A stretch of DNA of 64,000 nucleotides, from positions 79,025 through 143,024 of the forward strand of contig JBGTHM010000005.1 in the NCBI GenBank assembly GCA_041746255.1, given 5' to 3'. How positions within the stretch are numbered: the stretch's first letter is position 1; each line of letters starts with the position of its first letter. Source of the DNA: Fibrobacteria bacterium (lineage in GTDB: Bacteria; Fibrobacterota; Fibrobacteria; UBA11236). A model generated the notes under the pieces. It worked only from the letters and a program-made list of their open reading frames with translations. It made no database searches and had not been told where the DNA came from. Below, in pieces: positions 1 through 64,000 of the stretch. The translations under genes and the position numbers were made by a program.

Positions 1-1
1 A

Positions 2-433
2 CTGGGAGACCGGTATGAAGCGGAGGACCGACTCCAGGAATTAATCCTCAAACTGCCGGAATCCATCCGTAGTTTCAAGGGGAACTCTTTATTGGGCACA
101 TGGCTCTACCGCATCATGCACAACCTCTGTTTGATGCAATTGGGGGCAACGGGAAACCGGGGGCGCCTTCTGCGGGAATTTCATGCCGAGGGAGGTCTGG
201 ACGAGAGCCGTATCGGGGATCAGGCGGAATGGGAACTTAAAGACAAATTGAACAGGCTGCTGAATTTGTTGGAGCCGGAAAATCGGGCGCTACTCTGGTT
301 GAAAGAGGCCGAAGGCTTGTCACTTCGGGAGTTGGCCGATATCTTTTCCGCTCCGGAAGGTACATTGAAGGCCCGCCTCTCGCGATCGCGCGAGAAACTG
401 AAGCGGGCGCTGGAGGAGAATGATTATGGATGA
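2..433 (+). CDS. ECF RNA polymerase sigma factor (5' truncated by window edge)
   Basis: Frame is open from base 2 (LGDRYEAEDRLQE...SFKGNSLLGTWLYRI, region 2). Region 4 reads GLSLRELADIF...GTLKARLSRSREKL. Confidence 0.9.
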   Translation: MGDRYEAEDRLQELILKLPESIRSFKGNSLLGTWLYRIMHNLCLMQLGATGNRGRLLREFHAEGGLDESRIGDQAEWELKDKLNRLLNLLEPENRALLWLKEAEGLSLRELADIFSAPEGTLKARLSRSREKLKRALEENDYG

Positions 434-851
434 GTTGGATAAGGTGATTAAGGAAAGCGAACGCTTGGTAGCGGATGAAAAGCTGTGGAATCGGCTCCAG
501 GCCGGTAATTCCAGAGATACGGATTCACGGAAAGACAAGGGTGAGGATTATTCCTCTGAATCAAAGCGGGTATTCCCCTTCCGCCAGGTCTTAGCCTTGG
601 CCGCCTGCGGTATTTTAGCGGCGGGATTGGCGGCTTTTTCTCTTTCCCACCTGAAAGTGACGCCGCAAGTGCTAATCGACTATGCGGGTTTCGATGAATC
701 CACCCATGATTGGCTCGCGTATCAGGTCGTCGGTTACTACACGGAATTGGGCAACGAAGAATCCGCGATAAATGCCGGCGCCGAAGATTGGATGGACACC
801 TGGTCGCCATGGCTGGAAGCAGAACCTGAAGTCGCCGTTGCGACAGAATGA
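420..851 (+). CDS. Putative single-pass anti-sigma factor
   Basis: Overlaps the sigma stop codon; one hydrophobic segment (VLALAACGILAAGLAAF); typical ECF-anti-sigma arrangement. Confidence 0.6.
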   Translation: MIMDELDKVIKESERLVADEKLWNRLQAGNSRDTDSRKDKGEDYSSESKRVFPFRQVLALAACGILAAGLAAFSLSHLKVTPQVLIDYAGFDESTHDWLAYQVVGYYTELGNEESAINAGAEDWMDTWSPWLEAEPEVAVATE

Positions 852-881
852 ATCCCGACAAACATTGATTAAACAAGGAGA

Positions 882-1364
882 ATGAAAATGAAAACAAGAT
901 TTACCACCTATGCACTCGCTTTGGGACTCTGTTTGAGCCTTTCGCAAAACCTACCGGCCAATCCTACCGATTCGACAAAACAGCCGCAGTCCGAAATGCA
1001 GAAATCCTATAAAAAGAAAGCGCATGGAGAAAAACATAAGCATCGAGGCATGCTCAACCCCAGGTTAATCCGCGCTTTGGAATTGACGGAAGCGCAACGC
1101 ATGAGTCTGAGCGAGCGCCGCAGCGCCACCGAACAGAAAAGAAGCGAATTGAAGGCAGAGAAGTCACGGGCCGAAAAAGACATGAAAGAGGCGCTCGCCG
1201 CCCTGCCCTTGGACAAAAAAAGGATCAAAGAGATATCGGAGAGAATCCTTCTCAACCAACGCCGATTTTCCGAGTTGCGACTGGAGGGAGTGGTCTTTTT
1301 CGTGGAATTGCTCACACCGCAACAACATGCCAAATTCGTAGAGATGCAGACCCGTAAATCGTGA
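882..1364 (+). CDS. Spy/CpxP/ZraP-like periplasmic helical protein
   Basis: Signal peptide, LELTEAQ and LTPQQ (LTxxQ) motifs, His-rich patch, AAGGAG RBS. Confidence 0.8.
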   Translation: MKMKTRFTTYALALGLCLSLSQNLPANPTDSTKQPQSEMQKSYKKKAHGEKHKHRGMLNPRLIRALELTEAQRMSLSERRSATEQKRSELKAEKSRAEKDMKEALAALPLDKKRIKEISERILLNQRRFSELRLEGVVFFVELLTPQQHAKFVEMQTRKS

Positions 1365-1384
1365 AATCCAGTCGGTATCGGAGA

Positions 1385-1405
1385 AGGAGGCGGCTCCGGC
1401 CTCCT
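1385..1405. terminator. GC hairpin between convergent genes, possible bidirectional terminator
   Basis: AGGAGGC-N7-GCCTCCT; no clear U-tract. Confidence 0.4.
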
Positions 1406-1416
1406 GCCGGTGCCGC

Positions 1417-2601
1417 CTATAGCGGAGCGAACTGAATCTTGATGTAGAGATTCTCCGCTAGATCGAATTTCATCGGCTTGATTTTCTGATGGTTGCGATC
1501 GAACAGGAGAATGATGATCGGCCGCTCCTTATTTTCCGGATGCACCTGCGCCACCACTCCGGAATATCCCATGGTGCGGTACTTGGGATCCTCCGTCACC
1601 GTAATGCGGGAGCCCACCGGAAAAACCGGAATCATGGAAATCATCAAATCGACTATGGGGGTGTTCAGTCGGGTACCCGCCAGCATGATGAGATCACGCA
1701 TGGCCATCTCGGGAGATTTGGGGAGAAAAGTACCGGGTCGGGGCGCCAACAGTGAAATGTAAGTATCGGCAACGGCAGCTACCTCGGCATACCGGTGGAT
1801 GAATCCCGTTTCGGTGGAAATCACCTTCCTCGGCAATTCGTTGCGTCCCTTTAGACCGCGCGGGTAACCCGTTCCGTCCTGGTTTTCATGGTGCTGATAA
1901 GCCACGTGCGCGGTATTGATGGCTATGCCTTCGTTCTCTTTGAGAATCGCATATCCCATGGAAGGGTGTTCGCGCATCAACTCCTTCTCCTCCGCGCTCA
2001 AGGGTCCCTTTTTATTAAAAACCGACTCGGAAAGCAAAATCATCCCGAAATCCATAAGAAAGGTTCCGAGCGCCAATTCCTCGATATCCTTGATGGGAAA
2101 GCGTAAACGCTGGGCGAGAAGTATGGAAGTTATGGTCACGTCGAGGGAATGCTGGAAGAGATAACCGCTTTTGGAACGCATGGAGGTCAGGTTCACCATC
2201 AATGGCTCCCTGGCGAGTAGAGTTTCAATGATTTCGGAAACCAAGGACTTGGCTTGGGATACGGCGATAATGTTTTTGAAGCGGGAGGCGTCGGCAAGAA
2301 AACCTCGCACCGAAGCCACAGTCATATTCTTCATATCACCGGCGCTTTTAAGCAATTCGGCATGCTTTTGTAAGGTACCCAGTGCCTGCAATTCCAATTG
2401 CTCTTGGATGAGGATTTCCGGTATTACATCCACGCCTTCCTGGTATACCCAGAATCCGTTCAATTCCATTTTACGGCATTTGGCGATCACTTCGTTATTC
2501 AAAACGAAACCCTGGGATAAAAGCAAATTACCCCGCTCCCCCAAAATGGAACGAGCCAATACCATGCCGGGATGGACTTCTTCGATGGAAACTTGAATCA
2601 T
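1417..2601 (-). CDS. HD-GYP domain protein (HD motif degenerate)
   Basis: N-terminal 'VHPGMVLARSI...G.LLL'; HHENQDGTGYP retained; LMDFG where LHDIG is expected. Confidence 0.88.
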   Translation of the reverse strand: MIQVSIEEVHPGMVLARSILGERGNLLLSQGFVLNNEVIAKCRKMELNGFWVYQEGVDVIPEILIQEQLELQALGTLQKHAELLKSAGDMKNMTVASVRGFLADASRFKNIIAVSQAKSLVSEIIETLLAREPLMVNLTSMRSKSGYLFQHSLDVTITSILLAQRLRFPIKDIEELALGTFLMDFGMILLSESVFNKKGPLSAEEKELMREHPSMGYAILKENEGIAINTAHVAYQHHENQDGTGYPRGLKGRNELPRKVISTETGFIHRYAEVAAVADTYISLLAPRPGTFLPKSPEMAMRDLIMLAGTRLNTPIVDLMISMIPVFPVGSRITVTEDPKYRTMGYSGVVAQVHPENKERPIIILLFDRNHQKIKPMKFDLAENLYIKIQFAPL

Positions 2602-2793
2602 AGGGCTAACGGATATTCCGGTAAGCGCATCCGCTGGGGAAATTGAATGAACGTCATTTCCAATTTTCCCAGCCAACGGCGGCAAAGTCAAGTACGGTGA
2701 ATCGACGAGGGATGAATTAGGCGATTTTGGGCGGTTTTACCGGAGGAATAGGGTAAAACCGATCGTATTCCCATTCAGGACGGGATAATGTCT

Positions 2794-3813
2794 TTAATAG
2801 GAGATAATCCTCGCAAGCTTGCCATTTCTGTCTAACAATCTTCCGTCCACCCGGAATTCGGAATTGCCCTCAAGTAACGGCGTGAATCCCGGTCTAAGGG
2901 AGCGGCCAAGGGAAACTGAATAATTTCCGGTTTTGTATCCCCGGACCAGCATGGGAAGCCGGTATAGCCCTTTATTCGTGATGATAAAAAGGGTTTTGAA
3001 ATCCGCTCCCCCGAAAGCGAGATTCGTCATTTGCTCTCCGGGAATCGATATTTTTCCGAGAGCTTCTCCTTTCGGCGAAAAGACGTGCACCGCCTGGCCG
3101 AATTGTACGGCATAAACATTGCCCAGTTCGTCCAGCACGACGCCATCGGCGCTCGGTACCGTCGCGAATTCATTGCGACTGCCTAAGGAGAAATCCTCCC
3201 TGACGGCATAAGCCGCAATTTTACCGTCCTGATTCTCCAAAACATACAGGATTTTCCGCTCCTCGTCCCATTCGATGCCGTTGGGCTTGGGCCGATTGCT
3301 CAAAACCTCCCGAGTCTCCCCCGTAGCTGCGTCCCGGAAGAAAACGGAACGCCCGTTGAAGTTGGTAAAGAAGAGGTTGTCTTTTGAATCACCGGTCACG
3401 TCATTGAAATTTTCTCCGCTATTGGGGTACTTATAGAGAGTATCGGTTTGGTTATCGAAGGTTTCACCCGCCTTGACCCGCACAATCGCTTTGGCCTGGC
3501 AGATGATGATTCGGTTTTGCGTATCCAGCCACATGCCATTGGGAGCGTCCGCGGCCTTGCGCCAGGGATGCGCGGTATCCTCGCCTACTTTCAAACGCAT
3601 GGTACGGTTATTGGAACCCATTTCATTGAAATAAACATTCCCCTGCCAATCCGCGACAACCCCTTCGCCGAAGACAGTGCCTCCGGCCCGCTTGGTCAAT
3701 TCCGGAGTACCCGGCGCCGCCAACGAGGGTGGAAGGGTATGGAGGGTTTGAGCCAAGACGCCAACCGCACTTGCCATCACCAAATACAGCGCCGATAAAG
3801 AATGCCGCGACAT
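2794..3813 (-). CDS. Secreted SMP-30/gluconolactonase family beta-propeller
   Basis: Signal peptide; EG, NG, ND, PNG, DG and TNLAFGG motifs; AGGAG upstream of ATG 3813. Confidence 0.88.
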   Translation of the reverse strand: MSRHSLSALYLVMASAVGVLAQTLHTLPPSLAAPGTPELTKRAGGTVFGEGVVADWQGNVYFNEMGSNNRTMRLKVGEDTAHPWRKAADAPNGMWLDTQNRIIICQAKAIVRVKAGETFDNQTDTLYKYPNSGENFNDVTGDSKDNLFFTNFNGRSVFFRDAATGETREVLSNRPKPNGIEWDEERKILYVLENQDGKIAAYAVREDFSLGSRNEFATVPSADGVVLDELGNVYAVQFGQAVHVFSPKGEALGKISIPGEQMTNLAFGGADFKTLFIITNKGLYRLPMLVRGYKTGNYSVSLGRSLRPGFTPLLEGNSEFRVDGRLLDRNGKLARIISY

Positions 3814-3904
3814 TTTCATTCTCCTGTTTATGGTTTTAAATATAAACGCATTCGGGATTACAGACATCAGGTTTGCATGGACTTTTAAATGGTATTTTAT
3901 GCAA

Positions 3905-4777
3905 ATGGCCAATCCCAAGCGCAGTCGCCCGGAAAACACGGCAGGAGATTTCTACGTCGATGACACCTGCATCGATTGCGACACCTGCCGATGGCTGGCG
4001 CCGGCAACCTTCCTTCGGGCCGGCGAATTTTCTGCGGTGGGCCGACAACCCGCCACCTCCACTGAAAGAGAGCTTGCCCTCCAGGCTGCGGTGGCCTGTC
4101 CCACCGCTTCCATTGGCACCCACTCTCCTGCTTCGGAGCTGCCGTCCATAAGACGAGCCTTCCCACTTCCTCTGGAAGACAACGTATTTTACTGCGGCTA
4201 TCATTCCCGTAAATCGTTCGGCGCGGCGAGCTATTTCATTCAACGTGATGAGGGTAATATTCTCGTCGATTCCCCCCGCTTTTCTCCCGTGTTGGCGGAA
4301 CGTTTGGAGTCGATGGGCGGTGTGCGCTACTTTTATCTCACGCATGGAGATGACGTAGCCGACCACGAGGCCTGGCGCGATCGCTTCGGATGCGAACGTA
4401 TTATGCACAAGTGGGACGCTAATGTCGAAACCCTCGGCTTGGAAATCCTGTTGCAGGACGAACAGCCCTATGCGCTGGCCGAGGATTTGCTTATCCTCCC
4501 CGTGCCCGGCCACACCCGCGGGAGTACGGTGCTTTTGTATCGAGACAAATTTATTTTCACCGGCGACCACCTCGCCTACTCCATACGCCTGAAACATCTC
4601 TACGCCTTCCGCACCGCCTGCTGGTATTCGTGGGAGAAGCAAATCCTATCCATGGAAACCCTGCTGAAATACCGCTTCGAATGGGTTCTTCCCGGCCATG
4701 GAAGGCGCTACCATGCGAATGCCGAAGAAATTTCCCGGCAAATGGGTCTTTGTATCGAATGGATGAAATCCCGGTAA
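3905..4777 (+). CDS. Ferredoxin-fused MBL-fold metallo-hydrolase
   Basis: CIDCDTC...ACP Fe-S motif; THGDDVADH, PGHTRGS, TGDH and LPGHG motifs. Confidence 0.92.
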   Translation: MANPKRSRPENTAGDFYVDDTCIDCDTCRWLAPATFLRAGEFSAVGRQPATSTERELALQAAVACPTASIGTHSPASELPSIRRAFPLPLEDNVFYCGYHSRKSFGAASYFIQRDEGNILVDSPRFSPVLAERLESMGGVRYFYLTHGDDVADHEAWRDRFGCERIMHKWDANVETLGLEILLQDEQPYALAEDLLILPVPGHTRGSTVLLYRDKFIFTGDHLAYSIRLKHLYAFRTACWYSWEKQILSMETLLKYRFEWVLPGHGRRYHANAEEISRQMGLCIEWMKSR

Positions 4778-4887
4778 AAACCAATTTTTGGATTTGAACA
4801 CTTTGGATAATGGTTTTAAATACAAAGTGAAATGAACAGCCTACCATTTGGATCCAAGGCTGAAAATTTCTAGGAGGGGAAAATAGC

Positions 4888-5283
4888 ATGCGTAACTCTT
4901 ACAAACCGGAGAATTACAACTCCGTATCACCCTATTTTGTAGTTAATGGCGCCCAAAGGTTTATCGACCTGCTCAAATCAATTTTTGGTGCTGAAGAATT
5001 AAGACGCTATGATAACACCGACCGTAGCATTATGCATGCCGAGGTCCGCATCGACGATTCCGTTATCATGGTAGGCGACGCCTCCGCCCAATATCCTGCG
5101 AATTCATTGCTGACGCACATTTACGTGCCGGATGTGGATGTCGTATTCCGAAATGCCATGGAAGCCGGCTGCGAGTCTTTGGATACGCCGAGTAAAAAAG
5201 AGGGAGATCCCGACAAAAGAGGTTCATTCAAAGATTTTTCAGGGAATACCTGGTCCATCGCCACTCAAGTTTCTCCCCAATGA
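4888..5283 (+). CDS. VOC/glyoxalase (PhnB-like) protein
   Basis: SVSPYF, IMHAEVRIDDSVIM, DFSGNTW motifs; AGGAGG RBS. Confidence 0.9.
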   Translation: MRNSYKPENYNSVSPYFVVNGAQRFIDLLKSIFGAEELRRYDNTDRSIMHAEVRIDDSVIMVGDASAQYPANSLLTHIYVPDVDVVFRNAMEAGCESLDTPSKKEGDPDKRGSFKDFSGNTWSIATQVSPQ

Positions 5284-5990
5284 CGGATATCATACTGGCA
5301 TTTGTCCCGGGAGCCGGACTTGATGCTTCGATATGGGAAAAATTGACCCCGTACCTGAATTTTAAACAGGCCTACCTGGATTATCCCAATCGCGGAAATG
5401 CTCCAGCGACAAACAGGCGTTTATCCTTACAAGATTACTACTCAACCTTGTTACGACAATTGGAGGATTTCCCGAATGCGAAAATTCTCCTTGTCGCCCA
5501 CTCGCTGGGTGGAATTTTCATCAACAAGCTGGCCTCGGAATTAAATGAGAGGTTGATTGGTATCGTGGCCATTGGTGCCATCATTCCGGATGAGAACCAT
5601 TCATTTTTATCGGAGTTTCACGGTGTACAACGATTTATCATGCGGGTAATAATGCGTTTGGCGGGCACACGGCCTCCTGCCTCGCAAATAAAAAGCGGAC
5701 TTTGCAACGACCTTAAAGGCGAAATGGCGGATAAAATCGTGAGCCGATTCACGCCGGAATCCATTGCGGTTTACACGGAAAAAATCACCTACCCAATTCC
5801 GCTCAAGCCTTGTCTTTTTATTTTGCTTACGAATGATAAGAGCGTTTCGGTGAGTCGGCAAAAATTATCCGCGGAGAAGTTCCGGGAAGCGCAAATCCAC
5901 AGTCTCGACTCCGGGCATCTTCCCATGCTGAGCCAACCGGAAAAACTAGCGGGCCTACTGAATGATTTCACGCGATCCTTGACGGTGTAA
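5280..5990 (+). CDS. Alpha/beta hydrolase
   Basis: PGAG, AHSLGG nucleophile elbow, DKSV, SGHLPMLSQP; ATGA overlap with the upstream gene. Confidence 0.9.
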   Translation: MTDIILAFVPGAGLDASIWEKLTPYLNFKQAYLDYPNRGNAPATNRRLSLQDYYSTLLRQLEDFPNAKILLVAHSLGGIFINKLASELNERLIGIVAIGAIIPDENHSFLSEFHGVQRFIMRVIMRLAGTRPPASQIKSGLCNDLKGEMADKIVSRFTPESIAVYTEKITYPIPLKPCLFILLTNDKSVSVSRQKLSAEKFREAQIHSLDSGHLPMLSQPEKLAGLLNDFTRSLTV

Positions 5991-6001
5991 AGAAATCCGT
6001 T

Positions 6002-6583
6002 TCACATCGCCGCGGAAACTCCCTTTTCAGATGCGGGAACCGACCAATCGTAAACGGGTGGGAGGGGTTTGGAACCCAATAGCCTGGCCACACCCGCCAA
6101 GCCGGTCATGATCGCCCGCCCGATGGCGGATGCCGGAGTCGAAGACTGATGCTCATCGGCTTGTACGAAAACCTGCCCGGTCATTCCCAACGTCAAGGCC
6201 GGCGATCGGCCGCTGTCACGTGTCATAACCGCCAACGGAATGAATAAATCCTCCATACGAGGCCCGTCCAAGGTAACTTCGACCACAACCGGCTGTTTTC
6301 CGAAATTCTTGAATCGATGGCGCTTCCGGGGTGGAATCGACACGCTCATGCCTGGGCCGTAGTCGACCCTTTTCCCTTCGATCCAAATGGTAAGCGCGCC
6401 TTCCAAAACCTTGAATGACTCGGTTTCGTATTCGTGAAAATGTTCTCCGGGCCCCGTCTTACCCGGCCCCAAGGTCCAGGTAAAGCGGAATAATTTCTCC
6501 TCCGAACGGAACGAATTCCGGAAAAGAAAATGCTCGCCGGTGGCGGGCATGGCGACTGTAAGGGCTTGATTGTCTAGCTTCAT
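6002..6583 (-). CDS. Cupin domain protein
   Basis: EHFH...ESFKVLEG and IPP...HRF cupin motifs. Confidence 0.85.
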   Translation of the reverse strand: MKLDNQALTVAMPATGEHFLFRNSFRSEEKLFRFTWTLGPGKTGPGEHFHEYETESFKVLEGALTIWIEGKRVDYGPGMSVSIPPRKRHRFKNFGKQPVVVEVTLDGPRMEDLFIPLAVMTRDSGRSPALTLGMTGQVFVQADEHQSSTPASAIGRAIMTGLAGVARLLGSKPLPPVYDWSVPASEKGVSAAM

Positions 6584-6586
6584 AAT

Positions 6587-6601
6587 GTTACATATAGTAA
6601 C
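6587..6601. promoter_or_regulatory. Probable TetR operator in a 20-bp divergent intergenic gap
   Basis: GTTAC-atata-GTAAC palindrome between the cupin and TetR start codons, overlapping TATAGT. Confidence 0.6.
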
Positions 6602-6603
6602 TT

Positions 6604-7320
6604 ATGTCCCCATCCCCTGTCAAACGGAATTTCCGCGTTCGCAAAAACCCCGAATCATTCCACCATGGCGATTTACGCGAAGCGGCCATCCATCTCGCCG
6701 TAAAAGACGTCGAAACCCGGGGCCATACCCATGTTTCGCTGGAGCGTCTGGCCAAAAACCTGGGAGTTACCCGCCCCGCGCTCTACCGCCATTTCGCCGA
6801 TCGCGACGCCCTGCTCGAGGCCGCCGCCCTGCGTGGCCTGGAACGATTCGAAAAAGCCCTGGAAGCGCCGCTCCTTTTGGCTCCCGACCCATGGAGGGCC
6901 ATTCACGACTGCGGCTACGCCTACGTCCGCTTCGCTTGGGAAAACCCGGGTTGGTTTCGCTTGCAATTTTCACGGGAGCAAACCGAAAGGCGTCCCTCTC
7001 ATCTGATGACGCGCCGTCCGGCTTATGCACCGCTGCTGCTCAAAGCCGTTTCCGACAAATTTGGAAATGACAATCCGGAAACCGACGATGTGTTCCGTGT
7101 CCTTTGGGCCGAGGTGCATGGTCTCGCGGTGTTGGTGGTGGAACGCGTTTTTCAACTGGTGGATACCGACACGGAAAGGTTAGTGGCGGCCGAAAGGGCG
7201 ATATCCATATTGGTAGAGGCCTTTCATGCCTATTCTAAAAACAAAGTGGGGCGACTGGGACTGGCGCCGTCCCAGCCCATGCCCGGTTTCTCGAGCTTGG
7301 TAAAGGGAAAGGCGCCCTGA
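6604..7320 (+). CDS. TetR/AcrR family regulator (WHG-type C-terminus)
   Basis: FHHGDLR...SLERLAKNLGVTRPALYRHF HTH; WAEVHG. Confidence 0.92.
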   Translation: MSPSPVKRNFRVRKNPESFHHGDLREAAIHLAVKDVETRGHTHVSLERLAKNLGVTRPALYRHFADRDALLEAAALRGLERFEKALEAPLLLAPDPWRAIHDCGYAYVRFAWENPGWFRLQFSREQTERRPSHLMTRRPAYAPLLLKAVSDKFGNDNPETDDVFRVLWAEVHGLAVLVVERVFQLVDTDTERLVAAERAISILVEAFHAYSKNKVGRLGLAPSQPMPGFSSLVKGKAP

Positions 7321-7453
7321 CCTCAATACCGAATCCTGGGTTGTTGGTATTTTATCTTTGACCAACCCCGTAAAACTCTTGTGGGTTAACGGTTTCCGCA
7401 CCTATCTTAAAGTCTGCTCCGCGAAGATAAGCGGATTAAAGGATTTAAGAGGC

Positions 7454-9415
7454 ATGACTCCCACCCAAAAAGCCACCCCCGCCACTGTCGCATACGGAAG
7501 CTGGCCTTCCACCATTTCCGCCGAAAGCCTGGCGCGTTCCACCTTGGGGCTGGGACAAATCCAGGTGACCGAAGACGGCCTATTCTGGCTGGAGAGCCGC
7601 CCTGCCGAGGGGGGAAGGCAGGTGGTGGTAAAAGCCGGCATGGGAGAAGAGGGGAAAGAAAGCGAAGATATGTTCTCCGACCCGTACAATGCCCGCAATA
7701 AGGTGCATGAATACGGCGGAGGTGATTTCCTGGTTCATCGAGGGGTTCTCTATTTCACCCATCAATCCGACCAGCGCATTTACCGCGTGGATCATAGCCG
7801 CGCCCCCCAGGCCATAACCCCCGAAGGACCCTTCCGCTATGCGGATTTGGCGGTGGACGAATTGCGTGAGCGCCTCCTCGCGGTCCGCGAGGAGCACCAT
7901 GGCCGGGGCGAGCCGCATAATAGCCTGGTCGCCTTGCCGTTGGCGGGAGACGCGCCCCCCGCCGTTCTAGCGCATGGATGCGATTTCTACGCCTGCCCCC
8001 GCATCAGCCCCGACGGCCACCACCTTTCGTGGCTGTCTTGGAACCATCCCGATATGCCTTGGGACGGTTGCGAACTTTATGTCGCTGAACTGAATCCGGG
8101 CGGAGATCCCGGAGCCATCCATCATGTCGCCGGTAGCCGCGAGGAGTCCATCTTCCAGCCACAATGGTCGCCGGATAACCGGCTTCATTTCGTTTCTGAT
8201 CGTACGGGATGGTGGAACCTGTTCGTTTGGGATGGAAAAAAATCCCGCAATCTCTGCCCCATGGAAGCCGAATTCGCGTTGCCGCAATGGGTATTCGGAC
8301 AATCCACTTACGCCTTCGTGGGCGACGAATCCATCCTTTCCGCCTACAACCAGGGAGGCCGATGGACGCTTTGTCTCCTGAACCGTCAGGGCGGAAAGCG
8401 TCAAGATTTCGATTTGCCCTTCTCCCAAATAGAAAGTGTACGGGCCGACGCCGTCACCGGATATTTCATCGCATCTTCTCCGACATGCTTCCCCGGGATT
8501 TGCGCCCTCAACCTTTCCAACGGAAAGTTACGCCTGATCAAATCCTCACTGACCGACTTTCACATCGATGGCGGCTCCGATCAATGGGCCCTTCCGGAAC
8601 CCATCGACTTTTTAGGTTATGATGGGCAATTATCACATGCATGGTTTGTACCGCCGCATAACCCGCACTACCAGGGACCTAAGGGAGAATCGCCTCCGCT
8701 CATAGTCAAAGTGCACAGCGGGCCAACCGCCGCCACCTCCACGGGGCTGGATTTGGGCGTACAATTCTGGACTTCGCGAGGCTTCGCTGTTTTATCCGTC
8801 GACTATGGGGGAAGCACGGGTTATGGTCGCTCCTACCGGCAAAGGCTTGACGGCCTTTGGGGCCGCGTGGATGCGGAAGACTGTTTGCTGGCCGCCCTGT
8901 ATCTTCAGCAAGCCGGTCGCGTGGACGGCGGTAAAATGGCCATTACCGGCAATAGCGCAGGGGGGTTCACGGCTTTGTCCGCCTTGGCTTTTCATAAGGG
9001 CTTCAGTGCGGGAACCAGCCTTTACGGCGTCGCGGATTTGGAAGCCTTGGCCCATGATACGCACAAATTCGAAGCGCATTATCTCGATCGGCTGGTGGCT
9101 CCCTATCCTGCCGGAGAAGCCGTCTACCGGGAGCGTTCACCCTTGCATCATGCGCAGGGGATAACCTGCCCGGTACTGCTGTTGCAGGGTCTGGAGGACA
9201 AGGTCGTACCTCCCGCCCAATCCGATGCCATGTTTCGAATACTGCGCGAAAAAGGCCTTCCTGTCGCCTATTTACGTTTCGAAGGGGAAGGACACGGTTT
9301 CAAACTTCCCGCAAACCGCAAAAAGGCCCGGGATGCTGAACTCTATTTTTACCGCCGCATCTTCGGATTGCATGATCCGGATGGCCTCGAACCGCTTGTA
9401 ATTGAAAATTTTTGA
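7454..9415 (+). CDS. S9 family peptidase (acylaminoacyl peptidase-like)
   Basis: YGSWPS N-terminus, VHEYGGG, GNSAGG catalytic Ser, DKVV, EGHGF. Confidence 0.93.
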   Translation: MTPTQKATPATVAYGSWPSTISAESLARSTLGLGQIQVTEDGLFWLESRPAEGGRQVVVKAGMGEEGKESEDMFSDPYNARNKVHEYGGGDFLVHRGVLYFTHQSDQRIYRVDHSRAPQAITPEGPFRYADLAVDELRERLLAVREEHHGRGEPHNSLVALPLAGDAPPAVLAHGCDFYACPRISPDGHHLSWLSWNHPDMPWDGCELYVAELNPGGDPGAIHHVAGSREESIFQPQWSPDNRLHFVSDRTGWWNLFVWDGKKSRNLCPMEAEFALPQWVFGQSTYAFVGDESILSAYNQGGRWTLCLLNRQGGKRQDFDLPFSQIESVRADAVTGYFIASSPTCFPGICALNLSNGKLRLIKSSLTDFHIDGGSDQWALPEPIDFLGYDGQLSHAWFVPPHNPHYQGPKGESPPLIVKVHSGPTAATSTGLDLGVQFWTSRGFAVLSVDYGGSTGYGRSYRQRLDGLWGRVDAEDCLLAALYLQQAGRVDGGKMAITGNSAGGFTALSALAFHKGFSAGTSLYGVADLEALAHDTHKFEAHYLDRLVAPYPAGEAVYRERSPLHHAQGITCPVLLLQGLEDKVVPPAQSDAMFRILREKGLPVAYLRFEGEGHGFKLPANRKKARDAELYFYRRIFGLHDPDGLEPLVIENF

Positions 9416-9594
9416 AATTTGTAAATCCGGGAATTATGAAAAGGTCATTAAATATTGATTTCCACTTGGAAAGGGGGTAACCTTAACTTCATTGTATCGT
9501 GTCGGTAATCATAACGGGTTGACAGCAGGGCCGGAATTCGGTCGGCGGAATAATTGTCTTATTAAAAATTATCCTGGCCTAGAAAAAACAACTC

Positions 9595-11283
9595 ATGCCC
9601 AACCTTCTGCTTATCACCTCCATCGACGAAGAAGCCGCCATTCTTCAACTCGCCTTGAAAAGCCGCAACTTCTCCGTGAGCCACCTTAATCCGCCGGTAA
9701 CCAGCCCACTCCAATGCCTACTTTTTAAACCCGACATCATTCTGATGGAAATCGGCCAAAGCTACCTGCTTCAATGCAGTATCATCCAAGCCATGTCGAA
9801 CGAAAAGCGGTCGCGTCATATTCCGATTCTCGCGTTTGGGCGGGGAGCAGACAATCCTACCGTCTTTCGTTCCATCACCCAAAGCGGAGCGCGGGAATTT
9901 TTTCCACGTCCCTTGAAGATATCCGATGTGAGTAGGCTGCTCGAAGCGCATCTCCCTAAGCTTAAAGGCGAGGACAAGCCGCTTCCCGTACCGGTAGATC
10001 AAGACCAGGATATGGCCCGAATCCTCGGAGACGATCTCAGTACCGTGCAAAAACTGGACCTGATGGTGAGCCATGTGGGAAAGCTCATGGCCTTCCCATT
10101 TACCGCCGCGGCGGTAACCCGCGTGGCCGACGACCCCATGAGCGGTGCGGCCAAGTTGTCCCAGGTCATCTCCCAGGACCAGGCCATTTCGGCAACCATA
10201 CTCAAAATTTCCAATTCGGTATTCTGTGCCGGTAGGGGCAAGCCCACCACCGACATCCGGGAGGCGGTGGTACGCATCGGATTTTCCGCCACCCGTAATA
10301 TTGCCTTAAGCCTTTCGGTCCTCAACCTGCTTGACGACCGAGGCAAACAGGCGGGATTCGATAGAAGCGACCTTTGGTATCAATCCCTGGCCTGTGGACT
10401 TATCGCGGAAAAATTGGCGCGCAATGTCGGGTATCCGAGCCCTTCCGAAGCGTTCATCGCCGGATTGCTCCATGACTTCGGAGCGCTGTTACTGGACGAA
10501 TTTTTCGGAGACATTTTCACGCAAGTCATGGTGCGCTCGAGCTCGGGACATCCCGCCTTGAATTGCGAAAAGGAGCTGTTAGGATTCGATCACAACGATT
10601 TGGTGGATAAACTATTTGAGCAATGGCGCATTCCCGCGAACCTCGGCTTCGCCATAAAGCACCGCGCCACTTTCCTGGAGGTGGATACCCGCGCCAATCC
10701 ATCCCAGGGACAACTCACCCGGCTCTTGGGAACTTCCTCATTGCTGGCCAAAGCCGCCCATCTCGGCAGGTGCTGCGACGCATTTTTACATCCCGTTCCG
10801 GTGACGGTACTAAAGGAATTGAAAATCGAGCTAGGGCTGCACCGAACCTTCATGAACGACATCTATCCACTCATGGATCAATATTGCAGTTTGCTTAGCA
10901 TGGAAAAACGCATCGCCGCTAAACCTCTGGCCGGACGCGCTGTGCAATTTGGTTTATGCGATTTGGTGAAATCGAGCTTCGAGCCTCATTTATTCTATAT
11001 GCACATGCGCGGTTACGGTGTCACCGAGTTGGGAGCGGCCGAAACCACGGAGGAAAACCTGGACATGCTCGTCCTCAACGTGGATAAGCAGGGAAGCGAC
11101 GACACCTTCCTGAAATTGATGTATTCCGGGGATAATCCTGGGGCCTTCAAACCCTTGCTGGTCTTCGCCGAAGCCAAAGAATACCGCCCCTCCCTGCCCG
11201 AGGGCGCCCGTTTCGAAGTTTTACCTAAAAATATCGATACCCGCACAATCGATGCCGGTATAGAAAAACTTCTGGCCGTCTAG
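9595..11283 (+). CDS. Pseudo-receiver plus HDOD domain signalling protein
   Basis: N-terminal REC-like fold (PDIILME); HDOD motifs DQAISATILKISNS, EAVVRIG, AGLLHDFG. Confidence 0.88.
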   Translation: MPNLLLITSIDEEAAILQLALKSRNFSVSHLNPPVTSPLQCLLFKPDIILMEIGQSYLLQCSIIQAMSNEKRSRHIPILAFGRGADNPTVFRSITQSGAREFFPRPLKISDVSRLLEAHLPKLKGEDKPLPVPVDQDQDMARILGDDLSTVQKLDLMVSHVGKLMAFPFTAAAVTRVADDPMSGAAKLSQVISQDQAISATILKISNSVFCAGRGKPTTDIREAVVRIGFSATRNIALSLSVLNLLDDRGKQAGFDRSDLWYQSLACGLIAEKLARNVGYPSPSEAFIAGLLHDFGALLLDEFFGDIFTQVMVRSSSGHPALNCEKELLGFDHNDLVDKLFEQWRIPANLGFAIKHRATFLEVDTRANPSQGQLTRLLGTSSLLAKAAHLGRCCDAFLHPVPVTVLKELKIELGLHRTFMNDIYPLMDQYCSLLSMEKRIAAKPLAGRAVQFGLCDLVKSSFEPHLFYMHMRGYGVTELGAAETTEENLDMLVLNVDKQGSDDTFLKLMYSGDNPGAFKPLLVFAEAKEYRPSLPEGARFEVLPKNIDTRTIDAGIEKLLAV

Positions 11284-12374
11284 AATTCCGATTTTATGAT
11301 CCTCCGGGAACGGCTTTCCCGGAAAATCGCCCACCCTTGGCAGAGCACAACCAAGCCGATCAGCACCACATCGCCCTGCCATGAGCTGTCGAAAGGCCGT
11401 ACCCCCAACGATACGACCCATAGCGCCAAAATCAGGAGATGGAGAACGTAAACCTGCAGGCTTTTTCTTCCCATGGCGAAGGCTTGTCCCGCTATTCGGG
11501 AATGGAAACGTCTCAAGGCATGGAGTCCCGCATAGAGCAGGCAGCACAACCCGATAATCATAGGCATCAAAGCGGGACGAAGGTTGTAATAGGCGACATT
11601 TTTGGCTGGCCCCCAAAACCCCGCGGGCATCTCGCGGACATAGCCATAGCGCCCCAGAGGTTTCGAAAAAAGCGCTTCGAACGAATGCATCCAAAGGGAG
11701 CCGGCCACCAGGAAAAAACCTGCGATGAGTATCACCCGAGCCGCCTTATCGGGATTTTTACGGGAATGCAAAACTCCCAGGGCGCCCAGCACTGTGAATA
11801 TCAATAGCGGCAGCCAGGGGCTATTTCCGGAAGTGAGCATGAAGATCTCCCGCCGGGTAACATCCAAATAAAGGTACAAGGCCGTTCCGGACATCGCGGT
11901 AATCCACAACGAGATCTGCGGATGGTTGGAACTCACCGGAAGCGAAATCAGAATCAAAGCGAACGCGATGGTAACCAGAATCCCGCTGGATAGGAGCGCA
12001 TCCGGGAGATAAAATCCATGCTCGAGCGCGAAAAAGAGGGACGACAACGCGAACAACCCGGCCGCCCGACGCATCGTTCGTTTTAGCCAATCACCGCGCC
12101 CGGCCGATCCGTGCGCCATCCAGGATCGCGCCAATGCGGCTCCCACCAGCAGAAGAAAGAGGGACGCCGTGAGGGGTTCGATGAGCATGGCCAAATCACT
12201 CCACCATCGACGCGCATCTTTCTCAATCAGCCTGGTTGTATGCGAAGCCATCATCAGAAGAATCGCGACGGTGCGCAGCGCATCCAGGGAGTGATCCCTC
12301 CTTTTTGCGCCTGTCACCGACGACTCCCATTCGCTTCGCGACGCAGTTTTCACAAGGTCGGACGGCTTATCCAT
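11280..12374 (-). CDS. HGSNAT/DUF1624-type membrane acyltransferase
   Basis: RDHSLDALRTVAILLMMASH, multiple TM helices, GRKSLQVYVLH. Confidence 0.8.
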   Translation of the reverse strand: MDKPSDLVKTASRSEWESSVTGAKRRDHSLDALRTVAILLMMASHTTRLIEKDARRWWSDLAMLIEPLTASLFLLLVGAALARSWMAHGSAGRGDWLKRTMRRAAGLFALSSLFFALEHGFYLPDALLSSGILVTIAFALILISLPVSSNHPQISLWITAMSGTALYLYLDVTRREIFMLTSGNSPWLPLLIFTVLGALGVLHSRKNPDKAARVILIAGFFLVAGSLWMHSFEALFSKPLGRYGYVREMPAGFWGPAKNVAYYNLRPALMPMIIGLCCLLYAGLHALRRFHSRIAGQAFAMGRKSLQVYVLHLLILALWVVSLGVRPFDSSWQGDVVLIGLVVLCQGWAIFRESRSRRIIKSEF

Positions 12375-14374
12375 TCAGCGACGGATTTATGGTACTCCTG
12401 GGATCCCGCATAACGGGTGAACCCCCAACGCCGGATACCTGTTTCGACCTGGGGAATCGTAACCGTTTCACCCGCTTGCAATTGTTGCAGGTTTTTTCCG
12501 GGGTTGTGTTTTTGCAACAGCCAAAATGGAATTTGTTGTTCAAACGCCCACATCCACAAATTGAAACCGCGCCCGATAATTTTCGGCTCCAGGCTCGAAA
12601 CATGGTAGTTACCATAAAAATCCTCTTCCACCGCGCGATAGCGTTCCTCGCGTTTTGCAAGAAAGCCTTCTATCCGGGATTCATCCGTGATGGGTAGGCG
12701 AAATGAACGGTTCACGCGAAAGTCGCTGGAATTACGGATGCGGTTGACCCGTCTTAATTCCCGGGTGGGAACGCCCGACCATTCCGCGTAATGGGAAAGG
12801 GTTTCCTCTCCTCCCACTAAGATGATTAGAAAACCATTCTCGTAAGCGTGTTCCAATCGATACACGCCCGGCTCGAAACGATCCACCGGGTGGGCGAGTT
12901 TTTCCATATCGGAACTTAAGAGCAAGAAGTCCGCATCGACTCCTGATCCCTTGGAGAAAGTTTCCGATATATCGGAAACGGAAATCGCAACGGGCAACGG
13001 TTTTGGAATTCCGGCCGCTTCGCCTTCCAGGGTAACGCCGGCTGCGATAATATCCGATTCGGTTGATGGGTGACCGGCGGGCTTCATTACCGTTGTCGCC
13101 ATCGGCAATTCCTTCCCCGGCTTACTTTCCTTTTTTCCGGTCACGGCTACGGTCACTGCTGCCGTTTTCTCAGGAACGTTGTCGACATGATCCCGCAGCG
13201 CCGTTTCGATGCGAGGCGCCGCGGCTTGCTCCGTCTTGGCCAAAACCGTAGCCATCAGGCCTTCGTCCACATCCGCCAAAGCCACTTCCACCGGCAGGCG
13301 GAGGGAGTAACCCTTGGGAATGATACCACTGCGACGGAAGGTCGTAGGGCGCAGCGCCAGGTTGTACTCCTCCAACTCCAACATCGATAAGCCCGTGATC
13401 CGGGATATCTCATCGGGAGAACTTGCTCTGCTCAGCACCGTCTCGTGGAATCGCAGCGGCTCCCATTTTTCCAGACGCGGATATAGCGAGTCGGCCTGCA
13501 TCGCGATGGACGAGGCGGCCAGAAATTCAGCGTAAAAGTTCTTGGAGGCAAATCCGAAAGTCTGCGAAGAATAATTGAGGATGATGGTCTCCAGATTGCG
13601 GGTGCCCGTCTGCCGTATCGCCCGCGACATGCCACCCGCTCCATGGTTGTAGGCCACCAAGGCCAATGGCCATGTCTGCAAGCGCCCAAAATTGGATTTG
13701 AGCAACTTTCCCGCAGCACGGGTAGAGCGATATGGATCGCGCCTTTCATCCACATGGTAGCCTATGGTCAGGTAGGGCTTTCCCGAGGCCTTCATGAATT
13801 GCCACATTCCCGCGGCGCCAACCTTGGAATAGGCATGCGGAAGAAAAGAGGATTCGACATGCGGAAGATACTTCAGCCGGGTAGGGATACCCTCGTGTCT
13901 GAAGGTGGAGTCGATCATGTCAAGATATCGGTATGACCGCTCAATTCCTTCGCGGAACCGGTGTTTGATTCCCCGTTGGAAGCGGATTTTTCCCGCCGCG
14001 TCAATCAGCGCTGCCGAATCCCAGTGTGAGGGTAGACGGGCGCGCAACGCATATTCCTCGGCACTAAGCGATCCGCTTTCCCCGCCGGCCAAGGCTTTTA
14101 GCTGTAACTCCAGCCGGCGCGTCTCGTTCGCGACGATTTCGCGGGCCGCCGGCGAGTTTTGTTTGTCCGCCGCGATGCGGGCATAGACGATACCAAGATC
14201 GTCACGGTGGTGTAATAATCCTTCGTCGTCACCTACGTGATAATAAATATCGAACCAGAAGCTCGCTTGCGTATGAATGTGGGAGCCGGCGGTGAAAATA
14301 TCGTCCGTAAGGATAGGCCGGGAAGCGGAAACCTGGGATGCCAAAAATCCGAAAATGACCAACGCAACTTTCAC
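12350..14374 (-). CDS. MltD-like lytic transglycosylase with LysM-like C-terminal modules
   Basis: LPHVESSF, AAGMWQFM, VDERRDP, AYNHG; signal peptide; C-terminal ETLSHYAEW and HNP repeats. Confidence 0.88.
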   Translation of the reverse strand: MKVALVIFGFLASQVSASRPILTDDIFTAGSHIHTQASFWFDIYYHVGDDEGLLHHRDDLGIVYARIAADKQNSPAAREIVANETRRLELQLKALAGGESGSLSAEEYALRARLPSHWDSAALIDAAGKIRFQRGIKHRFREGIERSYRYLDMIDSTFRHEGIPTRLKYLPHVESSFLPHAYSKVGAAGMWQFMKASGKPYLTIGYHVDERRDPYRSTRAAGKLLKSNFGRLQTWPLALVAYNHGAGGMSRAIRQTGTRNLETIILNYSSQTFGFASKNFYAEFLAASSIAMQADSLYPRLEKWEPLRFHETVLSRASSPDEISRITGLSMLELEEYNLALRPTTFRRSGIIPKGYSLRLPVEVALADVDEGLMATVLAKTEQAAAPRIETALRDHVDNVPEKTAAVTVAVTGKKESKPGKELPMATTVMKPAGHPSTESDIIAAGVTLEGEAAGIPKPLPVAISVSDISETFSKGSGVDADFLLLSSDMEKLAHPVDRFEPGVYRLEHAYENGFLIILVGGEETLSHYAEWSGVPTRELRRVNRIRNSSDFRVNRSFRLPITDESRIEGFLAKREERYRAVEEDFYGNYHVSSLEPKIIGRGFNLWMWAFEQQIPFWLLQKHNPGKNLQQLQAGETVTIPQVETGIRRWGFTRYAGSQEYHKSVAEWISRPTL

Positions 14375-14462
14375 ATGGGCCTCCGGTAAGGATTTCGGAT
14401 CGCAAGGGAGATTGCTCTAAAATAATCCATTGTCTGTGGCGCCGCAAAATTGCAGCGCCACA

Positions 14463-15695
14463 TCAATCATCGGTATCGTCCGGATCGGAGTCGCCATCAT
14501 CGGTGGGTTTGGGTCCTGCCGGCTTGGCGCCACCTTCTTCCCCCTTGCTCATCAAGGAAGGATGAAAATCGATTTTTCGAGCTTCCTTGGTTTCTCCCAA
14601 GTGGAGAATTTCGGCGCAATCGTCGCAATAACCCAATTCCTTATCGATAGTGAATCGAACCGATACGACATTGATGCCGCATTTCGTGCACATCTGGGGC
14701 CTGAGCAGGTTTCTTTTGAAAATATGCTGATGTTCAAGCTCTTTTTCGATCCGCTCCACCAACTCCTCGGGACTTTCGTCGGCAGAATTGCCCCGACGAC
14801 GATTTTGCACGTCAAGGGGTAGATGCGAAGCGGCCACTTTGTTGCCACGACGGACAATGCGCTCGTCTTCTTGGGAGATCTCCCGGAAGAAAGTCTTCAC
14901 CGGCTTTTTCGCTACCTTGGGTGCAGGTTCGGCCACTTCACCCTTGGGTTTAGCATCCGCCTTTCCTTTGGGGGCCGCTTTTTCGGCCTTTTTCGAATCC
15001 TTCCCGGGCATAGTGGCATGGCCATTCAGTTTCTTGTCGGAAGGCGCGGTGGCGATTTCCGTTTTGCCCACGACCTTCGCCGTCGGTAGGGAAGATTTCT
15101 TACCATTGGTTACGCTTGGGGTCGCTTTCGCTACCACGGCTTTAGCGACCGAAGTTTTGGCAATCGCAACCTTGGCCGCTACCTTGGCTTTAGCCGGAGC
15201 GACTTTGAGGGCTATCGGGACGTTTTTTTTCCCGTTAGCCTTAGGCAATGCGGCCTTGACAACTTTGACCTTACCCAAGGTTGTTTTTACCGGCGCTCCC
15301 TTACCTTTTCCGTTTTCCGTGGAGGAAATGGTTTTTTTACGGGATGTCGCGACGGCCTTCAATGGTTTGGCGGCCGATTTACCGGCCTTGGTCGCTTGTT
15401 TTACATTCTTTGCCGCAGCCTTGGATTTAATTGGAGCTTTGGTTTTTTCTTTTCCCTTGAGAGGAAGTTTTTCCTGTTTTTTCAATGGCTGCTTTTTCGG
15501 GGTGATTTTCTGGTTTTTGTTCTTGGTGGCCGTTTTGGATTTGGAAGTTGCTTTGACGGCAACTTTTCCGGCCAATTTAACGGTTTTCTTTTTTACCGGT
15601 GATGATTTTCCAGCTACATTCCCGGCGCGGGCTTGTGGCTTCTTGGCCGGTTTTTTCGGTACTGCTTTTTTGGTTTTCTTTTTCGACAGGGCCAC
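14463..15695 (-). CDS. Histone H1-like Lys/Ala-rich protein with C-terminal C4 zinc finger
   Basis: About 270 aa of K/A/P/T/V-rich sequence; CTKC-x17-CDDC; acidic tail; AGGAGG RBS before GTG. Confidence 0.8.
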   Translation of the reverse strand: MALSKKKTKKAVPKKPAKKPQARAGNVAGKSSPVKKKTVKLAGKVAVKATSKSKTATKNKNQKITPKKQPLKKQEKLPLKGKEKTKAPIKSKAAAKNVKQATKAGKSAAKPLKAVATSRKKTISSTENGKGKGAPVKTTLGKVKVVKAALPKANGKKNVPIALKVAPAKAKVAAKVAIAKTSVAKAVVAKATPSVTNGKKSSLPTAKVVGKTEIATAPSDKKLNGHATMPGKDSKKAEKAAPKGKADAKPKGEVAEPAPKVAKKPVKTFFREISQEDERIVRRGNKVAASHLPLDVQNRRRGNSADESPEELVERIEKELEHQHIFKRNLLRPQMCTKCGINVVSVRFTIDKELGYCDDCAEILHLGETKEARKIDFHPSLMSKGEEGGAKPAGPKPTDDGDSDPDDTDD

Positions 15696-15757
15696 GCCGT
15701 CCCTCCTTTCAAACGGAATTCAGGAAAAAGCTTATTCCGCCCACCTGAAGCCGTGCA

Positions 15758-16306
15758 CTATTTCACTTCTGTGATTTTCACGGATAAAATGGGATCGCCT
15801 CTTTCCAGCCGACTCAGCACGTCGAATCCGGAAACTATTTTGCCGAAAATCGTATGGTTGCCGTCGAGATGCGGCTGGGTCATATGCGTGATGAAAAACT
15901 GCGAACCACCGGTATTCATGCCTGCATTGGCCATGGAAAGCACCCCGGCCACATGTTTCAATTCGTTAGACTCATTTTCAATCGTCCATCCGGGGCCGCC
16001 GGTTCCATCGCCTTTAGGGTCACCACCCTGGGTCATAAAGCCCTGGATGATACGGTGGAAAGACAGGTTGTTATAAAATCCCGAGTCCGCCAAGTGAGCG
16101 AAATTCGCCACGGTATTGGGTGCTTCCTTGAAGAACAGCTCCAGCTTCATCGTCCCTTCGTGGGTCTTGATTTCCGCGAACATTTGCTTGAGGCCCTGGT
16201 AATCCCGGTTAAACTCCCGGCCTTCACTTTCGTAGGCGGAGCCTAGGGTGACTACAAAGAGAGGTAGAGTTATCGCAAGGAGCGAAATACGATTCAATAA
16301 GTGCAT
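15758..16306 (-). CDS. Cyclophilin-type peptidyl-prolyl isomerase
   Basis: [38 protein letters not shown]. Confidence 0.95.
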
Positions 16307-16500
16307 AGTACCTAGCCTTGCTGAAAGATGAAGTGACCCGACGCTCGCGACGTCCCGGAACCATTTGGAAACGGAAAAATAACAAATTTAGTAAATTAGG
16401 CGAATCGGGGTCCCGCAGATCGAGGAAAACGACCCTTTTACGCCCAACCCTCAATTTCATACCTTTGGGGGCATTTTCCGCCTCCCCAACATCGAGTCAT

Positions 16501-18306
16501 ATGCGACCTCAAGCTGAAAAAATCCGCAATTTTTGCATTATCGCCCATATCGACCATGGCAAATCCACTTTGGCCGACCGCATGCTGGAGCTGACCGGCA
16601 CTATCATCCGCCAGAAAATGCAGGCACAGGTTTTGGACGATATGGATTTGGAGCGGGAGCGAGGTATTACCATCAAGTCCCATGCCATTCGCATGGAATT
16701 CAATTATTTGGACGAAAAATATTTCCTCAACCTCATCGACACCCCCGGGCATGTCGATTTTACTTATGAAGTGTCGCGTTCCCTCACCGCGTGCGAAGGG
16801 GCGATACTGGTGGTTGACGCCACCCAGGGAATAGAAGCCCAAACCCTCAGCAACCTATATCTGGCGTTGGGAAACGATCTCGTCGTCATCCCCGTTATCA
16901 ATAAAATCGATTTGCCCTCAGCCCATCCGGACGACATCGCCGAGGAATTGGGGGAAATGCTGGGCATCGACCCTAAACGGATTCCGCGTATATCCGCCAA
17001 AGAAGGAATCGGCATCGATGAGGTGCTTAACCGCGTGGTCGAAGATATCCCCCCGCCCAAAGGGGATCGCTCGGCTCCGGCTCGGGCGCTTATTTTCGAC
17101 TCCAAGTTCGACAGTTACCGGGGAGCCATAGCCCTCATCCGGGTATTTGACGGAGTGTTGGAAAAAAAAGCCCCTATCCACCTGATGGCCACCGATAAGG
17201 ACCACGAAATCGCCGAAATCGGAACCCTCTCGATGGAAAGAGAACCGACGGATTCGCTGGCGGCGGGAGAGGTGGGCTACCTCATCGCGAACATCAAAAA
17301 CGTGCGCGACACGAAAATCGGCGACACCATCATAGACAAGCGCCGCCCGGCCACCGAAGCCTTGCAAGGCTATAAAGAAATTCAACCCATGGTGTTCTCG
17401 GGAATTTACCCCGTCAACACCGAGGATTTCGAGAATTTGCGCGAGGCCTTGGAACGGTTGGCCTTGAACGATTCGGCTCTGAGCTGGCAACCGGAAACTT
17501 CACAGGCGCTGGGCTTCGGCTATCGCGTGGGGTTTTTGGGACTGCTGCACATGGAGGTGGTGAGGGAGCGTCTCGATCGCGAATTCGACATGAACGTAAT
17601 CTCCACCGTTCCCAACGTGGAATACCACGTGCAGTTGGGAAACGGAAAAGAGATAGCCATCGAAAATCCGAGTAAACTTCCCGATGCGGGCGCTTACGAA
17701 TATATCGAAGAGCCTTTCGTCAAAGCCCAAATCATAACCCCCAAAGACTTCGTGGGCGGCATCATGAAGCTTTCGGAGGAAAAACGGGGGCTGTTCTCGA
17801 ACATGGAATACGTCACCGCCGAAAAGGTGACCCTTCATTATGAATACCCCTTAGGCGAAGTGATGTTCGATTTTTTCGATAAGCTGAAATCAGTCTCCAA
17901 GGGGTACGCCTCCTTCGACTACGAGCCCCTGGCCTATAGACGCTCCAATCTCGTGAAACTCGATATTTTACTCAACGGGGATCCCGTTGATGCCTTTTCG
18001 GTCATCATCCACCGCGATAAGGCGTTCAATTGGGGTAATGCCCTCTGCAACAAACTGAAGGAACTCATCCCCCAACAAATGTTCGAAGTGGCCATCCAGG
18101 CGGCCATTGGCGGCCGCATCATCGCACGCTCCACCGTCAAAGCCCTCCGCAAAAACGTAACCGCCAAATGTTATGGCGGTGATATTTCGCGCAAGCGTAA
18201 ACTGTTGGAGAAGCAGAAAGAGGGTAAAAAGCGTATGAAGGCGGTGGGTAACGTCGAAATTCCGCAAGAAGCTTTCATGGCCGTTCTCAGCATGGATAAA
18301 GAGTGA
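16501..18306 (+). CDS. lepA: Elongation factor 4 (LepA)
   Basis: [54 protein letters not shown]. Confidence 0.99.
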
Positions 18307-18341
18307 TTCTCAAACCTTTTCAGAAGGGCCATCGGCAGTAG

Positions 18342-19973
18342 ATGGAATCCAAAGACGAAAAAGAGGGCATGTCCAGTGATGGCGAAGTAATGCGCCCGCT
18401 CCCCCCCGGCGAAGCTTTGGCGCGCAATCAACTCGACATCATCCTGCGCAACGTGGGTGATGCCATAACGGCGCAAGCTCCCGATGGAAGCCTGGTTTTC
18501 GCCAACGAAGCCGCGGCTCGCATGCTCGGCTATTCCTCTCCCGAAGCCTTGATGGCCGTCCCCATCGCCGAAGTCACCGCGAAATTCGAAATGCTCACCG
18601 AAACGGGCGACCCTATGCCCATCGAATCCCTGCCCGGTAGAAAAGCTTTGCGGGGAGGCCGCTCCGACGGCACCGTCATGCGCTCCCGGAATCGGGATAC
18701 CGGCGCGGAATTCTGGAGCATCGTCAAAGCCTTCCCCGTTTTCGACGAGGAAGGCAAGGTGATCATGGCCATCACCGTGGTACACGACATCACGGCCCTG
18801 CGCCAAAAAGAGGAGCAAGTGAGGCAAATCCAAAAAATGGATGCCCTGGGGCGACTCGCAGGGGGCGTGGCTCATGACTTCAACAACCTTTTAACCGCCA
18901 TCAACGGTTATAGCGATCTCGCCATGTACCATCTCCGGGAGGGACAGGACGATCTTTCCCGGAATATCCAGGAAATTCAGCGCGCGGGAAGACGCGCGGC
19001 GGCGTTGACATCCCAATTGCTCTCGCTGGGGCGCAGGCAGGAGTATTTTCCGGAGCGAGTGGATTTGAACCGTCTCATCCGGGAAATGGCGCCGATGTTG
19101 GCGGGATTGGCGGGCGAAATCATCGATGTGATATATGAATTCGGAGAACCTCCACCTTACATTGAAGCCGATGCGGGTCTGATGGAACAGGTCCTACTCA
19201 ACCTGGCGCTCAATGCGCGCGACGCTATGCCCGAAGGCGGCACCCTCACCATAAAAACCGCCGAGGTTCCGGTATCGAAGGAACTCGGAGAGCCGTTGGG
19301 CCTGACGCCGGGCAGCTATGTCATGCTGCTGGTGACGGATACAGGGGTCGGAATGTCTCCCGAGGTGAAAACTCGGGCCTTCGAACCCTTTTTTTCCTCC
19401 AAGGGAGCGGGCAAGGGCATGGGGCTCGGATTGGCCACCACGTATGGAATTGTCCAACAGACGGGGGGCTGCATCCATGTCGAAAGCGAACCGGGCAAAG
19501 GAGCCGCCTTTAAGATGTTCTTCTTTTCGGCGCCCCCGGCGGCGCTTGCTACCATCAGCGCCAGGAACAACGCGCATTTGGTGGAAAACCGGAAATCCGT
19601 TTTCATCGTCGAAGACGACGATGCTGTCCGCTTGCTCATCGAGGGTGTATTAACCCAGCAAGGCTTCGTATGCCGCAGCGCATCCGATGGGGAAGAATCC
19701 CTGGCAATGCTGGAAGACGCTTCCCAAGCGACGCACCTGCTGATTACCGACCTGGTATTACGGGGGCTGGATGGAAAAACTCTAGCCGACCGTGTCGCAA
19801 CCATCCGGCCCGGCCTCAAAGTCCTTTTCATTTCCGGCTATGCGGATGAAACCCTATCGCGCCTGGGAATTTCAGGGAACGATGTCAATTTTCTCCACAA
19901 ACCATTTACCACCGACCAATTGCAACGCAAGGTGCGGGCCCTACTGAGCGTGCTTCCGCCGAACTCGCGGTAA
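18342..19973 (+). CDS. PAS hybrid histidine kinase (CckA-like)
   Basis: PAS; LAGGVAHDFNNLL; NARDAM; DTGVGM; GMGLGL; REC with ITD. Confidence 0.95.
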   Translation: MESKDEKEGMSSDGEVMRPLPPGEALARNQLDIILRNVGDAITAQAPDGSLVFANEAAARMLGYSSPEALMAVPIAEVTAKFEMLTETGDPMPIESLPGRKALRGGRSDGTVMRSRNRDTGAEFWSIVKAFPVFDEEGKVIMAITVVHDITALRQKEEQVRQIQKMDALGRLAGGVAHDFNNLLTAINGYSDLAMYHLREGQDDLSRNIQEIQRAGRRAAALTSQLLSLGRRQEYFPERVDLNRLIREMAPMLAGLAGEIIDVIYEFGEPPPYIEADAGLMEQVLLNLALNARDAMPEGGTLTIKTAEVPVSKELGEPLGLTPGSYVMLLVTDTGVGMSPEVKTRAFEPFFSSKGAGKGMGLGLATTYGIVQQTGGCIHVESEPGKGAAFKMFFFSAPPAALATISARNNAHLVENRKSVFIVEDDDAVRLLIEGVLTQQGFVCRSASDGEESLAMLEDASQATHLLITDLVLRGLDGKTLADRVATIRPGLKVLFISGYADETLSRLGISGNDVNFLHKPFTTDQLQRKVRALLSVLPPNSR

Positions 19974-20111
19974 AATACCCCTTTCAAGGGTGTTCGATAC
20001 TCACAAATGGCATATCCGCCGTAAAAATAAATTAGTTTTATCCCGAAAGCCGTTTCTTCCTATTCGCCCAGTCTCACTGGCGAGAGGGAATTTTTACACC
20101 ATCGGGACGGA

Positions 20112-22661
20112 ATGCACATGCCGAATACGCCGGAGTCCGCTTTTACCGACTTACCGATGCAGCTGGATCTAGGGCGTGATCAGGAATTGCACGAAGCCAT
20201 AATCCCATTAAAGATTTTGGAAACCCTGCTTCCACTGGGATTATGGGCATGCGACCCTGAGGGGCGCATAGCCTACCTCAGCCCTGCCCTGCATTCGCTT
20301 GTGAATTTCACTCCGCTCGAGAATCTCGGATTCGAGGATTTGGAAGACCCCGAACCGGGTTCATCATACACCGCTCCGCAGGCCTGGTTGGCGGCCTTGA
20401 AAGAAGGACGGTGCGAAGATTACACCTTCACTCTTCGCGATTCCAAGGGAGGGAGGCGTTCGATACTAAGGAGGGGGATTCCCGTTTTCGCGTCGGATTC
20501 CGCCTTAAAAGGCTGGTTCGGCTTTCACCTGGACCATCCCAACCTCCCACTCACTATTGAAAATCGGGATGATGTGGAAGATGCTTCCGAAGCGGACGAT
20601 TCCGTCATCCCGGATTCCAAAAGCCTCAAGGGCATAGCACAAGAGCTTAAAATCACGGACGAAACGCTTGCGCTTATTTTCAACAGCGTTTCCGATCTGA
20701 TAATCCTGCTTACCGTTGAGGATGAAGGCGAGGACGCCGACTACCGCTTTCTCAAGTTCAACCAACCGCTCATTCAATTCGGTTATCCTGTAAAAGAAGA
20801 GGTGATAGGCAAAAGCCTGAGCGAGGTGGTATCCGAACCCTATCTCAGTTTTTTCCGGGCCAAATGCGGTGAGGTGCGTAAAAAAAAGGAGGCGATGGCT
20901 TTCGAATACCAGACCAACAAGGACGGCGGTGTACGCACGGTGGAGGCGAAGTATACGCCCCTCATCGACAGCTCCGGTCGCTGCACCCACATACTCGTCG
21001 TATCGCGTGATATCCAGGAACGGAAACAAAACGAAGCGAAAATCCGCATTCTCAATGAGGAGTTGGGACGCAGAGTGCGCGAATTGCAAACGATATTCGA
21101 TACGGCTCCCGTAGGTTTGATTCTCATCAAAGAACCGGATAGCCGCTTCGTGAAACTCAATCCCGTCATGGCCCGGATGCTGGAGCTCGACGACGACGAA
21201 TTTTTCGAGGCCTACTCAGCGACCGCCTCGGGACCGCTGGGATCCTATCGGATTTGGCGCGGAGACGTAGAATTGCGACCCGAGGAAACTCCGATGGGAC
21301 GCTGCCTCGCGACCGGCCTTCCGGTACGCGAGGAGGAATTGGAAATCCGCTTCCCGCATGGCCGAAATCGCTTTCTGGTCGGTAGCGCGGCGCCGGTTTT
21401 CGACGATAAAGGAAAAGTACGTGGCGCCATCGGCGCATTTGTGGATATTTCCGAGAAAAAGAAGCAGGAGGAATCGCTTAAGAAAAACGAAGCCAAATTG
21501 TTGCAATCCCGGAAGATGGAGGCCATTGGCCAACTGGCGGGTGGCGTCGCGCACGACTTCAACAATCTGTTGACCGCCATCAACGGTTACGCCGATTTAC
21601 TCCTCCATGAATCCCCATTGGATGACAATCGGAAAACTTACGTGACGGAAATCAAAAAATCGGGAGAGCGGGCCGCGGCTCTGACCCACCAATTGCTTGC
21701 CTACAGCCGCCAGCAAATCCTGTCTCCCCGGAAAATGGATCTCAACGCGGTGGTGGTTGACATGGTCAACTTGCTGAGCCGTCTCATCGGCAAAGAAATC
21801 GATTTGGTAACGCTGACACCGGAGAGACCGACCTTCGTCAACGCAGACCCCGGGCAAATCGAACAGGTGGTACTGAACCTGGCCGTCAACGCGCGCGATG
21901 CCATGCCCGAGGGTGGGGAACTCCTGATAAAAGTTTCCTGCGAAACCCGCGTCATACCGGATAAGCCGCCGAGTGAAGACGCCTTTCAACATTACGGTGT
22001 ACTATGGGTTTCCGACACGGGCCATGGGATGGACGAATCCGTGAAGGATCGCCTTTTCGAACCATTTTTCACTACCAAGGAATTGGGCAAGGGAACCGGA
22101 TTGGGGCTTTCGGTGGTGGAAGGCATCGTAAAGCAAAGCGGAGGCTTTATTGAATTACAAAGCGAGCCCGGTCAAGGGACGCTTTTCAAGGTCTATTTGC
22201 CTGCCCTGGAGGCCAAAAGCGAAAAAAAGACCCGCTCAGAGGGCGAAAGAATCACCGAGAGGCTGCCGATAACCGGGCAAGGCACCCTGCTTTTGGTGGA
22301 AGACGAGGACATGGTCCGGAAATTCGTGGCCAATGTCCTTACGGTCGGAGGCTACCAGGTGCTTACCGCCGCCAACGGCGCTGAAGCCCTCCTTGTCAGT
22401 GAACGGCACCCGGGACCCATAGACGTACTGATAAGCGACGTTGTCATGCCCCAGATGAACGGCCCTAAACTCGCCGAACGACTGGCCGAGCATCGGGCGG
22501 GGTTACGTATTCTCTTCATGTCCGGTTATACCGATGATTCCATCGTGAAGCACGGCTTCCTCCAGGCCGGTTGCCATTTCCTGCAAAAGCCTTTTGCACC
22601 CAAGGTGATCCTTAGGAAGCTGCAAGAGATTTTCAATTCCGAAACCGTTTCCTCCCAATAA
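20112..22661 (+). CDS. Multi-PAS hybrid histidine kinase
   Basis: Three PAS-like regions; AHDFNNLL; GTGLGL; REC (VEDE, ISDVVMP, KPF). Confidence 0.95.
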   Translation: MHMPNTPESAFTDLPMQLDLGRDQELHEAIIPLKILETLLPLGLWACDPEGRIAYLSPALHSLVNFTPLENLGFEDLEDPEPGSSYTAPQAWLAALKEGRCEDYTFTLRDSKGGRRSILRRGIPVFASDSALKGWFGFHLDHPNLPLTIENRDDVEDASEADDSVIPDSKSLKGIAQELKITDETLALIFNSVSDLIILLTVEDEGEDADYRFLKFNQPLIQFGYPVKEEVIGKSLSEVVSEPYLSFFRAKCGEVRKKKEAMAFEYQTNKDGGVRTVEAKYTPLIDSSGRCTHILVVSRDIQERKQNEAKIRILNEELGRRVRELQTIFDTAPVGLILIKEPDSRFVKLNPVMARMLELDDDEFFEAYSATASGPLGSYRIWRGDVELRPEETPMGRCLATGLPVREEELEIRFPHGRNRFLVGSAAPVFDDKGKVRGAIGAFVDISEKKKQEESLKKNEAKLLQSRKMEAIGQLAGGVAHDFNNLLTAINGYADLLLHESPLDDNRKTYVTEIKKSGERAAALTHQLLAYSRQQILSPRKMDLNAVVVDMVNLLSRLIGKEIDLVTLTPERPTFVNADPGQIEQVVLNLAVNARDAMPEGGELLIKVSCETRVIPDKPPSEDAFQHYGVLWVSDTGHGMDESVKDRLFEPFFTTKELGKGTGLGLSVVEGIVKQSGGFIELQSEPGQGTLFKVYLPALEAKSEKKTRSEGERITERLPITGQGTLLLVEDEDMVRKFVANVLTVGGYQVLTAANGAEALLVSERHPGPIDVLISDVVMPQMNGPKLAERLAEHRAGLRILFMSGYTDDSIVKHGFLQAGCHFLQKPFAPKVILRKLQEIFNSETVSSQ

Positions 22662-22785
22662 GCCCCGCGCCGGACGTAGCGTGCCCGAGGTGGGCCTGTC
22701 CTTTCATTCGCGAAAAACCTTGCATCGAAACCCCAAAACGTACTGATTAGGGATATGGTCTCATACAATCGGAAGGGGTGAATTT

Positions 22786-22950
22786 ATGTTAGGTGCAGCA
22801 TTGTTGTTTTTGATTGTGGCTATTGCAGCCGCCGTGTTGGGATTCGGCGGTATCGCGGGCACCGCCTCGTGGATAGCCCAAATCCTTTTTGTGGTTTTCT
22901 TGATCCTGGCCGTTATCAGCTTCTTTACCGGAAGGCGACCTACGGTCTGA
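22786..22950 (+). CDS. DUF1328 (YtjA-like) small membrane protein, 54 aa, absent from the ORF track
   Basis: Translated manually: [63 protein letters not shown]. Confidence 0.92.
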
Positions 22951-23062
22951 CGCGAATTGGCGGTGCAAACGGGTTCTAGCGGGTAGCGTAGCGGCGATTC
23001 CCGCCCTACCGACTCCCGCGAGCCAAAATGCGTGGTAAAGATTAATTTTATCGGGGACCAAT

Positions 23063-24259
23063 ATGCTCGCATTCCCCGATGATTTTGGCCGATATGGCCC
23101 CTATGGCGGTAAATACGCCCCCGAGATCTTAATGCCCGCTCTGGAAGAGTTAGAAGCCCGTTATTCGACCCTGAAAGACAACCCGGATTTTCAAAAAGAG
23201 CTTGCCGGCCATCTTAAAGACTTTGTGGGACGGCCTTCCCCGCTTTATTTCGCCGAACGTCTTACCGCGCATTGCGGAGGCGCCCGTATCTACCTGAAAC
23301 GGGAAGATTTGAACCATACCGGCGCGCATAAAATCAATAATTCGTTGGCCCAGGTATTGATTGCCCGGGAAATGGGGAAAAAACGGATTATCGCCGAAAC
23401 CGGCGCCGGTCAGCATGGCGTGGCCACCGCCACCGCTGCCGCCAAATTCGACATGGAGTGCGTAGTCTATATGGGCCGGGTCGACATGGAACGGCAAGCG
23501 CCCAATGTCGACCGGATGCGCCTTTTAGGCACCCGGGTCGAACCCGTTGATTCGGGTAGCCGCACCCTGAAAGACGCAATTAATGAGGCCATTCGGGATT
23601 GGGTGACGAATATCGAAACCACCCACTACGTTTTCGGCTCTGTACTGGGGCCCCACCCCTATCCCATGATTGTCCGAGACTTTCAAAAAGTGATCGGCGA
23701 GGAATGTGAAGTACAAATCCTGGAAAAAGAGGGCCGCCTTCCCGACTACTTACTGGCTTGCGTAGGCGGAGGCAGCAATGCCATGGGATTGTTTTACAAC
23801 TTTTTAGACAAACCTTCGGTTAAAATGCGAGGCATCGAGGCCGGCGGTGAAGGCATTGCCGGCGGGAAACACGCGGCCCGATTTTCCGGAGGAAGCCTGG
23901 GAATTCTGCATGGAACCAAAAGCTATGTCCTGCAAACTCCCCAAGGTCAAATCGCCGAAACCCATTCCATTTCGGCGGGCCTCGACTATCCCTCCATCGG
24001 ACCTGAGCACGCCTACTACCACGACAGCGGGCGTATCGAATACACCTTTTGCGAGGACCAAGCAGCTTTAAACGCCTTTCAGACCCTTTGCCGGTTGGAA
24101 GGAATCATTCCGGCATTGGAGAGCTCGCATGCGGTGGCGGAAGCGCTCAAGCTCGCCCCCACCCTATCTCCCGATAAAATCATCGTCGTCAACCTATCCG
24201 GTCGCGGCGACAAGGATTTGCAGTCGGTACTGCAACTCCTGCTTCCCAAAGGCAAATAA
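23063..24259 (+). CDS. trpB: Tryptophan synthase beta chain
   Basis: [39 protein letters not shown]. Confidence 0.99.
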
Positions 24260-24260
24260 G

Positions 24261-25067
24261 GTGGAAAAAATCTCATCCACCTTTGCGAAGCTTGCCGAAA
24301 AGGGCCACCGTGCCTTTATCCCCTATCTTGCCGCAGGCGTTCCCGGAGTGGAGGAAACCGTGGAATTGGTATTGGGGCTGGAAGCCTGGGGAGCCGACAT
24401 CATCGAATTGGGCTACCCCTTTTCGGACCCCATGGCCGATGGAGTCGTCAATCAGGCCGCCGCCAACCTGGCGCTGAAAAAAGGCGTCGATGTCGAGGTG
24501 TATTTCACCATAATCGAAAAAATCAGGAAACATTCCCGGATACCCCTGGTTGTTTTCTCCTACCTGAATCCCATTCATAAAATCGGATTCGAGACCTTTA
24601 TCACCCGAGCAGCGTCTCTCGATGTCGATGGCCTGTTATTGGTGGACATGCCGGTGGAAGAATCGGCGGAAGTGCACTCGTTGTGCGCGCGCATGGGACT
24701 CGTCAACATCTATTTGCTCGCGCCCACCACCACTCCCGAGCGGCGCGAACGCGTGCTTAAGAATTCCGGCGGCTTCGTATATTATGTCTCGCGCACGGGC
24801 ATAACCGGGGAGCAACAGGATTTCCAGGAATCTTTCGCGGAAAAATTAGGCGTTGTCAAAAAAGCATCGCAATTGCCGATTGCCGTAGGGTTCGGAATTT
24901 CCACGCCGGAACAGGTACGCACCGTATGCGGGCTGGCCGACGGCGTCGTGGTCGGCAGCGCCTTGGTACGCCGCACCATGGAAGACAAGCCTTTCAAAAC
25001 CTTGATGCGTGAAATGGAAGCTTTCGCAAAACCGCTAATCGCACCTACGAAAGAATCATGGAATTAG
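24261..25067 (+). CDS. trpA: Tryptophan synthase alpha chain
   Basis: IELGYPFSDPMADG, VSRTGITG, VGFGIS, VVGSA; GTG start 1 nt after the trpB stop. Confidence 0.98.
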   Translation: MEKISSTFAKLAEKGHRAFIPYLAAGVPGVEETVELVLGLEAWGADIIELGYPFSDPMADGVVNQAAANLALKKGVDVEVYFTIIEKIRKHSRIPLVVFSYLNPIHKIGFETFITRAASLDVDGLLLVDMPVEESAEVHSLCARMGLVNIYLLAPTTTPERRERVLKNSGGFVYYVSRTGITGEQQDFQESFAEKLGVVKKASQLPIAVGFGISTPEQVRTVCGLADGVVVGSALVRRTMEDKPFKTLMREMEAFAKPLIAPTKESWN

Positions 25068-25318
25068 AAAACTGGCGCGGCCAAATCGATGAATTGAATC
25101 TCAAGTTGCTCAAAGCCTTGAACGACCGCGCCCGTTGCGCTTTGGAAATCGCGAAGGTGAAAAAACGGGAAATGCTGCCCGTATACGATCCCTCCCGCGA
25201 AAAAAAGATTTTTGAAAATATCCTCGCGCATAATACCGGCCCGCTTTCCAATGAATCCGTGCAAAGAATTTTCGCCTGCATCATTGAGGAACATCGGCGT
25301 ATGCAAGAATCCGCATGA
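25058..25318 (+). CDS. Chorismate mutase (AroQ type)
   Basis: LENWRGQIDE...LNDRA...K...VYDPSRE. Confidence 0.92.
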   Translation: MELENWRGQIDELNLKLLKALNDRARCALEIAKVKKREMLPVYDPSREKKIFENILAHNTGPLSNESVQRIFACIIEEHRRMQESA

Positions 25319-26484
25319 GCGTAAATCCACCCTTTGAAAACATAGCCCTGGTGGGACTCGGTCTGCTCGGTGGTTCGCTTGCCGAGGCCGTGCGGCGCCA
25401 ATGGCCCGACGTAAAAATTTCCGGAATATCCTCTTCGGCCGCTTTGGCCCGCGCCCAAAAAGCCGGCCTCATCGACTTTGCCGCCGAATACAGCCAAATC
25501 AACGAGGTTTGCGAAAAAGCTGATTTGATATTGCTCTGCACGCCTATCCATAGCATTTTGCAACAGTTGAAAACTTGGAAAAAAAGCCCTCCGAAATTCG
25601 GCCCAAAGTGTGTCGTATCCGACGTGGGTAGCACCAAGGTCGCCATTTGTGCCGCGGGCCGCGAGGCATTTCCCGCTTCGGCGCAAGGTCCCTGTTTCAT
25701 TGGCTCGCACCCCATGGCAGGCAGCGAGAGAACCGGCTTGGAAGCCCGCGACCCGCATTTGTTTGAGAATGCCTCCTGGGTGATCTGTCCGGACGCGCAA
25801 ACCCCCGCCGACACGGTCAACCGGTATCAGAACTTTCTGGAAGGGCTCGGCGCTCGCACCACTTTGTTGGATCCCGATTTGCATGATGCCGTCGCCGCCC
25901 ATGTCTCCCATCTCCCCCAATTGATATCCACCGCCTTGGCCAGCTTCGTGAGCGGACGCGAAGGCGTGGTGGAGCATTGTCTTAAAATAGCGGGCGGGGG
26001 ATTTCGTGACATGACCCGCATCGCGGCTTCTTCCTATTCCATTTGGGAACCCATCCTGCGCACCAACCGCAAATCGGTGTCAGAGTCACTGGAAGCCTAT
26101 ATTACGCACCTAAGCGCTCTGGGCAACGCATTGCACCCGCCCGCGAAATCCCATGACAATGAAGAAAAAACGACGGTGGCCATCCCGGATCCGGCGGAAT
26201 TTTTCCAGCGGGGCGGCGAATTGCGGAAAAACCTATCGACTTTGAAAAAAGGCTTCAGCACGCCGTTGGCCGAGATTTTGGTGGATTTACGCGATCAACC
26301 GGGTATGTTGCTTTCCGCGCTGACTCCTTTGGCCGCCAAATCGATCAATGTACTCGACCTCGAAATCCTTAAAGTGCGCGAAGGCGAGGACGGAAGCCTG
26401 ATGATGGCCTTCAAAAAAACCTCCGAAGCCGAAGCGGCGGTGCAACTACTCATAGAGAACGGCTTCAAGGCGCGCCTGCGTTGA
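25315..26484 (+). CDS. tyrA: Prephenate dehydrogenase with ACT domain
   Basis: GLGLLGGS, DVGSTK, HPMAGSE, SHLPQ, GFRDMTRIA; C-terminal DQPGML ACT. Confidence 0.93.
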   Translation: MSVNPPFENIALVGLGLLGGSLAEAVRRQWPDVKISGISSSAALARAQKAGLIDFAAEYSQINEVCEKADLILLCTPIHSILQQLKTWKKSPPKFGPKCVVSDVGSTKVAICAAGREAFPASAQGPCFIGSHPMAGSERTGLEARDPHLFENASWVICPDAQTPADTVNRYQNFLEGLGARTTLLDPDLHDAVAAHVSHLPQLISTALASFVSGREGVVEHCLKIAGGGFRDMTRIAASSYSIWEPILRTNRKSVSESLEAYITHLSALGNALHPPAKSHDNEEKTTVAIPDPAEFFQRGGELRKNLSTLKKGFSTPLAEILVDLRDQPGMLLSALTPLAAKSINVLDLEILKVREGEDGSLMMAFKKTSEAEAAVQLLIENGFKARLR

Positions 26485-27944
26485 GCAAAGCCAGTCCGCA
26501 ACAGAATATGGAGACGACTCTGGCCATACCGGAAACCTTGGAACTCAAACGCTGTAAGAAACTGCGGGGGACGCTCATTCTGTCTGGTGACCCTGGAATC
26601 GCCTCCCATGCCCTTTTATTGGCGGCATTGGCGCCGGGCGTAACGCGCATCGAAAACCTACCGGACGAAGAGGGTACCCAGGCGCTTTTGGCGCACCTCG
26701 AAACCATGGGTTGTTCGGTGGATTGGGAAGACGGGCATTTGCTGCTTACGGGCGGAACGCAGCGGCTGCAGGACTGGAGCGAACCCTTTTCACCCCGGCA
26801 TGAAACGGATTTATTGGGTCTGCTCGGAATTACCGCGGGACTCGGGCTGGCCGGGCCGGTACGGGTGGACTTGCATCGCATTCCCGGGGAGGTCGTGGAC
26901 AATAGCCTGCGCTTGCTCCAGCTTGGCTTCATCCCAATCGACGAGGGCGAGCAAATCGAGTCTTCCCAACCCTTCCGCATTCTGGAAGCCGCGAGCTTGC
27001 GGGAAAACCTCGCCGCTCAATTGCCGGGCCCGGTGCAGGCCGAGCGATTGCACTTGGAAGAACATACGGCCAAAACCATTCTGCTTTACCACCAGGTAGC
27101 CGCGGGCAAAGGTCTGCATTTGCAATTGCGGAAAAGCGGGATCGATCATCTTGAGAATCTGCTTTTGCAATTTCAGGCGCCCCTCGTCGTTCAAAAACAT
27201 GAGGCCCGTGAAATGGACGAGCTTGCGCGCCGCATCGCACGGCAAATGCGTGGGTCCGATAAACCCGAAAACCCCTATCAAATACGCTTGGCTTCGCAGG
27301 CAGATTCTCAACCCGCCTTACAACCGCCTTTTTTGCGGCTTCCCGGCGATGTTACCCTGGGATCCCTCTATCTCCTGGCGGCCACCTTGGTAAACGGATC
27401 CGATCTGGTCCTGGATAACTTCGGCCTCAATTCCGGACGCATGGGGTTTCTCCAAGCGCTGAAACGCATGGGTGCCGATATCGAGATAGTCTCCCGTCGC
27501 GAGAAATTCGGTGAAACCTTTGGGCAAGTCCGGGTTCGCACCGCCGAGCTCATGGGAAAGCGCTTCGGCAGGGAAAATCTCGAAGGCATGCGCGATGAGA
27601 TACCCCTCCTCATTATGGCCGCGGCTTTCGCGGAAGGTGAAACCATACTCCGCGACATCGGATTTATGCGAACCTACGGCAACGACCTCTTGAAATCCAT
27701 GATTAATTCCCTCAAATCGGTAGGCGTGGAAATCGGGGAAGTCGAAGACGGGCTGGTGGTCCGGGGCAAAACCGAGTACGACGGAGGAACCTTCCAGGCA
27801 TTTGGGCATCCGGTGCTGGGCGCGGCTTATTACCTTTTAGGCATGAAATCGCATGGCATCACGGAAGTACGGGGCATTGAAGGAATAAAGGCCAGATTCC
27901 CCGGATTTCTGGAAGAATTGGGCCGGCTCACGGAGCCGACGTGA
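26481..27944 (+). CDS. EPSP synthase (AroA) homologue with degenerate active site
   Basis: AroA fold landmarks are present (TRIENL, PGD, LKRMGADI, DEIP...AFAEGET, DGLVVRG, FPGF). The KS, NSGT, SAQ, KESDR and DHR motifs are replaced. Confidence 0.85.
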   Translation: MSKASPQQNMETTLAIPETLELKRCKKLRGTLILSGDPGIASHALLLAALAPGVTRIENLPDEEGTQALLAHLETMGCSVDWEDGHLLLTGGTQRLQDWSEPFSPRHETDLLGLLGITAGLGLAGPVRVDLHRIPGEVVDNSLRLLQLGFIPIDEGEQIESSQPFRILEAASLRENLAAQLPGPVQAERLHLEEHTAKTILLYHQVAAGKGLHLQLRKSGIDHLENLLLQFQAPLVVQKHEAREMDELARRIARQMRGSDKPENPYQIRLASQADSQPALQPPFLRLPGDVTLGSLYLLAATLVNGSDLVLDNFGLNSGRMGFLQALKRMGADIEIVSRREKFGETFGQVRVRTAELMGKRFGRENLEGMRDEIPLLIMAAAFAEGETILRDIGFMRTYGNDLLKSMINSLKSVGVEIGEVEDGLVVRGKTEYDGGTFQAFGHPVLGAAYYLLGMKSHGITEVRGIEGIKARFPGFLEELGRLTEPT

Positions 27945-28939
27945 AAAAGGGCCCCAGCCGTCTCTCCCATAGTACCCGAAAGAAGAAAAATCCTAATCAG
28001 GGCCGCTCCGCACTTGAGCTGGGTCCATTGGCGTTGGACCCTCATGTTACGCCTCCGCAACGCGACATTCACACCATCGGCGTGGTGGCCTTTAACGGCG
28101 CCGGCTCTTCGGTGCTTGATGGATTGCATAAATGGTCCAAGCAAAATCCGGAAACCGCGCTGGTACTCAATCGCCGCCTGGCATCCCAGGGCGGTAAACT
28201 TTTTCCGGTGCGCTCCGACGCCTTTTTGAGATCGCGTACCGACCTCCTGCTATCGCTGGGCGGGGACGGCACCTTTCTTTCGGCCGCGCGCCTGGTCCGG
28301 GGAACCGGCGTGCCCATTTTGGGAGTGAACCTGGGTAAAGTCGGCTTTTTGGCCGACGTCCCGCCGGAAAACCTGGCCCGCATCCTCGACGAAATATTAC
28401 GGCGCGAATACAGCTTGCGACACCGCATGATGTTGCAAGTGGAGGTTTACGAGGGCGACAAGAAAGTGAACGAGGATTTGGCCCTGAACGACGTGGCCTT
28501 CGCGGGCCGCATGGGCTTCCAGATGGTAAACCTGCGTGTATCGGCCCATGGCCAATTTCTTACCGAATATTACGTGGACGGCCTCTTGGTATCCACTCCC
28601 ACGGGTTCTACGGCCTACGCTTTATCCGCGGGAGGCCCCATCATCCATCCATCGGTACACTCCATCCTGTTAACGCCGCTCAGCCCCTCCTCCCTTTCGG
28701 TTCGGCCCCTGGTCCTGCCGGATTACCATGTCATCACCGTGGAAGCGGATATGGATAGGAAACAGGAAGTGAATCTGGTCATCGACGGGCGCACCAATAT
28801 CCCCCTCAAAAAGAATCAAACGGTGGTACTGCGAAAAAGTGAAGTGGGCACTTGCATCTTGCGGCCCAAGTCTTCTTCGTATTTCGAATCGCTCCGCGGC
28901 AAGCTGGGATGGAGCGGAAGCGCCTTGCGCAAAGGATAA
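27941..28939 (+). CDS. nadK: NAD kinase
   Basis: GGDGTFL, GVNLGKVGFL, LND, STPTGSTAYALSAGGP. Confidence 0.97.
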   Translation: MKKGPSRLSHSTRKKKNPNQGRSALELGPLALDPHVTPPQRDIHTIGVVAFNGAGSSVLDGLHKWSKQNPETALVLNRRLASQGGKLFPVRSDAFLRSRTDLLLSLGGDGTFLSAARLVRGTGVPILGVNLGKVGFLADVPPENLARILDEILRREYSLRHRMMLQVEVYEGDKKVNEDLALNDVAFAGRMGFQMVNLRVSAHGQFLTEYYVDGLLVSTPTGSTAYALSAGGPIIHPSVHSILLTPLSPSSLSVRPLVLPDYHVITVEADMDRKQEVNLVIDGRTNIPLKKNQTVVLRKSEVGTCILRPKSSSYFESLRGKLGWSGSALRKG

Positions 28940-28944
28940 CGCCC

Positions 28945-30621
28945 ATGTTGCGTGAACTTAAAATCGAAAATCTGGTCATCATTGACTCCGCCGCGCTCAA
29001 GTGGAAAGACGGTTTCACAGCGATAACCGGAGAAACCGGCGCGGGAAAGTCCGTGCTCATGAACGCGCTGAAATTCATTCTCGGCGGCAAGGTCAAACCG
29101 GATATTATCCGCCGGGGCGAAGACAAACTGCGCGTGGAGGCGGTATTCGACATGCCCGCATCCCGCGCCTTCCTCGAAATATTGACTTCCCTCGAATTGG
29201 ATGCCGAAGTCGATGAAATCCTTCTGCAGCGTGAATTGACCGCTGCGGGCCGCAATCGCTGCCGCGTGAATGGAACCGTGGTCACGCTCTCGGACCTTGA
29301 GTTGCTGGGATCGCGACTGGTTGATTTGCATGGCCAGCATCAACAACAATCCCTCTTCGACTCGCGTACGCATCTGGAATTTCTCGACTCCTTCGCCAAG
29401 CTCGAAGGCGAGCGCGAAGTCTACTCCCGGCTCTTCCGGGAGTGGAAGGAAATGGCTCGCCGTATCGAGGAAAGACGCGAGGAATCGCGACGCATCCAGG
29501 AACAATTCGATTTTCTGCAGTTCCAACACAAGGAATTGGAGAAAGCCCGGCTCACCCCCGATATGGAAGAAAAGGCCGAAGAGGAATTGCGGGTACAATC
29601 GGGACTGGAAAAAATCAGCGGGGTGATCCAGGGCGCGTTGTCCATGCTGGACGGCGAAGAGGGCGACATGCGTGCCCGCCTTTCGCGCCTGCAAAAGGAA
29701 CTTTCCGTCCTGGACAAATTCATGACCCAGCATCCTTTTCAGACCTATGGCGAGAAACTGGAAACCGCCCGGCAAACCCTTTTGGACCTGGCGGCCGATT
29801 TACGGAGTTACGCCCTTCCCCAATCGGTGGATTCGGCGCGCATCGATCAACTCAACACCCGGCTGGCACTGCTTCAGAAATTGAAGGCCAAATACCATTC
29901 CGACCTGGCCGGGCTCATCGAGCTACGCGATCGTCGCGAACGTGAGTTACGGGACTTCACCAACTCACAAGCCGATATCGAGATGCTGGAAGCGGAGGCG
30001 CTTGAAAAGGCGGAACGCCTCAAATCTCTCGCCCAGAACCTGAGCAAGGAGCGCTTGCGTGCCAGCGCCGCCTTCGACAGCGAGGTAAACTCGCGCCTTG
30101 CCAATTTGGGCATGGAGGGCAGCGAATTCACCACCCAAATCCTTCCTGTGGGTGAAGACGAAACCGGGTTCTCCTCAACGGGAAAAGACAAGCTGGAATT
30201 CTTCCTGAAAGCCAATGCGGGCGAAGCCGCCAAACCCTTACGGCAAATCGCTTCCGGCGGAGAAATCTCCCGCATCATGCTGGCCATCAAAACGGCTTTG
30301 GCGGCCGGAGACCCGCGACCCTTACTGGTTTTCGACGAATTGGACACCGGTATCGGCGGAGTTACGGCCAACCGCGTGGGGCAGACCTTGCGGGAATTGG
30401 CGAAACATCACCAGGTATTCGTGATCACCCACCTGCATCAAGTGGCGGCCCAAGCCCAGCAGCAGCAGCGCGTGGTCAAGGAAATGCAGGGCGGCCGGAC
30501 CGTGACGCGGGTGTTGCCTCTGAACGAAAAGGACCGCATAGGAGAGCTGGCGCGGATGATGGGCGACGAATCTTCGCGCGCCACCCGTCGCCATGCGGAA
30601 GAGATTCTTGCGCAGGAATGA
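28945..30621 (+). CDS. recN: DNA repair protein RecN
   Basis: TGETGAGKS, HGQH, ASGGEISRIML, FDELDTG, ITHLHQVA. Confidence 0.97.
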   Translation: MLRELKIENLVIIDSAALKWKDGFTAITGETGAGKSVLMNALKFILGGKVKPDIIRRGEDKLRVEAVFDMPASRAFLEILTSLELDAEVDEILLQRELTAAGRNRCRVNGTVVTLSDLELLGSRLVDLHGQHQQQSLFDSRTHLEFLDSFAKLEGEREVYSRLFREWKEMARRIEERREESRRIQEQFDFLQFQHKELEKARLTPDMEEKAEEELRVQSGLEKISGVIQGALSMLDGEEGDMRARLSRLQKELSVLDKFMTQHPFQTYGEKLETARQTLLDLAADLRSYALPQSVDSARIDQLNTRLALLQKLKAKYHSDLAGLIELRDRRERELRDFTNSQADIEMLEAEALEKAERLKSLAQNLSKERLRASAAFDSEVNSRLANLGMEGSEFTTQILPVGEDETGFSSTGKDKLEFFLKANAGEAAKPLRQIASGGEISRIMLAIKTALAAGDPRPLLVFDELDTGIGGVTANRVGQTLRELAKHHQVFVITHLHQVAAQAQQQQRVVKEMQGGRTVTRVLPLNEKDRIGELARMMGDESSRATRRHAEEILAQE

Positions 30622-30697
30622 TCTCGATAAATCCCCTCCCGCAGGCGCCGATCCCCTCGATTTAGGATCAACGGCGGGAATTACTTATAATTCCCGC

Positions 30698-31906
30698 ATG
30701 TCCAATCCGACCGGAAAAAGCGGATCTTCCCGCCATGGCCTTTCCCTGGGACCCGTGCGCATCGCAGGCCGCATCGGCGTCGGCATCCGAATCGCCATGT
30801 TCATCGGAACCCTTATCGCGCTGCTGCTCGATCGTAATCTTGTAGCCACCATCCTGCTGGGTATTTCCTTCGTAATGGGAATATACACCTCCTTTCAACT
30901 GCGCCATCAGGATATCGAAAGACCTTTGGCGCTCTTCTGGTTGGGATTAGGGGAAAAAGCCCTCGCCAACCTCATTTTCCTGACTTTATTTCTGAGGCTT
31001 TTGTGGACACCCTCTGAAACTTTCCCCACCATGCTCGCCTCCGGACTCGCGGTAATCACCGTCCGCAATATTTTTTACCTGGTATTTTCCACCCTGCTGC
31101 TGCGCGAAAAGCGCGAGCTCCCTCTCAACTCCCTTTGGGGCAAAGTCACCACTTTGTCCATGAACATCACCATGATGTTGTATGTTTGGAACTCGGAGCA
31201 TTATTCCCACATCATGATGGTGGTGAGCCTTTTACTCATGACTTCCACCTCGATAGGATACCTCTATTATTATTATCGCGACGAAAGCGCTCGTAAGCCG
31301 GTTTCCGTGGCCACCCAGCTCACCCTCAGCCGTATCATACTCAGTCCCATTTTCATTTGGGTCTTTTTTTATGACAACGATCTCATCTACCAGAACAACC
31401 ACCTGGTTTTTAAAATCCTTGCCGCTTTACTCGCCATCTTCCTGGTCGTGAGCGACGGGCTCGACGGATACCTCGCCCGGAAAAGGGGAGAAGTCACCCT
31501 GCTGGGGAAATACCTGGACCCCTATTCGGACAAAGTATCCAACATGACCATCTTCCTATGTTTTTTGGCTTCAGGTTACGCCGCCGTGTGGATGGTGGCG
31601 GTCATTTTCTTCCGGGAATCGACGATTGAGACTCTGCGAACCCTGGCAGCCGCCGAAGGCGTGGTGGTGGACGCCCGTAAAAGCGGAAAATGGAAAACCG
31701 CCCTGCAAGGAACGGCCATCATCTCCATTCTGGTGCTGGAAATTGTGGATACCTTGCTGCTGCGGCACGTGGGACATATTCCCTATTGGGATGGGATTTG
31801 GGATCAAACCCCTTATACGCTTATGTTTCTGGTTACCTTGGCAACGCTCCTATCAGGAGTGGATTATTTCGTCGCCAACAAACAGATTCTCAAGCGCCAT
31901 TTTTAA
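30698..31906 (+). CDS. CDP-alcohol phosphatidyltransferase (PgsA-like) with duplicated degenerate N-terminal domain
   Basis: C-terminal DGLDGYLAR...G..LDPYSDK, FRE, GKWKT; the N-terminal half echoes the same layout. Start position uncertain. Confidence 0.85.
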   Translation: MSNPTGKSGSSRHGLSLGPVRIAGRIGVGIRIAMFIGTLIALLLDRNLVATILLGISFVMGIYTSFQLRHQDIERPLALFWLGLGEKALANLIFLTLFLRLLWTPSETFPTMLASGLAVITVRNIFYLVFSTLLLREKRELPLNSLWGKVTTLSMNITMMLYVWNSEHYSHIMMVVSLLLMTSTSIGYLYYYYRDESARKPVSVATQLTLSRIILSPIFIWVFFYDNDLIYQNNHLVFKILAALLAIFLVVSDGLDGYLARKRGEVTLLGKYLDPYSDKVSNMTIFLCFLASGYAAVWMVAVIFFRESTIETLRTLAAAEGVVVDARKSGKWKTALQGTAIISILVLEIVDTLLLRHVGHIPYWDGIWDQTPYTLMFLVTLATLLSGVDYFVANKQILKRHF

Positions 31907-31956
31907 CTCGGCTTTCAGCCCGGCGAAGCCAGCAGGGCTTGGGAGAGGCGCTCATC

Positions 31957-33711
31957 CTATAGCGATTGTTTGGCTTGAATGGAAAAGCTGGGCCCACCAA
32001 GGGCATCCTCTCCTAATGGCCATGCGAGATTGATATGATTGACCACTTTTTGCACTGACTTGCTGGCTCCTAATCGCAAGCCGAAACCCACGGAATAATG
32101 GAGTTCCTTTAAATCGAAATCGTTATGGGTGGGAAAGGTATTTCCGGCATTGGCGAAAACCGCGAGGGCCGGCACCACGGTACCGAATTCGAAGTTGGGG
32201 AAAACGCGCTGTTCGGCCGCCACCAGAAATTGAGCTTGGCCGGCATAATATTCATTGGGAAATCCGTTAAGCCCCGTCGCTTCCCCCAAGAGAAATTGCT
32301 GGCTGGCGTCCCGCGCGAAATAGTTATTCCAATTGACGGAAAAAATACTGGCCAGCACGGATACAGGCTTCCATTGGTATCCGAAAGTGGCGGACGCTCG
32401 ACCGTCGTTCACCTCCCCCGCGGGTGAAAGGAAATAGTTCATGGAAAAGCTGTTTCCGAGAAAATGTTGGTTGTTCCAGATGTTATTATAGACCAATTCA
32501 TGCTTGAAATAAAAATCCGAATTGTCCGCGCCCAAAAAGCCCATGTTGCTACCGATGGCATTGGTTAGCCGCCATCCCACGCTTACGGATTCGTTCCATT
32601 TCAAATTGCGGTAGTTCCGGACGGTTTTATAGTCATATCGCAAGAGACTCAATTCCAATCCCGATACATAATTGGTTTTTTCGTTCACCCGGTATATCGA
32701 TTCGGGAAACACGCCCAAATCCAACAGCGCCTGATTCTCCACGCGTATGGGGCCTACGTTATAGCGCTCCTGAAAATCCAGAAAGAGGGATAAATTTATT
32801 TTCTGAGTTGAACCGAAAGAGCGGGTGGCCGAAAGAGCGCCGTTGTAAGTAGCCACCCTGTCGAACTGCAGGAGTCGTTGGCTTGACGATCCCAATTTCT
32901 TTTGCAAGCTGTCCGCCGCTCCATTTTGCCCGGACGGGTCCGAATAGGCATTCGCATCCCAGTAAACCCATTCCGACGATTCCCTTCCGCCCGCGCTGGC
33001 GTTAAAGGCGTATTTCGCGCTGCGGGACTCCAGAGGCCGCGAAAGGGTGAGGTTGTAACTGAATCCGTCGCTCAGATGCGCGGCGCTTGCGCCTAGACGA
33101 AGCTTGAAAGGGGTGAGGGCGTTATTGTTATAGTCCACCCAGCGCGTATCGCGGAACCGGTCGTGGCCCAGAAAGAATCCCAGGCGTTGTCCCGTTCCAA
33201 GCAGGTTACTTTCAAGCAGGCCGAACCAATATTCCCATTCGCCATGCGAACGGCCCAGACTGACGCCGGGCGTGGTGCTCCACTGATCGAAAGTCGTGAT
33301 TTTCACCTCCACGGATCCGTTCCCGCCAGGTTTGATTTCGGCGACCGCGTCCGCCAAAAATTCTTCCGAACGCAAAACATGCTCCGCTTCCATCAAAATG
33401 CTTCTGGTAACGGTATCGCCTGCCGCGAAAATCAGGCGTCTCTCAATGGTGCCGCGACGCGATTCGATGTGTAACATGTTACCCAAATTGAAAACCCACT
33501 GCTCTCCTTCCGTGTGAACCGCCGATCCCTCGAAGGCGTCCTTAATGTCGATATGGATCGAATCGGCACGCGCCGAAAAGGTATCGGGGAGATCCTTAGC
33601 GAGGATAAAACCCGGGCTACGGTTAAAGAGCCGCTCTTCGGAAGCATGGAAAGGGAGCGTGGTCAATGCGAACAGGCCTAGGGTGGCAAGAAACGTTTTA
33701 TTCGGTATCAA
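31957..33711 (-). CDS. Omp85/BamA-TamA family outer membrane protein
   Basis: Signal peptide after a GGAAAGGA RBS (TTG start); POTRA-like region; ESNLLGTG; LNGFP loop; VGFGLRL barrel end. Confidence 0.8.
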   Translation of the reverse strand: MIPNKTFLATLGLFALTTLPFHASEERLFNRSPGFILAKDLPDTFSARADSIHIDIKDAFEGSAVHTEGEQWVFNLGNMLHIESRRGTIERRLIFAAGDTVTRSILMEAEHVLRSEEFLADAVAEIKPGGNGSVEVKITTFDQWSTTPGVSLGRSHGEWEYWFGLLESNLLGTGQRLGFFLGHDRFRDTRWVDYNNNALTPFKLRLGASAAHLSDGFSYNLTLSRPLESRSAKYAFNASAGGRESSEWVYWDANAYSDPSGQNGAADSLQKKLGSSSQRLLQFDRVATYNGALSATRSFGSTQKINLSLFLDFQERYNVGPIRVENQALLDLGVFPESIYRVNEKTNYVSGLELSLLRYDYKTVRNYRNLKWNESVSVGWRLTNAIGSNMGFLGADNSDFYFKHELVYNNIWNNQHFLGNSFSMNYFLSPAGEVNDGRASATFGYQWKPVSVLASIFSVNWNNYFARDASQQFLLGEATGLNGFPNEYYAGQAQFLVAAEQRVFPNFEFGTVVPALAVFANAGNTFPTHNDFDLKELHYSVGFGLRLGASKSVQKVVNHINLAWPLGEDALGGPSFSIQAKQSL

Positions 33712-33749
33712 ATGGGGTTCCTTTCCACCGGCATTCAGGGACGGAAGAA

Positions 33750-34158
33750 GAAGCGGGTCTATAAGCCGGGTTTTGTCTCGGAAAATCCGCTTGCGCGGAA
33801 TCTTCCGGTATGGCCATCCCTCTAGGACGACGGTTGCCCGCCGCCTCATGCAACCTACCCGGTGACGCGGAACGGACCATTCCGAAGCCTTCTTACGAAG
33901 ACCGTGTCACCCTATTTGGTCTTGCACCGGATGGGGTTTACCCTGCCATCCCTGTCGCCAGAGACGCGGTGAGCTCTTACCTCGCCATTTCACCCTTACC
34001 GGAAAACGCTCACGCGTGTACCGGCGGTATCATTTCTGTGGCACTTTCCATCCCGTTTCCGGGTCTGGCCGTTAGCCAGCATCCTGTCCTGTGGTGCCCG
34101 GACTTTCCTCTCCTTCGCGGAAATGCATCCTTGAAAGAGCGGCCATCCAACCCGCTTC
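33750..34158 (-). ncRNA. rnpB: RNase P RNA
   Basis: Minus strand has GAGGAAAGTCCGGGCACC near the 5' end and GACAAAACCCGGCTTAT near the 3' end; the termini GAAGCGGGTT and AGACCCGCTTC pair as P1. Confidence 0.97.
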
Positions 34159-34201
34159 CTCGTCCACCCCGATTCGCCTGGGAATGTGATTTTACAATGT
34201 A

Positions 34202-34714
34202 CTATAGCGCCGACGCCTCGGTCTCGACTTCGGCCAGGGCTTTTTTAATCTGGCGATATCCCCCATGTCTTTCCAGCGCTTCGCGAAGCTTTTGGTGGCG
34301 CGCCTTTTCGCCCTGGATACAACGTTTCCCCAGACTTCCCGCTTCGAAACGGGAGTTAAACCCCGCTTCCAGGGTATATTTGGCTTCCAGTAAGCTCCGG
34401 ACCTTATCGTTTTCAGGGGTTTCGCCCGCCAACTTGGCCTGGGTGAGGGCTTCGTTCAGACGTAAATATTCCCCGTCTTCCGCCCTGAGGACGCGCAACA
34501 ACGAGTCTTTGCCGCGTCCGCAGGTGCGGATGTCGGCTTTCTCCTCCACCGTATAGAGGGACCGCTCCACCTCACGGCTGATGGAGTCGAGCTGTCGATA
34601 CAATTCTCTGGGGTCCCGGCTATTTGGATGAGGCTGTGCGGAAACGGAGGAGAACAGTCCCATCCCGAACACCACCGCCCAACCGAAAAAATTCCACTTC
34701 AGCATTTTTTTCAT
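34202..34714 (-). CDS. Hypothetical secreted helical protein
   Basis: Signal peptide ending VSA-Q; two Cys; charged helical body. Confidence 0.65.
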   Translation of the reverse strand: MKKMLKWNFFGWAVVFGMGLFSSVSAQPHPNSRDPRELYRQLDSISREVERSLYTVEEKADIRTCGRGKDSLLRVLRAEDGEYLRLNEALTQAKLAGETPENDKVRSLLEAKYTLEAGFNSRFEAGSLGKRCIQGEKARHQKLREALERHGGYRQIKKALAEVETEASAL

Positions 34715-34851
34715 CGTCACAACATACCCCCCACCTGAATTCGGAAAGCAGCGACAAGGTTATTGACGAGGCTATTTTTTCCAGTTGCCCGGAAAATACC
34801 AATCTCCTCTCCGGTTCACAATATTGCTTTGCATTTTCGCGTTTTGGTATC

Positions 34852-35007
34852 ATGAATACTCATGATCATCACTTTTCCTCGAGAATGAAGGTAGCCGTCG
34901 TGACCGGGGCTACCGGGCTTATGGGCCCCGAATTCTACCGATATATTCCCGAAAAACTGCGAGACACCCAGGATTCCGATCGCGATTGCGGGAGAAAGCG
35001 CAGCTAG
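34852..35007 (+). pseudogene. Remnant of an SDR/NAD-dependent oxidoreductase
   Basis: MKVAVVTGATGLMG Rossmann motif followed by a stop about 26 codons later. Confidence 0.55.
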
Positions 35008-36689
35008 TGGGATCCGCCTCGGTTTGGTGGAAGGTTCTGCTCGCAGCGGCATTCGCAGCGGCTGTAGCCCTTCGTCTCTATGGATTGGGTGAACGGGGAA
35101 TCTTCTATCATGACGAAGGCATGTACGTCGCCCTGGCGAAATACCACTCCGGACTGTTGCAGACCTTTTTAACGGATCTATTCCAGGCCCGGTTATCCAG
35201 CCAATCGCTGCTGGAGAAGGCGGATGCCCTGTGGTTGGAAGGTGGAACCCCCTGGATGCGGGCCCATGCCCTGCATGAATATTCACTAATAGCCCTGTTT
35301 ACCGTATTTTCTCCCACCGAAACCCTTAATCACATTCTCATTACCGCGTGCAGCCTGCTTACCTTTCCCATTTTGTTGGGATTTACGTGGTCGCGAAAGC
35401 AAGGCGAAACCCCATCCGCAGGCAGGTGGGTCGGAGTGATAGCGGCTTTACTACTGGCATTTTCCGTATGGGACCTCCACTCCTCCCGATCCGGATTGAG
35501 CCAATCCATGAGTTTGCTGGTCACCTGTTTAACCCTGCGACTGGCTTGGGAAATACCCGCGGAGAAAATCATGACGGTGCGGAGATTGGTGGGAATAGGC
35601 GTTCTGACCGGCCTGGCATTCACCACGCATTACAACCTGTTTTGGCTACCGTTGCTCATGGCATTCTGGGTGGGTTGGTGTGATTGGAAGCGGAAAGCGC
35701 AGTTGAGGGAATGGATTCGGAATTCAGCCTGGCTGGGGGCGGGAATGCTGTTCCCGCTGCTGGTTTTCGAAGCTCCGCATCGCCTCCTGCGTGGGTGGTT
35801 TACCGGCCGGCCTTTCGCACCATATTACGAGCTTCCTTTATTTCGGCAAATCCCAAGTTATATCGAGCAGGTTTTCCATCAGGTTTTCTATTGGGAAAAG
35901 GTGGGTCCGCAACCTCCGCTCAATCCACTATTTCTGCCTTCGGCCCTGTGGGAATTGGAGGGGCCTTTTTTTTCATCCCTGTTGCTGCTTGGAGTGATGG
36001 GGTTGGTTTTGCGGATGCGAAGCCGCGATCCGAGGGCGTGGTTGCTCCTGGCATGGGCCACCCTCCCCTATGCTATCTGGACCGCATTCGGGTATGCGGG
36101 GCTGCGTAGTTTTTTTCCCATGCTCCTTCCGCTTTGCATCGGTTGCGCTTCGTTACTGGTAGAATTAGGAGCAGGGATGAAAAAGCGGATGGATGGCGCG
36201 CTTTGGCATGGCGGGGTTTTGTCGCTGTTCGTTTTGCTTGTGGCCATTCAGGCGCCTCGGCTTTGGCCTCTCGCGCAAACCGTATCCCCCTGGAAACAAA
36301 TGGCCGAAGCGGTATTAAGGTATGAACAAAAACACGGCCCCGTTCGCATTGCGGATGCGGAACTCAGCGATCGGAACCGCATCATCTACAGGTACTATCT
36401 CGGCGCCAGAATAGACCGAACCGTCCCTCGTTCCCGTTTTCTACTGGTCGACCCCTCCAGCCAAGACCAGCGTTGGAATAAAAACCCCCGCGTCTATAAC
36501 GCGCTCGAAAATAGCGTACCGGTCATTAGGATGGATCTTCCCATCCAGAAAATCCTCCTGAGCCATCAAACCGGAGATCCCTGGTTTGAACAGGAATATT
36601 TCTCCGGCAGATTCGGCCATGCATTCGCCCTCTATGACCTGGGCCATGGCGAAGAGACTCAAGAGCACGGGGAGGTTTTGCAACCATGA
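35007..36689 (+). CDS. GT-C (ArnT/PMT-like, GT39/GT83) membrane glycosyltransferase
   Basis: LRL...DE motif after TM1; many TM helices. Start is 34986 or 35007. Confidence 0.8.
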   Translation: MGSASVWWKVLLAAAFAAAVALRLYGLGERGIFYHDEGMYVALAKYHSGLLQTFLTDLFQARLSSQSLLEKADALWLEGGTPWMRAHALHEYSLIALFTVFSPTETLNHILITACSLLTFPILLGFTWSRKQGETPSAGRWVGVIAALLLAFSVWDLHSSRSGLSQSMSLLVTCLTLRLAWEIPAEKIMTVRRLVGIGVLTGLAFTTHYNLFWLPLLMAFWVGWCDWKRKAQLREWIRNSAWLGAGMLFPLLVFEAPHRLLRGWFTGRPFAPYYELPLFRQIPSYIEQVFHQVFYWEKVGPQPPLNPLFLPSALWELEGPFFSSLLLLGVMGLVLRMRSRDPRAWLLLAWATLPYAIWTAFGYAGLRSFFPMLLPLCIGCASLLVELGAGMKKRMDGALWHGGVLSLFVLLVAIQAPRLWPLAQTVSPWKQMAEAVLRYEQKHGPVRIADAELSDRNRIIYRYYLGARIDRTVPRSRFLLVDPSSQDQRWNKNPRVYNALENSVPVIRMDLPIQKILLSHQTGDPWFEQEYFSGRFGHAFALYDLGHGEETQEHGEVLQP

Positions 36690-38155
36690 ATAAAGCGGCG
36701 ATTGCAGCCTATTTCCATAATATCGCTCCGGATTGGGAATATTGGCAAGCCCGGAACCGCTACTACCATTCCACTCTAAATGAGAGCATTCAAGACATGG
36801 TTCCAACGGGAATGGACGTACTGGAGTTGGGATGCGGAACAGGCGATCTCTTGTCCATGTTGAAACCGCGACGGGGTATCGGCATCAATTTCGGTCAGGC
36901 ACTCACCGATTTGGCCGCCACGAAATATCCCGGTTTGGAATTCCGCAATGCCAAAGTCGACCGGTTGCCCGATCTCGAGGGATTCAAGCCCGATGTGATT
37001 GTCATGAACAACATGCTCGATTATGTCTATGACATCTGGGAATTACTGGATCAATTGCATCCGCTATTTACACCCGGAACCCTCCTTATCATGACCACCA
37101 ATAACCCCTTGTGGGCGCCGATTTTGCGCTTGGCCAGCCGGTTCCGTTTACGTTTCCCCGAATCGCCGCGCAATTTTATCACCAACCGGGACATTCAGGG
37201 AGTCGTGGAAGCCAAGGGATTCGCCGTAGTGGAACAGTCCATCAAACTGCCCGTTCCCATATACATCCCCCTGGCTTCCGCTTTAATCAATACCGTCATT
37301 CCCGAAATTCCGGTTATCCGCTTGCTGGGATCCGTACAATTCCTCACGGCCCGTCTGCTAACCACCCGAAAGCAACTGAGCCTCTCCGTAGTGATTCCCT
37401 GTCATAACGAGGAAGATAATATCGTGGAATGCATTGAGCGGATTCCCATGCTGGGTGTGAACCTGGAGATTTTGATCGTGGACGACGGTTCCCGGGACGC
37501 TACCCGGCAACGCGTGCAGACCTTGATGTCGCATAGGCCGAACTTGAGGCTGATACCCTGTGATCGCAACCAAGGAAAGGCCGCCGCGGTACGCGAAGGA
37601 TTTCTTACCGCCCGCAACGAGGTGATTATCATTCTGGATGCCGACATGGCGGTGCCTCCCGAGGAGTTGCCGAAATTTTTCGAGCCCCTGCAGGACGGAC
37701 GCTGCGATTTCGTGAACGGAATCCGGTTCGTCTACCCCATGGAAGGCAAAGCCATGAAAACCCTGAACTTCGTCGGTAACAAGATTTTCTGTTTCTTGAT
37801 GAGCTGGATTTTACGCCAACGGATCAGCGACACCCTATGCGGCACCAAAGCATTATTGCGCAAGGATTATCTGCGCATGCATTGGCGCGAGGATGATAAG
37901 TGGGGCGATTTCGGATTGCTGTTTGAAGCCGCTCGCCGGAAACTGCGTATATTGGAAATCCCCGTGCATTATCATGAACGCAAAGCGGGCAATTCCAAAA
38001 TGCGGGCATTTCGCGAAGGTGTGGTGTTTCTGCGCGCTTGCGCGCGCGGATGGATAAGGTTGAGATTTCCTTCCCGCAATACTTCCGAAAAGGCGGCGGA
38101 GCGAAATTCGCTTTGGCGGGAATTGCATCCCCTGCGAGCCGAGTCGGCAGCATGA
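36686..38155 (+). CDS. SAM methyltransferase-like domain fused to a GT2 (DPM synthase-like) glycosyltransferase
   Basis: VLELGCGTG; VVIPCHNEE, VDDGSRD, DAD, DTLCGTK. Confidence 0.92.
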   Translation: MNKAAIAAYFHNIAPDWEYWQARNRYYHSTLNESIQDMVPTGMDVLELGCGTGDLLSMLKPRRGIGINFGQALTDLAATKYPGLEFRNAKVDRLPDLEGFKPDVIVMNNMLDYVYDIWELLDQLHPLFTPGTLLIMTTNNPLWAPILRLASRFRLRFPESPRNFITNRDIQGVVEAKGFAVVEQSIKLPVPIYIPLASALINTVIPEIPVIRLLGSVQFLTARLLTTRKQLSLSVVIPCHNEEDNIVECIERIPMLGVNLEILIVDDGSRDATRQRVQTLMSHRPNLRLIPCDRNQGKAAAVREGFLTARNEVIIILDADMAVPPEELPKFFEPLQDGRCDFVNGIRFVYPMEGKAMKTLNFVGNKIFCFLMSWILRQRISDTLCGTKALLRKDYLRMHWREDDKWGDFGLLFEAARRKLRILEIPVHYHERKAGNSKMRAFREGVVFLRACARGWIRLRFPSRNTSEKAAERNSLWRELHPLRAESAA

Positions 38156-38904
38156 AAAAAGGCCCCGCAACGGAGTCTTCGCGAATTTATTTGACCCGGC
38201 ATCGGGAGGCTTGGGAACGAAAGCCCTTCCTGAGACAGGTCTATCGCAACCAATTTCATTCGCGCTTGCTGACGGCTTGTACCGGGGAGGGAGCCCTGCT
38301 GGAATTGGCGTCAGGTCCCGGCTTTCTCAAAGACAGCCATCCTTCCCTTATCGCCACGGACATTACGCTATCGGATAAAATTGATGTCGCCGCCGACGCC
38401 TGCAGACTGCCTTTTAAAAATGCCTGCGTTGCGAATGTCGTAGGCATAGACGCCCTGCACCATTTTCCCCGCCCTAGCGATTGTTTATCCGAAGCGGAGC
38501 GGGTGTTGAAACCTGGGGGACGATTGGTTCTTATCGAACCGTGGATTACCCCCTTCTCCTATTTACTCTACCGTTTTTTCCACCAGGAAGACTGCCGGTT
38601 CGACACGGACCTATATCAACCCTGGCAAGGCCGTAAAAGCGCCATGGACGGTAACCAAGCCATTCCTTTCCGTTTTTTCGGAGGTGGTAAACCGGCATTT
38701 GCCGAAATCAATAGCGGGCTGCGGATTAAAAAAATCGAACCGTTCGCTTTTTGGTGCTATCTGGGAAGCATGGGTTTCAAGTCCGCCAATTTTATTCCAG
38801 GTCGGTTTTTTCCATGGATGTCCCGATGGGAGGAGGCGACGCGACCTCTCTGGCGGAAGGGCTTCGCCCTGAAAGCGCTCATCGTTCTGGAAAAAAAGAC
38901 CTAG
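38152..38904 (+). CDS. Class I SAM-dependent methyltransferase
   Basis: LELASGPG, DACRLPF, LHH, RVLKPGG; ATGA coupling. Confidence 0.9.
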   Translation: MKKGPATESSRIYLTRHREAWERKPFLRQVYRNQFHSRLLTACTGEGALLELASGPGFLKDSHPSLIATDITLSDKIDVAADACRLPFKNACVANVVGIDALHHFPRPSDCLSEAERVLKPGGRLVLIEPWITPFSYLLYRFFHQEDCRFDTDLYQPWQGRKSAMDGNQAIPFRFFGGGKPAFAEINSGLRIKKIEPFAFWCYLGSMGFKSANFIPGRFFPWMSRWEEATRPLWRKGFALKALIVLEKKT

Positions 38905-39578
38905 CGAATTGAAAACCGGCTTCTTCCCAGCCGTAAAAACAACCCGGACAACAACAGTAAACCGGTTAGGAATCCCAGGAAAATACCCCACCCCGATAAT
39001 AACCAAGGTGAGCCAAGCATCACGGTAAAAAAGGCGACTACCATGACGAGGCTGGAAACCTGCGCCGCGCCGCGTACGCTATCGGAACCCAGCGAAATGA
39101 AGGCGCCCAGCGACCCCAGGAACAAGGCCATGGCCGGCATCATCAGGGCGGTTTTACCAACCAGGGCGGGAGTAAAGGCTTCCGCATTACCCGTCGCCAA
39201 CAGCATAACCACAAAAGCCGTCTGCCCCAGCCAACCCAGAAGCACGGGAATGGGAACCAGACCTAAAATCTTTCCCCAGAACAAAGCGTCCAAACTCACG
39301 GGAAGCGCAAACAAGACTTCGAAAGTTCGGCGTTCCCTTTCTCCGGCAAAAGCATCGGCACTCAAGGGAATCGTTAGGCTGGGCATGAGTAAAGTGAAAA
39401 GCACCAAAAAAGTGCGCGTGATTTGCCGCAGTTCTTCTGCGGAGACGGCCCACGCCAACGACAAGCCACCATGTATTCCCAGCAGCAGCAGGGGTGTCAA
39501 AAGGAATGGCGCCAGAAACCGAGGCTCCTTGCGGATGAGGCGCCACTCATGACGGGCTATGGTGAGAATGGGATTCAC
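38901..39578 (-). CDS. ABC-2 type transporter permease
   Basis: FAGERERRTFEVL..LPV, GK; about six TM helices. Confidence 0.88.
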   Translation of the reverse strand: MNPILTIARHEWRLIRKEPRFLAPFLLTPLLLLGIHGGLSLAWAVSAEELRQITRTFLVLFTLLMPSLTIPLSADAFAGERERRTFEVLFALPVSLDALFWGKILGLVPIPVLLGWLGQTAFVVMLLATGNAEAFTPALVGKTALMMPAMALFLGSLGAFISLGSDSVRGAAQVSSLVMVVAFFTVMLGSPWLLSGWGIFLGFLTGLLLLSGLFLRLGRSRFSIR

Positions 39579-40558
39579 GTTTCCGATACTCCCTCGCCGA
39601 AGAAATGGGAGTAGATGTCGGCCAAGTCGGGTCGGCATAATTCGATACGGCATACCGGCTCTCCCGCTTCAGACAGCCGACTAAGAGCCAGAGGCAGTTT
39701 TTCTTCCAATGCCGGTCCCGTCGCCCGGAAACGGTCGACAGCCAGGGGATTTACAGGAGCGCGGCGCTCCAATGACATGCCCAGAGGTTCCAGCAAAGAT
39801 TGAATTGCAGAAAGCTCGGCCCTTTGTAAAAATTCGATTTCCAAATAGGGCGGCCGGCCCGTTTCCCGGAAGGTTTGCTGCCTGTCTCCCGTGAAAAGCA
39901 ATTTACCGGCACGTAAAAAACCGAAGTGCGTGGCCAAACCTTCCACCTGTTCCAAACGGTGAGAAGTTAGCAGCAGAGACGCTCCCGTATCCTGCAGGTA
40001 ACCTCCGAGGTAGGTCAGAACCTCCTTTTGCGCCAAAGGATCGAGATGCTCGGTGGGCTCGTCCCATAATAGCAGTTTGGGCCGATGGAGTAGGCTGCGT
40101 ATGAGCTGAAGTTTCTGGCGCTGACCCTGCGACATTTTTCCCATGGGCTTTTGGTCTCCTCCAGAAAACCGCATGGCCAGGCAAAGCGCTCGCGCCCTTT
40201 CCTTCAAATCGGGAATGCCGTAAAAACTGCCGAAATATTCCAAATACTCGGGGGCGGTAAGCTTGCCGTACACACCGGCATTCTCGGGTACCACTCCGAT
40301 ATCGCGTAAATGCTCGCGATTTTTCCGTCCGATTCCGTTCACGTCCTCACCGAAAGCCCGCACGCTTCCCAGTCTGGGTTTGATTTGTCCCGTGATGCAG
40401 CGCATGAGCGTGCTTTTACCCGCGCCATTAGGTCCCAGCAGGGCCAAAACGGACCCGGGCGCCAGCGATAGTGAGAGACTCGCAAGAGCCGACGTGGATT
40501 TATTCCCCTTGCCATAACTGACGGAAAGGTTTTCTACCGCTAAAACGTCCATTTCCAT
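39575..40558 (-). CDS. ABC transporter ATP-binding protein
   Basis: GPNGAGKST, MSQGQRQK, DEPT. Confidence 0.95.
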   Translation of the reverse strand: MEMDVLAVENLSVSYGKGNKSTSALASLSLSLAPGSVLALLGPNGAGKSTLMRCITGQIKPRLGSVRAFGEDVNGIGRKNREHLRDIGVVPENAGVYGKLTAPEYLEYFGSFYGIPDLKERARALCLAMRFSGGDQKPMGKMSQGQRQKLQLIRSLLHRPKLLLWDEPTEHLDPLAQKEVLTYLGGYLQDTGASLLLTSHRLEQVEGLATHFGFLRAGKLLFTGDRQQTFRETGRPPYLEIEFLQRAELSAIQSLLEPLGMSLERRAPVNPLAVDRFRATGPALEEKLPLALSRLSEAGEPVCRIELCRPDLADIYSHFFGEGVSET

Positions 40559-40582
40559 TATTTACGATGCCGGAGGGAGCCA

Positions 40583-42004
40583 CTATCCCGAAATGTACAT
40601 GGACTCTACCAGTATGTCCGGAACCTTGACCGAGGTAAAGGCTTCGGAATATTGATGTGAGAATCCCCGAATTGCCAGCAACAGGTCGAAGTAATTGGAA
40701 TTGAGAGTGACTTTGTCGATGGGACGAATCCGCCTACCCTGCTCGTAGAAAAAACCCTGCGCTCCGATGGAGATTTCGCCGGAAACCGCCGAGCAACCGG
40801 AACCGCCTTCAAGCTTGGTAACCAGGAAGCAACTGGGATAACTCCCAAGCAACTCATCCAACGTTTGGCTTCCCAGCGGTACGATGAAGTTGGCGAAGCC
40901 CGTGCCCGCTTTACCGGAATAACCCCGTGAGCCATTACCTGTGGGAGCATGTCCCGCTTTTTTGGCCGACTCCAGATTATAGAGATAGGTTTTCAATACC
41001 CCGTCCTTAACGACTTCCAAGGGGGAGGTAACCACGCCTTCTCCATCGAAGAGGTGCGATCCCGGCGCTCCGGGAATATGGGGATCGCTTATCAGGTGGA
41101 ATTCCGGGACGGCGATAGCCTGTCCCACCTTGCCCGCAAGCCGCGACTGTCCTTTTTGTACCACTTCCGCGAAATAGGGAGATGAGAACATGGAAAGGAT
41201 TTGCGGACTGATGCGGTTGGAAAAAACCACGGGATACCGTTCGGTTTCCAGGGGCTCCGCTCCCAAAAGCTCCACCGCCCGCTCCACGGCCTTGGCCGCC
41301 ATATAACCGGGGTCGAATACCGAGAAGGATCGGCCTCCGGTGGAATAGCTTCCCATTTTCTTGCTTTCGCCTTCTTTGGCGACGACGCCGATACCTCCGG
41401 ATACCACGTTGGACCGCGAACGGTAAAAAACTCCGTTGGAATTACGCACCATCGACATGCCCGACGATCGGCTTACGCCTAGATAGGGTATGTTTTCGAT
41501 ACGCGAATCGCCTTGTTTTGCCAGAGCCTCCAGTTCCAAACCCAAGGCCTTCATTTGATCCAAGGTCACCGATTCCAAATCGGGATTGAAGGATTGGAGA
41601 TCGATTTCCGGGAGTGGGCACGGAACCGGTAAATCGAGATCGAGAGGATCGGTCAAACGCGCATGGCTGATTGCGTCGCGAACCGTCTGCTCAATGGCCT
41701 CGCGCGACATTTTTTCGGTAAACGCGAAGCCGGGACGCCCACCCTTGAAAAGCCGTATGCCGATACCCCGTGAGTTGGAGATTTCCGTGGTTTTTACCTT
41801 GGATTCGAAAAGCTCCAAGCCCATGGCTTCGGATTCGCCGGCCACTGCGTCGTATTTATCGGCGCCTTGGCGTGCAGCCTCTTCGCAAATGAATTCGAGT
41901 GCTTGTTCGGGAGTGAATCCCTTTTGCCTCGAATCACCATTACTTGCATCGCCTTTAGCTTTCGCGGCCGCTTCGCCACCCGCGGTATTTCCCCTGGCGC
42001 TCAT
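40583..42004 (-). CDS. pmbA: PmbA/TldE protease subunit
   Basis: GIGIRL, FDGEG, TGNG, SGEIS; lacks HExxH. Confidence 0.9.
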   Translation of the reverse strand: MSARGNTAGGEAAAKAKGDASNGDSRQKGFTPEQALEFICEEAARQGADKYDAVAGESEAMGLELFESKVKTTEISNSRGIGIRLFKGGRPGFAFTEKMSREAIEQTVRDAISHARLTDPLDLDLPVPCPLPEIDLQSFNPDLESVTLDQMKALGLELEALAKQGDSRIENIPYLGVSRSSGMSMVRNSNGVFYRSRSNVVSGGIGVVAKEGESKKMGSYSTGGRSFSVFDPGYMAAKAVERAVELLGAEPLETERYPVVFSNRISPQILSMFSSPYFAEVVQKGQSRLAGKVGQAIAVPEFHLISDPHIPGAPGSHLFDGEGVVTSPLEVVKDGVLKTYLYNLESAKKAGHAPTGNGSRGYSGKAGTGFANFIVPLGSQTLDELLGSYPSCFLVTKLEGGSGCSAVSGEISIGAQGFFYEQGRRIRPIDKVTLNSNYFDLLLAIRGFSHQYSEAFTSVKVPDILVESMYISG

Positions 42005-43386
42005 CTTCCCCCCACCAGAATGCTATCCACCTTGATGGTGGGTTGCCCCACCGTAACCGGGACGGAACCCGATGAGGCGCCGCACATGCCTGCGGCCAGT
42101 TCCAAATCGTCGCCCACCATCGAGATGAGGGGAAGAATGTCCGCTCCCTTGCCTATCAGCGTGGCCCCGCGCACCGGATCGGAAATCTTACCGTTTTTGA
42201 TAAGATAAGCCTCCTCCACGGAAAAGTTGAACTCCCCCGTGGCGGGATTCACCGAACCCCCACCCATTTTTTTGGCGTAGAGACCGTCGGTTACGCTCGC
42301 CAGCATTTGCGCCACCGTATGCTCGCCTTTGTCGATATAGGTGTTGCGCATGCGCGATACGGGCGCGTATTGGTAGGACTCGCGGCGCGCGCTGCCGGTT
42401 AATCCCATTCCGGTATCCTTCGCTCCTACCCTATCGGACAGGTAACTTTGCAATTTCCCGTTTTTAATGAGCACGGTACGTTGCGCCGGGTTGCCTTCGT
42501 CGTCCACGTTGATGGACCCCCACGAATTGGCGATGGTGCCGTCGTCGACGGCCGTCACCGCGCTATGGGCTATCATTTCATTCATTTTGCCTACGAAGGG
42601 AGAGGCCTTGCGGCGAATGGCCTCGGTTTCCAACAAATGGCCGCAGGCCTCGTGAAAAATAACTCCGCCGAAACCGTTGCCCATGATGACCGGCATCTTT
42701 CCGCCCTTGACATAGCCCGCGGCCAGCATGAGTATGGCCCGCTCCGCTGCGCTGCGGGCATAGCCCGCAACATCGAGGGTGTCGAAGAATTCGAAGCCGC
42801 GCATCGCTCCCGGCGCTTCGGTGGCCACGAAAATCTCCCCCTTGTCCTCGGCCGACACGCTCACGGAAAAACGGCAGCGCGTGCGCGCATCCTCAGTCCA
42901 AAGCCCATCGCTGTTGCAAATGAGAATGGTGCTGGTCACGTCGGCCGCGCGCGCGGATACTTGTACGATTTTCGGGGAAAATGCCCGCGCGGTTTCGTCG
43001 GCGGTTTTCACCAAAGCCAGCTTGTCGTCCTGCCCCAGCTTGCGCGGATCGCGGGAGATGATGTGGTTGTTTGCAAAAACCTTGCCTACCAGTTTGGTGG
43101 TCGGCTCGGACGAATCGGATACGAGAATGCCCCGGCTGCGCGCCAGATTATCGATGAGCCGGATGATATGGCTCTCGTCCTCATTGCTGGTATGGGCGTA
43201 TAGGACTTCCGTTCCATAAACAAGGCGGATACCCAGGCCATAATCGGTGCCGGCGGTAACCGATTCCACCCGCCTATCACGATAGGAGAGGGAAGCGTGA
43301 CGGGTTTCCTCCTCATAGATTTCCACGAAATCCGCATTTCTGTCCAATCCCGCCTGGAGAATCCTCCCCGCTTTCAGCTTATCCAT
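42001..43386 (-). CDS. tldD: TldD metalloprotease
   Basis: FHEACGH, DDEG, RMRNT, CG..SG.VPV..GQP. Confidence 0.95.
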   Translation of the reverse strand: MDKLKAGRILQAGLDRNADFVEIYEEETRHASLSYRDRRVESVTAGTDYGLGIRLVYGTEVLYAHTSNEDESHIIRLIDNLARSRGILVSDSSEPTTKLVGKVFANNHIISRDPRKLGQDDKLALVKTADETARAFSPKIVQVSARAADVTSTILICNSDGLWTEDARTRCRFSVSVSAEDKGEIFVATEAPGAMRGFEFFDTLDVAGYARSAAERAILMLAAGYVKGGKMPVIMGNGFGGVIFHEACGHLLETEAIRRKASPFVGKMNEMIAHSAVTAVDDGTIANSWGSINVDDEGNPAQRTVLIKNGKLQSYLSDRVGAKDTGMGLTGSARRESYQYAPVSRMRNTYIDKGEHTVAQMLASVTDGLYAKKMGGGSVNPATGEFNFSVEEAYLIKNGKISDPVRGATLIGKGADILPLISMVGDDLELAAGMCGASSGSVPVTVGQPTIKVDSILVGGR

Positions 43387-43445
43387 ATCGGCAATCCCTT
43401 ATAATGCGCCCGGTTAAGGCCCCTTTAATGGGTAGTATAACAATA

Positions 43446-44726
43446 TCAATTGCGGGAAGGCGCTTTTCGATCCAACCACGCGAGTAACCCCAGCAGAGGA
43501 AACATCAACGCAGGTAATAGAATCGCTGCCCTGAAAGTGGTCCGTGCGGCCGACTCCAAAACCGCCTGCATTTTATCCCCGGATAGCGCTAAAGCGGCTT
43601 CTGCTCCTCCCGCAGCCTCGATAGTCGCCATATCGTAGACGCGGCCCATCCAGGGGACGGCGAAGAAAATCGCAATCAGGCCGACCATACCCAGCATGGA
43701 CATTGCCAGAGTGACGCTACGGGGAAAACGATCTGCCGCACAGGCGATGATGGTAGGCCAAAGGAGACTGACACCGGCGCCCCATAACCCAGCCCCTAAA
43801 AACCCGTACCCAGGCGAATTCGCCTCGCTAAGCACCGCTAGCCCCAATACCGCGAGGAAAGTCGACGCTGCGAGCAAGGCCATCGGGTGTATTCCACGCA
43901 CCACTCCTGCGCCTAGCCTGGCAAGGGTCATGACCACACCGGTAAAAACCAGCAGCCAAATGCCCCTTATTCCCGCGGAATTGCTGAGGACCAAATCCAT
44001 CCACTGACCGGGCGCGATTTCCGCCGCTCCCGCGAAAAAAATGAGTAATGCCCAGAGAAAAAAGGCCGGCGTGACGAGCTCCCGCCAACGGGCGCGGTGG
44101 GTTCGTTTATCCGTATGCTCGGCCATGGGAATAAACGCCATTCGACGGATCCACAACGACAACAATAAAGGCAGTGCCATGGTGGTGATGAGCTGTGCCT
44201 TCCAGTCCATGCCCGAATTCTGCAATACTACCGCCACCACACCTCCCACCACCAGCCCCATCGGCCAGGATGCATGCAGTAAGTTGATACGTTGTGCGCG
44301 GGCCTTGGGATAAAGTTCGGCTATTAGGGGGTTGATGGCGGATTCAATAATCCCGTTTGACCACCCGATTAGAAACATTCCCATCCACACCGCAATGAAG
44401 ACACCCCAACCTTCCGCAAACACATCCGCTCCCAAAATCAAAAAGACTCCCACGACCATAATCGCTATCCCACCTTGAAAGGCCCGGCGGTATCCGATTG
44501 CGGGGAGGAAAGCGCCTGCCAAGGGGAAACAGAAAACCATGCCCAAAGCGCCGGCCGCCAATACTGAACCCAACAATTCCGTGGCTCGCAATGCCGAAAT
44601 GGGCTCGAATAGCTCTACTTTCAAAGGCAGCGCTATGGCACTTATGAGACTGAAGCGATAAGCGGTGGCGGCCAGCATGAGCATGGCCATAATGAGTAAG
44701 GATACGCCGTGGGGCTTAGAACGCAT
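43446..44726 (-). CDS. MFS transporter
   Basis: About 12 TM helices; NPLIAELYP, NLLHASWP, WPT. Confidence 0.88.
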   Translation of the reverse strand: MRSKPHGVSLLIMAMLMLAATAYRFSLISAIALPLKVELFEPISALRATELLGSVLAAGALGMVFCFPLAGAFLPAIGYRRAFQGGIAIMVVGVFLILGADVFAEGWGVFIAVWMGMFLIGWSNGIIESAINPLIAELYPKARAQRINLLHASWPMGLVVGGVVAVVLQNSGMDWKAQLITTMALPLLLSLWIRRMAFIPMAEHTDKRTHRARWRELVTPAFFLWALLIFFAGAAEIAPGQWMDLVLSNSAGIRGIWLLVFTGVVMTLARLGAGVVRGIHPMALLAASTFLAVLGLAVLSEANSPGYGFLGAGLWGAGVSLLWPTIIACAADRFPRSVTLAMSMLGMVGLIAIFFAVPWMGRVYDMATIEAAGGAEAALALSGDKMQAVLESAARTTFRAAILLPALMFPLLGLLAWLDRKAPSRN

Positions 44727-44771
44727 GCCGGGAATAATCGACAATTATTCCCGTCCGTGCAAGGTTCTGAT

Positions 44772-45266
44772 TTAATCGGGCTTGGGGGCGTCGGGGAACA
44801 GCGAGTCGATTTGATCGGCCAATTGCTGCCCATGGGTGACGTCGGGCATCATGTCTTCCATCTCGTTTTCCCTGACCATTTGCAGGGCTTCTCCCAATTT
44901 AACCTTGGCTTGACCCGCCACCATTTTGACCAGGCCGAGATTGGTACGATCATCAAATATCAGTACCATGATCACATCTTCATCGACAAGCGATATGTGA
45001 ATATTCTCCTTTTCCCCTTGATGGAACATCATGGAGAACTCCGACTCGCCGATAAGGGCCGCGATAGCCTTGGTGGACGCGAAGGTTCCCGCGGCCAAAG
45101 CGGCCAAGCTGGTCACGTCGAAACGGGGATTGAAACCGACCTGGGCGATGAGGTTTCCGTCCTTGTTGATGAGCAACACATAGCTGGAGGCGCTCTCGGT
45201 GATGAGATGGGAAAGGATCTTATTCAGCCTTTCCACGTCCTCCTTGAAGAGTACGAAATCTCCCAT
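44772..45266 (-). CDS. mglB: MglB-type Roadblock/LC7 GTPase-activating protein
   Basis: LINKDG, SLAALAAG, LIGESEF..MFHQG, FDDRTNLGLV; acidic C-terminal QIDSLF. Confidence 0.92.
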   Translation of the reverse strand: MGDFVLFKEDVERLNKILSHLITESASSYVLLINKDGNLIAQVGFNPRFDVTSLAALAAGTFASTKAIAALIGESEFSMMFHQGEKENIHISLVDEDVIMVLIFDDRTNLGLVKMVAGQAKVKLGEALQMVRENEMEDMMPDVTHGQQLADQIDSLFPDAPKPD

Positions 45267-45269
45267 CGC

Positions 45270-46991
45270 CTATTTCTCTTTTCCGAACAGCCCGCCGAAC
45301 AGGCCCTTCTTCTTTTCGGAAGGAAGGGGGATGCGGCGCGTCTTGAAATCTCCCTGGCGTTGGTCTTCGTAGGTCGACACGATGCCGCTTTGATCGGATC
45401 GCGGTGGGGGCTGAATAAAAGGAGAGGGTCGCGGCTGCTGTTCCGGCGGGGGATAATTCCCCTGCTGACCGCCGCCTGGACCGAATGGATTGGGATTGTC
45501 CTGCCGATTTTGCGGATTACCCTGCCCGGGTTGGGGACTGCCGAATGGAGACGGATTGAACCCGGCATTGTTTTGACGATCCATGGTCGGTAAGGCAGGG
45601 CCTCCCGGTCCGGCCGGGGGAAATTTTGGAGGAAACCCTCCCGGGCCAGGGCCAGGGGGTTGACCGCCGGGGGATCCAAAAGGCGAGCCCTGCGGGGCTT
45701 GCGGTGGATACGGCCGTTGCGGTGCGGAACCTCCGAAGGGATTTTGCGGTGGCGAACCAAAGCCTCCCTGTTGCGGGGGAGAACCGAATCCTCCCTGTTG
45801 CGGCTGGGACCCGAACCCGCCTTGTTGGGGTGCGGAACCGAAACCATCTTGCTGCGGTGCGGAACCGAATCCGCCTGTTTGCGGTGGAGATCCGAAACCT
45901 CCCGGGGGACCTCCCGGAGCCGGACGCGGAGGCATGCCACCCGATCCGCCTGGATTGCCAAATCCTTCTACGAAGGGGGCGACGGGAATATTCGGATTCT
46001 GCCCGGAAAACCCTCCCGGCGGAGCAGGGGGTCGATTTCCCATTCCCGGATTCAAAAACGGTGAACCGGGCTGTGGCGGCGGAGCTGCGAAGGGATTGGA
46101 GGCCGGTTGCTGGCCACCGGGGGAACCGGAATGCCCCCCTTGGAGAAAGGGATTGGGCGACTGTTGCGAAGCGGGCTTAGGGGGTGCAGGAAAGCCGCTG
46201 TTTTGGGCAAAACCACCCTGGGCGGGAGCGCCGAATCCCGCTTGTCCCGGAAAAGATTGGCCGCCTTGCTGCGGAAAACCGGATTGCGGCGGCATGGCCT
46301 GCGGAGCCGGCCTGGCCGGTGGACTTTGTGGTGCGGAGGTTGGCGCCGGACGGCTTTGTCCCGGGCGCATTGCCGGTGGACGGCGGGTTCCGCCCTGGTA
46401 TCCCGCGTACTTGGCGTTGAACCTGTCTATGACGGACTTGCCGATGGCTTTCAAAGTCGTGAAGACGCCGACACCCGTTGAAGCCACCGCTTCGAAGTAA
46501 GGCGATTGGTATTTGTTCAGAAAACTGCTGAGTTCCTCCACCGACATCACGTTAGGCAAATCACGCTTGTTGAACTGCAATACCATGGGAATAGTATCGA
46601 GAGAGTGACCGTATTCCCGAAGGTTCTCCTCAAGATTGGCGAAACTTTCCAGGTTCTCCTGCAGCTTATCGGCTTGCGAATCCGCAACGAACACCACTCC
46701 ATCCACACCGCGCAGCACCAATTTGCGTGTGGCATTGTAATAAACCTGTCCTGGTACGGTATAGAGCTGGAATTTGGTGGAAAAGCCTTTGATGGAACCC
46801 AGATCAAGGGGGAGGAAATCGAAAAACAGGGTGCGATCGGTTTCCGTTGCGAGCGATACCATTTCGCTCTTTTCCTTGTTGGGAACCTTACGGTGGATGA
46901 TCTGCAGATTGGTGGTCTTCCCGCTTAAACCGGGCCCATAATAGACAATCTTGCAGCTTATTTCTCGGGTAGCGTAATTAATCGATGCCAC
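45270..46991 (-). CDS. mglA: MglA small GTPase with long low-complexity C-terminal extension
   Basis: KIVYYGPGLSGKTTN, TETDRTLFFDFLP, YTVPGQV, NKRD; then ~370 aa P/G/Q/F-rich sequence and KKKGLFGGLFGKEK. Confidence 0.95.
   Translation of the reverse strand: MASINYATREISCKIVYYGPGLSGKTTNLQIIHRKVPNKEKSEMVSLATETDRTLFFDFLPLDLGSIKGFSTKFQLYTVPGQVYYNATRKLVLRGVDGVVFVADSQADKLQENLESFANLEENLREYGHSLDTIPMVLQFNKRDLPNVMSVEELSSFLNKYQSPYFEAVASTGVGVFTTLKAIGKSVIDRFNAKYAGYQGGTRRPPAMRPGQSRPAPTSAPQSPPARPAPQAMPPQSGFPQQGGQSFPGQAGFGAPAQGGFAQNSGFPAPPKPASQQSPNPFLQGGHSGSPGGQQPASNPFAAPPPQPGSPFLNPGMGNRPPAPPGGFSGQNPNIPVAPFVEGFGNPGGSGGMPPRPAPGGPPGGFGSPPQTGGFGSAPQQDGFGSAPQQGGFGSQPQQGGFGSPPQQGGFGSPPQNPFGGSAPQRPYPPQAPQGSPFGSPGGQPPGPGPGGFPPKFPPAGPGGPALPTMDRQNNAGFNPSPFGSPQPGQGNPQNRQDNPNPFGPGGGQQGNYPPPEQQPRPSPFIQPPPRSDQSGIVSTYEDQRQGDFKTRRIPLPSEKKKGLFGGLFGKEK
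45744..45902 (-). repeat. Six 27-bp tandem coding repeats (GGFGSxPQQ)
   Basis: Imperfect 27-nt period; DNA differences are mostly synonymous. Confidence 0.9.
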
Positions 46992-47019
46992 AGCGTTATA
47001 CCTCGTTTGCCAAATGCAA

Positions 47020-47355
47020 TTATTTGATTAGCGGCGCTACCTGCGCGATTTCGACACGTATCAATCCGGTATTAGCCTGACTTTCGGCCATTACCACCAG
47101 ATACCCCAATTCCACGGCCTGTACAAAAAACTTTCCCTCGCTCGCTTCGATCATGGTCTGGATGAGTTTCCCCGATTGGGAGGCCGCGATTATCTTATCG
47201 GCCATTTGTTGCGCCGAAACGATGAGCGCACCAATAAACTCCGAGGGAACGGGAGTTCGGAACAGGGAGACGATTTCTATCCCGTCCGCGCTTACCACGC
47301 TCGAACCCCTGATTCCCTTTATCTGATTAAGTCTTTCTAATATACTTGATATCAT
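47020..47355 (-). CDS. Roadblock/LC7 protein (MglC-like)
   Basis: GIRGSSVVSADG, G.L.Q..IE...G, ANTGLIR. Confidence 0.88.
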   Translation of the reverse strand: MISSILERLNQIKGIRGSSVVSADGIEIVSLFRTPVPSEFIGALIVSAQQMADKIIAASQSGKLIQTMIEASEGKFFVQAVELGYLVVMAESQANTGLIRVEIAQVAPLIK

Positions 47356-47361
47356 CGGATT

Positions 47362-47793
47362 TCAGCCTTTGGCATATCCCTTCGCCTGCAGAAGTTGCGC
47401 GACAGCCTGTGCGCCGCGCTCGATTCTCAACTTAAATAATTCATAGCTACCTTTTGTCCCCGCAATCATGAGAAAAAAGCGGCAGCCTGCATCCAAATTT
47501 ATGATCTGGTAGAACTTATTATCGCTAAATACGATCTGACTTTCCAGGGCTCCGAACCCTAAGTCCTTGAATTGCCTCAAATTGGCCAGATAGCGGTCTA
47601 AAAAATAGGGCGATTCAATGAGCATGCTTTCCTGCGTATTCTCTCCCATGGCAACCACCAAGCATTCCTGGCTGTACACCACGGCCCCGTCCATGCCGTT
47701 TACCAGGCTTAAATAGCCCAGACAGGTATCCAGATCGTGGGAGTCGACCATATTGGCCGCTCCCCCGGTAGCGGGTGAATTCGGATTAGACAT
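47362..47793 (-). CDS. Divergent Roadblock/LC7-like protein
   Basis: VNGMDGAVVYSQECLVV, LGFGALES, FLMIAG; alpha-beta-beta-alpha-beta-beta-beta-alpha pattern. Confidence 0.65.
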   Translation of the reverse strand: MSNPNSPATGGAANMVDSHDLDTCLGYLSLVNGMDGAVVYSQECLVVAMGENTQESMLIESPYFLDRYLANLRQFKDLGFGALESQIVFSDNKFYQIINLDAGCRFFLMIAGTKGSYELFKLRIERGAQAVAQLLQAKGYAKG

Positions 47794-48643
47794 GGGAAGA
47801 TTCCGTTCCGGGAAGGGAGGTAGCTGCCTGGGTGCGCTCACGAAAGATTTTTTCCAGTCGCACGAGCGAAAGCTGCGCTTTTTGCAGATTCTCGGATATC
47901 AAAGCAACGCCATACTCTCCCCGGAACAAGCTGAAAAGCGTGAAACGTTCGAATTGCAAGACAATCCGATGAATGCCTCCGCCTTCCAAGTCCCACACCG
48001 CGGTGGATAAATCACCGGGTAAAATTTTATCCAGAACGTCAATCAATCCGTCAAGGTTTTCAGAAATACCGGCCTTCCGCCTGACCCCCGTTTTCTGGTT
48101 CCAACCGAAAAATTCCAGCGTTCCGGCCTCGTCCAAAAGCTGTCGGTACGCTTCGGGATCCAGCGGATCTTCCGAGGAGTGGGATGGCCCCTTGTCCAAG
48201 GCGTCGACAGGATTTTCCGTAGGCGAAGCGGCCGGGGAGATTACTTCAGAAACAGCGGAAGGGGTAGCGGGGGCAGCCTCCGAACGCGAGTTTTGATACT
48301 CCTCCCAAATCACCGCCTGTAACAAAGAGAGGTAACTGGCTTGATTCGGGTCGACTCTAAGCCGATGTAACAGCTGCTCTTTGGGTTCGTCGTACCGGCC
48401 CGACCGGGTTTGCATGAAAACTTCCATGCAGAACAATACCTCTTGCATTCCGGGTTCGGTTCGGGTCGGCAAGCCCGCCAATACGTGACGCGCCAAATCG
48501 ATTTGGCCCGATTTAATCTGGGTATAGGCGTAAGCGAGAGTGCTGGAGGCCTGCAACCGGTTGCGGCAAACGGGGTTGTCATAGACGGTTTCGGCGACGG
48601 TCGCAACGCGGACCGCGGATATTCCCGGTTCCTTTACAGTCAT
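47786..48643 (-). CDS. TPR-like N-terminus, linker and divergent Roadblock-like C-terminus
   Basis: Helical repeats ending RVDPNQ; Pro/Ser/Ala linker; LEGGGIHRIVLQFE...GVALIS strand pattern. Confidence 0.6.
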   Translation of the reverse strand: MTVKEPGISAVRVATVAETVYDNPVCRNRLQASSTLAYAYTQIKSGQIDLARHVLAGLPTRTEPGMQEVLFCMEVFMQTRSGRYDEPKEQLLHRLRVDPNQASYLSLLQAVIWEEYQNSRSEAAPATPSAVSEVISPAASPTENPVDALDKGPSHSSEDPLDPEAYRQLLDEAGTLEFFGWNQKTGVRRKAGISENLDGLIDVLDKILPGDLSTAVWDLEGGGIHRIVLQFERFTLFSLFRGEYGVALISENLQKAQLSLVRLEKIFRERTQAATSLPGTESSHV

Positions 48644-49701
48644 TTTATCGTGAATTCTCCCGTCTCATACTTCTCATAGACAAAGTACCTTCCCCCGCGC
48701 TTTTTAAGTTCTTCTCTTGTCAATATTTTTTCCTTTTCCATTTCCAGCAAATCTTCGGGAAGCCTATCCCGCCGGGCCGCGAAATCGACCACGAATATTT
48801 CCACGTTTTCGGCCTGCAACCGCTGATGGATAACGGCCGAGTAATCCCCCGCTCCATCAGTGGCCAGAAAGCTCATGGCCGCGAATCGGAAAAGCAAAGT
48901 CATCAGAAAAATAAGCGCCGCGGTACCCAGTAGCAGCGCGGTTTTCTGATCTTTTTCGGATTGGACCGAAACCGGCAGTTTGGTTTCGTTTCCGGGCAGC
49001 GGCGCGTCCTCTGCCAGGATATGCCCGCTGTTCCACAACTGGGCGAGTATCTCATAGAGCCGGAAAGATCCGAAGGGGAGTTCCTTTTCCAATTTCAGCA
49101 AATTCTTTTCGCCGTCCAGAATCTCAAGCACCCATTGTTCATAGCCCGTGACTTCCGATTCGAGCGGCCTGCCCGTTGGCTTGAACACCATTTCTTCATG
49201 AGGCAGAATTTCCTTCAGCCGACCCCATTCATCAATGCGCCGCATTCCCTCCATGCAAGCGAAGTCGGTGGAAATATGCAAGGGCGCGCCCGGAGTCGCT
49301 TTTTGCTGGGCATCGAAGGCGTATTCTCCATCGGTCCAAGCGAACAGGTCGCAGACCATGTCCTCGGCGGCAGTCGAGAGCCAGGATTCCTTTTCCTCCT
49401 CGCTGAAATACCCTTTGGCCGAGAGTGTCGCCATCAAGGAACGGTTCATGCTTTCGGACAATTCACGCATTTGCAGAAAGTCCTTACGCTCAATACGCCC
49501 CGACTCCACCAACATATCCTGGATTTTGGTTTCGGGAGTTTTGTTGCCGACACGTACTCCTGTCACGTTACCTTGAGAAATAAAGATTTCAGCTTTCTCG
49601 CGGTTGCGACTCAGTCTAAGCACGCCGGACTTCCGCTGTTGCATCAGCAATTGCAGAATGTCCGGCAAGGAGAAATCGTCCAATCCTCCAGCCAGAATCA
49701 T
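48640..49701 (-). CDS. DUF4388 (PatA N-terminal-like) membrane-anchored protein
   Basis: GGLDDFSLPDILQLL..QRKSGVL, LFAWTDGEYAF, MEGMRRIDEW; one TM near the C-terminus. Confidence 0.88.
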   Translation of the reverse strand: MILAGGLDDFSLPDILQLLMQQRKSGVLRLSRNREKAEIFISQGNVTGVRVGNKTPETKIQDMLVESGRIERKDFLQMRELSESMNRSLMATLSAKGYFSEEEKESWLSTAAEDMVCDLFAWTDGEYAFDAQQKATPGAPLHISTDFACMEGMRRIDEWGRLKEILPHEEMVFKPTGRPLESEVTGYEQWVLEILDGEKNLLKLEKELPFGSFRLYEILAQLWNSGHILAEDAPLPGNETKLPVSVQSEKDQKTALLLGTAALIFLMTLLFRFAAMSFLATDGAGDYSAVIHQRLQAENVEIFVVDFAARRDRLPEDLLEMEKEKILTREELKKRGGRYFVYEKYETGEFTIK

Positions 49702-51854
49702 GCGAATACTCCTTCCTGCGTTTGCAGGCGGGGCGCCACGGAGAGCTTGCTCACTTTCAGGAGAAGCCTTAAGATAAAAAAGAGGTATAAGGCAAGCAGG
49801 GGAAGCCATAGCATCCATGCCAGCGGGCCCAGCACGAAATCAGGGTACTCCATGATGTGACTCGTCATTCCATAGAGTTGCGAGACGAGAAAACAGGTGA
49901 TAAACAGACAAAGAAAGCGGGCCCGGCCCTTTCCGGCGTAAACCTCTCCGGCCCCGGGAAAAACCGCGTTCAATCCATGGTGCAGCAACACTTCCGCAAC
50001 TTGCCCCCGGGATTTAAGATGTGAAGTAAGTTCAATGCGTAACTTGGCATCGCTTACTCCCGAGACGGTTTTGAAGCAGTCTACGCAATGCAAACCTTTG
50101 CGACACTGCCGGCACATCGTGCGGCCACAAATCTTGCATCCGAAAAGGGTACGGCCTTGCACATGCACCGAGTAATTGTGATAGCGGATAAACAAAAAGA
50201 GAAGGGATAGTCCCAAGCCCCCGTAATACAGCCATGGCGGGTAGGACGCGAGCCCGCTGCGTACCGGAGCCGGCAGAATTTCCAGGCGCTTCAATCCGAC
50301 ATAGGCGTCGCTCCAGAACATGCCGGGCCTGGGCATTACGTCCATGGTACGCCTCTGCACGGGAAGCCGGCTGAAAAGCCTGTCATTATCCTGGAGAAAA
50401 GCAGTCACCCGCAAGGCGTCAACCATACCTGCCCGGTCCAGTAGTTTCTTATGTTCCGAAGAATTGTTGGCGAATAATTCCATCTGACTCATGTTGAACC
50501 AGGTTTCCACATAACCCGCACCGGCCTGGGTGGCTGAAGAGTAGAATTCCCGTGCTGAGACGAATTCATCTTCCATCAGAGCCAGGTTCCCTTTCTGCAA
50601 GGTTACCAAAGGTTCTTCGGGAGCCAATCGTTCCGCGGCCGAAGCCCAAGCGCGCGCCCGCGAGATATCGCCTTGTTTCTTGTAATAAAGGGAACGGCCC
50701 ATGAAGAGGTAAAGACTGTCCCTTCCCATCCGAGGGGTAAAATCGGCCAACCGCGTTTCTAAATTCTTTTCACTGCCTCGGTTGAACGCGATCTGATAGA
50801 GGCGCATACCGGATTCGGAGTCAAGATGGCGGTATAACGCATGCTCGCCCGCAAGCCAGAGGGGAAGCAGCAAAAGAGCCGCCAGCACGACCTTCAAGAT
50901 CGATTTCTCCGAGAAACCGCAATGCTTCCAGAGTAAAATCACCCCCGCAAGGCTCAGCACCACGAATCCCAAGCCTATTATCCAAAGGCAGCCCACCAAT
51001 ATACCGATCACGGCATATCGGAGAGGCAGTTCCACCTGCCGGGGCAACCTTTCCGCCCAATGATGGGTGATATTGGGGTAGTACCGGATGAAAAGCAACA
51101 ATAGGCATAAAAAAAGGAAAAGGGAAAAGGCGGATCGCATCCATTGGGCTCCGTTGAGAAGCACAAAGAATTGATTGTCATAATAGGACCATAGGCCGAC
51201 GATGTCCTGAATATGGTTCCAGGCCAGACCCATATCCCAATTCCAGGGAGCGTCCCCACCCAACAACAGGGTCAGCGAAAGATAAGGAACCCAGGGGGTC
51301 ATGGGGTCCAAATCCGCCGCGAAAGCCAGACCCGCTTCAGCCTCCCCGAGCCGATCCGCCCGTATATCGTCGCGAACACGGGCCAGGACAACCTTCGCAA
51401 GTTCCGGTACGCGGGTATATCCCCGAATCGCGAGTTCCGCCAGCGTCCTTTTCCGGAAGGGGTCCGCTAAATCCGCGGATACGGTCCCGGAGAGGATGCG
51501 CGCCATTTCAAAACTTTCCGCCCAACCTAACGAGGCGAAGCCGGCCAAAGCCCGGAGGGCAGTGCGACCTTGTCCGGGATCCCATTTTTCAACGGCTAAG
51601 GCATCGGCGAATAACTGCCAGTGCGAGGGATGGGATGCGGAGACGCTACGCAAATTTTCGCGCAGAAGAGGGATTCTGTCATAATCCAACTCCCCCCGGA
51701 ACAGCGCGGAGACGTCCTTGTGATGCATCTGAAAAGCCCATCGGGATTCCAAGGCCTGATGCCAAGCCGGGATAAGTTCTCCTTCCGCATAAGCGTGCGA
51801 AGTCGGAAATACCGATAAAGCGAAAAGGCAAAGATGGATTAGGCGCATGCGCAT
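49698..51854 (-). CDS. Multi-pass TPR membrane protein with Cys-rich zinc-binding motif
   Basis: Signal peptide, TM clusters, TPR stretch, CKICGRTMCRQC...HCVDC, FPGAG. Confidence 0.75.
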   Translation of the reverse strand: MRMRLIHLCLFALSVFPTSHAYAEGELIPAWHQALESRWAFQMHHKDVSALFRGELDYDRIPLLRENLRSVSASHPSHWQLFADALAVEKWDPGQGRTALRALAGFASLGWAESFEMARILSGTVSADLADPFRKRTLAELAIRGYTRVPELAKVVLARVRDDIRADRLGEAEAGLAFAADLDPMTPWVPYLSLTLLLGGDAPWNWDMGLAWNHIQDIVGLWSYYDNQFFVLLNGAQWMRSAFSLFLFLCLLLLFIRYYPNITHHWAERLPRQVELPLRYAVIGILVGCLWIIGLGFVVLSLAGVILLWKHCGFSEKSILKVVLAALLLLPLWLAGEHALYRHLDSESGMRLYQIAFNRGSEKNLETRLADFTPRMGRDSLYLFMGRSLYYKKQGDISRARAWASAAERLAPEEPLVTLQKGNLALMEDEFVSAREFYSSATQAGAGYVETWFNMSQMELFANNSSEHKKLLDRAGMVDALRVTAFLQDNDRLFSRLPVQRRTMDVMPRPGMFWSDAYVGLKRLEILPAPVRSGLASYPPWLYYGGLGLSLLFLFIRYHNYSVHVQGRTLFGCKICGRTMCRQCRKGLHCVDCFKTVSGVSDAKLRIELTSHLKSRGQVAEVLLHHGLNAVFPGAGEVYAGKGRARFLCLFITCFLVSQLYGMTSHIMEYPDFVLGPLAWMLWLPLLALYLFFILRLLLKVSKLSVAPRLQTQEGVFA

Positions 51855-51882
51855 ATCAATTTCTTTAGGGAAAAAGGCCGCC

Positions 51883-53259
51883 TCAGGGTTTGAGACCGTA
51901 TTTCTCTATTTTCCTATAAAGAGTGGAAATATCCAACCCTAGAATTTTGGCGGCGGTAGGCTTATGCCATTGGTTCTGACTGAGTATCCAGTGGATATAG
52001 GCCTTTTCGATTTCCTGGATATCGGGTGGAGCGCCTGCGAAGGCTATCTCTTCCCCAACGGTTTTACTCCCCCCTCCGGAAACCAGCGCCCTTGCGTCGG
52101 ATGCCACGGCTCGCGGCGCATCCATCTCGATGGCTTCAATATAACCTCCGGGGCTGTAGGCGATAGCCCGCTCCACGGTGTTCTCCAATTGGCGCACATT
52201 GCCGGGCCAATGATACGCAGCGATAGAGGCAAGGACCTCGGGGGAGAAGGATTTTAACCCTCGCGTCTTTTTTTCCAGGAAGTAGTTGGCCAGGAACACC
52301 GAGTCCTCCCCCCTTTCGGCCAAGGAGGGCATGTGAACCCGTAAAACATTCAGGCGGTAATAAAGATCTTCGCGGAAACGTCCCGCGCTTACCGCCGACT
52401 CCAAATCCACATTGGTAGCCGCCAATACCCGTACGTCGATACGAAAGGATTGGGTGCCCCCTACCGGAGTAACTTCTCTTTCTTGCAGAACCCGCAAAAG
52501 CTTGACCTGGGTATGCTGGGGCATTTCCCCTATCTCGTCCAGAAACAAGGTGCCTTTGTCGGCCACGGTAAAAAGGCCTTCTTTCTCAGCATGCGCCGAT
52601 GTGAAAGCGCCTTTCACATGTCCGAAAAGTTCCGATTCCAATAGATTCTCGGATAAGGCCCCGCAATTAACCACCACGAAAGGCTTGTCAACCCGATCCG
52701 ATTTCTGGTGGATAAGCTTGGCCACCAACTCTTTTCCCGTGCCGCTTTCCCCGGTAATCAGAACCGTGCTGTCGGAAGCGGCCAAAGTATCCGTTATCCC
52801 GCGCAACTTGATCATTTCCTCGGAATTGCCGATGAGCTCGATGGTCTTCCGGCCTTTCAGCGCTTTTTTCAGCTCGAGGTTTTCCGCTCGCAAAGTACGA
52901 TTCGAAACCGCTTTTTCTACCACCTTGGCCAAAAGAACCATGTCGAAGGGTTTGGAAAGAAAATCGTACGCCCCCAACTTGATAGCCTCGACAGCTCGTT
53001 CAATAGTCCCGAAAGCCGTCATCACCACCACCGGCAGGTCGGGAAACCGGGCTGCTAAAATCCGCACCAGGTCCAGTCCCGAATCTTGTCCCAGCGATAA
53101 ATCGACTAAGGCCAAATGGGGTTCGAAGCCGTCCAGCAGGCGCTTGGCATCCTCGAGGTTGTGCGCGGTTGACACTTCGAAGCCTTTCCGTTGGAAGAAC
53201 ACTTCCAACAGGCTGCAGAGCGAAACTTCGTCATCTACGATGAGCACTTTGGGCATCAT
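51883..53259 (-). CDS. Sigma-54 dependent response regulator (NtrC family)
   Basis: REC; GESGTGKE; ESELFGH.KGAFT; FREDLYYRLNV; WPGNVRQL; HTH. Confidence 0.96.
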   Translation of the reverse strand: MMPKVLIVDDEVSLCSLLEVFFQRKGFEVSTAHNLEDAKRLLDGFEPHLALVDLSLGQDSGLDLVRILAARFPDLPVVVMTAFGTIERAVEAIKLGAYDFLSKPFDMVLLAKVVEKAVSNRTLRAENLELKKALKGRKTIELIGNSEEMIKLRGITDTLAASDSTVLITGESGTGKELVAKLIHQKSDRVDKPFVVVNCGALSENLLESELFGHVKGAFTSAHAEKEGLFTVADKGTLFLDEIGEMPQHTQVKLLRVLQEREVTPVGGTQSFRIDVRVLAATNVDLESAVSAGRFREDLYYRLNVLRVHMPSLAERGEDSVFLANYFLEKKTRGLKSFSPEVLASIAAYHWPGNVRQLENTVERAIAYSPGGYIEAIEMDAPRAVASDARALVSGGGSKTVGEEIAFAGAPPDIQEIEKAYIHWILSQNQWHKPTAAKILGLDISTLYRKIEKYGLKP

Positions 53260-53349
53260 GCCGATTAATTCCAATCCTGCGGCCACCCCACCTGGTGGCC
53301 ATTGGGAATCGCATGTCATTTTATGATAAGGGGATAGCGGAAATGAAGC

Positions 53350-53377
53350 AAAAAAAACGACCCCGTAGGAGTCGTTT
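53350..53377 (-). terminator. Intrinsic terminator of rpsT
   Basis: Minus strand reads AAACGACTCC-TACG-GGGTCG followed by a T-run; C(UACG)G tetraloop. Confidence 0.85.
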
Positions 53378-53416
53378 CAATTCATGAGGCAAAAGCGGAG
53401 CGCCGAAGCGCGGAAA

Positions 53417-53680
53417 TCAGGCGCTCTTGGTCGACAAAGCGAGATGGGCTTTACGCTTGTAATTAGCGGCCGAGTTCTTGGTCATGCCGGCCCGATTACG
53501 GGCAGCGGCACGGTCCAGAAGGGAAAACAACCGAGGCATTTCAGCGGCGGCCACTTCCTTGGTTTCGGCGGTACGGATTTTCTTGAGGCTGGTACGAATG
53601 GACGTACGGGCCGCCTTGTTCTTGACGCGGGCTTTTTCCGCGGTTTTGAGTCGTTTTTCAGCGGACTTATGATTGGGCAA
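53417..53680 (-). CDS. rpsT: 30S ribosomal protein S20
   Basis: MPNHKSAEKR...KN.AA..K; GGAGG RBS, TTG start. Confidence 0.96.
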   Translation of the reverse strand: MPNHKSAEKRLKTAEKARVKNKAARTSIRTSLKKIRTAETKEVAAAEMPRLFSLLDRAAARNRAGMTKNSAANYKRKAHLALSTKSA

Positions 53681-53749
53681 GATACCCTCCGGATACTGGT
53701 TTAGCGGGGATAAAGATACTCAATTGCGGCATTTTTTCAACCCAAGGCC

Positions 53750-54397
53750 TTACCATAGGAAGTAACTCGGCACCGAGAATAATTGCAAAAAAGGCGTTAG
53801 GAGGGGGCGCCAAAAACCAAACCACAGTGTCAAAGGACCGGGTCCCGGCAACCATTCCAGGGCAACCAGCAGCAAAATCGGCAATAAACCCCAGCGCTCC
53901 AGGGTCGTTTCATAGCGATGGGCGGCTTTTTCCGAAAGGAAAATCCCTATGATTTTACCCCCGTCCAAGGGGTGGATAGGCAACAAATTGAATACCGCCA
54001 GGGCAAAATTGATTTGTACGAAAAAGAGCAGGAAGAGGTAAGTGCCCCGAGATCCGGAATATTGCCCATACATCCAAAACAGCAAGCACCCTAAAATGCC
54101 CAGCAGAATGTTCGAAAGCGGCCCCGCAAAGGCAACCAGCGACATGGAAGTCCGGGGGTTGCGCAGATTAAAGGGGTTTACGGGTACCGGCTTGGCCCAT
54201 CCCAACGGCATACCGGTCAAAATGAAAAGGGTTCCGAGGGGATCGAGATGAACCAGGGGATTGAGGGAAAGCCTGCCGGCGCGTTCGGCCGTGTCGTCTC
54301 CCAACCTGAAGGCGACCCAGGCATGCGCCAGTTCATGGAAAGAGAGAGCGAGCACCAGCACAAAAAAGCGCATAATCAGCTCATTGAAATCCATCAT
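53750..54397 (-). CDS. Site-2 (M50) intramembrane metalloprotease
   Basis: HELAH, GWAKPVP, AGPLSN, FNLLPIHPLDG. Confidence 0.94.
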   Translation of the reverse strand: MMDFNELIMRFFVLVLALSFHELAHAWVAFRLGDDTAERAGRLSLNPLVHLDPLGTLFILTGMPLGWAKPVPVNPFNLRNPRTSMSLVAFAGPLSNILLGILGCLLFWMYGQYSGSRGTYLFLLFFVQINFALAVFNLLPIHPLDGGKIIGIFLSEKAAHRYETTLERWGLLPILLLVALEWLPGPGPLTLWFGFWRPLLTPFLQLFSVPSYFLW

Positions 54398-54495
54398 GGT
54401 AAACAATTATCCAAAAATCGAGGTACTTAGAGGATTTCCGGCCCCCCGCTTGGTGATGTCTCTATCGTCGTGCATGTTATTGAGGATTAAAACTA

Positions 54496-55845
54496 TTAAG
54501 TAGAAGTCCTTTCCGCTTCGAATTGGCGGAAAAATTCCAAGCCCGGGTAATGGCGGCGTAAGAGCGGAATAACGTCTCCCAGCAGGTAAAAGGAACCGCA
54601 AATAACCACCAGGGCTTCGGGGCCGGAGGTTTTTTCCGCTGACTGCAAAACAGCCAACAACGACTCTTCGCTCAGCGATATGGACTCCGGACCAGGCATC
54701 CCCAAAGAAAGGGTCGCCGCTTGTAATTCGGCGAAAGGCAACGCCCTGGCATGGCCCGGCAACGTTACATACACCATACGTCCGGCCAAACGGCTCAACC
54801 GTGTCAGAACCGTGCGATAATCCTTGTCGCGCATAATGGCAAAGAGGAAGGTGATAGCGCGCTGGGGGTAGCTTTTCTCCACATGCGCAGCCAATCTCTC
54901 AATGGCCTCGGGATTGTGCGCGCCATCCAGCAATACCGTCGGCATACCCGGAGCCTCCAGCAATTGCAACCGGCCCGGCAGTTTCGCGGCCGCCAGCGTC
55001 GGCATCCATTCCTCCTCGGGAGGCAGAGCTTTTCCGGTCAAGACTTCCAATGCCAGCAAAGCGGCATGCACGTTATCGTAATGGTATTTCTCCGAGCGCA
55101 AACCAGCGGGCAACTCATAGGTGCGATACCGGCCCCGAAACCCACCGCTTCCCTGCCGCTCAAAATCCTTCCAGGCGATTACTTCGCTTCCCAGGGATTG
55201 TGCACGTTCCTCGGCGATTTTGCACAGTTGCGGATCCGTCTCCATGTGGATAAGAGCGGCCCCCGGCTTGGCGATTCCCAATTTCTCCGTGAAGATTTCG
55301 GCAACCGTTCCGCCCAGGTATTCGGTATGATCGAGCGATACGGGGGTGATGAGACTGATTCGGGGGTGTACCACGTTGGTGGCGTCGAGACGGCCTCCCA
55401 ATCCGGTTTCCAGCACCACCATCCCGCAATCGCATTCACGAAAATAGGTGAGGGCCATGGCTGTTACGCATTCAAAATAGGTGGCGTTCAAGCGGAGAAT
55501 GGGCTCAACGGCGCGCTGCATAAAAGCGACTATCCACTGCTGGGAAACGGTTTCGCCGTCCACTTGGATACGTTCGCGAAAGCTGACCAAATGGGGGGAT
55601 GTATAGAGCCCCACCCGCCGGTATCCCAAGGCGCCGCATAGGGCGGCCAAATTGGCGCACACGCTGCCTTTTCCGTTGGTTCCCGCCACATGGAGGTATT
55701 GGCCGGCTTGATGGGGGTTTCCCAATTCGGCCAGCAGGTTTTCAATATTGTGCAGGCCGAGCTTCATGGCGAATTGATTGCGCGCAAAGAGAAATGCCAG
55801 ACAATCCGAATAGGTGTCGAGTCGGGGAAGAATGGCGGCCGTCAT
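54496..55845 (-). CDS. folC: Folylpolyglutamate synthase/dihydrofolate synthase
   Basis: VAGTNGKGS, YTSPHL, ETGLGGRLDATN, DGAHNP, GSFYL. Confidence 0.96.
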   Translation of the reverse strand: MTAAILPRLDTYSDCLAFLFARNQFAMKLGLHNIENLLAELGNPHQAGQYLHVAGTNGKGSVCANLAALCGALGYRRVGLYTSPHLVSFRERIQVDGETVSQQWIVAFMQRAVEPILRLNATYFECVTAMALTYFRECDCGMVVLETGLGGRLDATNVVHPRISLITPVSLDHTEYLGGTVAEIFTEKLGIAKPGAALIHMETDPQLCKIAEERAQSLGSEVIAWKDFERQGSGGFRGRYRTYELPAGLRSEKYHYDNVHAALLALEVLTGKALPPEEEWMPTLAAAKLPGRLQLLEAPGMPTVLLDGAHNPEAIERLAAHVEKSYPQRAITFLFAIMRDKDYRTVLTRLSRLAGRMVYVTLPGHARALPFAELQAATLSLGMPGPESISLSEESLLAVLQSAEKTSGPEALVVICGSFYLLGDVIPLLRRHYPGLEFFRQFEAERTST

Positions 55846-55878
55846 GAGGAAGCCTGGATGGATTGAAAGTGAATTCTC

Positions 55879-56760
55879 TTAGGCGCCTTCCACAGCTGCT
55901 GCGGTAGGAACCGGAGCGGACGCGGAGGTGAAATGGGCCAGTAAAGTCGACAGTCGGGTTTTCAACTGGGCCCGCGGAACGATGAGATCCACGAATCCTT
56001 TCTCGAGCAAGAACTCCGCGCGTTGAAAACCTTCGGGCAGGTTCTGGCGGATGGTTTCGCGAATCACCCTTTCACCGGCGAAACCAATCAGGGCATTGGG
56101 TTCGGCCAAATTGACGTCGCCCAACATGGCGAAACTGGCGGTTACGCCGCCGGTGGTGGGATTGGTCATCAGGGAAAAATAGGGAATGCCGGCTTCGGAA
56201 AGCAGGGCGATATAGGCGGAGGTTTTGGCCATTTGCATCAGGGACAGCGAACCCTCCTGCATGCGTGCTCCGCCCGAAGCGGAGACGATGATGGCGGGGA
56301 TTTTCTGTTCGAGCGCCCGCTTGAAGACCCGGGCGATTTTCTCGCCTTCCACCGAGCCCATGGACCCGCCGATAAAGCGAAAATCCATCACCCCAATGGA
56401 AACCTTCCGACCGTCGATGGACCCTAATCCGGAAACGACCGCGGAGGTCAGTCCCGTCTTCTTTTCCGCTTCGATCAGACTGTCCTTATATTTTTTTTTG
56501 GCGGAAAACTTGAGCGGATCAGACGAGCGAAGGCCGGTATCCATGGCCTCGAAGCTGCCTTCGTCAAGCAGGAGGCCGAGATACACTTCCGCGCCTACCC
56601 TGAAGTGGTATTGACAACCCTGGCAAACATAAAGATTCAGCGCCAGTTCTTTTCGGAACAGCACTTCCTTACACCGTTCGCATTTGACCCATACGTCGAC
56701 CGGGGTATCCCGCTTGATGAAAGTGCCTATGCCCGATTTGGCTTTACGAAACCATTCCAT
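55879..56760 (-). CDS. accD: Acetyl-CoA carboxylase carboxyltransferase beta subunit
   Basis: WVKC..C zinc finger, GGSMG, GGARMQEG, PTTGGV.ASFA. Confidence 0.98.
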   Translation of the reverse strand: MEWFRKAKSGIGTFIKRDTPVDVWVKCERCKEVLFRKELALNLYVCQGCQYHFRVGAEVYLGLLLDEGSFEAMDTGLRSSDPLKFSAKKKYKDSLIEAEKKTGLTSAVVSGLGSIDGRKVSIGVMDFRFIGGSMGSVEGEKIARVFKRALEQKIPAIIVSASGGARMQEGSLSLMQMAKTSAYIALLSEAGIPYFSLMTNPTTGGVTASFAMLGDVNLAEPNALIGFAGERVIRETIRQNLPEGFQRAEFLLEKGFVDLIVPRAQLKTRLSTLLAHFTSASAPVPTAAAVEGA

Positions 56761-56980
56761 TGAACTGACCTTAAAAGAGATTGAAAGGTAGCCATGTCCA
56801 TGGTTCCATCCAAGAATTGGGGAGGAAAACGCCGGGTCCGGCCTAATGCGGTCTATTTACAAAGAAATTTGGTTTTTTGGGGATTATCCGTGCGGGGAAA
56901 ACCGATTTTTTCAGGAAAAGCCCTAGCGCTTCAACCCCTTCACGCAAGTTTAGTCCAGCGAAGCCTCTTCCCGGAACAGG

Positions 56981-57559
56981 TCAAGCCGAATCGGGTTTCA
57001 TTGCAGTTTTATCCGCAGGCGAGACGACTTTCCAATAGATATAATCCAGCCAGGCTCGTTGGGGCTGCCGGAAGCAAAGCTTGTTCACCAGATTTCGGGG
57101 TGCAGCTTTGGTGAGCCGGGGTACAAAGGGTTGATGGGTCATGAAAATCTCCCCTTGTTTCCACCGCTTATTGCCTTTCCTGTTGTTACAGGCCATGCAG
57201 GCCGTTACCAGATTTTTCCATTCGGTGGTTCCGCCCTTGGAGCGGGGTATGACATGATCGATGGTGAATGCGGAAAGGCTTATCGACTGGCCGCAATAGA
57301 CGCAACGCCCGTTGTCACGCGCATGGAGGTTCCGTCTGGTAAGCGGCAGGCTGGAGATGAAATTCTTGGGAAAGGTTTTGTAATCGAGACATTGTACCAC
57401 GGCGGGAATATGCATGGAAAAACGCGGGGAATGGATGATTTTATCCTCGTATTCGGCCAGCACGACCGCCCTACCCAAAGCCCATAGGGTAACGGCCTTT
57501 TTCCAGGACACGATGTCCATGGGGATACCGGACATATTAAGAGCCAACGATTCAACCAT
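56981..57559 (-). CDS. HNH endonuclease (McrA-like, stand-alone)
   Basis: RD...CVYCG, TIDHVIPRSKGG..EW.NLVTAC..CN..KG. Confidence 0.92.
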   Translation of the reverse strand: MVESLALNMSGIPMDIVSWKKAVTLWALGRAVVLAEYEDKIIHSPRFSMHIPAVVQCLDYKTFPKNFISSLPLTRRNLHARDNGRCVYCGQSISLSAFTIDHVIPRSKGGTTEWKNLVTACMACNNRKGNKRWKQGEIFMTHQPFVPRLTKAAPRNLVNKLCFRQPQRAWLDYIYWKVVSPADKTAMKPDSA

Positions 57560-57712
57560 AGGGTCACCTCGTGCCGCCGGAGTAAGCCTCGCGAGCCTCT
57601 GCGGCCGGACTGGTCTTATTTTACCAAATATCGGGTCGAATCTACAAATGACGGCCGGGTGGGGCCGGATCCCACGCCGGTTCCATTATCGGCATTGCTA
57701 ACTTTGAGAAAG

Positions 57713-58201
57713 ATGCGACGTCTTCGTGCCGGTAAAGCCAAAAATTTCCAAAAAGCCTTAATCGCCATCGAACTCCTCTGCGTCACCGCATTGCTATACC
57801 TTTATTTTTCTCCCTGGGTTTCATCCATGGGTGAAAAAATCCCTGCCCCGGGTCTAGCCGAACGTCTGGAAGGATTGCATCGTCTGGCTGGATTTTTCTC
57901 GGTACGCTCCCAAATTTCCGTCGCTTATGAGTTGGCTCAGAAGGTTTATTTTATCCCTTTGCTTTCGGCCTTGGCCGGAGTCTTTTCATTTGTAGGAGTG
58001 TATTCGGTTTGGGGCTCTCGGCTGGCGGGAATCGCCGGAATTGCGGCTGGGGGAGTTACACTCTATGCCGTGGATTATGTCGGTGATTTCATAGCCGGAA
58101 AGTGGTTCCATCATCTGGAATATGGGGCCACCTACAGCCAGTATCCCGCCATCATTCTGATTGTGGCGGGAGGATTTAGACTTATCGCGTCTCGAAGATA
58201 A
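57713..58201 (+). CDS. Hypothetical membrane protein
   Basis: About four hydrophobic helices. Confidence 0.6.
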   Translation: MRRLRAGKAKNFQKALIAIELLCVTALLYLYFSPWVSSMGEKIPAPGLAERLEGLHRLAGFFSVRSQISVAYELAQKVYFIPLLSALAGVFSFVGVYSVWGSRLAGIAGIAAGGVTLYAVDYVGDFIAGKWFHHLEYGATYSQYPAIILIVAGGFRLIASRR

Positions 58202-58214
58202 GCGGGGCTGGGCT

Positions 58215-59828
58215 CTAGAAGCGCCCGTCCCAGAATTGCGAGATTTGCTCGGAATCACCCACGACTTTCACTCCGTATTTTCCCCAGGGTAAGTGCAAAC
58301 GCGGCACCGTAATCGTATTCAGTCCCTTCCGCCCCGAAAATCTTTCCAGGTAGAGTACTTCTCCGTTCAAACCCACTATCTGAAAAGTGGCGGCTTGTTC
58401 ACTCGCCAGGAAAAACCGCGATACCGTTGTCATGGAATGGCGCTCAAAGGAAACGGCCCGTCTTTTTGACCCGAACCTCGCAAGCGCTACTGTATTTCCC
58501 ACGGATACGGGAATCTTACCGGCAACCTCGGTTTTGGGAATCAAGGAATGCAACGCGATTTCACCGGCGTCAGGCGTTCCTTGCCCGGGAGTATATTCCA
58601 GCTTAATGGTTGTGGATTTTCCGGGAATGACCAGAATAGGAAGGGTGACACCAGAAACAGCAATTCCTTTGGGAGTAACGATCTTCTCAAGGTATACGGC
58701 CTGATTGCCGGAGGCGATTCCCAGGGTCAAAGCAAACATCTGCTTTTCGGATTTGCGGCTTGCATCAATTATAATTTCCGCCTCTTCCCACTTTAATTTC
58801 CCGGGTAGGATGGGAGTGCCTTTCGGAGCAGTTACCTCGCCCGGAAAAAACGCCACCTGCGAAGCCAGTTTCGCACCACCGCGAGTCGGCGAGCCTGCGG
58901 CGACATAAAGCCCCCCGTTGGAAACAATTCCCTGGCTTCCATGGCGAGAAGAAGTCATCGGTTGCAGGGTACGCCACTTGTGGGTATCGATATTAAGCGC
59001 CTCATTTTCCGAGTGCGTCCCGGTGGTGCTCATGGACTCGCCCCCGGCCACTATGATTTCCTTGGCCAATAAGCCCACCACCGCCGCGGCGCGTGGTGTG
59101 GGAAGATTATCGGCGGCGGGAAGCGTCGTCCATTTTTTCGTGGAGATATCGTAAACGTCGACTTCAGGAATGGTATTGGCGAATACGCTACCCTTGTCCT
59201 GACTGCTGCGGCGGCCGGCCAATGCATAGATTTTATTACCTGCAAGCACCGCATGAAAATGGTCCCGGGCCCTGGGCGCATCCGTCAAAACCGTCCAGGT
59301 ATTGGTGGTCGGATCCCAACTATCGAACCAAGGCTTCCATCCGGATTGGTGTCCACGGTTATTTCCCGCTACGATATAGATTCGGTCATCATGCACGACG
59401 ACGCCCGTCGATCCGCGTTGACGGTCTTTAGGAACCTCCGGCCCCTTAACCCACTTATCCTGAAGGGGATCATACAGATAAACATTCGGGAGGGGAGGCT
59501 CAGCCGGGTAATTCCCGGTTAGTGCGCAAACGGCGAGTATCAATCCGTGGTATTCCGTTGCCTGGAAGTGGTGGATTTTGGTCGGCGCCGCCGCCTTTAC
59601 CGACCACTTGCCGGTTTTATAATCGAATTGATTGATATTATCTGTTTCGCGACCTCCCATCAAAAAGAAATGCTCTCCCGCCTGGACATAGGAGCATTCG
59701 TGCCGGGCAATGGGATCATTGTCATGAGATATGTTTTTCCAGGTACCCTGTGCGGCGACTAAGGACAATAGGCAGGGAATTGATGTGATTATTTTTACGG
59801 GGGTAAAAACCTGCGGCACTTGATGCAT
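58215..59828 (-). CDS. Secreted Kelch-repeat protein with Ig-like region and T9SS-like CTD
   Basis: GG..YD...W Kelch repeats; C-terminal IVGLNG...GKYGV. Confidence 0.85.
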   Translation of the reverse strand: MHQVPQVFTPVKIITSIPCLLSLVAAQGTWKNISHDNDPIARHECSYVQAGEHFFLMGGRETDNINQFDYKTGKWSVKAAAPTKIHHFQATEYHGLILAVCALTGNYPAEPPLPNVYLYDPLQDKWVKGPEVPKDRQRGSTGVVVHDDRIYIVAGNNRGHQSGWKPWFDSWDPTTNTWTVLTDAPRARDHFHAVLAGNKIYALAGRRSSQDKGSVFANTIPEVDVYDISTKKWTTLPAADNLPTPRAAAVVGLLAKEIIVAGGESMSTTGTHSENEALNIDTHKWRTLQPMTSSRHGSQGIVSNGGLYVAAGSPTRGGAKLASQVAFFPGEVTAPKGTPILPGKLKWEEAEIIIDASRKSEKQMFALTLGIASGNQAVYLEKIVTPKGIAVSGVTLPILVIPGKSTTIKLEYTPGQGTPDAGEIALHSLIPKTEVAGKIPVSVGNTVALARFGSKRRAVSFERHSMTTVSRFFLASEQAATFQIVGLNGEVLYLERFSGRKGLNTITVPRLHLPWGKYGVKVVGDSEQISQFWDGRF

Positions 59829-59941
59829 TACTACGCTCTCTGGTTACGAAAAATACTTCCTGGAAATATAAGGAATATCCCTGGATGCGGAGACGGAAAT
59901 ATTTTTCTAAAAAACCGCTTTTTTAGCTATCGATAGGCGAA

Positions 59942-59965
59942 ACGGGGCCGCTAAAAGCGGGCCGT
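59942..59965 (-). terminator. Putative terminator hairpin after the lyase genes
   Basis: Imperfect GC stem ACGGCCCGCT-TTT-AGCGGCCCCGT followed by TT. Confidence 0.4.
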
Positions 59966-59975
59966 GCCACTCGGG

Positions 59976-61136
59976 CTAATTCGAAATTAGCACTTTTTGC
60001 ACTTGTTCTTTTCCGCTTTGAGCGTACCGTATCAAATGCAACCCCTCGGCTTCCACGGGGATGAAGCTGTCATTCAGGATACCGGTCTTGCTGAGAACAA
60101 CTTTTCCATTAAGGTTAATCACCTTGAGTTGAATCGGCGCCAGACCGGCATTCACTTTGATTCCTCCTAATTCCGGAACAACGACGAGACCATTTCCGGC
60201 AGTACCGTTTGGTGAATTCAATAATGTATTGGAACCAGCACCCTTGCTGCTGGACCACACCTTGAAATAATCGAAATAGATGTACTCCGTTTTCTTGGAC
60301 TGGAAATTCGGATCATCCGCCGAGCCGCCCCGGTAGGTGTGTACAGCAAGACCATTCACTTTTACATCTTTACCCGGAAGGCGGAACTGGACATTCGTTC
60401 TGCTCAGGGTTTTCTTTCCGTCAACATACATTTCCAGGATACCGTCGCTTTTTCCCGGGGTATTCATTTTGACATACTGCTTAATCGTATACCACTGTCC
60501 CTTCTTCACGGGTTTGAAAAATTCGATATCTTCTCCCCATTTTCTGGTGACTTTTCCGCTGGAATTTATGCGTTCCGGAAGATAAGCATAAACCACCAGA
60601 TTATCATTCCTTCTCCACATCAGGCGAACGCTGAAAGCACTATGAACGGTGGTCTTATTGGTAGTGCCTCCCCATGGCAGTGATCCATCAGGATCGACGG
60701 AACCCACCAAGCCCGGAAGCTTCCCGCCATAACAGAAGAACCAATTCGGATCGAACTTGATGCGGTACTCCATTATCGCTTCTTCTGAAGGGGGAATGTT
60801 TTTTACGAACAGGACGCCGGAATTGCCCCCACCCGCTTTATTGGCGGGGTAGTGCGTCCTAAAACTTTGCTCACCGGCCTTAGTTTTGTGGGTCCAAGTG
60901 TTTCCGGGGCTGTCCAGGCCCCGTATCTCACCCGTACCTCTATTATTTATCGCACCAAAATCCTGCCTTGCAGCCGCTTCGTCATAATCCTGAAAATCTC
61001 CGGTCCGATTGTCGAAATTGACATCTATGACAAGATTTTCCGGTTGTGCGAAACCGAAGCCGGCAAAAAGCAGGAACGCTATATTCAGTGCCTGGTATTT
61101 CAAAATCGTTTCCTTGCGAACAGAAAATTTGAACAC
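59976..61136 (-). CDS. Secreted PL14-like polysaccharide lyase with T9SS-like CTD
   Basis: GGKLPGL, FSVRLMWR, YAY, VKMNTPG..DG.L...VDG, GGS; CTD INLNGK...GLHLI. Confidence 0.85.
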   Translation of the reverse strand: MFKFSVRKETILKYQALNIAFLLFAGFGFAQPENLVIDVNFDNRTGDFQDYDEAAARQDFGAINNRGTGEIRGLDSPGNTWTHKTKAGEQSFRTHYPANKAGGGNSGVLFVKNIPPSEEAIMEYRIKFDPNWFFCYGGKLPGLVGSVDPDGSLPWGGTTNKTTVHSAFSVRLMWRRNDNLVVYAYLPERINSSGKVTRKWGEDIEFFKPVKKGQWYTIKQYVKMNTPGKSDGILEMYVDGKKTLSRTNVQFRLPGKDVKVNGLAVHTYRGGSADDPNFQSKKTEYIYFDYFKVWSSSKGAGSNTLLNSPNGTAGNGLVVVPELGGIKVNAGLAPIQLKVINLNGKVVLSKTGILNDSFIPVEAEGLHLIRYAQSGKEQVQKVLISN

Positions 61137-61146
61137 TTCCCCTCCC

Positions 61147-62217
61147 CTAATTCCCTAACATCACTTTTTTAGTGACTTCTGTTCTGTTTTGCCTGAATCG
61201 TAGGAGGTATAGGCCTTTTGATTGGATAGGAACAAAACTGTTTATAAACACCCCCGTCCTGCTGTAGGCGACTTCGCCCCTGAGGTCAATCACTTCCAAT
61301 CGTACCGGATCCTTCCCGGCGTTTACTTTGAATCCGCCTGACTGGGGGGTTATCGTGAACGCATTTCCGCTTATCCCGCCGCCGTGGTTGAATATGCTGG
61401 ATTGTGGCGTTCCAGTCTTGCCTTCAAGAGGATCCAATACGGATTCCAAAGTGGTTCCCACTCTCATTTCATCCAAGTCCACGGTGATATTGAAGGCTCT
61501 GGATGTTTCGTTATAGGCCCCCCATTTGAAATACATCAACCCTTCTTCATGGGTGCGGAAAGGCGCTTGCTGTTGATTATTTTGATTGCGAACATTTTGT
61601 TTTTTTCCGTTTATCCAGACTTCCACGAATCCTTCTTTATCGGTTTTCGCAAACTTGAACCCCAGGACTATGTCCATCCATGTGTCTTCGTTCATCGGGT
61701 GATTGGTAAAGGTTACTTTTCTGGGGCTGACAGACTCACTTGCATTTTTTCCCGGGGTTATCCCCTGTACATTCATGTTCTTTTTAGCAGCGTCAAAACC
61801 AATTGATACCGGATGGTTTTGCAGCAAATTCCCCTGGGTTTTCAATTGGAAAATGGCAAAACCTCCATTGGGTTTTTTGCTTCCGGCCACATTTACTTTT
61901 ACCCGCCACCCGACGAAAACCCTGTCGCCGTTGTTGATTTTGTAATTGTTGACTTCACCGGTAGTTCTGGCGAACTCCGTCCGCTTTGATCTTGCGGGCT
62001 TGTTTATCCTCCAAACATTTCCATGAACCGGGTCCTGTACCGTGGTTACGGTACCGTCTTCACCTGGCTCCCGATTCAAATTGTAAAAGCTGTCCTTCCA
62101 AGGCCTTTCTGGATCGCCATACCATAAAACATTGGCGTCAGAAAAGGTGAAGGAGAAAAGGAGAATCACCAGAAGTTTAAAAGGTGAAATTATTGCAACA
62201 TTGTTTTGTTTATTCAT
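61147..62217 (-). CDS. Secreted polysaccharide lyase (heparin lyase I/PL20-like jelly roll) with T9SS-like CTD
   Basis: RTE, IFQLK, G.VEVWING, YFKWGAY; CTD IDLRGE...GLYLL...KK. Confidence 0.78.
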   Translation of the reverse strand: MNKQNNVAIISPFKLLVILLFSFTFSDANVLWYGDPERPWKDSFYNLNREPGEDGTVTTVQDPVHGNVWRINKPARSKRTEFARTTGEVNNYKINNGDRVFVGWRVKVNVAGSKKPNGGFAIFQLKTQGNLLQNHPVSIGFDAAKKNMNVQGITPGKNASESVSPRKVTFTNHPMNEDTWMDIVLGFKFAKTDKEGFVEVWINGKKQNVRNQNNQQQAPFRTHEEGLMYFKWGAYNETSRAFNITVDLDEMRVGTTLESVLDPLEGKTGTPQSSIFNHGGGISGNAFTITPQSGGFKVNAGKDPVRLEVIDLRGEVAYSRTGVFINSFVPIQSKGLYLLRFRQNRTEVTKKVMLGN

Positions 62218-62318
62218 GGTTCGCTTCGAATTGCAAAAGGTTTTTCCCCTGCCATTAATAGGGTGGCACATCCCTATATTAGGGTTGATCTTTTTGAATG
62301 CTGCTTGTGCTTGGCTGG

Positions 62319-62338
62319 ATTTGTTCCCAAGTGGAAAC
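62319..62338. promoter_or_regulatory. Copy 1 of a 20-bp upstream motif (near-palindrome)
   Basis: ATTTGTTCCCAAGTGGAAAC, identical to 63084-63103. Confidence 0.65.
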
Positions 62339-62365
62339 GGTATGCATGAAAAACCCGAAAATACC

Positions 62366-62827
62366 CTATAAATTCTCTAAATTCTCAAGAGAAGACCTGC
62401 CTAGACGCCGGTACCAGCAGTTGGGTTTTCCAGTCATTACCGGTTGTATTAAGCCGGCCTGCGTCTTGCGATCTTCCTGATACCACCTTGACCATTTATT
62501 AAAATCATCTCTTTGAATTACGCTATTACCTAGGGTATGAATGTTTATATCATTCTCGATCGATAAGGTCGAATAGGGACCCTTCTCAACCATTTCCTTT
62601 TTCACGCTTATTTTCGAACCGGTTATGCCTTTAGTAGAATTTGAATTAATGGGTATGAGCTTATTATCAAGGATGGATTTCCAGGTAGGGTCAGCCCCAT
62701 CTTGTGTGTATAAATTCATACCATTGGCGAATTTCTGTGTATATGATTGCTGAGCCCATGCCAGATTACTTGATGAACACAGGATGGTTATTGTTATCAG
62801 AATAGATTTAAAGAATCGTCTATTCAT
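62366..62827 (-). pseudogene. Probably truncated secreted protein
   Basis: Good signal peptide, AT-rich; sequence character changes after RWYQED; no CTD unlike its neighbours. Confidence 0.45.
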
Positions 62828-63083
62828 TTGAACCCCATTTCGTAACCGTTAAATTTGGTTTTAACACGAAACTTATTTTTGATAGCGATATCCTCGATCA
62901 GGCTGAAAATGTGGTTAATGAAGAGAAAATCGCGATGCCGACCGACAAGGGTGGCTGAAATTTGTAACCCGAAGACGGTAGAAGATTTATTGAGACCGGA
63001 ACTACTATTACCATCCCCATAAACCTATCGGTTACCGATTATAATAATGGGGTTGTTTTTTTGATGTTCCTGATTTTGGTCGA

Positions 63084-63103
63084 ATTTGTTCCCAAGTGGA
63101 AAC
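63084..63103. promoter_or_regulatory. Copy 2 of the 20-bp upstream motif
   Basis: Identical 20-mer; followed on the minus strand by an A-tract, CAACCC and TATAAT. Confidence 0.65.
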
Positions 63104-63579
63104 AATCACTGAGCCCGTTTTCGATCTATTGCCAATTGATTTACACGGACGCTATACGGGCGACGGCGGCGGAACGAGGGACCGTTCCACTTTCTACCCA
63201 CCACACTTAATCTATGAGATTTTCTTCAGCCGGGGCTATACCTTAGAGGTACAATGAAGCGATGAATCATGTTTTGGATTCGCGGAAATAAGGTAAGGGA
63301 AATAGCCCCTCCCTTTCTTATCACTTTACTTTTCTTTGGACCCCTACCATACCCATACCATGGTTGCGGGAAAGGCATGAGCGGGAATCCCAGGAAAAAG
63401 GCCAAACTCTGCTTCCTACCATGGCCTTTCCTCAGTTCAGGCTGCTAAAGCTTCAAAAAGAGGATTAATCCTTTTTTCATCCTTTAGTACGATTCCTTAG
63501 CCTTCTTTTAAGGCTTATTATTTGTTCCGTATCCGAAATCTGGAACTACTATAAGTTCCTAATCCACGGTCAGGAACTC

Positions 63580-63783
63580 ATGAAATCTTCAATAGTCAAA
63601 GCCCTCGCAATTATGATACCCGTATTCTTTATAGCTGGATGCTCCAGCAAGGACTCCGCCACACCGGCGCCACAGGTAATCAAGGTACAACCCGCTCCCG
63701 CTCCAACTCCCCCTCAATCCAAAGTCCAACTTGAAGGATCCGAAGACGGGTTCAAAGTAAAAATCGAAACTGAATCGAAGTAA
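63580..63783 (+). CDS. Small Pro-rich lipoprotein
   Basis: Lipobox IAG-C; AGGA RBS; 67 aa. Confidence 0.75.
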   Translation: MKSSIVKALAIMIPVFFIAGCSSKDSATPAPQVIKVQPAPAPTPPQSKVQLEGSEDGFKVKIETESK

Positions 63784-63875
63784 AAATCGGCACGGCGACG
63801 ATACCCGGATAAATCGACGAAAGTCGATATTCGGAACAAATCGGACGACTTTATCCAAAACCCCGCCGAACTTAT

Positions 63876-64000
63876 TGCAGAATCCGGTGAAAGTGACCGG
63901 GCGATCCGGTTCAAAGTGACCGACAGCCACCCTTGTCATAGCCGGTCACCATGGACCGGATTTCAACCGATTAGAAGTTACTCATTGCCGGTCACTTTGG
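63876..64000. mobile_element. IS21-family-like terminus (element or MITE continuing beyond the window)
   Basis: Starts with TG; direct repeats ATCCGGT(N)nAAAGTGACCG at 63882 and 63904; inverted copies at 63942 and 63988. Confidence 0.7.

Follow-up and report, generated by a model that had tools for sequence, protein, structure and literature searches.

HisZ, a catalytically dead paralogue of HisRS, regulates the ATP-phosphoribosyltransferase HisG, and both its partner and its ligand are known, the histidine site having been kept. For EPSP synthase (EPSPS), the sections of one study that treat TyrA-AroF fusions describe, in the single species Pseudomonas syringae, a fusion in which the AroF (EPSPS) domain is truncated by a deletion of about 200 residues, and its authors, Song, Bonner and Jensen (2005), suggested that this AroF remnant might become a regulatory domain (PMC1173090). 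A preprint by Leino et al. arranges EPSPS proteins by glyphosate sensitivity into classes I to IV plus an 'unclassified' group, and the scheme, as set out in its description of the classes, takes every PF00275 protein as an active EPSPS (10.1101/2020.05.27.118265).

Here, we analysed a window of 64,000 nucleotides from a Fibrobacteria bacterium, in whose ORF list an intact frame of 487 aa with a TTG start (26481..27944, + strand) encodes an EPSPS-fold protein that we call psAroA. The frame belongs to a string of genes on the same strand, headed by putative trpB-like and trpA-like ORFs, so named from their translations (23063..25067, in the same order in related loci) and continued by an AroQ-type chorismate mutase (25058..25318; PF01817, E 3.9e-23) and by tyrA, encoding a prephenate dehydrogenase with a C-terminal ACT domain (25315..26484; PF02153, PF20463 and PF01842). 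Downstream follow nadK, encoding NAD kinase (27941..28939; PF20143 and PF01513), and an ORF that is presumably recN-like (28852..30621), similar ORFs following nadK in related loci; it aligns to its relatives from query residue 32, and its real start probably lies about 30 codons inside the annotated frame. A previous reading of this DNA from its letters and ORFs (the sequence-only reading) had psAroA overlapping both neighbours. The TGA of psAroA does overlap nadK by 4 nt if the GTG start of the latter is used, but the 4-nt overlap with the tyrA stop exists only with the TTG start; since an ATG at 26508 (Met10), where the closest orthologue begins, is a second possible start, this overlap depends on the start chosen.

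The affiliation of psAroA with the EPSP-synthase fold family is clear, with 112.4 bits to PF00275 against a gathering cut-off of 22.8 (E 2.8e-32) and matches to AroA structures in the PDB down to E 6.4e-36. The AroA equivalog model TIGR01356 gave 127.3 bits vs a curated cut-off of 287.25, in a match covering just the N-terminal ~75 and the C-terminal ~200 residues, and the murA models were likewise missed (TIGR01072, 37.4 bits vs 392.7; PRK09369, 41.7 vs 297). The AlphaFold model (pLDDT 92.8, pTM 0.92) has a complete two-domain EPSPS fold whose best Foldseek matches are class II EPSPS (TM 0.86-0.89), with a probability of 1.00 against EPSPS and MurA structures, and a search of the ESM Atlas returned EPSPS clusters only.

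All the motif changes relative to canonical class II AroA that had been listed for this protein are present in the translation and in the alignments. In the HMMER alignment to Coxiella AroA, GDKSISHR has degenerated to GDPGIASH (residues 36-43; 26586..26609, +), with Lys replaced by Pro, Ser by Gly and Arg by His; across 50 members of the psAroA family, the canonical residue survives in 0-4% at the K, S and R columns. RHETDLL (residues 106-112; 26796..26816, +) takes the place of NSGTxxR, of which the N, G and R columns are retained in 4-10% of the same 50 members, and EHTAKT (residues 194-199; 27060..27077, +) that of SAQVKS, whose S and Q survive in 8%. Toward the C-terminus, the Coxiella alignment places YGNDL (residues 399-403; 27675..27689, +) at KESDR and HPV (residues 443-445; 27807..27815, +) at DHR; the K, E and R columns of the former are kept in 4%, 8% and 14% of the family and the D, H and R columns of the latter in 12%, 2% and 2%. 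Moreover, IPGEVV is found at the RRPM region and IDHLE (residues 221-225) stands for RDHTE. Altogether, the AroA-invariant polar sites are occupied by P38, G39, H43, H107, L112, G136, E137, E194, T196, Y399, G400, L403, H443, P444 and V445, and each of the invariant polar residues of GDKSxxxR, NSGTxxR, RRP, SAQ, KESDR and DHR is kept in 0-16% of the 50 members. DEIP is still present, as had been noticed (residues 372-375; 27594..27605, +; column 592 of the alignment); the Asp of this motif, which does not vary among canonical AroAs, is retained here and in 46% of the family, a point against the loss of activity.

This loss is selective, which bears out the sequence-only reading: ligand-binding residues are gone and structural positions are retained. 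Among the 47 columns at least 90% conserved in 68 canonical AroAs, 21 are lost (kept in at most 16% of the 50 psAroA members), 18 of them polar or charged; another 16 persist in at least 70% of the members, 14 of these being Gly, Ala, Leu, Met or Pro. The lost Lys, Arg, Ser, Gln, Glu and His are those that bind S3P and PEP in the E. coli and CP4 crystal structures, and we infer that psAroA lacks EPSPS activity. The charged helical insertion that had been pointed out is also present: EAREMDELARRIARQMRG (residues 241-258; 27201..27254, +) is specific to the family, forms a helix at residues 247-256 in the AlphaFold model and falls in a region that is a gap in 91% of the 68 canonical AroAs. Arg251 occurs in 50 of the 50 aligned psAroA members and E247 in 88%, and the inserted helix with Arg251 is the hallmark of the family. 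This helix is among the most conserved parts of psAroA, together with the lobe formed by the N-terminal strand and the C-terminal half; a hairpin at residues 417-429 is conserved as well.

The true aroA had been expected to lie elsewhere, and a canonical copy was indeed found on another contig of the same genome (G000:C99:15759-16994), with 434 bits to TIGR01356, above the cut-off. It is of class-I type, its best PDB match being the V. cholerae structure 3nvs (E 2.1e-147). Canonical aroA was detected at E<=1e-60 in 196 of 201 sampled Fibrobacterota genomes and exceeded the cut-off in 191. In the window's order, 33 of 39 genomes have a canonical copy above the cut-off. A further locus of the genome (G000:C39; 250 bits to PF00275, 73 bits to the aroA model) is probably murA. 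The genome has shikimate kinase, prephenate dehydratase, chorismate synthase and DAHP synthase, and a role of psAroA in filling a missing shikimate step was ruled out for these four steps.

In the phylogeny, psAroA forms one clade of 26 rows (SH-aLRT 99); four rows in which regular expressions matched none of the three motifs (P0134, P0138, P0155 and P0244) lie outside it and were excluded from the family counts. In a search for related loci with a narrow alignment of the family, matches at E<=1e-45 come from MAGs titled Fibrobacteria, Fibrobacterota, Fibrobacteres or Fibrobacterales, the exceptions being one untitled 'bacterium' record and four TPA records titled 'Bifidobacteriales' or 'Bifidobacterium'. 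A motif check of 15 loci found the three catalytic motifs complete in the 9 that came from other phyla and wholly absent in the 6 of the Fibrobacterota-titled group at E<=1e-45. Intact frames of 440-640 aa occur in nearly all listed genomes, across 20 Fibrobacterota families, and the sub-cut-off copy is found in 38 of the 39 genomes of the window's order. Between G000 and G152, dN/dS was 0.129 for psAroA and about 0.107 for canonical aroA (dN 0.162, dS 1.521), and five further genome pairs gave 0.19-0.25 for psAroA, figures that are rough because dS values of 1.2-1.5 are near saturation. Judged from these comparisons of sequences, psAroA is kept under purifying selection across the phylum Fibrobacterota, and the neutral decay among orthologues that would have spoken against repurposing is not what the intact frames and the dN/dS of 0.13 describe. 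It is hardly credible, then, that psAroA is a decaying, functionless remnant kept by chance or by operon polarity. The loss of all catalytic motifs would fit such a remnant, as would an in-frame TGA in the orthologue of G174 and family f11, where psAroA was not found and five genomes checked held no third PF00275 match, so that the protein is dispensable in some lineages. Against this stand not only the frames and the dN/dS range of 0.13-0.25 but also the conservation of family-specific motifs, with Arg251 in every aligned member, and the retention of psAroA in G042, a reduced genome of 1.6 Mb.

Strong purifying selection would also fit a neofunctionalised enzyme, a small-molecule sensor with a new ligand or a new class of strongly diverged EPSP synthase. 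The high-confidence, full-length model is closed-like (TM 0.86-0.89 to liganded vs 0.55-0.76 to open structures), and charged residues shared with class II AroA are still conserved (D37, D290, R320, E373, R391, R397 and D402), given which the chemistry may have changed. However, the 21 lost columns are the most variable class in the family, with a mean entropy of 3.06 bits vs 2.56 for ordinary columns and a top residue mostly at 20-48%, the opposite of a rebuilt pocket; this variability speaks against the former cleft having acquired another active site and weakens the earlier idea of a new ligand in the old site. In addition, the phosphate- and carboxylate-binding residues have no conserved substitutes in the family, the lobe of residues 36-283 tolerates acidic insertions of 60-150 aa, and canonical aroA coexists in the 196 genomes mentioned above, which together make this family of explanations quite improbable.

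Gene neighbourhoods, compared in 22 hand-picked genomes, point to candidate partners: nadK lies directly downstream of psAroA (before nadK-recN) in 20 of them and tyrA directly upstream in 15. psAroA could thus be a regulatory or structural subunit specific to TyrA, the stand-alone counterpart of the AroA domain in TyrA-AroA fusions, which we consider unlikely. The upstream tyrA, the overlap of its stop with the psAroA start if TTG is used, and the top NCBIfam match of psAroA, the bifunctional TyrA/EPSPS model PRK14806, are in agreement with such a subunit, as are the TyrA-AroF fusions and the regulatory role proposed for the P. syringae remnant in the fusion sections of PMC1173090. However, a search with PF02153 found no TyrA in seven genomes of 90-100% completeness (G004, G007, G099, G103, G043, G073 and G167) in which psAroA without catalytic motifs was verified. 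Its persistence in these genomes means that psAroA does not depend on TyrA as an obligate partner, and the proposal that it is a partner subunit of TyrA loses ground. Nor is there an in-frame TyrA-psAroA fusion in the four long open frames checked, since the 762-943 aa frames of G182, G164, G172 and G185 are upstream read-through and not in the frame of tyrA. A complex prediction for TyrA and psAroA, run without controls, scored 0.00 and counts neither way.

The most constant neighbour is nadK, whose start often overlaps or abuts the psAroA stop and which lies directly 3' of psAroA in all seven verified TyrA-less genomes. On this basis psAroA could conceivably act on NAD kinase or work together with it or with the nadK-recN unit, for instance by modulation that ties aromatic synthesis to NADP(H) supply, though we regard this as doubtful. 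The gene order may simply be inherited, as tyrA abuts nadK in the f11 genomes G006 and G012, which are without psAroA, so that nadK stands there regardless of psAroA; moreover, nadK was not found in the 14-kb psAroA loci of G042 and G136, and we know of no accessory subunit of a bacterial NadK.

The explanation that we favour, with a probability of roughly 0.8 for the whole, is that psAroA descends from a class-II-type EPSP synthase, is catalytically dead and is kept phylum-wide, likely in a binding or regulatory role. It combines what characterizes a pseudoenzyme: it is clearly homologous to an enzyme family whose catalytic and binding residues it has lost, and it is under purifying selection alongside an active paralogue, canonical aroA, that supplies the activity. 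psAroA would sit at the aroA position of an old operon order, tyrA>aroA, while the unlinked class-I-type aroA would make EPSP in Fibrobacterota, and psAroA would have kept the whole fold and given up the residues that bind S3P and PEP in crystal structures. A kept fold, lost binding residues and phylum-wide purifying selection suggest that psAroA most probably acts as a binding protein and not as a catalyst. The repurposed non-catalytic protein of the sequence-only reading is accordingly supported by the aroA elsewhere, the absence of decay and the selective loss, its non-catalytic status being deduced from sequence. By analogy with HisZ, psAroA is likely a subunit that regulates or scaffolds, with NadK, chorismate mutase and TyrA as candidate partners. 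More tentatively, and with odds well below even, it would bind NAD kinase or the chorismate-mutase/TyrA branch point through its C-terminal lobe and Arg helix. If so, it would tie the making of aromatic amino acids to the supply of NADP(H) throughout the phylum, and the EPSPS fold would be seen in a regulatory role for the first time.

Members of the psAroA family are named '3-phosphoshikimate 1-carboxyvinyltransferase', '5-enolpyruvylshikimate-3-phosphate synthase' or 'aroA' in several sources, so metabolic reconstructions that count them as EPSPS would mislabel them, and predictions of glyphosate sensitivity for Fibrobacterota would be affected because it is the class-I-type copy that does the work. 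No description of an EPSPS pseudoenzyme was found in the limited collection of literature searched. A dead EPSPS under selection across a phylum is a clear-cut example from nature in which a paralogue of a different class has displaced an enzyme and the original copy has been repurposed. The complete genome G086, from a Fibrobacter-like family of the same class that includes cultured species, also carries a member of the psAroA family, which may therefore be directly testable there.

Set against the described systems, psAroA has the PF00275 domain but would not pass any of the marker sets by which the Leino scheme, as described, assigns classes, which would leave it in the 'unclassified' group, and it is very probably not the active EPSPS which that scheme assumes; of the references named there, V. 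cholerae for class I gives the top PDB match to the real aroA, and C. burnetii for class II the top match to psAroA (10.1101/2020.05.27.118265). The position of psAroA after tyrA agrees with the tyrA>aroF linkage presented as widespread in the sections of PMC1173090 concerned with it. As in the P. syringae remnant described there, a tyrA-linked EPSPS function has been lost and a free-standing aroA exists elsewhere; unlike that remnant, which is fused to TyrA, psAroA is full-length, free-standing and phylum-wide, is under measurable purifying selection and persists where TyrA is not found.

Class II EPSPS is the nearest class by sequence, the psAroA clade being nested among class-II-type sequences, and psAroA shares the full two-domain fold of the Coxiella burnetii (3roi/3slh) and Agrobacterium CP4 (2gg4/2gg6) enzymes, with Foldseek values of E 6e-36 and TM 0.86-0.88. 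Unlike them, it has GDKS..R, NSGT..R, RRP, SAQ, KESDR and DHR all replaced, reaches 127 bits vs the 287-bit cut-off, carries the extra Arg helix and coexists with a real aroA. HisZ and psAroA are both dead yet conserved paralogues of housekeeping enzymes, and both are encoded among the genes of a biosynthetic pathway, but HisZ keeps its histidine site, whereas the old site of psAroA is degenerate.

The ORF at window positions 26481-27944 (+), whose product we call psAroA, was intact, as the sequence-only reading had stated, and encoded 487 aa; it lay within the gene order trpB, trpA, chorismate mutase (25058-25318), tyrA with an ACT domain (25315-26484), psAroA, nadK (27941-28939) and recN, where trpB and trpA, at the head of the string, and recN, after nadK, were named from their translations. 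Read from the TTG at 26481, the ORF shares 4 nt with the end of tyrA, and its own end shares 4 nt with a GTG start of nadK; an equally plausible start is the ATG at 26508 (Met10), which corresponds to the start of the closest orthologue. Directly upstream of trpB and on the same strand lies a large ORF (20112-22661, +) of 849 aa, whose translation suggests a PAS/histidine-kinase/receiver hybrid sensor.

psAroA is homologous to EPSP synthases and shares their fold. It scored 112 bits against Pfam EPSP_synthase (cut-off 22.8) and 127.3 bits against the NCBIfam aroA equivalog, below the cut-off of 287.25, and the latter match was confined to ~75 residues at the N-terminus and ~200 at the C-terminus. 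The closest solved structures were class II-type EPSP synthases, headed by that of Coxiella burnetii (3roi/3tr1, E 6.4e-36) and followed by the Bacillus halodurans, Acinetobacter and CP4 enzymes, with E. coli-type enzymes matching at only about 1e-13. An AlphaFold2 model built from a 62-sequence family alignment reached a mean pLDDT of 92.8 and a pTM of 0.92, and Foldseek aligned it along its full length with EPSP synthases, giving TM-scores (normalised by target length) of 0.86-0.89 for the closed structures of Coxiella, CP4 and S. pneumoniae with bound ligand and lower values (0.55-0.76) for open, unliganded ones. The EPSP-synthase fold is composed of beta-alpha-beta-alpha-beta-beta units, and the secondary structure of the model agreed with this pattern except for one additional helix (247-256), which the element list puts between the final two strands of unit three, just ahead of the crossing to the other lobe.

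Residue-level alignments contained all the motif substitutions listed in the sequence-only reading, together with the retained DEIP motif and the insertion EAREMDELARRIARQMRG (psAroA residues 241-258). Crystal structures of EPSP synthase from E. coli and CP4 have established that the residues lost here bind S3P, PEP and glyphosate. We compared 68 canonical AroAs with 50 members of the pseudo-family, that is, the Fibrobacterota orthologues of psAroA, over the 47 columns conserved in at least 90% of the canonical set. The proposed selective loss of the active site was borne out: 21 of these columns were kept in no more than 16% of the pseudo-family, 18 of them polar or charged, including K/S/R of GDKSxxxR, N/R of NSGTxxR, RP of RRP, S/Q of SAQ, K/E/R of KESDR and D/H/R of DHR, and 16 were kept in at least 70%, of which 14 are Gly, Ala, Leu, Met or Pro. 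The DEIP Asp, invariant in canonical AroA and kept in psAroA, was found in only 46% of the pseudo-family. Within the family, the lost columns were more variable than ordinary ones (3.06 versus 2.56 bits), which argues against a pocket rebuilt at the old site.

Variability in the pseudo-family was also unevenly distributed between lobes, residues 36-283 averaging 2.91 bits and the remainder 2.17, compared with 1.95 and 1.92 bits for the same regions of canonical enzymes. The less constrained lobe carries, in one genus, acidic low-complexity insertions of 60-150 residues that yield proteins of 550-630 aa; these insertions are Ala/Pro/Glu/Asp-rich and fall between psAroA residues ~150 and ~190 (P0008-P0036 and similar proteins; alignment row P0017). 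The clearest feature specific to the pseudo-family is the inserted helix, with the consensus D-E-L-x-R-R-x-A-R, in which E247 is present in 88% of the 50 members and R251 in all 50; this place is a gap in 91% of the canonical sequences.

The family is under purifying selection. Between the window's own genome, G000, and its congener G152, dN/dS was 0.129 for psAroA (dN 0.158, dS 1.226) and about 0.107 for canonical aroA (dN 0.162, dS 1.521), and five psAroA pairs of another genus gave 0.19-0.25, values that are rough because dS is near saturation. The G174 orthologue has a single in-frame TGA within the match (G174:C191:11138-11944), which may reflect recent pseudogenisation, recoding or an error in the sequence.

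A word-indexed search with psAroA retrieved 180 proteins at E<=1e-5; some 70 had E<1e-40 and came, where the source was named, from Fibrobacteria or Fibrobacterota MAGs; an exhaustive search of representatives gave 92 clusters at E<=1e-30, and by simple motif patterns all three catalytic motifs were absent from many of the best 150 representatives listed. In the order of the window's genome, 38 of 39 genomes held a copy below the cut-off (85-127 bits on the aroA model; partial in G194, an unpublished genome counted as one unit in the order and phylum counts), the exception being G210, which is 74% complete. Inspection of the loci verified motif-less orthologues in 22 genomes, which represent 13 families of the phylum and include the complete Fibrobacter-like G086 and G064. 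In a maximum-likelihood tree of 62 rows, computed in quick mode, the 26 pseudo-family rows formed a single clade (SH-aLRT 99) nested among class-II-type canonical sequences, with support of only 82-92 at deeper nodes. All 9 loci checked outside the Fibrobacterota-type set in a scan of the genome collection had catalytic motifs, and within what was searched the pseudo-family was found in Fibrobacterota only. The Fibrobacterota-type gene also occurs in four metagenome-assembled TPA records (L058, 77% identical, L072, L075 and L076), whose titles, "uncultured Bifidobacteriales" or "Bifidobacterium", look like taxonomic mislabels. Four further PF00275-like proteins, P0134, P0138, P0155 and P0244, had none of the three motifs by pattern and fell outside the Fibrobacterota clade, P0244 as sister of a canonical AroA of alphaproteobacterial type; these four could be AroAs that degenerated independently or variants of the motifs.

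A genuine aroA coexists with this gene. Canonical aroA was found at E<=1e-60 in 196 of the 201 sampled phylum genomes and was over the cut-off in 191; within the order it passed the cut-off in 33 of the 39 genomes, and in three of the other six (G171, G188 and G213) it was split across contig ends. In G000 it lies at C99:15759-16994 (434 bits) with the motifs PGSKSISNR, GNAGTAMR, RMRERP, SSQF, KETDR and DDHR. The main points of the earlier interpretation, that psAroA is an intact pseudoenzyme and that the true aroA lies at another locus, are supported. The best solved relatives of this canonical AroA were the enzymes of V. cholerae (E 2.1e-147) and E. coli (about 1e-143), with CP4 far behind (about 1e-25). 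Leino et al., in their preprint on EPSPS classification (10.1101/2020.05.27.118265), take V. cholerae as the reference for class I and C. burnetii for class II, so the working EPSP synthase of G000 is of class-I type and the operon copy a descendant of a class-II type. A third PF00275 locus, on contig C39 (250 bits on PF00275, 73 on the aroA model), is probably murA. Shikimate kinase, prephenate dehydratase, chorismate synthase and DAHP synthase were all found in G000, so that among the steps checked no gap was seen for psAroA to fill. The shikimate kinase match (C81:12125-12607) sits inside a 553-aa open frame, possibly a fusion of aroK with another gene such as aroB.

The position of psAroA is stable. 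Among 22 genomes hand-picked for completeness, family spread or absence of TyrA, nadK was the next gene downstream in 20 (exceptions, G042 and G136), in most cases with recN after it, and tyrA lay directly upstream in 15; chorismate mutase took that place in two (G004 and G007), in four the closest upstream gene that could be recognised was trpA, at a distance of about 0.7-1.0 kb, and in G073 the contig begins just before psAroA. No TyrA (PF02153, E<=1e-10) was found in 19 of the 201 Fibrobacterota genomes; entire genera are among them, represented by genomes 90-100% complete. A motif-less psAroA was verified in seven of the 19 (G004, G007, G043, G073, G099, G103 and G167), the remainder including G013, G016, G019, G083, G115, G121, G151 and G169. 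TyrA, put forward in the sequence-only reading as a possible partner, therefore cannot be an obligate one. Canonical aroA is present in genomes with no PF02153 match, and such lineages may synthesise tyrosine by a different route or do without its synthesis. Conversely, five genomes of family f11 have only two PF00275 matches each, which we read as canonical aroA (its loci match the aroA model at E about 1e-115) and a weaker copy, probably murA, and in two of them, G006 (L159) and G012 (L162), nadK directly follows tyrA and the psAroA slot is empty. Taken together, the TyrA-less genomes with psAroA and the f11 genomes without it indicate that the tyrA/psAroA/nadK-recN string is an old arrangement from which either tyrA or psAroA may be absent. 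The canonical AroAs of G006 and G012 are only about 30-33% identical to the class-I-type AroA of G000.

From these sequence comparisons we infer that psAroA no longer makes EPSP and acts by binding, and the best reading is that it would be a non-catalytic regulatory or scaffolding protein. It would use for this the helix with the Arg and the conserved lobe, made up of the N-terminal strand and residues ~284-487 and containing a hairpin, GVEIGExEDGLVIRG, that is near-invariant. Candidate partners would be, in order of preference, NadK, which is the most constant neighbour, then chorismate mutase or TyrA, and then canonical AroA.

The literature searched, outside subscription journals and supplements, yielded no description of an EPSPS pseudoenzyme and nothing relevant on Fibrobacter succinogenes 3-phosphoshikimate or non-catalytic EPSP synthase homologues; psAroA is thus a pseudoenzyme in a fold family where none was found described. 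The finding bears on how Fibrobacterota genes are annotated and how their glyphosate class is predicted, and it is a tractable example of an enzyme that was displaced and then probably repurposed. The regulatory or scaffolding role proposed for it would be analogous in kind to that of HisZ. Linkage of tyrA to aroF (EPSPS) and independent TyrA-AroF fusions are known from the work of Song, Bonner and Jensen (PMC1173090), which describes for P. syringae a fusion with a truncated AroF domain and an acquired free-standing aroF, the remnant being, in the authors' speculation, a possible future regulatory domain. The pseudo-family presents that scenario in a full-length, free-standing and phylum-wide form that is under selection.

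Follow-up and report, generated by a model that had tools for sequence, protein, structure and literature searches.

Does a bacterial gene cluster in which a Ras-like GTPase is encoded beside four Roadblock-fold proteins amount to a counterpart of the eukaryotic Ragulator, as the original prediction proposed, or does it represent an elaborated form of the MglA/MglB polarity switch? The question is raised by seven genes in the window, which is the whole stretch of 64,000 nucleotides from an uncultured Fibrobacteria bacterium (contig JBGTHM010000005.1) that was analysed here. The explanation that we favor, and hold to be likely, is an expanded, membrane-tethered MglA/MglB small-GTPase switch at the inner membrane, in which Roadblock proteins act as adaptors and PATAN and TPR proteins as partners in the membrane.

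Gene order and surroundings of the cluster

Seven tightly coupled open reading frames were recovered on the minus strand (44772-51854), all at the positions first predicted and in the order G1, G2, G3, G4, G5, mglA and mglB. ATGA overlaps join G1 to G2 and G2 to G3, and the overlap with the stop codon of G1 places the start of G2 at 49701 rather than at 49818. G3 and G4 overlap by 8 nt, and the remaining genes are separated by 6 nt (G4-G5), 28 nt (G5-mglA) and 3 nt (mglA-mglB). Tight packing on one strand, with overlaps and gaps of 3-28 nt, is thus borne out, and so is the placement of mglA before mglB; both genes were found in 26 of 29 related loci, and mglB lies downstream in every one of these. 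The genome contains one MglA only, and its only two Pfam Roadblock matches both fall inside this cluster.

A gene for an NtrC-type sigma-54 response regulator (51883-53319, minus strand; REC, sigma-54 AAA+ and Fis HTH domains; Pfam Sigma54_activat 7e-71, Response_reg 5e-25) stops 28 nt upstream of G1, and a terminator-like hairpin (53378-53354, minus strand) is located just upstream of the regulator gene. The operon probably begins with the latter, co-transcribed with G1. Synteny places this gene upstream of G1 in 11 of 15 related loci (families f1 and f4), and it does not adjoin the core genes in 14 loci (L072-L086), mostly from other families.

The GTPase, its tail and its partners

The GTPase domain of MglA (46407-46991, minus strand, GTG start) comprises residues 1-195 and aligns without gaps over residues 1-190 to M. 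xanthus MglA (6h17_A, E 2.2e-76; phmmer, PDB), followed by the 3t12_A chain named "Gliding protein mglA" (E 1.2e-72). R53, T78, G81 and Q82 do not vary among 18 orthologues, and we take Arg53 to be the intrinsic arginine finger and Gln82 the catalytic residue. By its sequence, MglA is thus a Group-1-type Ras-like GTPase with intrinsic Arg53/Gln82; a threonine at position 78 instead of the usual aspartate is given as a mark of the MglA family in the accessible portion of PMC3000849. A Pfam match to Gtr1_RagA is limited to residues 14-130 of the G domain, with a lower score than those of Ras and Arf. MglB (44772-45266, minus strand, 164 aa; Roadblock fold, Pfam Robl_LC7 3.6e-11) aligns to M. xanthus MglB over residues 4-159, including the C-terminal segment (6izw_B, E 1.8e-25; phmmer, PDB), and matches the NCBIfam equivalog NF052242 with 80.7 bits (E 1.2e-22), under the cut-off of 200. 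Judged from the PDB alignment, it is orthologous to a GAP whose direct target is the G domain.

What sets this MglA apart is its tail (45273-46406, minus strand), a 378-aa disordered, low-complexity linker (residues 196-573; P 24%, G 20%, Q 12%) that includes 5.9 copies of a 27-bp tandem repeat (45744-45903, minus strand; Tandem Repeats Finder score 141) encoding a nine-residue unit rich in Gly, Phe, Gln and Pro. The protein thus reaches 573 aa, and a tail is present on 30/30 orthologues examined (total length 327-777 aa); neither it nor any of these has the single-domain form of about 195 aa, the length listed for M. xanthus MglA in the accessible portion of PMC3000849. Within approximately the last 45 residues there are short conserved motifs and a run of basic residues, and the protein ends in a hydrophobic motif like that of MinD. 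A pattern for such a membrane-targeting (MTS-like) end with a basic stretch, drawn up after the sequences had been seen, fits 18 of the 30 orthologues as compared to 33 of 1262 background ORFs. It also fits the C-terminus of E. coli MinD, of which residues 256-270 form an amphipathic membrane-targeting sequence according to the available text of PMC8155659. The pattern is absent from families f4 (which has the seven-gene form), f2, f5 and f7 among the 30 orthologues, and a simple hydrophobic-moment score did not single out the MTS-like end, not even in MinD itself. The likeness to MinD-type helices lies in the last 12 or so residues and the preceding Lys/Arg in the 18 orthologues, whereas the MglA motif ends a disordered linker of 200-550 aa on a Ras-like GTPase and that of MinD sits directly on a ParA/MinD ATPase. 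Taken together, the end of the tail probably binds the membrane, as far as can be told from these motifs.

Two membrane proteins are encoded at the start of the cluster. G1 (49698-51854, minus strand, 718 aa) is a multi-pass protein with a signal-like N-terminus, a helical N-domain, membrane helices, a TPR-like region in which the TPR_16/TPR_14 matches fall below the Pfam cut-off, a six-Cys motif and a C-terminal two-helix membrane hairpin. Its five strong hydrophobic segments span residues 238-256, 282-300, 318-336, 647-665 and 681-699. The six-Cys motif consists of three CxxC (C573, C576, C581, C584, C590 and C593; residues 573-593) and is invariant in 18/18 orthologues, as are N454, Q457, N490, P498 and R501. 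Since the charge distribution conflicts with the helix count, the TPR region may face the periplasm. One G1 homologue bears the JGI name [quoted passage not shown] G2 (48640-49701, minus strand, 353 aa) is a PATAN (DUF4388) protein matching PF14332 with 92.7 bits (E 2.2e-26; gathering score 25), with a single hydrophobic segment at residues 294-312 in the numbering of the long ORF, taken as one membrane helix, and a C-terminal part of about 80 aa beyond it. Its invariant residues in 18 orthologues are G5, G26, G44, E113, D114, W122, G125, Y127, F129, E151, R154, D157 and W159.

The original prediction counted four Roadblock proteins, and all four hold: MglB and G5 by Pfam, and G4 as well as G3's C-terminal domain (G3c) by predicted structure. 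G5 (47020-47355, minus strand) is a minimal Roadblock/LC7 protein of 111 aa (Robl_LC7, PF03259, E 3.5e-8, 33.5 bits, cut-off 23), to which the nearest solved sequences are the Asgard Roadblock proteins 7f8m (1.6e-5) and 7yh1 (7e-5), not MglB or MglC. G4 (47362-47793, minus strand, the start being ambiguous among 47793, 47841 and 47751) has 143 aa and a long C-terminal helix, and some of its homologues carry the JGI names Roadblock/LC7/MglB. G3 (47786-48643, minus strand, 285 aa) combines a seven-helix TPR-like domain (residues 16-122), a disordered linker (129-155) and a Roadblock-fold domain (163-275); Pfam returned a weak TPR_19 match alone, and the family is narrow, with 24 representatives among 1.84 billion. 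G4 and G3c matched neither PF03259 nor any other Pfam or NCBIfam entry. In the AlphaFold2 models (G4, pLDDT 85.7, pTM 0.80; G3, pLDDT 84.3), both domains have the topology a-b-b-a-b-b-b-a, and the top Foldseek matches in the PDB are Roadblock proteins: for G4 an Asgard Roadblock protein (7f8m_D, 4e-6), MglB (6hjm, 5e-6) and LAMTOR (5y3a_B, 1.5e-5), and for G3 7yh1_A (1.6e-4) followed by LAMTOR, MglB and MglC (7ct3). Superposition on Roadblock targets gave a TM to target of 0.71-0.78 (Foldseek), and on the predicted models we confidently assign Roadblock folds to G4 and G3c. When the profiles of G3c, G4, G5 and MglB were aligned to each other with hhalign, no significant similarity was obtained (probability <7%), so that the term "paralogues" rests on fold, not on sequence.

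Evolution of the cluster and its relation to the Ragulator

All seven slots are present in order in 13 of 15 related loci (families f1, f3 and f4), the gene in the f4 slot being counted by its place as a putative G3. The anticipated conservation of the gene set as a unit is therefore confirmed by synteny within the Fibrobacterota. In the other two loci (f2; completeness 98% and 87%), MglA is present and MglB was not found with the MglB of the window as query. Here, the Roadblock genes are fused, with the N-terminal domain of G3 (G3n), G3c and G4 in one 411-aa protein followed by G5 in one locus, and with a single 500-aa protein in the other that unites G3n, G4 and a portion of G5. These fusions are the strongest evidence here and suggest that the Roadblock domains work in one assembly beside the membrane proteins and MglA.

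A scan of 296 genomes of the phylum identified MglA in 246, G1 in 109 and G4 in 34. In the family tally, G4 is limited to f1 (20/31), f2 (1/6), f3 (1/1) and f4 (11/12). Of the 109 genomes with G1, 82 have the G1 and MglA matches on the same contig and separated by a few kb, as tallied by eye, and 14 further loci, mostly in other families, contain G1-G2-MglA-MglB in order (seven loci), G1-G2-MglA (one) or MglA-MglB alone (six). The older core is a four-gene operon of G1, G2, tailed MglA and MglB that is widespread in the phylum, and G3-G5, on the homologues detected, is a later insertion between G2 and mglA that is confined to families f1-f4, the section of the phylum to which the window belongs.

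These patterns bear directly on the proposed Ragulator-like scaffold, in which two Roadblock heterodimers would form a stable membrane-anchored platform that tethers MglA as an exchange factor or receptor and couples it to the sensor G1. Four Roadblock folds in one operon that also encodes membrane proteins, the presence of LAMTOR chains in the top structural matches to both G4 and G3c, and a precomputed match to PF08923, which we take to be the LAMTOR3/MP1 family, in 8 of 55 G4 homologues would all fit such a platform, and the fusions hint that different Roadblock domains associate with each other. However, the core works with MglB alone and received three of the four genes by late insertion, LAMTOR is equalled or surpassed by MglB and Asgard Roadblock proteins as a match to G4, and MglB is a close sequence relative of the GAP that directly binds the G domain. 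Moreover, MglA has a low-complexity tail without any domain match in place of the C-terminal Roadblock domain of the Rag type, no LAMTOR1-like wrapping subunit is evident in the operon, and the count of four is not kept in the fused loci, in which MglB was not found. We therefore consider a Ragulator-like platform unlikely. The stoichiometry that gave the original prediction its name looks accidental, and of the broader idea, a Roadblock scaffold that couples a membrane sensor to a GTPase, the four folds and the fusions stand, whereas the C-terminal domain of the Rag type is missing from MglA and the number four arose by insertion.

It could also be that G3, G4 and G5 are separate and mostly homodimeric modulators without a joint scaffold, each tuning the GAP activity of MglB or the localization of MglA in the manner of MglC and RomY. 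These are separate partners of MglB in Myxococcus, according to the sections available of PMC4719450, PMC7949163 and PMC9481161; G3c also matches MglC (7ct3) in structure, and the families of G3c, G4, G5 and MglB are too divergent for mutual alignment. That two relatives encode G3, G4 and part of G5 as one fused polypeptide, together with strict co-occurrence in a fixed order at 13 of 15 loci, points instead to joint action and makes full independence quite improbable.

For the expanded switch that we favor, one hypothesis is that the tail serves as a flexible leash, its basic run and its amphipathic, MinD-like end keeping MglA at the membrane, functionally similar to the hypervariable region and lipid anchor of the eukaryotic Ras/Rho proteins. 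G3, G4 and G5 would form one hetero-oligomeric Roadblock assembly that takes over part of the role of MglB or modulates it, in the way that MglB is modulated by MglC and RomY in Myxococcus, and G2, with its cytoplasmic PATAN domain and one membrane helix, would together with G1 set the place and the input of the switch.

Output of the switch and comparison with known systems

The output may be the spatial control of type IV pili. By analogy, we consider this probable, because PATAN binds the N-terminus of PilB1 and PilC in Synechocystis, as found experimentally (bioRxiv 10.1101/2021.06.11.447907, from the text available), and MglA controls pili in Myxococcus. The genome contains nine T2SSE-family ATPase genes, a PilB-PilT pair among them; at least five are present in 24/24 G4-positive relatives, and 8/8 relatives with zero such genes also lack G4 and MglA. 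The presence/absence profile cannot separate pili from flagella or genome size, the genomes without all of these being small (1.6-2.7 Mb). The same parts might instead act on another target, such as the polar flagellum, machinery for gliding or secretion, or growth or division at the pole. No type IV pilus gene was found in the window or adjoining the module at any locus inspected, G1 follows FlhA almost as well as T2SSE at the family level, and flagella are common in phylum members other than Fibrobacter according to the accessible part of PMC4704652. On the other hand, genera g16 and g15, in which MglB also persists and FlhA was found in 0/120 genomes, have MglA in 119 of these 120, and genera with FlhA yet without MglA or G1 exist, such as g23 (FlhA in 14/14, MglA and G1 in 0/14). 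G1 is also located beside MglA in three genomes (G104, G106 and G107; 94-96% complete) without any FlhA match at E<=1e-30. With the experimental PATAN-PilB/PilC contacts added, an output other than pili seems rather unlikely to us.

The original prediction knew of no such system in this lineage. Group 1 MglA in Fibrobacteres and PATAN genes near mglA and mglB are in print (Makarova et al. 2006 via PMC4316618; Wuichet and Sogaard-Andersen 2015), and PMC3000849 includes a long MglA of F. succinogenes in a table, as far as the accessible text of these papers goes. The association described there is occasional, whereas here it is a phylum-wide fixed operon in which PATAN is membrane-anchored and paired with a conserved TPR/six-Cys membrane protein; the MglA tail and the Roadblock expansion were not found in the available text of those accounts. 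In the actinobacterial conservons (CvnA-D) and the Mfp conservon, too, a Ras-like GTPase is encoded in one operon with a Roadblock protein and a membrane-associated sensor. However, the GTPase here is a Group 1 MglA and not of the conservon group, and the histidine-kinase-like CvnA and DUF742 CvnC are absent among the nine proteins scanned (Pfam).

The Ragulator-Rag system (LAMTOR1-5 with RagA/C) shares with the cluster several Roadblock-fold subunits together with a small GTPase at the membrane, and LAMTOR chains structurally match the models of G4 and G3c. Unlike in that system, where Rag has a C-terminal Roadblock domain and LAMTOR1 is lipid-anchored, the link to the membrane is provided here by transmembrane proteins and probably by the MglA tail, the four Roadblock proteins include a GAP orthologue, and this set came about through late insertion and is not preserved in every relative. 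The polarity module of Myxococcus xanthus (MglA, MglB, MglC, RomR/RomX and RomY) differs in having the order mglB-mglA, and in the cluster there is in addition a 378-aa disordered MglA tail with a putative membrane-binding end, three extra Roadblock genes of which none is recognisably MglC by sequence, and two dedicated membrane proteins (PATAN-TM and TPR/six-Cys). A known polarity switch has thus been joined to two membrane proteins, three further Roadblock proteins and a long MglA tail in a wiring that we did not find in print. In common with Myxococcus are the Group-1 MglA with Arg53, Thr78 and Gln82, an MglB orthologue in which the C-terminal segment is included, further partners with the Roadblock fold and, probably, the control of a polar or surface organelle, which for this wiring is probably one such as type IV pili.

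Gene organization and protein products

The module occupies the minus strand of the window, where seven head-to-tail open reading frames run from position 51854 to 44772. Adjacent genes are tightly packed, with ATGA start/stop overlaps between G1 (49698-51854) and G2 (48640-49701), for which the start of G2 was moved to 49701, and between G2 and G3 (47786-48643). G3 and G4 (47362-47793) overlap by 8 nt and the other gaps in the run are 3 to 28 nt. A gene for an NtrC-type sigma-54 response regulator (51883-53319, minus strand) ends 28 nt before G1. The transcription unit probably begins at this gene, since a strong terminator-like hairpin is located upstream of it. Apart from this hairpin, scans of the cluster for sigma-70 promoters and terminators gave results at or below chance, and the sigma-54 consensus with at most two mismatches matched 25 times in the window (26.6 expected), with no match placed convincingly. 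An MFS transporter gene starts 27 nt after mglB and is conserved in none of the related loci. The genes flanking this cluster and four related loci are housekeeping and variable, with no conserved functional neighbor among them.

Elsewhere in the window, two adjoining hybrid histidine kinases with PAS and receiver domains (18342-22661) and an HDOD-domain protein (9595-11283) have no evident link to the MglA cluster. The G+C fraction falls from about 0.53-0.57 to 0.43-0.47 across the last 4 kb (60000-64000), and within or just before this low-G+C end are genes for two polysaccharide lyases (59976-62271), for a protein with Kelch repeats (58215-59828) and for an HNH endonuclease (56981-57559). 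The region may represent acquired DNA.

MglA of Myxococcus, Thermus and Bdellovibrio is a soluble protein of 195 amino acids. The GTPase of the module (45273-46991), the single MglA in its genome, carries an additional tail of 378 residues. Its residues 1-190 align without gaps to the solved M. xanthus MglA (E 2e-76) and all of 18 orthologues share R53, T78 and Q82, which identifies it at the sequence level as a genuine MglA. All 30 orthologues examined are 327-777 amino acids long and their tails, rich in Pro, Gly, Ala or Gln, vary from about 130 to 550 residues. A 27-bp tandem repeat of 5.9 copies inside the tail (45744-45903) encodes a nine-residue Gly/Phe/Gln/Pro unit, similar to the low-complexity repeats found in proteins that undergo phase separation.

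The last ~45 residues of MglA are conserved, with a short acidic/hydrophobic motif and a basic, Pro-containing motif. A terminal Lys-flanked hydrophobic motif was found in 18 of the 30 orthologues, and the C-terminus of E. coli MinD (K-12 record) fits the same pattern, which resembles a membrane-targeting sequence (MTS-like) and which was written after the sequences had been seen, with a background rate of 33 in 1262 ORFs. Residues 256-270 of MinD form an amphipathic membrane-targeting sequence (PMC8155659). In terms of the families (f) of Fibrobacterota relatives, the motif is carried by all of f1, f3, f11 and f13-f17 and by none of f2, f4, f5 and f7. A hydrophobic-moment scan of C-termini did not single out the MTS-like motif, not even in MinD, and this score was therefore dropped as a measure. 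We infer that the tail may serve as a flexible leash with a membrane anchor at its end, and that most tailed MglA proteins of the phylum have a predicted membrane-binding end.

The original prediction had assigned G4 and G3's C-terminal domain to the Roadblock family by eye, and neither protein has a match in Pfam Roadblock or NCBIfam. The assignments were upheld by the structural models. The AlphaFold model of G4 (21-row alignment, pLDDT 85.7) has its best Foldseek PDB matches to an Asgard Roadblock protein, MglB and LAMTOR chains (E 4e-6 to 1e-4). The model of G3 (26-row alignment, pLDDT 84.3) consists of a seven-helix TPR-like head and a disordered linker followed by an a-b-b-a-b-b-b-a domain, to which the closest structures are Roadblock, LAMTOR, MglB and MglC. 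Both domains are thus predicted to fold as Roadblock domains. G5 (47020-47355) is a minimal Roadblock protein according to Pfam and its closest solved sequences are Asgard Roadblock proteins. The last gene (44772-45266) matches Pfam Robl_LC7 (3.6e-11) and M. xanthus MglB (1.8e-25, with the C-terminal segment covered as well), and judged from these matches it is a genuine MglB, with a score below the cut-off of the NCBI MglB equivalog. Only two Pfam Roadblock genes are present in this genome, both of them inside the module. Pairwise hhalign comparisons of the four Roadblock profiles revealed no significant relation and the term paralogue is thus a statement on fold.

Beyond the phylum, a profile search with G4 gave 93 proteins, for which all source names given were Fibrobacterota, Fibrobacteria or Fibrobacteres. 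A scan of 185,579 species genomes with one strict motif, by which distant relatives could be missed, gave 22 G4 loci, all but one in genomes titled as Fibrobacter-group MAGs. The exception is a 1.8-kb contig (L038) with a G4 79% and an MglA 98% identical to those of the window. Its MAG bears the title "uncultured Bifidobacteriales bacterium," which probably reflects wrong binning or labelling of the record. From the names of the G4 homologues, the window is assigned to an uncultured member of the Fibrobacterota.

Of the two membrane proteins, G2 is a PATAN (DUF4388) protein (Pfam 2.2e-26) with a single hydrophobic helix C-terminal to its cytoplasmic part. A complex prediction for MglA(1-195) with GTP and the cytoplasmic part of G2 (1-245), based on 18-row alignments and run without controls, scored 0.01 and 0.00 (mark 0.32), which speaks neither for nor against a contact. 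Two more PATAN genes are located elsewhere in the genome (contig C111, 1149-1448; contig C84, 23164-23457). The N-terminus of G1 is signal-like, and the protein has five or more hydrophobic helices and TPR matches in Pfam that are sub-threshold only; the helix number and the charge pattern disagree about its topology. Its three CxxC pairs are invariant in 18 of 18 orthologues and form a block of six cysteines in 23 residues (F-x-C-K-x-C ... C-x-x-C ... C-x-x-C, residues 571-593) with many flanking Lys and Arg, and this block may bind zinc or an iron-sulfur cluster within a membrane protein. Atlas look-alikes beyond the phylum, from Myxococcota, Acidobacteriota and other groups, are membrane proteins with TPRs and serve as a lead only; a word-indexed sequence search gave 10 relatives, none named from another phylum.

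Conservation and history in the Fibrobacterota

G4 was found in 24 of 41 relatives, and 15 loci around it were compared. The seven genes had been predicted to be conserved together, and indeed 13 of these loci keep the seven slots in unchanged order, 11 of the 15 with the NtrC gene in front. In f4 (five loci), the gene in the G3 slot encodes 263-434 amino acids; tblastn against G3 was negative, and the profile used already contained f4 sequences. Most is learned from the two f2 loci. In one of them, the G3 head, the Roadblock domain of G3 and G4 form a single protein of 411 amino acids, with G5 as the next gene, and in the other the G3 head and G4 are joined to the end of G5 in a protein of 500 amino acids. 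Such fusions are good, though indirect, evidence for joint action of G3, G4 and G5 in a single assembly, and they also hint that the three can take the place of MglB. Both genomes (98% and 87% complete) contain MglA, and MglB was not found with the MglB of the window as query.

Among 296 Fibrobacterota genomes, MglA was identified in 246, G1 in 109 and G4 in 34, with G4 confined to families f1 to f4. One genome in these counts (G021) is marked as unpublished, and none of the conclusions depends on it. The G1 and MglA matches are on one contig and a few kb apart in 82 of the 109 G1-positive genomes (counted by eye from tables), while in most of the others they are on separate contigs, often in fragmented assemblies. 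We compared 14 further loci, most of them outside the G4-bearing families. Seven have the order G1-G2-MglA-MglB with no room for additional genes, one has G1-G2-MglA and six (three of them from f5) have MglA-MglB only. G1-G2-MglA-MglB form a core operon in much of the phylum, and G3-G5 are present in only a part of it. At a further f2 locus (L085; assembly 79% complete), G1, G2 and MglA are directly adjacent without G3-G5 in between, no MglB match was obtained in the 3.8 kb downstream of MglA, and the end of the MglA tail has the motif type of the two fused-Roadblock loci.

The family f5 contains the large genera g16 and g15. We assume that the rumen Fibrobacter group belongs to it because its MglA is ~320-345 amino acids long, compared with the 313 amino acids tabulated for F. 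succinogenes (PMC3000849). In the same table, which looked immediately upstream only, F. succinogenes MglA has no MglB partner (PMC3000849). At three f5 loci (L072:9809-11230, L082:9244-10695 and L083:8218-9674), a gene for an MglB of 138-139 amino acids is located directly 3' of mglA. The f5 tails are short (~135-150 residues), with another conserved end motif and no MinD-like end.

The distribution of MglA, G1 and G4 and the gene orders point to a history in three stages. It seems to have started with a phylum-wide mglA-mglB pair with a tailed MglA, followed by what seems to be a widespread four-gene core with two membrane proteins. The three Roadblock genes seem to have been inserted later, with the NtrC gene upstream, in families f1-f4. 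Seven members of genus g5 (G005, G008, G010, G016, G018, G020 and G024) as well as G025 have small genomes (1.6-2.7 Mb, 83-100% complete), in which no match was found for MglA, G1, G4, FlhA or any ATPase of the T2SSE family, which includes PilB and PilT. They look like a reduced lineage in which all surface-organelle machinery was lost together.

Possible outputs of the switch

MglA-GTP is the active form of the switch and MglB is its GAP. Our observations on the module itself concern its parts list and conservation, and its regulatory logic would follow from established knowledge about the MglA, MglB, MglC and RomY families. The Roadblock protein MglC and RomY are described as modifiers of the MglA/MglB switch (PMC4719450, PMC7949163, PMC9481161).

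We favor the hypothesis that type IV pili are the output. In Synechocystis, the PATAN domain of PixE is reported to bind the N-terminal domain of PilB1 as well as PilC, and to be sufficient to switch phototaxis (bioRxiv 10.1101/2021.06.11.447907). PATAN genes near mglA and mglB have been noted previously (PMC4316618), and type IV pilus genes were described in all ten Fibrobacteres genomes of one study and linked to polymer attachment (PMC4704652). The presence/absence profile points the same way: nine ATPase genes of the T2SSE family, a PilB-PilT pair among them, are present in the genome of the window, all 24 G4-positive relatives have at least five, and G4 and MglA are missing as well from the eight relatives without any. 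However, genomes that lack every one of these genes are simply small, and no pilus gene adjoins the module at any locus inspected. By family, moreover, G1 tracks the flagellar marker FlhA nearly as well as the pilus ATPases. A strict tie to flagella is unlikely, since G1 is located beside MglA in three genomes of 94-96% completeness with no FlhA match (G104, G106 and G107), and FlhA is present in 14 of 14 genomes of genus g23, none of which has MglA or G1. MglA is also kept in 119 of the 120 genomes of g16 and g15, with FlhA found in none of the 120. The output may also be something other than type IV pili.

Relation to known small-GTPase systems

MglA/MglB is the model for bacterial small-GTPase polarity switches and, to our knowledge, nearly all work on it concerns Myxococcus, Thermus and Bdellovibrio. 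Here, a tailed MglA is found throughout a phylum, wired to two conserved membrane proteins, and one lineage adds three Roadblock proteins. A search of the open full-text literature gave no paper that deals with the operon, with an MglA tail that binds membranes or with a Roadblock expansion in the Fibrobacterota; Table S2 of PMC4316618 may list such neighborhoods. If our interpretations are true, the module is a compact system in which to test how a bacterial Ras-like switch is shaped by Roadblock platforms and by tethering to the membrane, with candidate direct partners for the poorly understood PATAN domain. It would also provide a handle on how polymer-degrading Fibrobacterota control adhesion or twitching on solid substrates, and the relatives in which Roadblock proteins are fused and MglB was not detected would represent a natural experiment on the need for MglB.

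All these features could be combined into a joint reading as a bacterial counterpart of the Ragulator design, although we consider it rather improbable as a whole. A Ras-like GTPase of the Fibrobacterota would be kept at the membrane through a long disordered linker of its own and a MinD-like amphipathic end. It would be read out on a Roadblock platform that is hetero-oligomeric and docks to the PATAN and TPR membrane proteins. In relatives without a detected MglB, the fused G3-G4-G5 protein would act as the GTPase regulator. If true, this would be a counterpart, convergent or ancient, of the eukaryotic small GTPases that operate on membranes via a hypervariable tail and Roadblock/longin platforms.

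The comparison with the eukaryotic Ragulator, as drawn in the original prediction, stands at the level of the fold and of several different Roadblock subunits combined with a small GTPase at a membrane. The defining features are different, however: a C-terminal Roadblock domain is absent from the GTPase, no LAMTOR1-like subunit was identified, one Roadblock protein out of the four is orthologous to a GAP, and the count of four, which seems to stem from a late insertion, is lost in f2. The module is thus at most somewhat like Ragulator and not a member of it. It is a member of the MglA/MglB switch family, and a previously unseen form of the known PATAN-MglA-MglB neighborhood.

Follow-up and report, generated by a model that had tools for sequence, protein, structure and literature searches.

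Among bacterial polarity switches of the Ras-like kind, MglA is the textbook example, and to our knowledge the mechanistic work on it all assumes that the protein is small and soluble and reaches the pole via its partners. Eukaryotic Ras and Rho proteins carry a hypervariable region with a polybasic-lipid anchor. FtsZ (C-terminal linker and C-terminal peptide) and SSB (G/Q/P-rich linker and acidic tip) have tips that bind proteins and folded domains that polymerise or bind DNA. In FG nucleoporin domains, Phe residues, some of them in GFG, recur at regular intervals between low-complexity spacers without charge, and prion-like domains are Q/N-rich and proline-poor. The accessible part of a 2026 preprint calls MglA cytosolic (10.64898/2026.07.23.738820). 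Long MglA-like proteins appear as 'Group II: MglA2' in Table 2 of Fremgen, Burke and Hartzell 2010 (PMC3000849), and the cultured relative Fibrobacter succinogenes has a shorter tail (313 aa according to the same source). In its accessible sections that paper notes length alone, with no composition, motif, anchor or spread, and our literature search found no description of the nature of the tail.

The window analysed here, a stretch of 64,000 nucleotides from a Fibrobacteria bacterium (contig JBGTHM010000005.1), encodes an MglA of 573 aa. The gene, mglA-long, occupies 45270..46991 as a single ORF with a GTG start and its stop at 45270-45272; this gene and all features described below lie on the minus strand. 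It is a real gene and the organism's only MglA, as a genome search returned one MglA match. An 8787-nt contig from a second assembler spans 45200-47050 with 0 differences, which speaks to the concern about misassembly raised by the original prediction, although it comes from the probable source sample and is not independent data. The whole stretch is contained in that one run only; run X2, from a second sample, holds only two identical pieces of it of ~150 nt each, and no RNA run that could give evidence for mglA-long was listed among the runs containing the stretch.

Residues 1-200 (46392..46991) match Pfam Ras/Arf/Gtr1 and are an intact, canonical group-1 MglA G domain. Residues 1-190 align with residues 1-190 of the M. 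xanthus and T. thermophilus MglA chains in the PDB (6h17/5ymx, E 8e-78 (8.4e-78); 3t12, E 5e-74; chain lengths 195-203 aa). The P-loop GxxxxGK[ST] is present as G19-P-G-L-S-G-K-T26, in which G19, G21, G24, K25 and T26 are invariant in an alignment of 49 sequences. The same alignment shows D52-R53-T54 (in DRTLFFD), T78-V-P-G-Q82 and N141-K-R-D144 to be invariant, including the intrinsic arginine finger R53 and the catalytic Q82, whose roles are described for T. thermophilus MglA in the part of PMC4316618 available to us. T78-V-P-G81 shows TxxG in place of DxxG, a feature of MglA (Thr78) stated in PMC3000849. The likeness to the group-1 MglA/MglB modules of M. xanthus and T. thermophilus runs over the G domain from end to end and includes R53, T78xxGQ82, NKRD and an adjacent MglB, whereas 373 additional residues follow the G domain here. 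The intact ~200-aa G domain and the long extra tail (201-573) in one frame were both correctly read by the original prediction. Its description of canonical MglA as a bare ~195-aa GTPase is true of the model organisms only; as a rule, MglA of this phylum is tailed, and long forms were in print in 2010. The customary size of a ~190-200 aa single domain, which the 573-aa protein exceeds, is a convention and no catalytic feature.

The tail consists mainly of P (24%), G (20%), Q (12%), S (8%), F (8%), A (7%) and N (5%). Charged residues make up 9.1% of the tail and 5.0% of residues 206-528. The P/G/Q/S/F-rich linker of disordered type (aa 201-534; 45390..46391; ~5% charged) has evenly spaced Phe and no positional conservation. 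With low entropy and 3.7% aliphatic residues, it falls on the disordered side in a charge-hydropathy plot, and it contains 7.7% Phe, 14 FG dipeptides and 8 GFG. Disorder was judged by charge-hydropathy, entropy and composition. The full-length AlphaFold2 model (49-sequence alignment) shows no secondary structure and a pLDDT below ~55 from residue 197 on, and lends weak support, with a mean pLDDT of 50.9 and parts of the G domain also poor. The linker of ~330 residues is predicted to be intrinsically disordered and almost uncharged, in line with the disordered-like, nearly uncharged P/G/Q/S/F/N tail of the original prediction. The term prion-like, also proposed there, is not supported, as P+G make up 45% of the tail and Q+N 17%, against the Q/N-rich, proline-poor composition of prion-like domains.

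Four NPF motifs (aa 280, 299, 417 and 501) and four SPF motifs (aa 310, 436, 481 and 523) were counted, where four and several had been predicted. Comparisons with 2000 shuffles gave 0.9 expected [NS]PF vs. 8 observed and 1.1 expected GFG vs. 8 observed, neither count being reached in any shuffle. The coefficient of variation of the Phe gaps is 0.46 vs. 0.91 in shuffles, and no shuffle of 2000 was as low. A tract of six 27-nt/9-aa repeats [GD]GFGSxPQx, identified by Tandem Repeats Finder (period 27, 5.9 copies, score 141, at 45744-45903) and unit comparison, covers aa 364-417 (45741..45902); five of its units match GGFGS.PQ exactly and one reads DGFGS. Pairwise comparison of the units (15 pairs) gave 72.5 synonymous vs. 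37.5 non-synonymous differences (pS 0.70, pN 0.12, ratio 0.18), so the repeat DNA differs mainly at synonymous positions. Both this pattern and selection of the repeats at the protein level had been put forward in the original prediction. A central short motif, IPVAPFVEGF (aa 335-344; 45960..45989), which the original prediction had missed, follows the pattern IPV[SA]PF[VL]xxF and is kept in 18 of 24 close sequences by regex match.

Comparisons with the 23 other close sequences showed a median identity of 87% in the G domain and 65% in the last 40 aa. The linker identity of 33% is that of shuffled linkers (31%). Across the 24 close sequences the linkers range from 192 to 469 aa, with F at 6.2-9.0% and charged residues at 2.7-6.4%; composition is kept while length varies, a check that had been proposed with the original prediction. 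[NS]PF is enriched in all 24 (p <= 0.04), GFG in 14, and 23 space their aromatic residues more evenly than shuffled sequences do, although these tests are not independent because the sequences are kin. The expanded Phe unit differs per close orthologue (GGFG, SPFG, NPFA or xGFG). In the control set of broad tailed representatives even spacing was found in only 14 of 76. The linker sequence appears to drift freely, while Phe appears to be held by selection at ~7-8%, evenly spaced and in [NS]PF and GFG contexts, and the even pattern seems to be specific to this clade.

The conserved C-terminal module contains motif 1, SGIVSTYED....FKTRRIPLP (aa 535-557; 45321..45389), which is probably a docking motif. 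The last 40 residues end in KKKGLFGGLFGK, which has the KG-ΦΦxxΦΦ pattern in common with the membrane-targeting peptide of E. coli MinD. The basic/hydrophobic peptide itself, KKKGLFGGLFGKEK (aa 560-573; 45273..45314), is a putative membrane-binding end in which a lysine cluster is followed by L-F-x-x-L-F. This conserved module with a MinD-like end had been overlooked in the original prediction. The close sequences give the C-terminal consensus FKTkKLPhP.EKKKGFFDGLFkKdK; the E. coli MinD tag is KGFLKRLFGG, as quoted in the accessible part of PMC5471200. Similarly to the tag, the peptide sits at the extreme C-terminus with lysines followed by G-ΦΦ-xx-ΦF; basic residues flank it (K560-K-K ... K571, K573), and the ΦΦxxΦΦ spacing is present as L564-F565-G-G-L568-F569, with FFDGLF in orthologues and FLKRLF in MinD. 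However, the core of the glycine-rich query end has four glycines in eight residues and a much lower helical hydrophobic moment (0.02 over the whole peptide; the MinD tag reaches 0.45 and the form usual in orthologues 0.22), and it hangs on a ~330-residue linker, whereas the MinD tag sits directly on the fold. The AlphaFold2 model, of low confidence overall, shows no helix at the C-terminus (pLDDT 62 for 561-570). A MinD comparator was sought in the organism's own genome, where the best of 6 ParA/MinD-like matches scored 69.7 bits, below the family cut-off of 212.9. The end-piece probably attaches to the cell membrane.

A per-genome search found MglA in 105 of 121 genomes of the phylum. Relatives lacking the tail, which the original prediction had named as evidence against itself, were looked for among these: the best frame is at least 305 aa in 100 of the 105, and the other 5 are cut by a contig edge or split. 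The tail frequency was taken from this search rather than from the lengths of cluster representatives; the 150 best representatives of 50% clusters are all 255-717 aa and are probably biased to long members, because M. xanthus MglA would fall in the score range yet is absent. A search of proteins of 110-350 aa gave 16 matches below 255 aa (3 named 'partial', 4 on contigs of <=1.5 kb), with truncated-looking ends or tails of 10-60 aa. The ends of 375 homologues, classed by regex with 73 left as 'other', comprise 183 basic/hydrophobic ends, 30 C-terminal hydrophobic helices, 23 ELRPY, 27 PTRRMP and 23 beta-type ends and 16 short ones. The classes track clades, with 33 changes vs. 80.9 in shuffles on a quick tree of 151 representatives. 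One short-tailed family ends in acidic residues and ELRPY[IV]PK, and a further group of relatives stops after [FY]PTRRMPLGP. As whole subgroups are without the basic/hydrophobic end, membrane anchoring is not the only job of the tail. The relatives with hydrophobic helices form part of a separate clade and reach only 58-65% identity in the G domain, and the argument that basic/hydrophobic ends would be interchangeable with true anchors in relatives is therefore one by analogy.

The gene mglB (44772..45266), in a conserved position, begins 3 nt downstream of mglA-long and encodes a 164-aa Roadblock/LC7 homologue of the GAP (Robl_LC7 3.6e-11; 6izw_B, E 1.8e-25; 80.7 bits with NCBIfam NF052242, under its cut-off of 200). 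The close relatives of the query have an MglB partner, whereas the PMC3000849 table, in the part accessible, lists none for F. succinogenes. Directly upstream of mglA-long lies a gene for a 111-aa Roadblock/LC7 protein (47020..47355; Pfam 3.5e-08) with 73-78% identity in four family-level loci, followed by one for a 159-aa protein (47362..47841; no Pfam hit; pLDDT 78.4). The predicted Roadblock fold of the latter is settled by its top Foldseek match, M. xanthus MglB (6hjm, E 6.7e-6, TMt 0.77); profile-profile alignment of the two proteins with hhalign was not significant (probability 1.2%). In comparison with the model MglA/MglB modules, the order here is mglA then mglB, with two more Roadblock-fold genes upstream. 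Further upstream are genes for a 285-aa protein (47786..48643; Atlas feature score 0.93) and, at the conserved cluster head, a 718-aa protein (49698..51854; Atlas 0.98), both without a Pfam hit and TPR-like as leads only, and between them one for a DUF4388/PATAN-domain protein (48640..49818; Pfam 2.2e-26). PATAN-domain neighbours are already recorded for group-1 MglA in the accessible text of PMC4316618. The cluster TPR-like/PATAN/TPR-like/Roadblock/Roadblock/MglA/MglB is kept at 5 of the 8 loci examined, and 2 others retain its core. PilB and PilT are encoded in the genome; FliG (flagella) is encoded as well, so that pili are a likely rather than a certain output of the switch.

From the observed anatomy, conservation pattern and spread of the design we infer an MglA/MglB switch that is tethered to the membrane and has Phe "stickers" under selection in its linker, a reading that we consider moderately probable. 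The switch is likely tethered rather than free in the cytoplasm because the conserved end-piece is probably membrane-binding. Like the MinD peptide, the end-piece would bind to the cytoplasmic membrane on its inner side, and the linker would allow the G domain to explore a shell of some tens of nanometres without leaving the membrane surface. The MglB encoded next door would switch MglA off, and MglB together with the operon's further Roadblock proteins would set the GTP/GDP state of a protein confined to two dimensions, comparable to lipid-anchored Ras and Rho in eukaryotes. The Phe motifs may, together with the two conserved short motifs, make weak multivalent contacts with each other or with operon partners, and polarity of type IV pili would be a likely output. 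The original prediction had offered a condensate-forming or a long-tether GTPase; the long tether fits best, and the even Phe spacing (23 of 24) fits a sticker-spacer design. The likeness to Ras and Rho is that of a small GTPase held at the membrane through a variable C-terminal segment with a lysine cluster. However, the query has no CAAX box or lipidation signal and a linker 15-20 times longer, and it would be an independent invention. As in FtsZ and SSB, a folded domain is followed by a low-complexity linker, which varies in length and sequence while its composition is kept, and by a short, conserved peptide at the end; in the query the folded part is a GTPase switch, and the tip has the look of a lipid binder.

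A functionless neutral low-complexity expansion, or an assembly or frameshift artefact, would agree with a GC content of up to 0.61-0.64 in the tail, with slippage-prone repeats and with the probable source sample being the sole run that holds the whole stretch. Such an origin is highly improbable in view of the tails in 100 of 105 genomes, at least 7998 long homologues, the conserved C-terminal module and central motif, the repeat pN/pS of 0.18 and the identical contig of the second assembler. The tail might alternatively be cohesive, FG-nucleoporin-like or SSB-linker-like, with Phe-Phe contacts gathering MglA into a condensate or cluster, e.g. at the pole or membrane, and nucleotide state and MglB tuning recruitment. 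This unlikely reading is compatible with membrane anchoring and draws on the low charge and the Phe, FG and GFG content of the linker, on Phe constant at 6.2-9.0% over linkers of 192-469 aa, on the independent expansion of different Phe-centred units in different orthologues and on the purifying selection on the repeats. The even Phe spacing counts towards it among the close sequences (23 of 24), less so among the broad tailed relatives, of which only 14 of 76 show it. However, 24% proline and 45% P+G are unlike GLFG nucleoporin and prion-like domains, and both values fall within the range of elastomeric, non-aggregating chains; tandem-repeat growth alone can yield even spacing, and the Phe pattern would serve heterotypic binding equally. 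Uncharged spacers, regular Phe and GFG recall FG nucleoporins, and the last peptide reads GLFG-GLFG, but the query is far richer in proline, bacterial and cytoplasmic, with no known transport-receptor partner, and membership is not claimed.

Also unlikely is a tail that serves as a docking platform, in which [NS]PF, the central IPVSPFVEGF and C-terminal motif 1 would act as short linear motifs for candidate partners such as the Roadblock dimers or TPR-like proteins of the operon or the pilus motor, with a last peptide that would also bind proteins, as the FtsZ and SSB tips do. Two discrete conserved islands in an otherwise drifting tail, motif 1 ([FY][KP]T[KR][KR][LIM]P) kept in relatives without the hydrophobic end, and the three Roadblock-fold and two TPR-like proteins conserved beside the gene would suit it. 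Against it, the [NS]PF positions vary between orthologues with linker identity at the level of the shuffled control, and the end peptide fits a lipid-binding pattern and is replaced by hydrophobic helices in relatives. In its extreme form the platform would be Ragulator-like, an anchored floppy chain wrapping Roadblock dimers, as p18 wraps Roadblock heterodimers in the accessible account of PMC5680233. It is unlikely, taking both forms together, that the tail corresponds, in bacteria, to cohesive FG/NPF arrays or to Ragulator-like wrapping. As an array, an uncharged Pro/Gly/Gln spacer with Phe stickers at even intervals and a membrane-binding tip would let MglA assemble at the inner membrane, probably at a pole, into a two-dimensional condensate or brush, with the recruitment of clients switched by GTP and MglB; in the related form, by analogy with LAMTOR1/p18 and Ragulator, the anchored chain would wrap the three Roadblock-fold proteins of the operon. 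Either form, if true, would be a prokaryotic, forerunner-like way to hold a Roadblock-regulated GTPase on the membrane.

For the membrane-tethered switch that we favour, the orthologues provide a set that shares its G domain and end-piece but differs in the Phe repeat units and varies two-fold in linker length, and the clade-specific even Phe pattern is a clean natural test case for sticker-spacer function in bacteria. If the tether applies to most MglA proteins in whole phyla, bacteria as well as eukaryotes invented the membrane anchoring of small GTPases through a C-terminal variable region, and the reaction-diffusion logic of bacterial front-rear polarity would differ outside the model organisms.

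The mglA gene at window 45270-46991 (minus strand) reads as one 573-codon open frame beginning with GTG, whose residues 1-200 form an intact MglA G domain. Its P-loop (G19-T26), its arginine finger R53 within DRTLFFD, T78-V-P-G-Q82, in which Thr replaces Asp as is typical for MglA, and NKRD (residues 141-144) are invariant columns in a 49-sequence alignment, in agreement with the original prediction of an intact G domain of ~200 aa with intrinsic Arg and Gln. The Thr-for-Asp change is named as an MglA hallmark in a passage of PMC3000849. Comparison with solved structures matched residues 1-190 to M. xanthus MglA (E 8.4e-78) and gave T. thermophilus MglA at 4.7e-74, the next matches, including Rab27B, being at 1e-5; Pfam matches were limited to weak ones to Ras, Arf and Gtr1. 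The genome contains one MglA match. The only run with all the sampled words is that of the probable source sample, a hot-spring metagenome. An independently built 8787-nt contig from the same probable sample, compared contig against contig, showed no difference, joint or indel over 45200-47050, and a second sample of the study yielded two identical ~150-nt pieces. The conservation of the design across many other assemblies, described below, is a stronger argument against an artefact.

The tail (residues 201-573) consists of 24% P, 20% G, 12% Q, 8% S, 8% F, 7% A and 5% N, with four NPF, four SPF, eight GFG and 14 FG motifs. Charged residues make up 5.0% of residues 206-528, and about half of the 34 charges of the whole tail lie within the final 45 residues. 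Six nine-residue units [GD]GFGSxPQx occupy residues 364-417 (window 45741-45902), detected by Tandem Repeats Finder as an array of period 27 with 5.9 copies and a score of 141. Over the 15 unit pairs synonymous differences are saturated (pS 0.70) and non-synonymous differences are few (pN 0.12), as expected from the claim that the repeat DNA differs mainly at synonymous positions. Thus, the composition, repeats and NPF/SPF motifs originally noticed are confirmed in every detail. The GC content climbs to 0.61-0.64 across the tail because of the Pro and Gly codons. This GC-rich repeat region (window 45224-46500) also contains several long ORFs of 124-245 aa that overlap the tail on both strands; they are taken as by-products of the region's composition. 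In a charge-hydropathy plot the linker (residues 201-534) is placed among disordered chains (mean hydropathy 0.393, boundary 0.420); it has 3.7% aliphatic residues and shows an entropy of 2.6-3.1 bits in 40-residue windows, compared with 3.7-3.9 bits for the G domain. However, judged against the composition criterion for prion-like domains, the P+G content of 45% and the Q+N content of 17% in the tail argue against the label 'prion-like' that had been attached to it.

The tail is widespread among relatives. An MglA match (E <= 1e-20) occurs in 105 of 121 genomes drawn from across the phylum; for 100 of these the best match is in an open frame 305-850 aa long. In three of the five exceptions (G053, G081 and G107) the match lies <=151 nt from the contig start; in the other two (G095 and G103) only a partial G domain was matched, that of G103 being split across two contigs. 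Frames measure 527-678 aa in the query's own family, 315-360 aa in family f3 and 516-850 aa in family f11. Ten genomes of families f11 and f14 have, besides the long-tailed frame, another MglA-like one that is shorter (198-295 aa, 47-66% identity), so tailed and short paralogues coexist in some relatives. Long homologues of 315-1003 aa number at least 7998, and the names of close matches point to Fibrobacterota (Fibrobacteria, Fibrobacterota, Chitinivibrionales, Chitinispirillaceae). The closest genome-collection match (L001, 95% over residues 1-220), on a 1816-nt contig, sits in a bin titled 'uncultured Bifidobacteriales bacterium'; this contig is probably mis-binned, since every other close match is of Fibrobacterota type.

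Sequence comparisons showed that the tail is not uniform but has conserved islands within a drifting linker. Twenty-three close sequences served for comparison with the query. Five are from loci and 18 are among the best 28 of the homologue listing, and all were hand-picked for a G domain >=83% identical and an intact end; P0003, P0008, P0011, P0013, P0021, P0024 and P0027 were excluded for aberrant ends and P0019 for another end type, and P0025 was lost as a duplicate. The G domain has a median identity of 87% and the final 40 residues (the end-piece) one of 65%, whereas the linker's 33% equals the shuffled-linker control (31%, n = 10). The end-piece has the consensus ..SGIV[ST]TYED..kddsFKTkKLPhP.EKKKGFFDGLFkKdK, the query's version being SGIVSTYEDQRQGDFKTRRIPLPSEKKKGLFGGLFGKEK. 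A second island, IPV[SA]PF[VL]xxF (residues 335-344), lies near mid-tail in 18 of 24 sequences.

The last peptide of the query (residues 560-573) has three lysines followed by G-LF-GG-LF. It shares the pattern KG-ΦΦ-xx-ΦF with the E. coli MinD tag KGFLKRLFGG, which is described as a portable membrane tether in a passage of PMC5471200. However, the query's core has four glycines, the whole-peptide helical hydrophobic moment is 0.02, compared with 0.22 for the usual orthologue form and 0.45 for the MinD tag, and the AlphaFold2 model draws no helix at this peptide. Given these features, it is called a putative basic/hydrophobic membrane-binding peptide with a MinD-like pattern rather than a proven amphipathic helix. 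The ends of 375 gathered homologues, classed with regular expressions of our own plus hydropathy in a 19-residue window, comprise 183 basic/hydrophobic ends, 30 true hydrophobic C-terminal helices of tail-anchor type, 23 with acidic residues plus ELRPY[IV]PK, 27 ending directly after [FY]PTRRMPLGP, 23 with a beta-rich terminal module, 16 short proteins under 255 aa and 73 unclassed, several of which are clearly basic/hydrophobic and were overlooked by the expressions. The classes track clades in a quick, unrooted FastTree of 151 G domains with many weak forks (33 changes vs. 80.9 with shuffled labels), in which one group of 36 contains 29 hydrophobic-helix ends. In the short-tailed f3-type relatives (frames 315-360 aa), a C-terminal acidic run and a strongly conserved E[IV]ELRPY[IV]PK stand where others have the basic/hydrophobic peptide, a different terminal motif.

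Although its sequence drifts, the linker keeps its composition while its length varies, as the original prediction had proposed to check: across 24 close sequences it spans 192-469 residues with 6.2-9.0% Phe and 2.7-6.4% charge. In these sequences, which are kin and therefore not independent tests, [NS]PF exceeds composition-preserving shuffles in all 24 (p <= 0.04) and GFG in 14, and aromatic-residue gaps are evener than shuffled in 23. Even spacing was found in only 14 of 76 broad tailed representatives (those with >=400 aa, out of 150), so the pattern is a trait of the query's clade rather than of any disordered tail. The amplified Phe-centred unit differs per orthologue: GGFG in the query, SPFG eight times in locus L003, NPFA six times in L005, xGFG in L006 and QQFQ fifteen times in a family-f11 genome. 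This looks like repeated selection on Phe number and spacing, not on a particular sequence, and the linker appears to be more than a mere spacer.

The gene is part of a tight minus-strand cluster. An NtrC-type sigma-54 activator (51883-53319; receiver, sigma-54 activator and HTH_8, NtrC/PilR-type) is followed by a 718-aa protein (49698-51854), a DUF4388/PATAN protein (48640-49818), a 285-aa protein (47786-48643), a 159-aa protein (47362-47841), a 111-aa Roadblock protein, mglA and mglB (164 aa; 6izw_B, E 1.8e-25). Pfam and NCBIfam searches gave no match for the 159-aa protein. Its model (mean pLDDT 78.4) best matches M. xanthus MglB (6hjm, E 6.7e-6, TMt 0.77) and is predicted to fold as Roadblock/LC7 with an additional helix at the C-terminus and ~35 disordered residues at the N-terminus, which would make three Roadblock-fold proteins in the cluster. 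The 718-aa and 285-aa proteins had no Pfam match and look TPR-like by language-model features (Atlas leads 0.98 and 0.93), the latter lying near clusters named Roadblock/LC7 plus TPR (0.88-0.89). In M. xanthus, MglA acts on pili via the TPR protein SgmX. The genome encodes PilB adjoining PilT, three more PilT-family proteins above the cut-off, and FliG. Tblastn over eight loci found the complete seven-gene run from the 718-aa protein through mglB, in the same order, in four family-level loci, all except the 285-aa protein in L025, the core 718-aa/PATAN/MglA/MglB in two more distant loci, and MglA-MglB alone in one f3 genome. The NtrC/PilR-type regulator is kept at the cluster head in four related loci. 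As listed, the DUF4388/PATAN ORF shares 121 nt with the 718-aa ORF upstream of it; its true start is probably Met40, since homologues align only from ~residue 36-42 and Met40 directly follows the upstream stop. A hydrophobic stretch is present around residues 300-325 of this protein.

Both the MglA family and its long forms are already known. Passages of Wuichet and Sogaard-Andersen 2014 (PMC4316618) assign the MglA of Fibrobacteres to group 1, describe a single-domain family and report PATAN neighbours of group-1 MglA and of MglB; tails are not mentioned in the main-text passages. Fremgen et al. (PMC3000849, Table 2 and text) list a Fibrobacter succinogenes MglA-like protein at 313 aa, and a passage of a 2026 preprint sets a membrane-binding archaeal GTPase against 'cytosolic' MglA (10.64898/2026.07.23.738820). 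Our literature search found no account of an MglA disordered linker, anchor or Phe pattern, and the tripartite design with the clade's sticker pattern has no description in the literature searched. The original prediction had proposed a condensate-forming or long-tether GTPase. A cohesive or condensate role of the linker seems rather unlikely, and a docking-platform role slightly less likely still; either could coexist with tethering. The best-supported reading, and probably the correct one, is that the gene encodes an MglA/MglB switch tethered to the membrane, whose disordered, Phe-studded linker is under selection.
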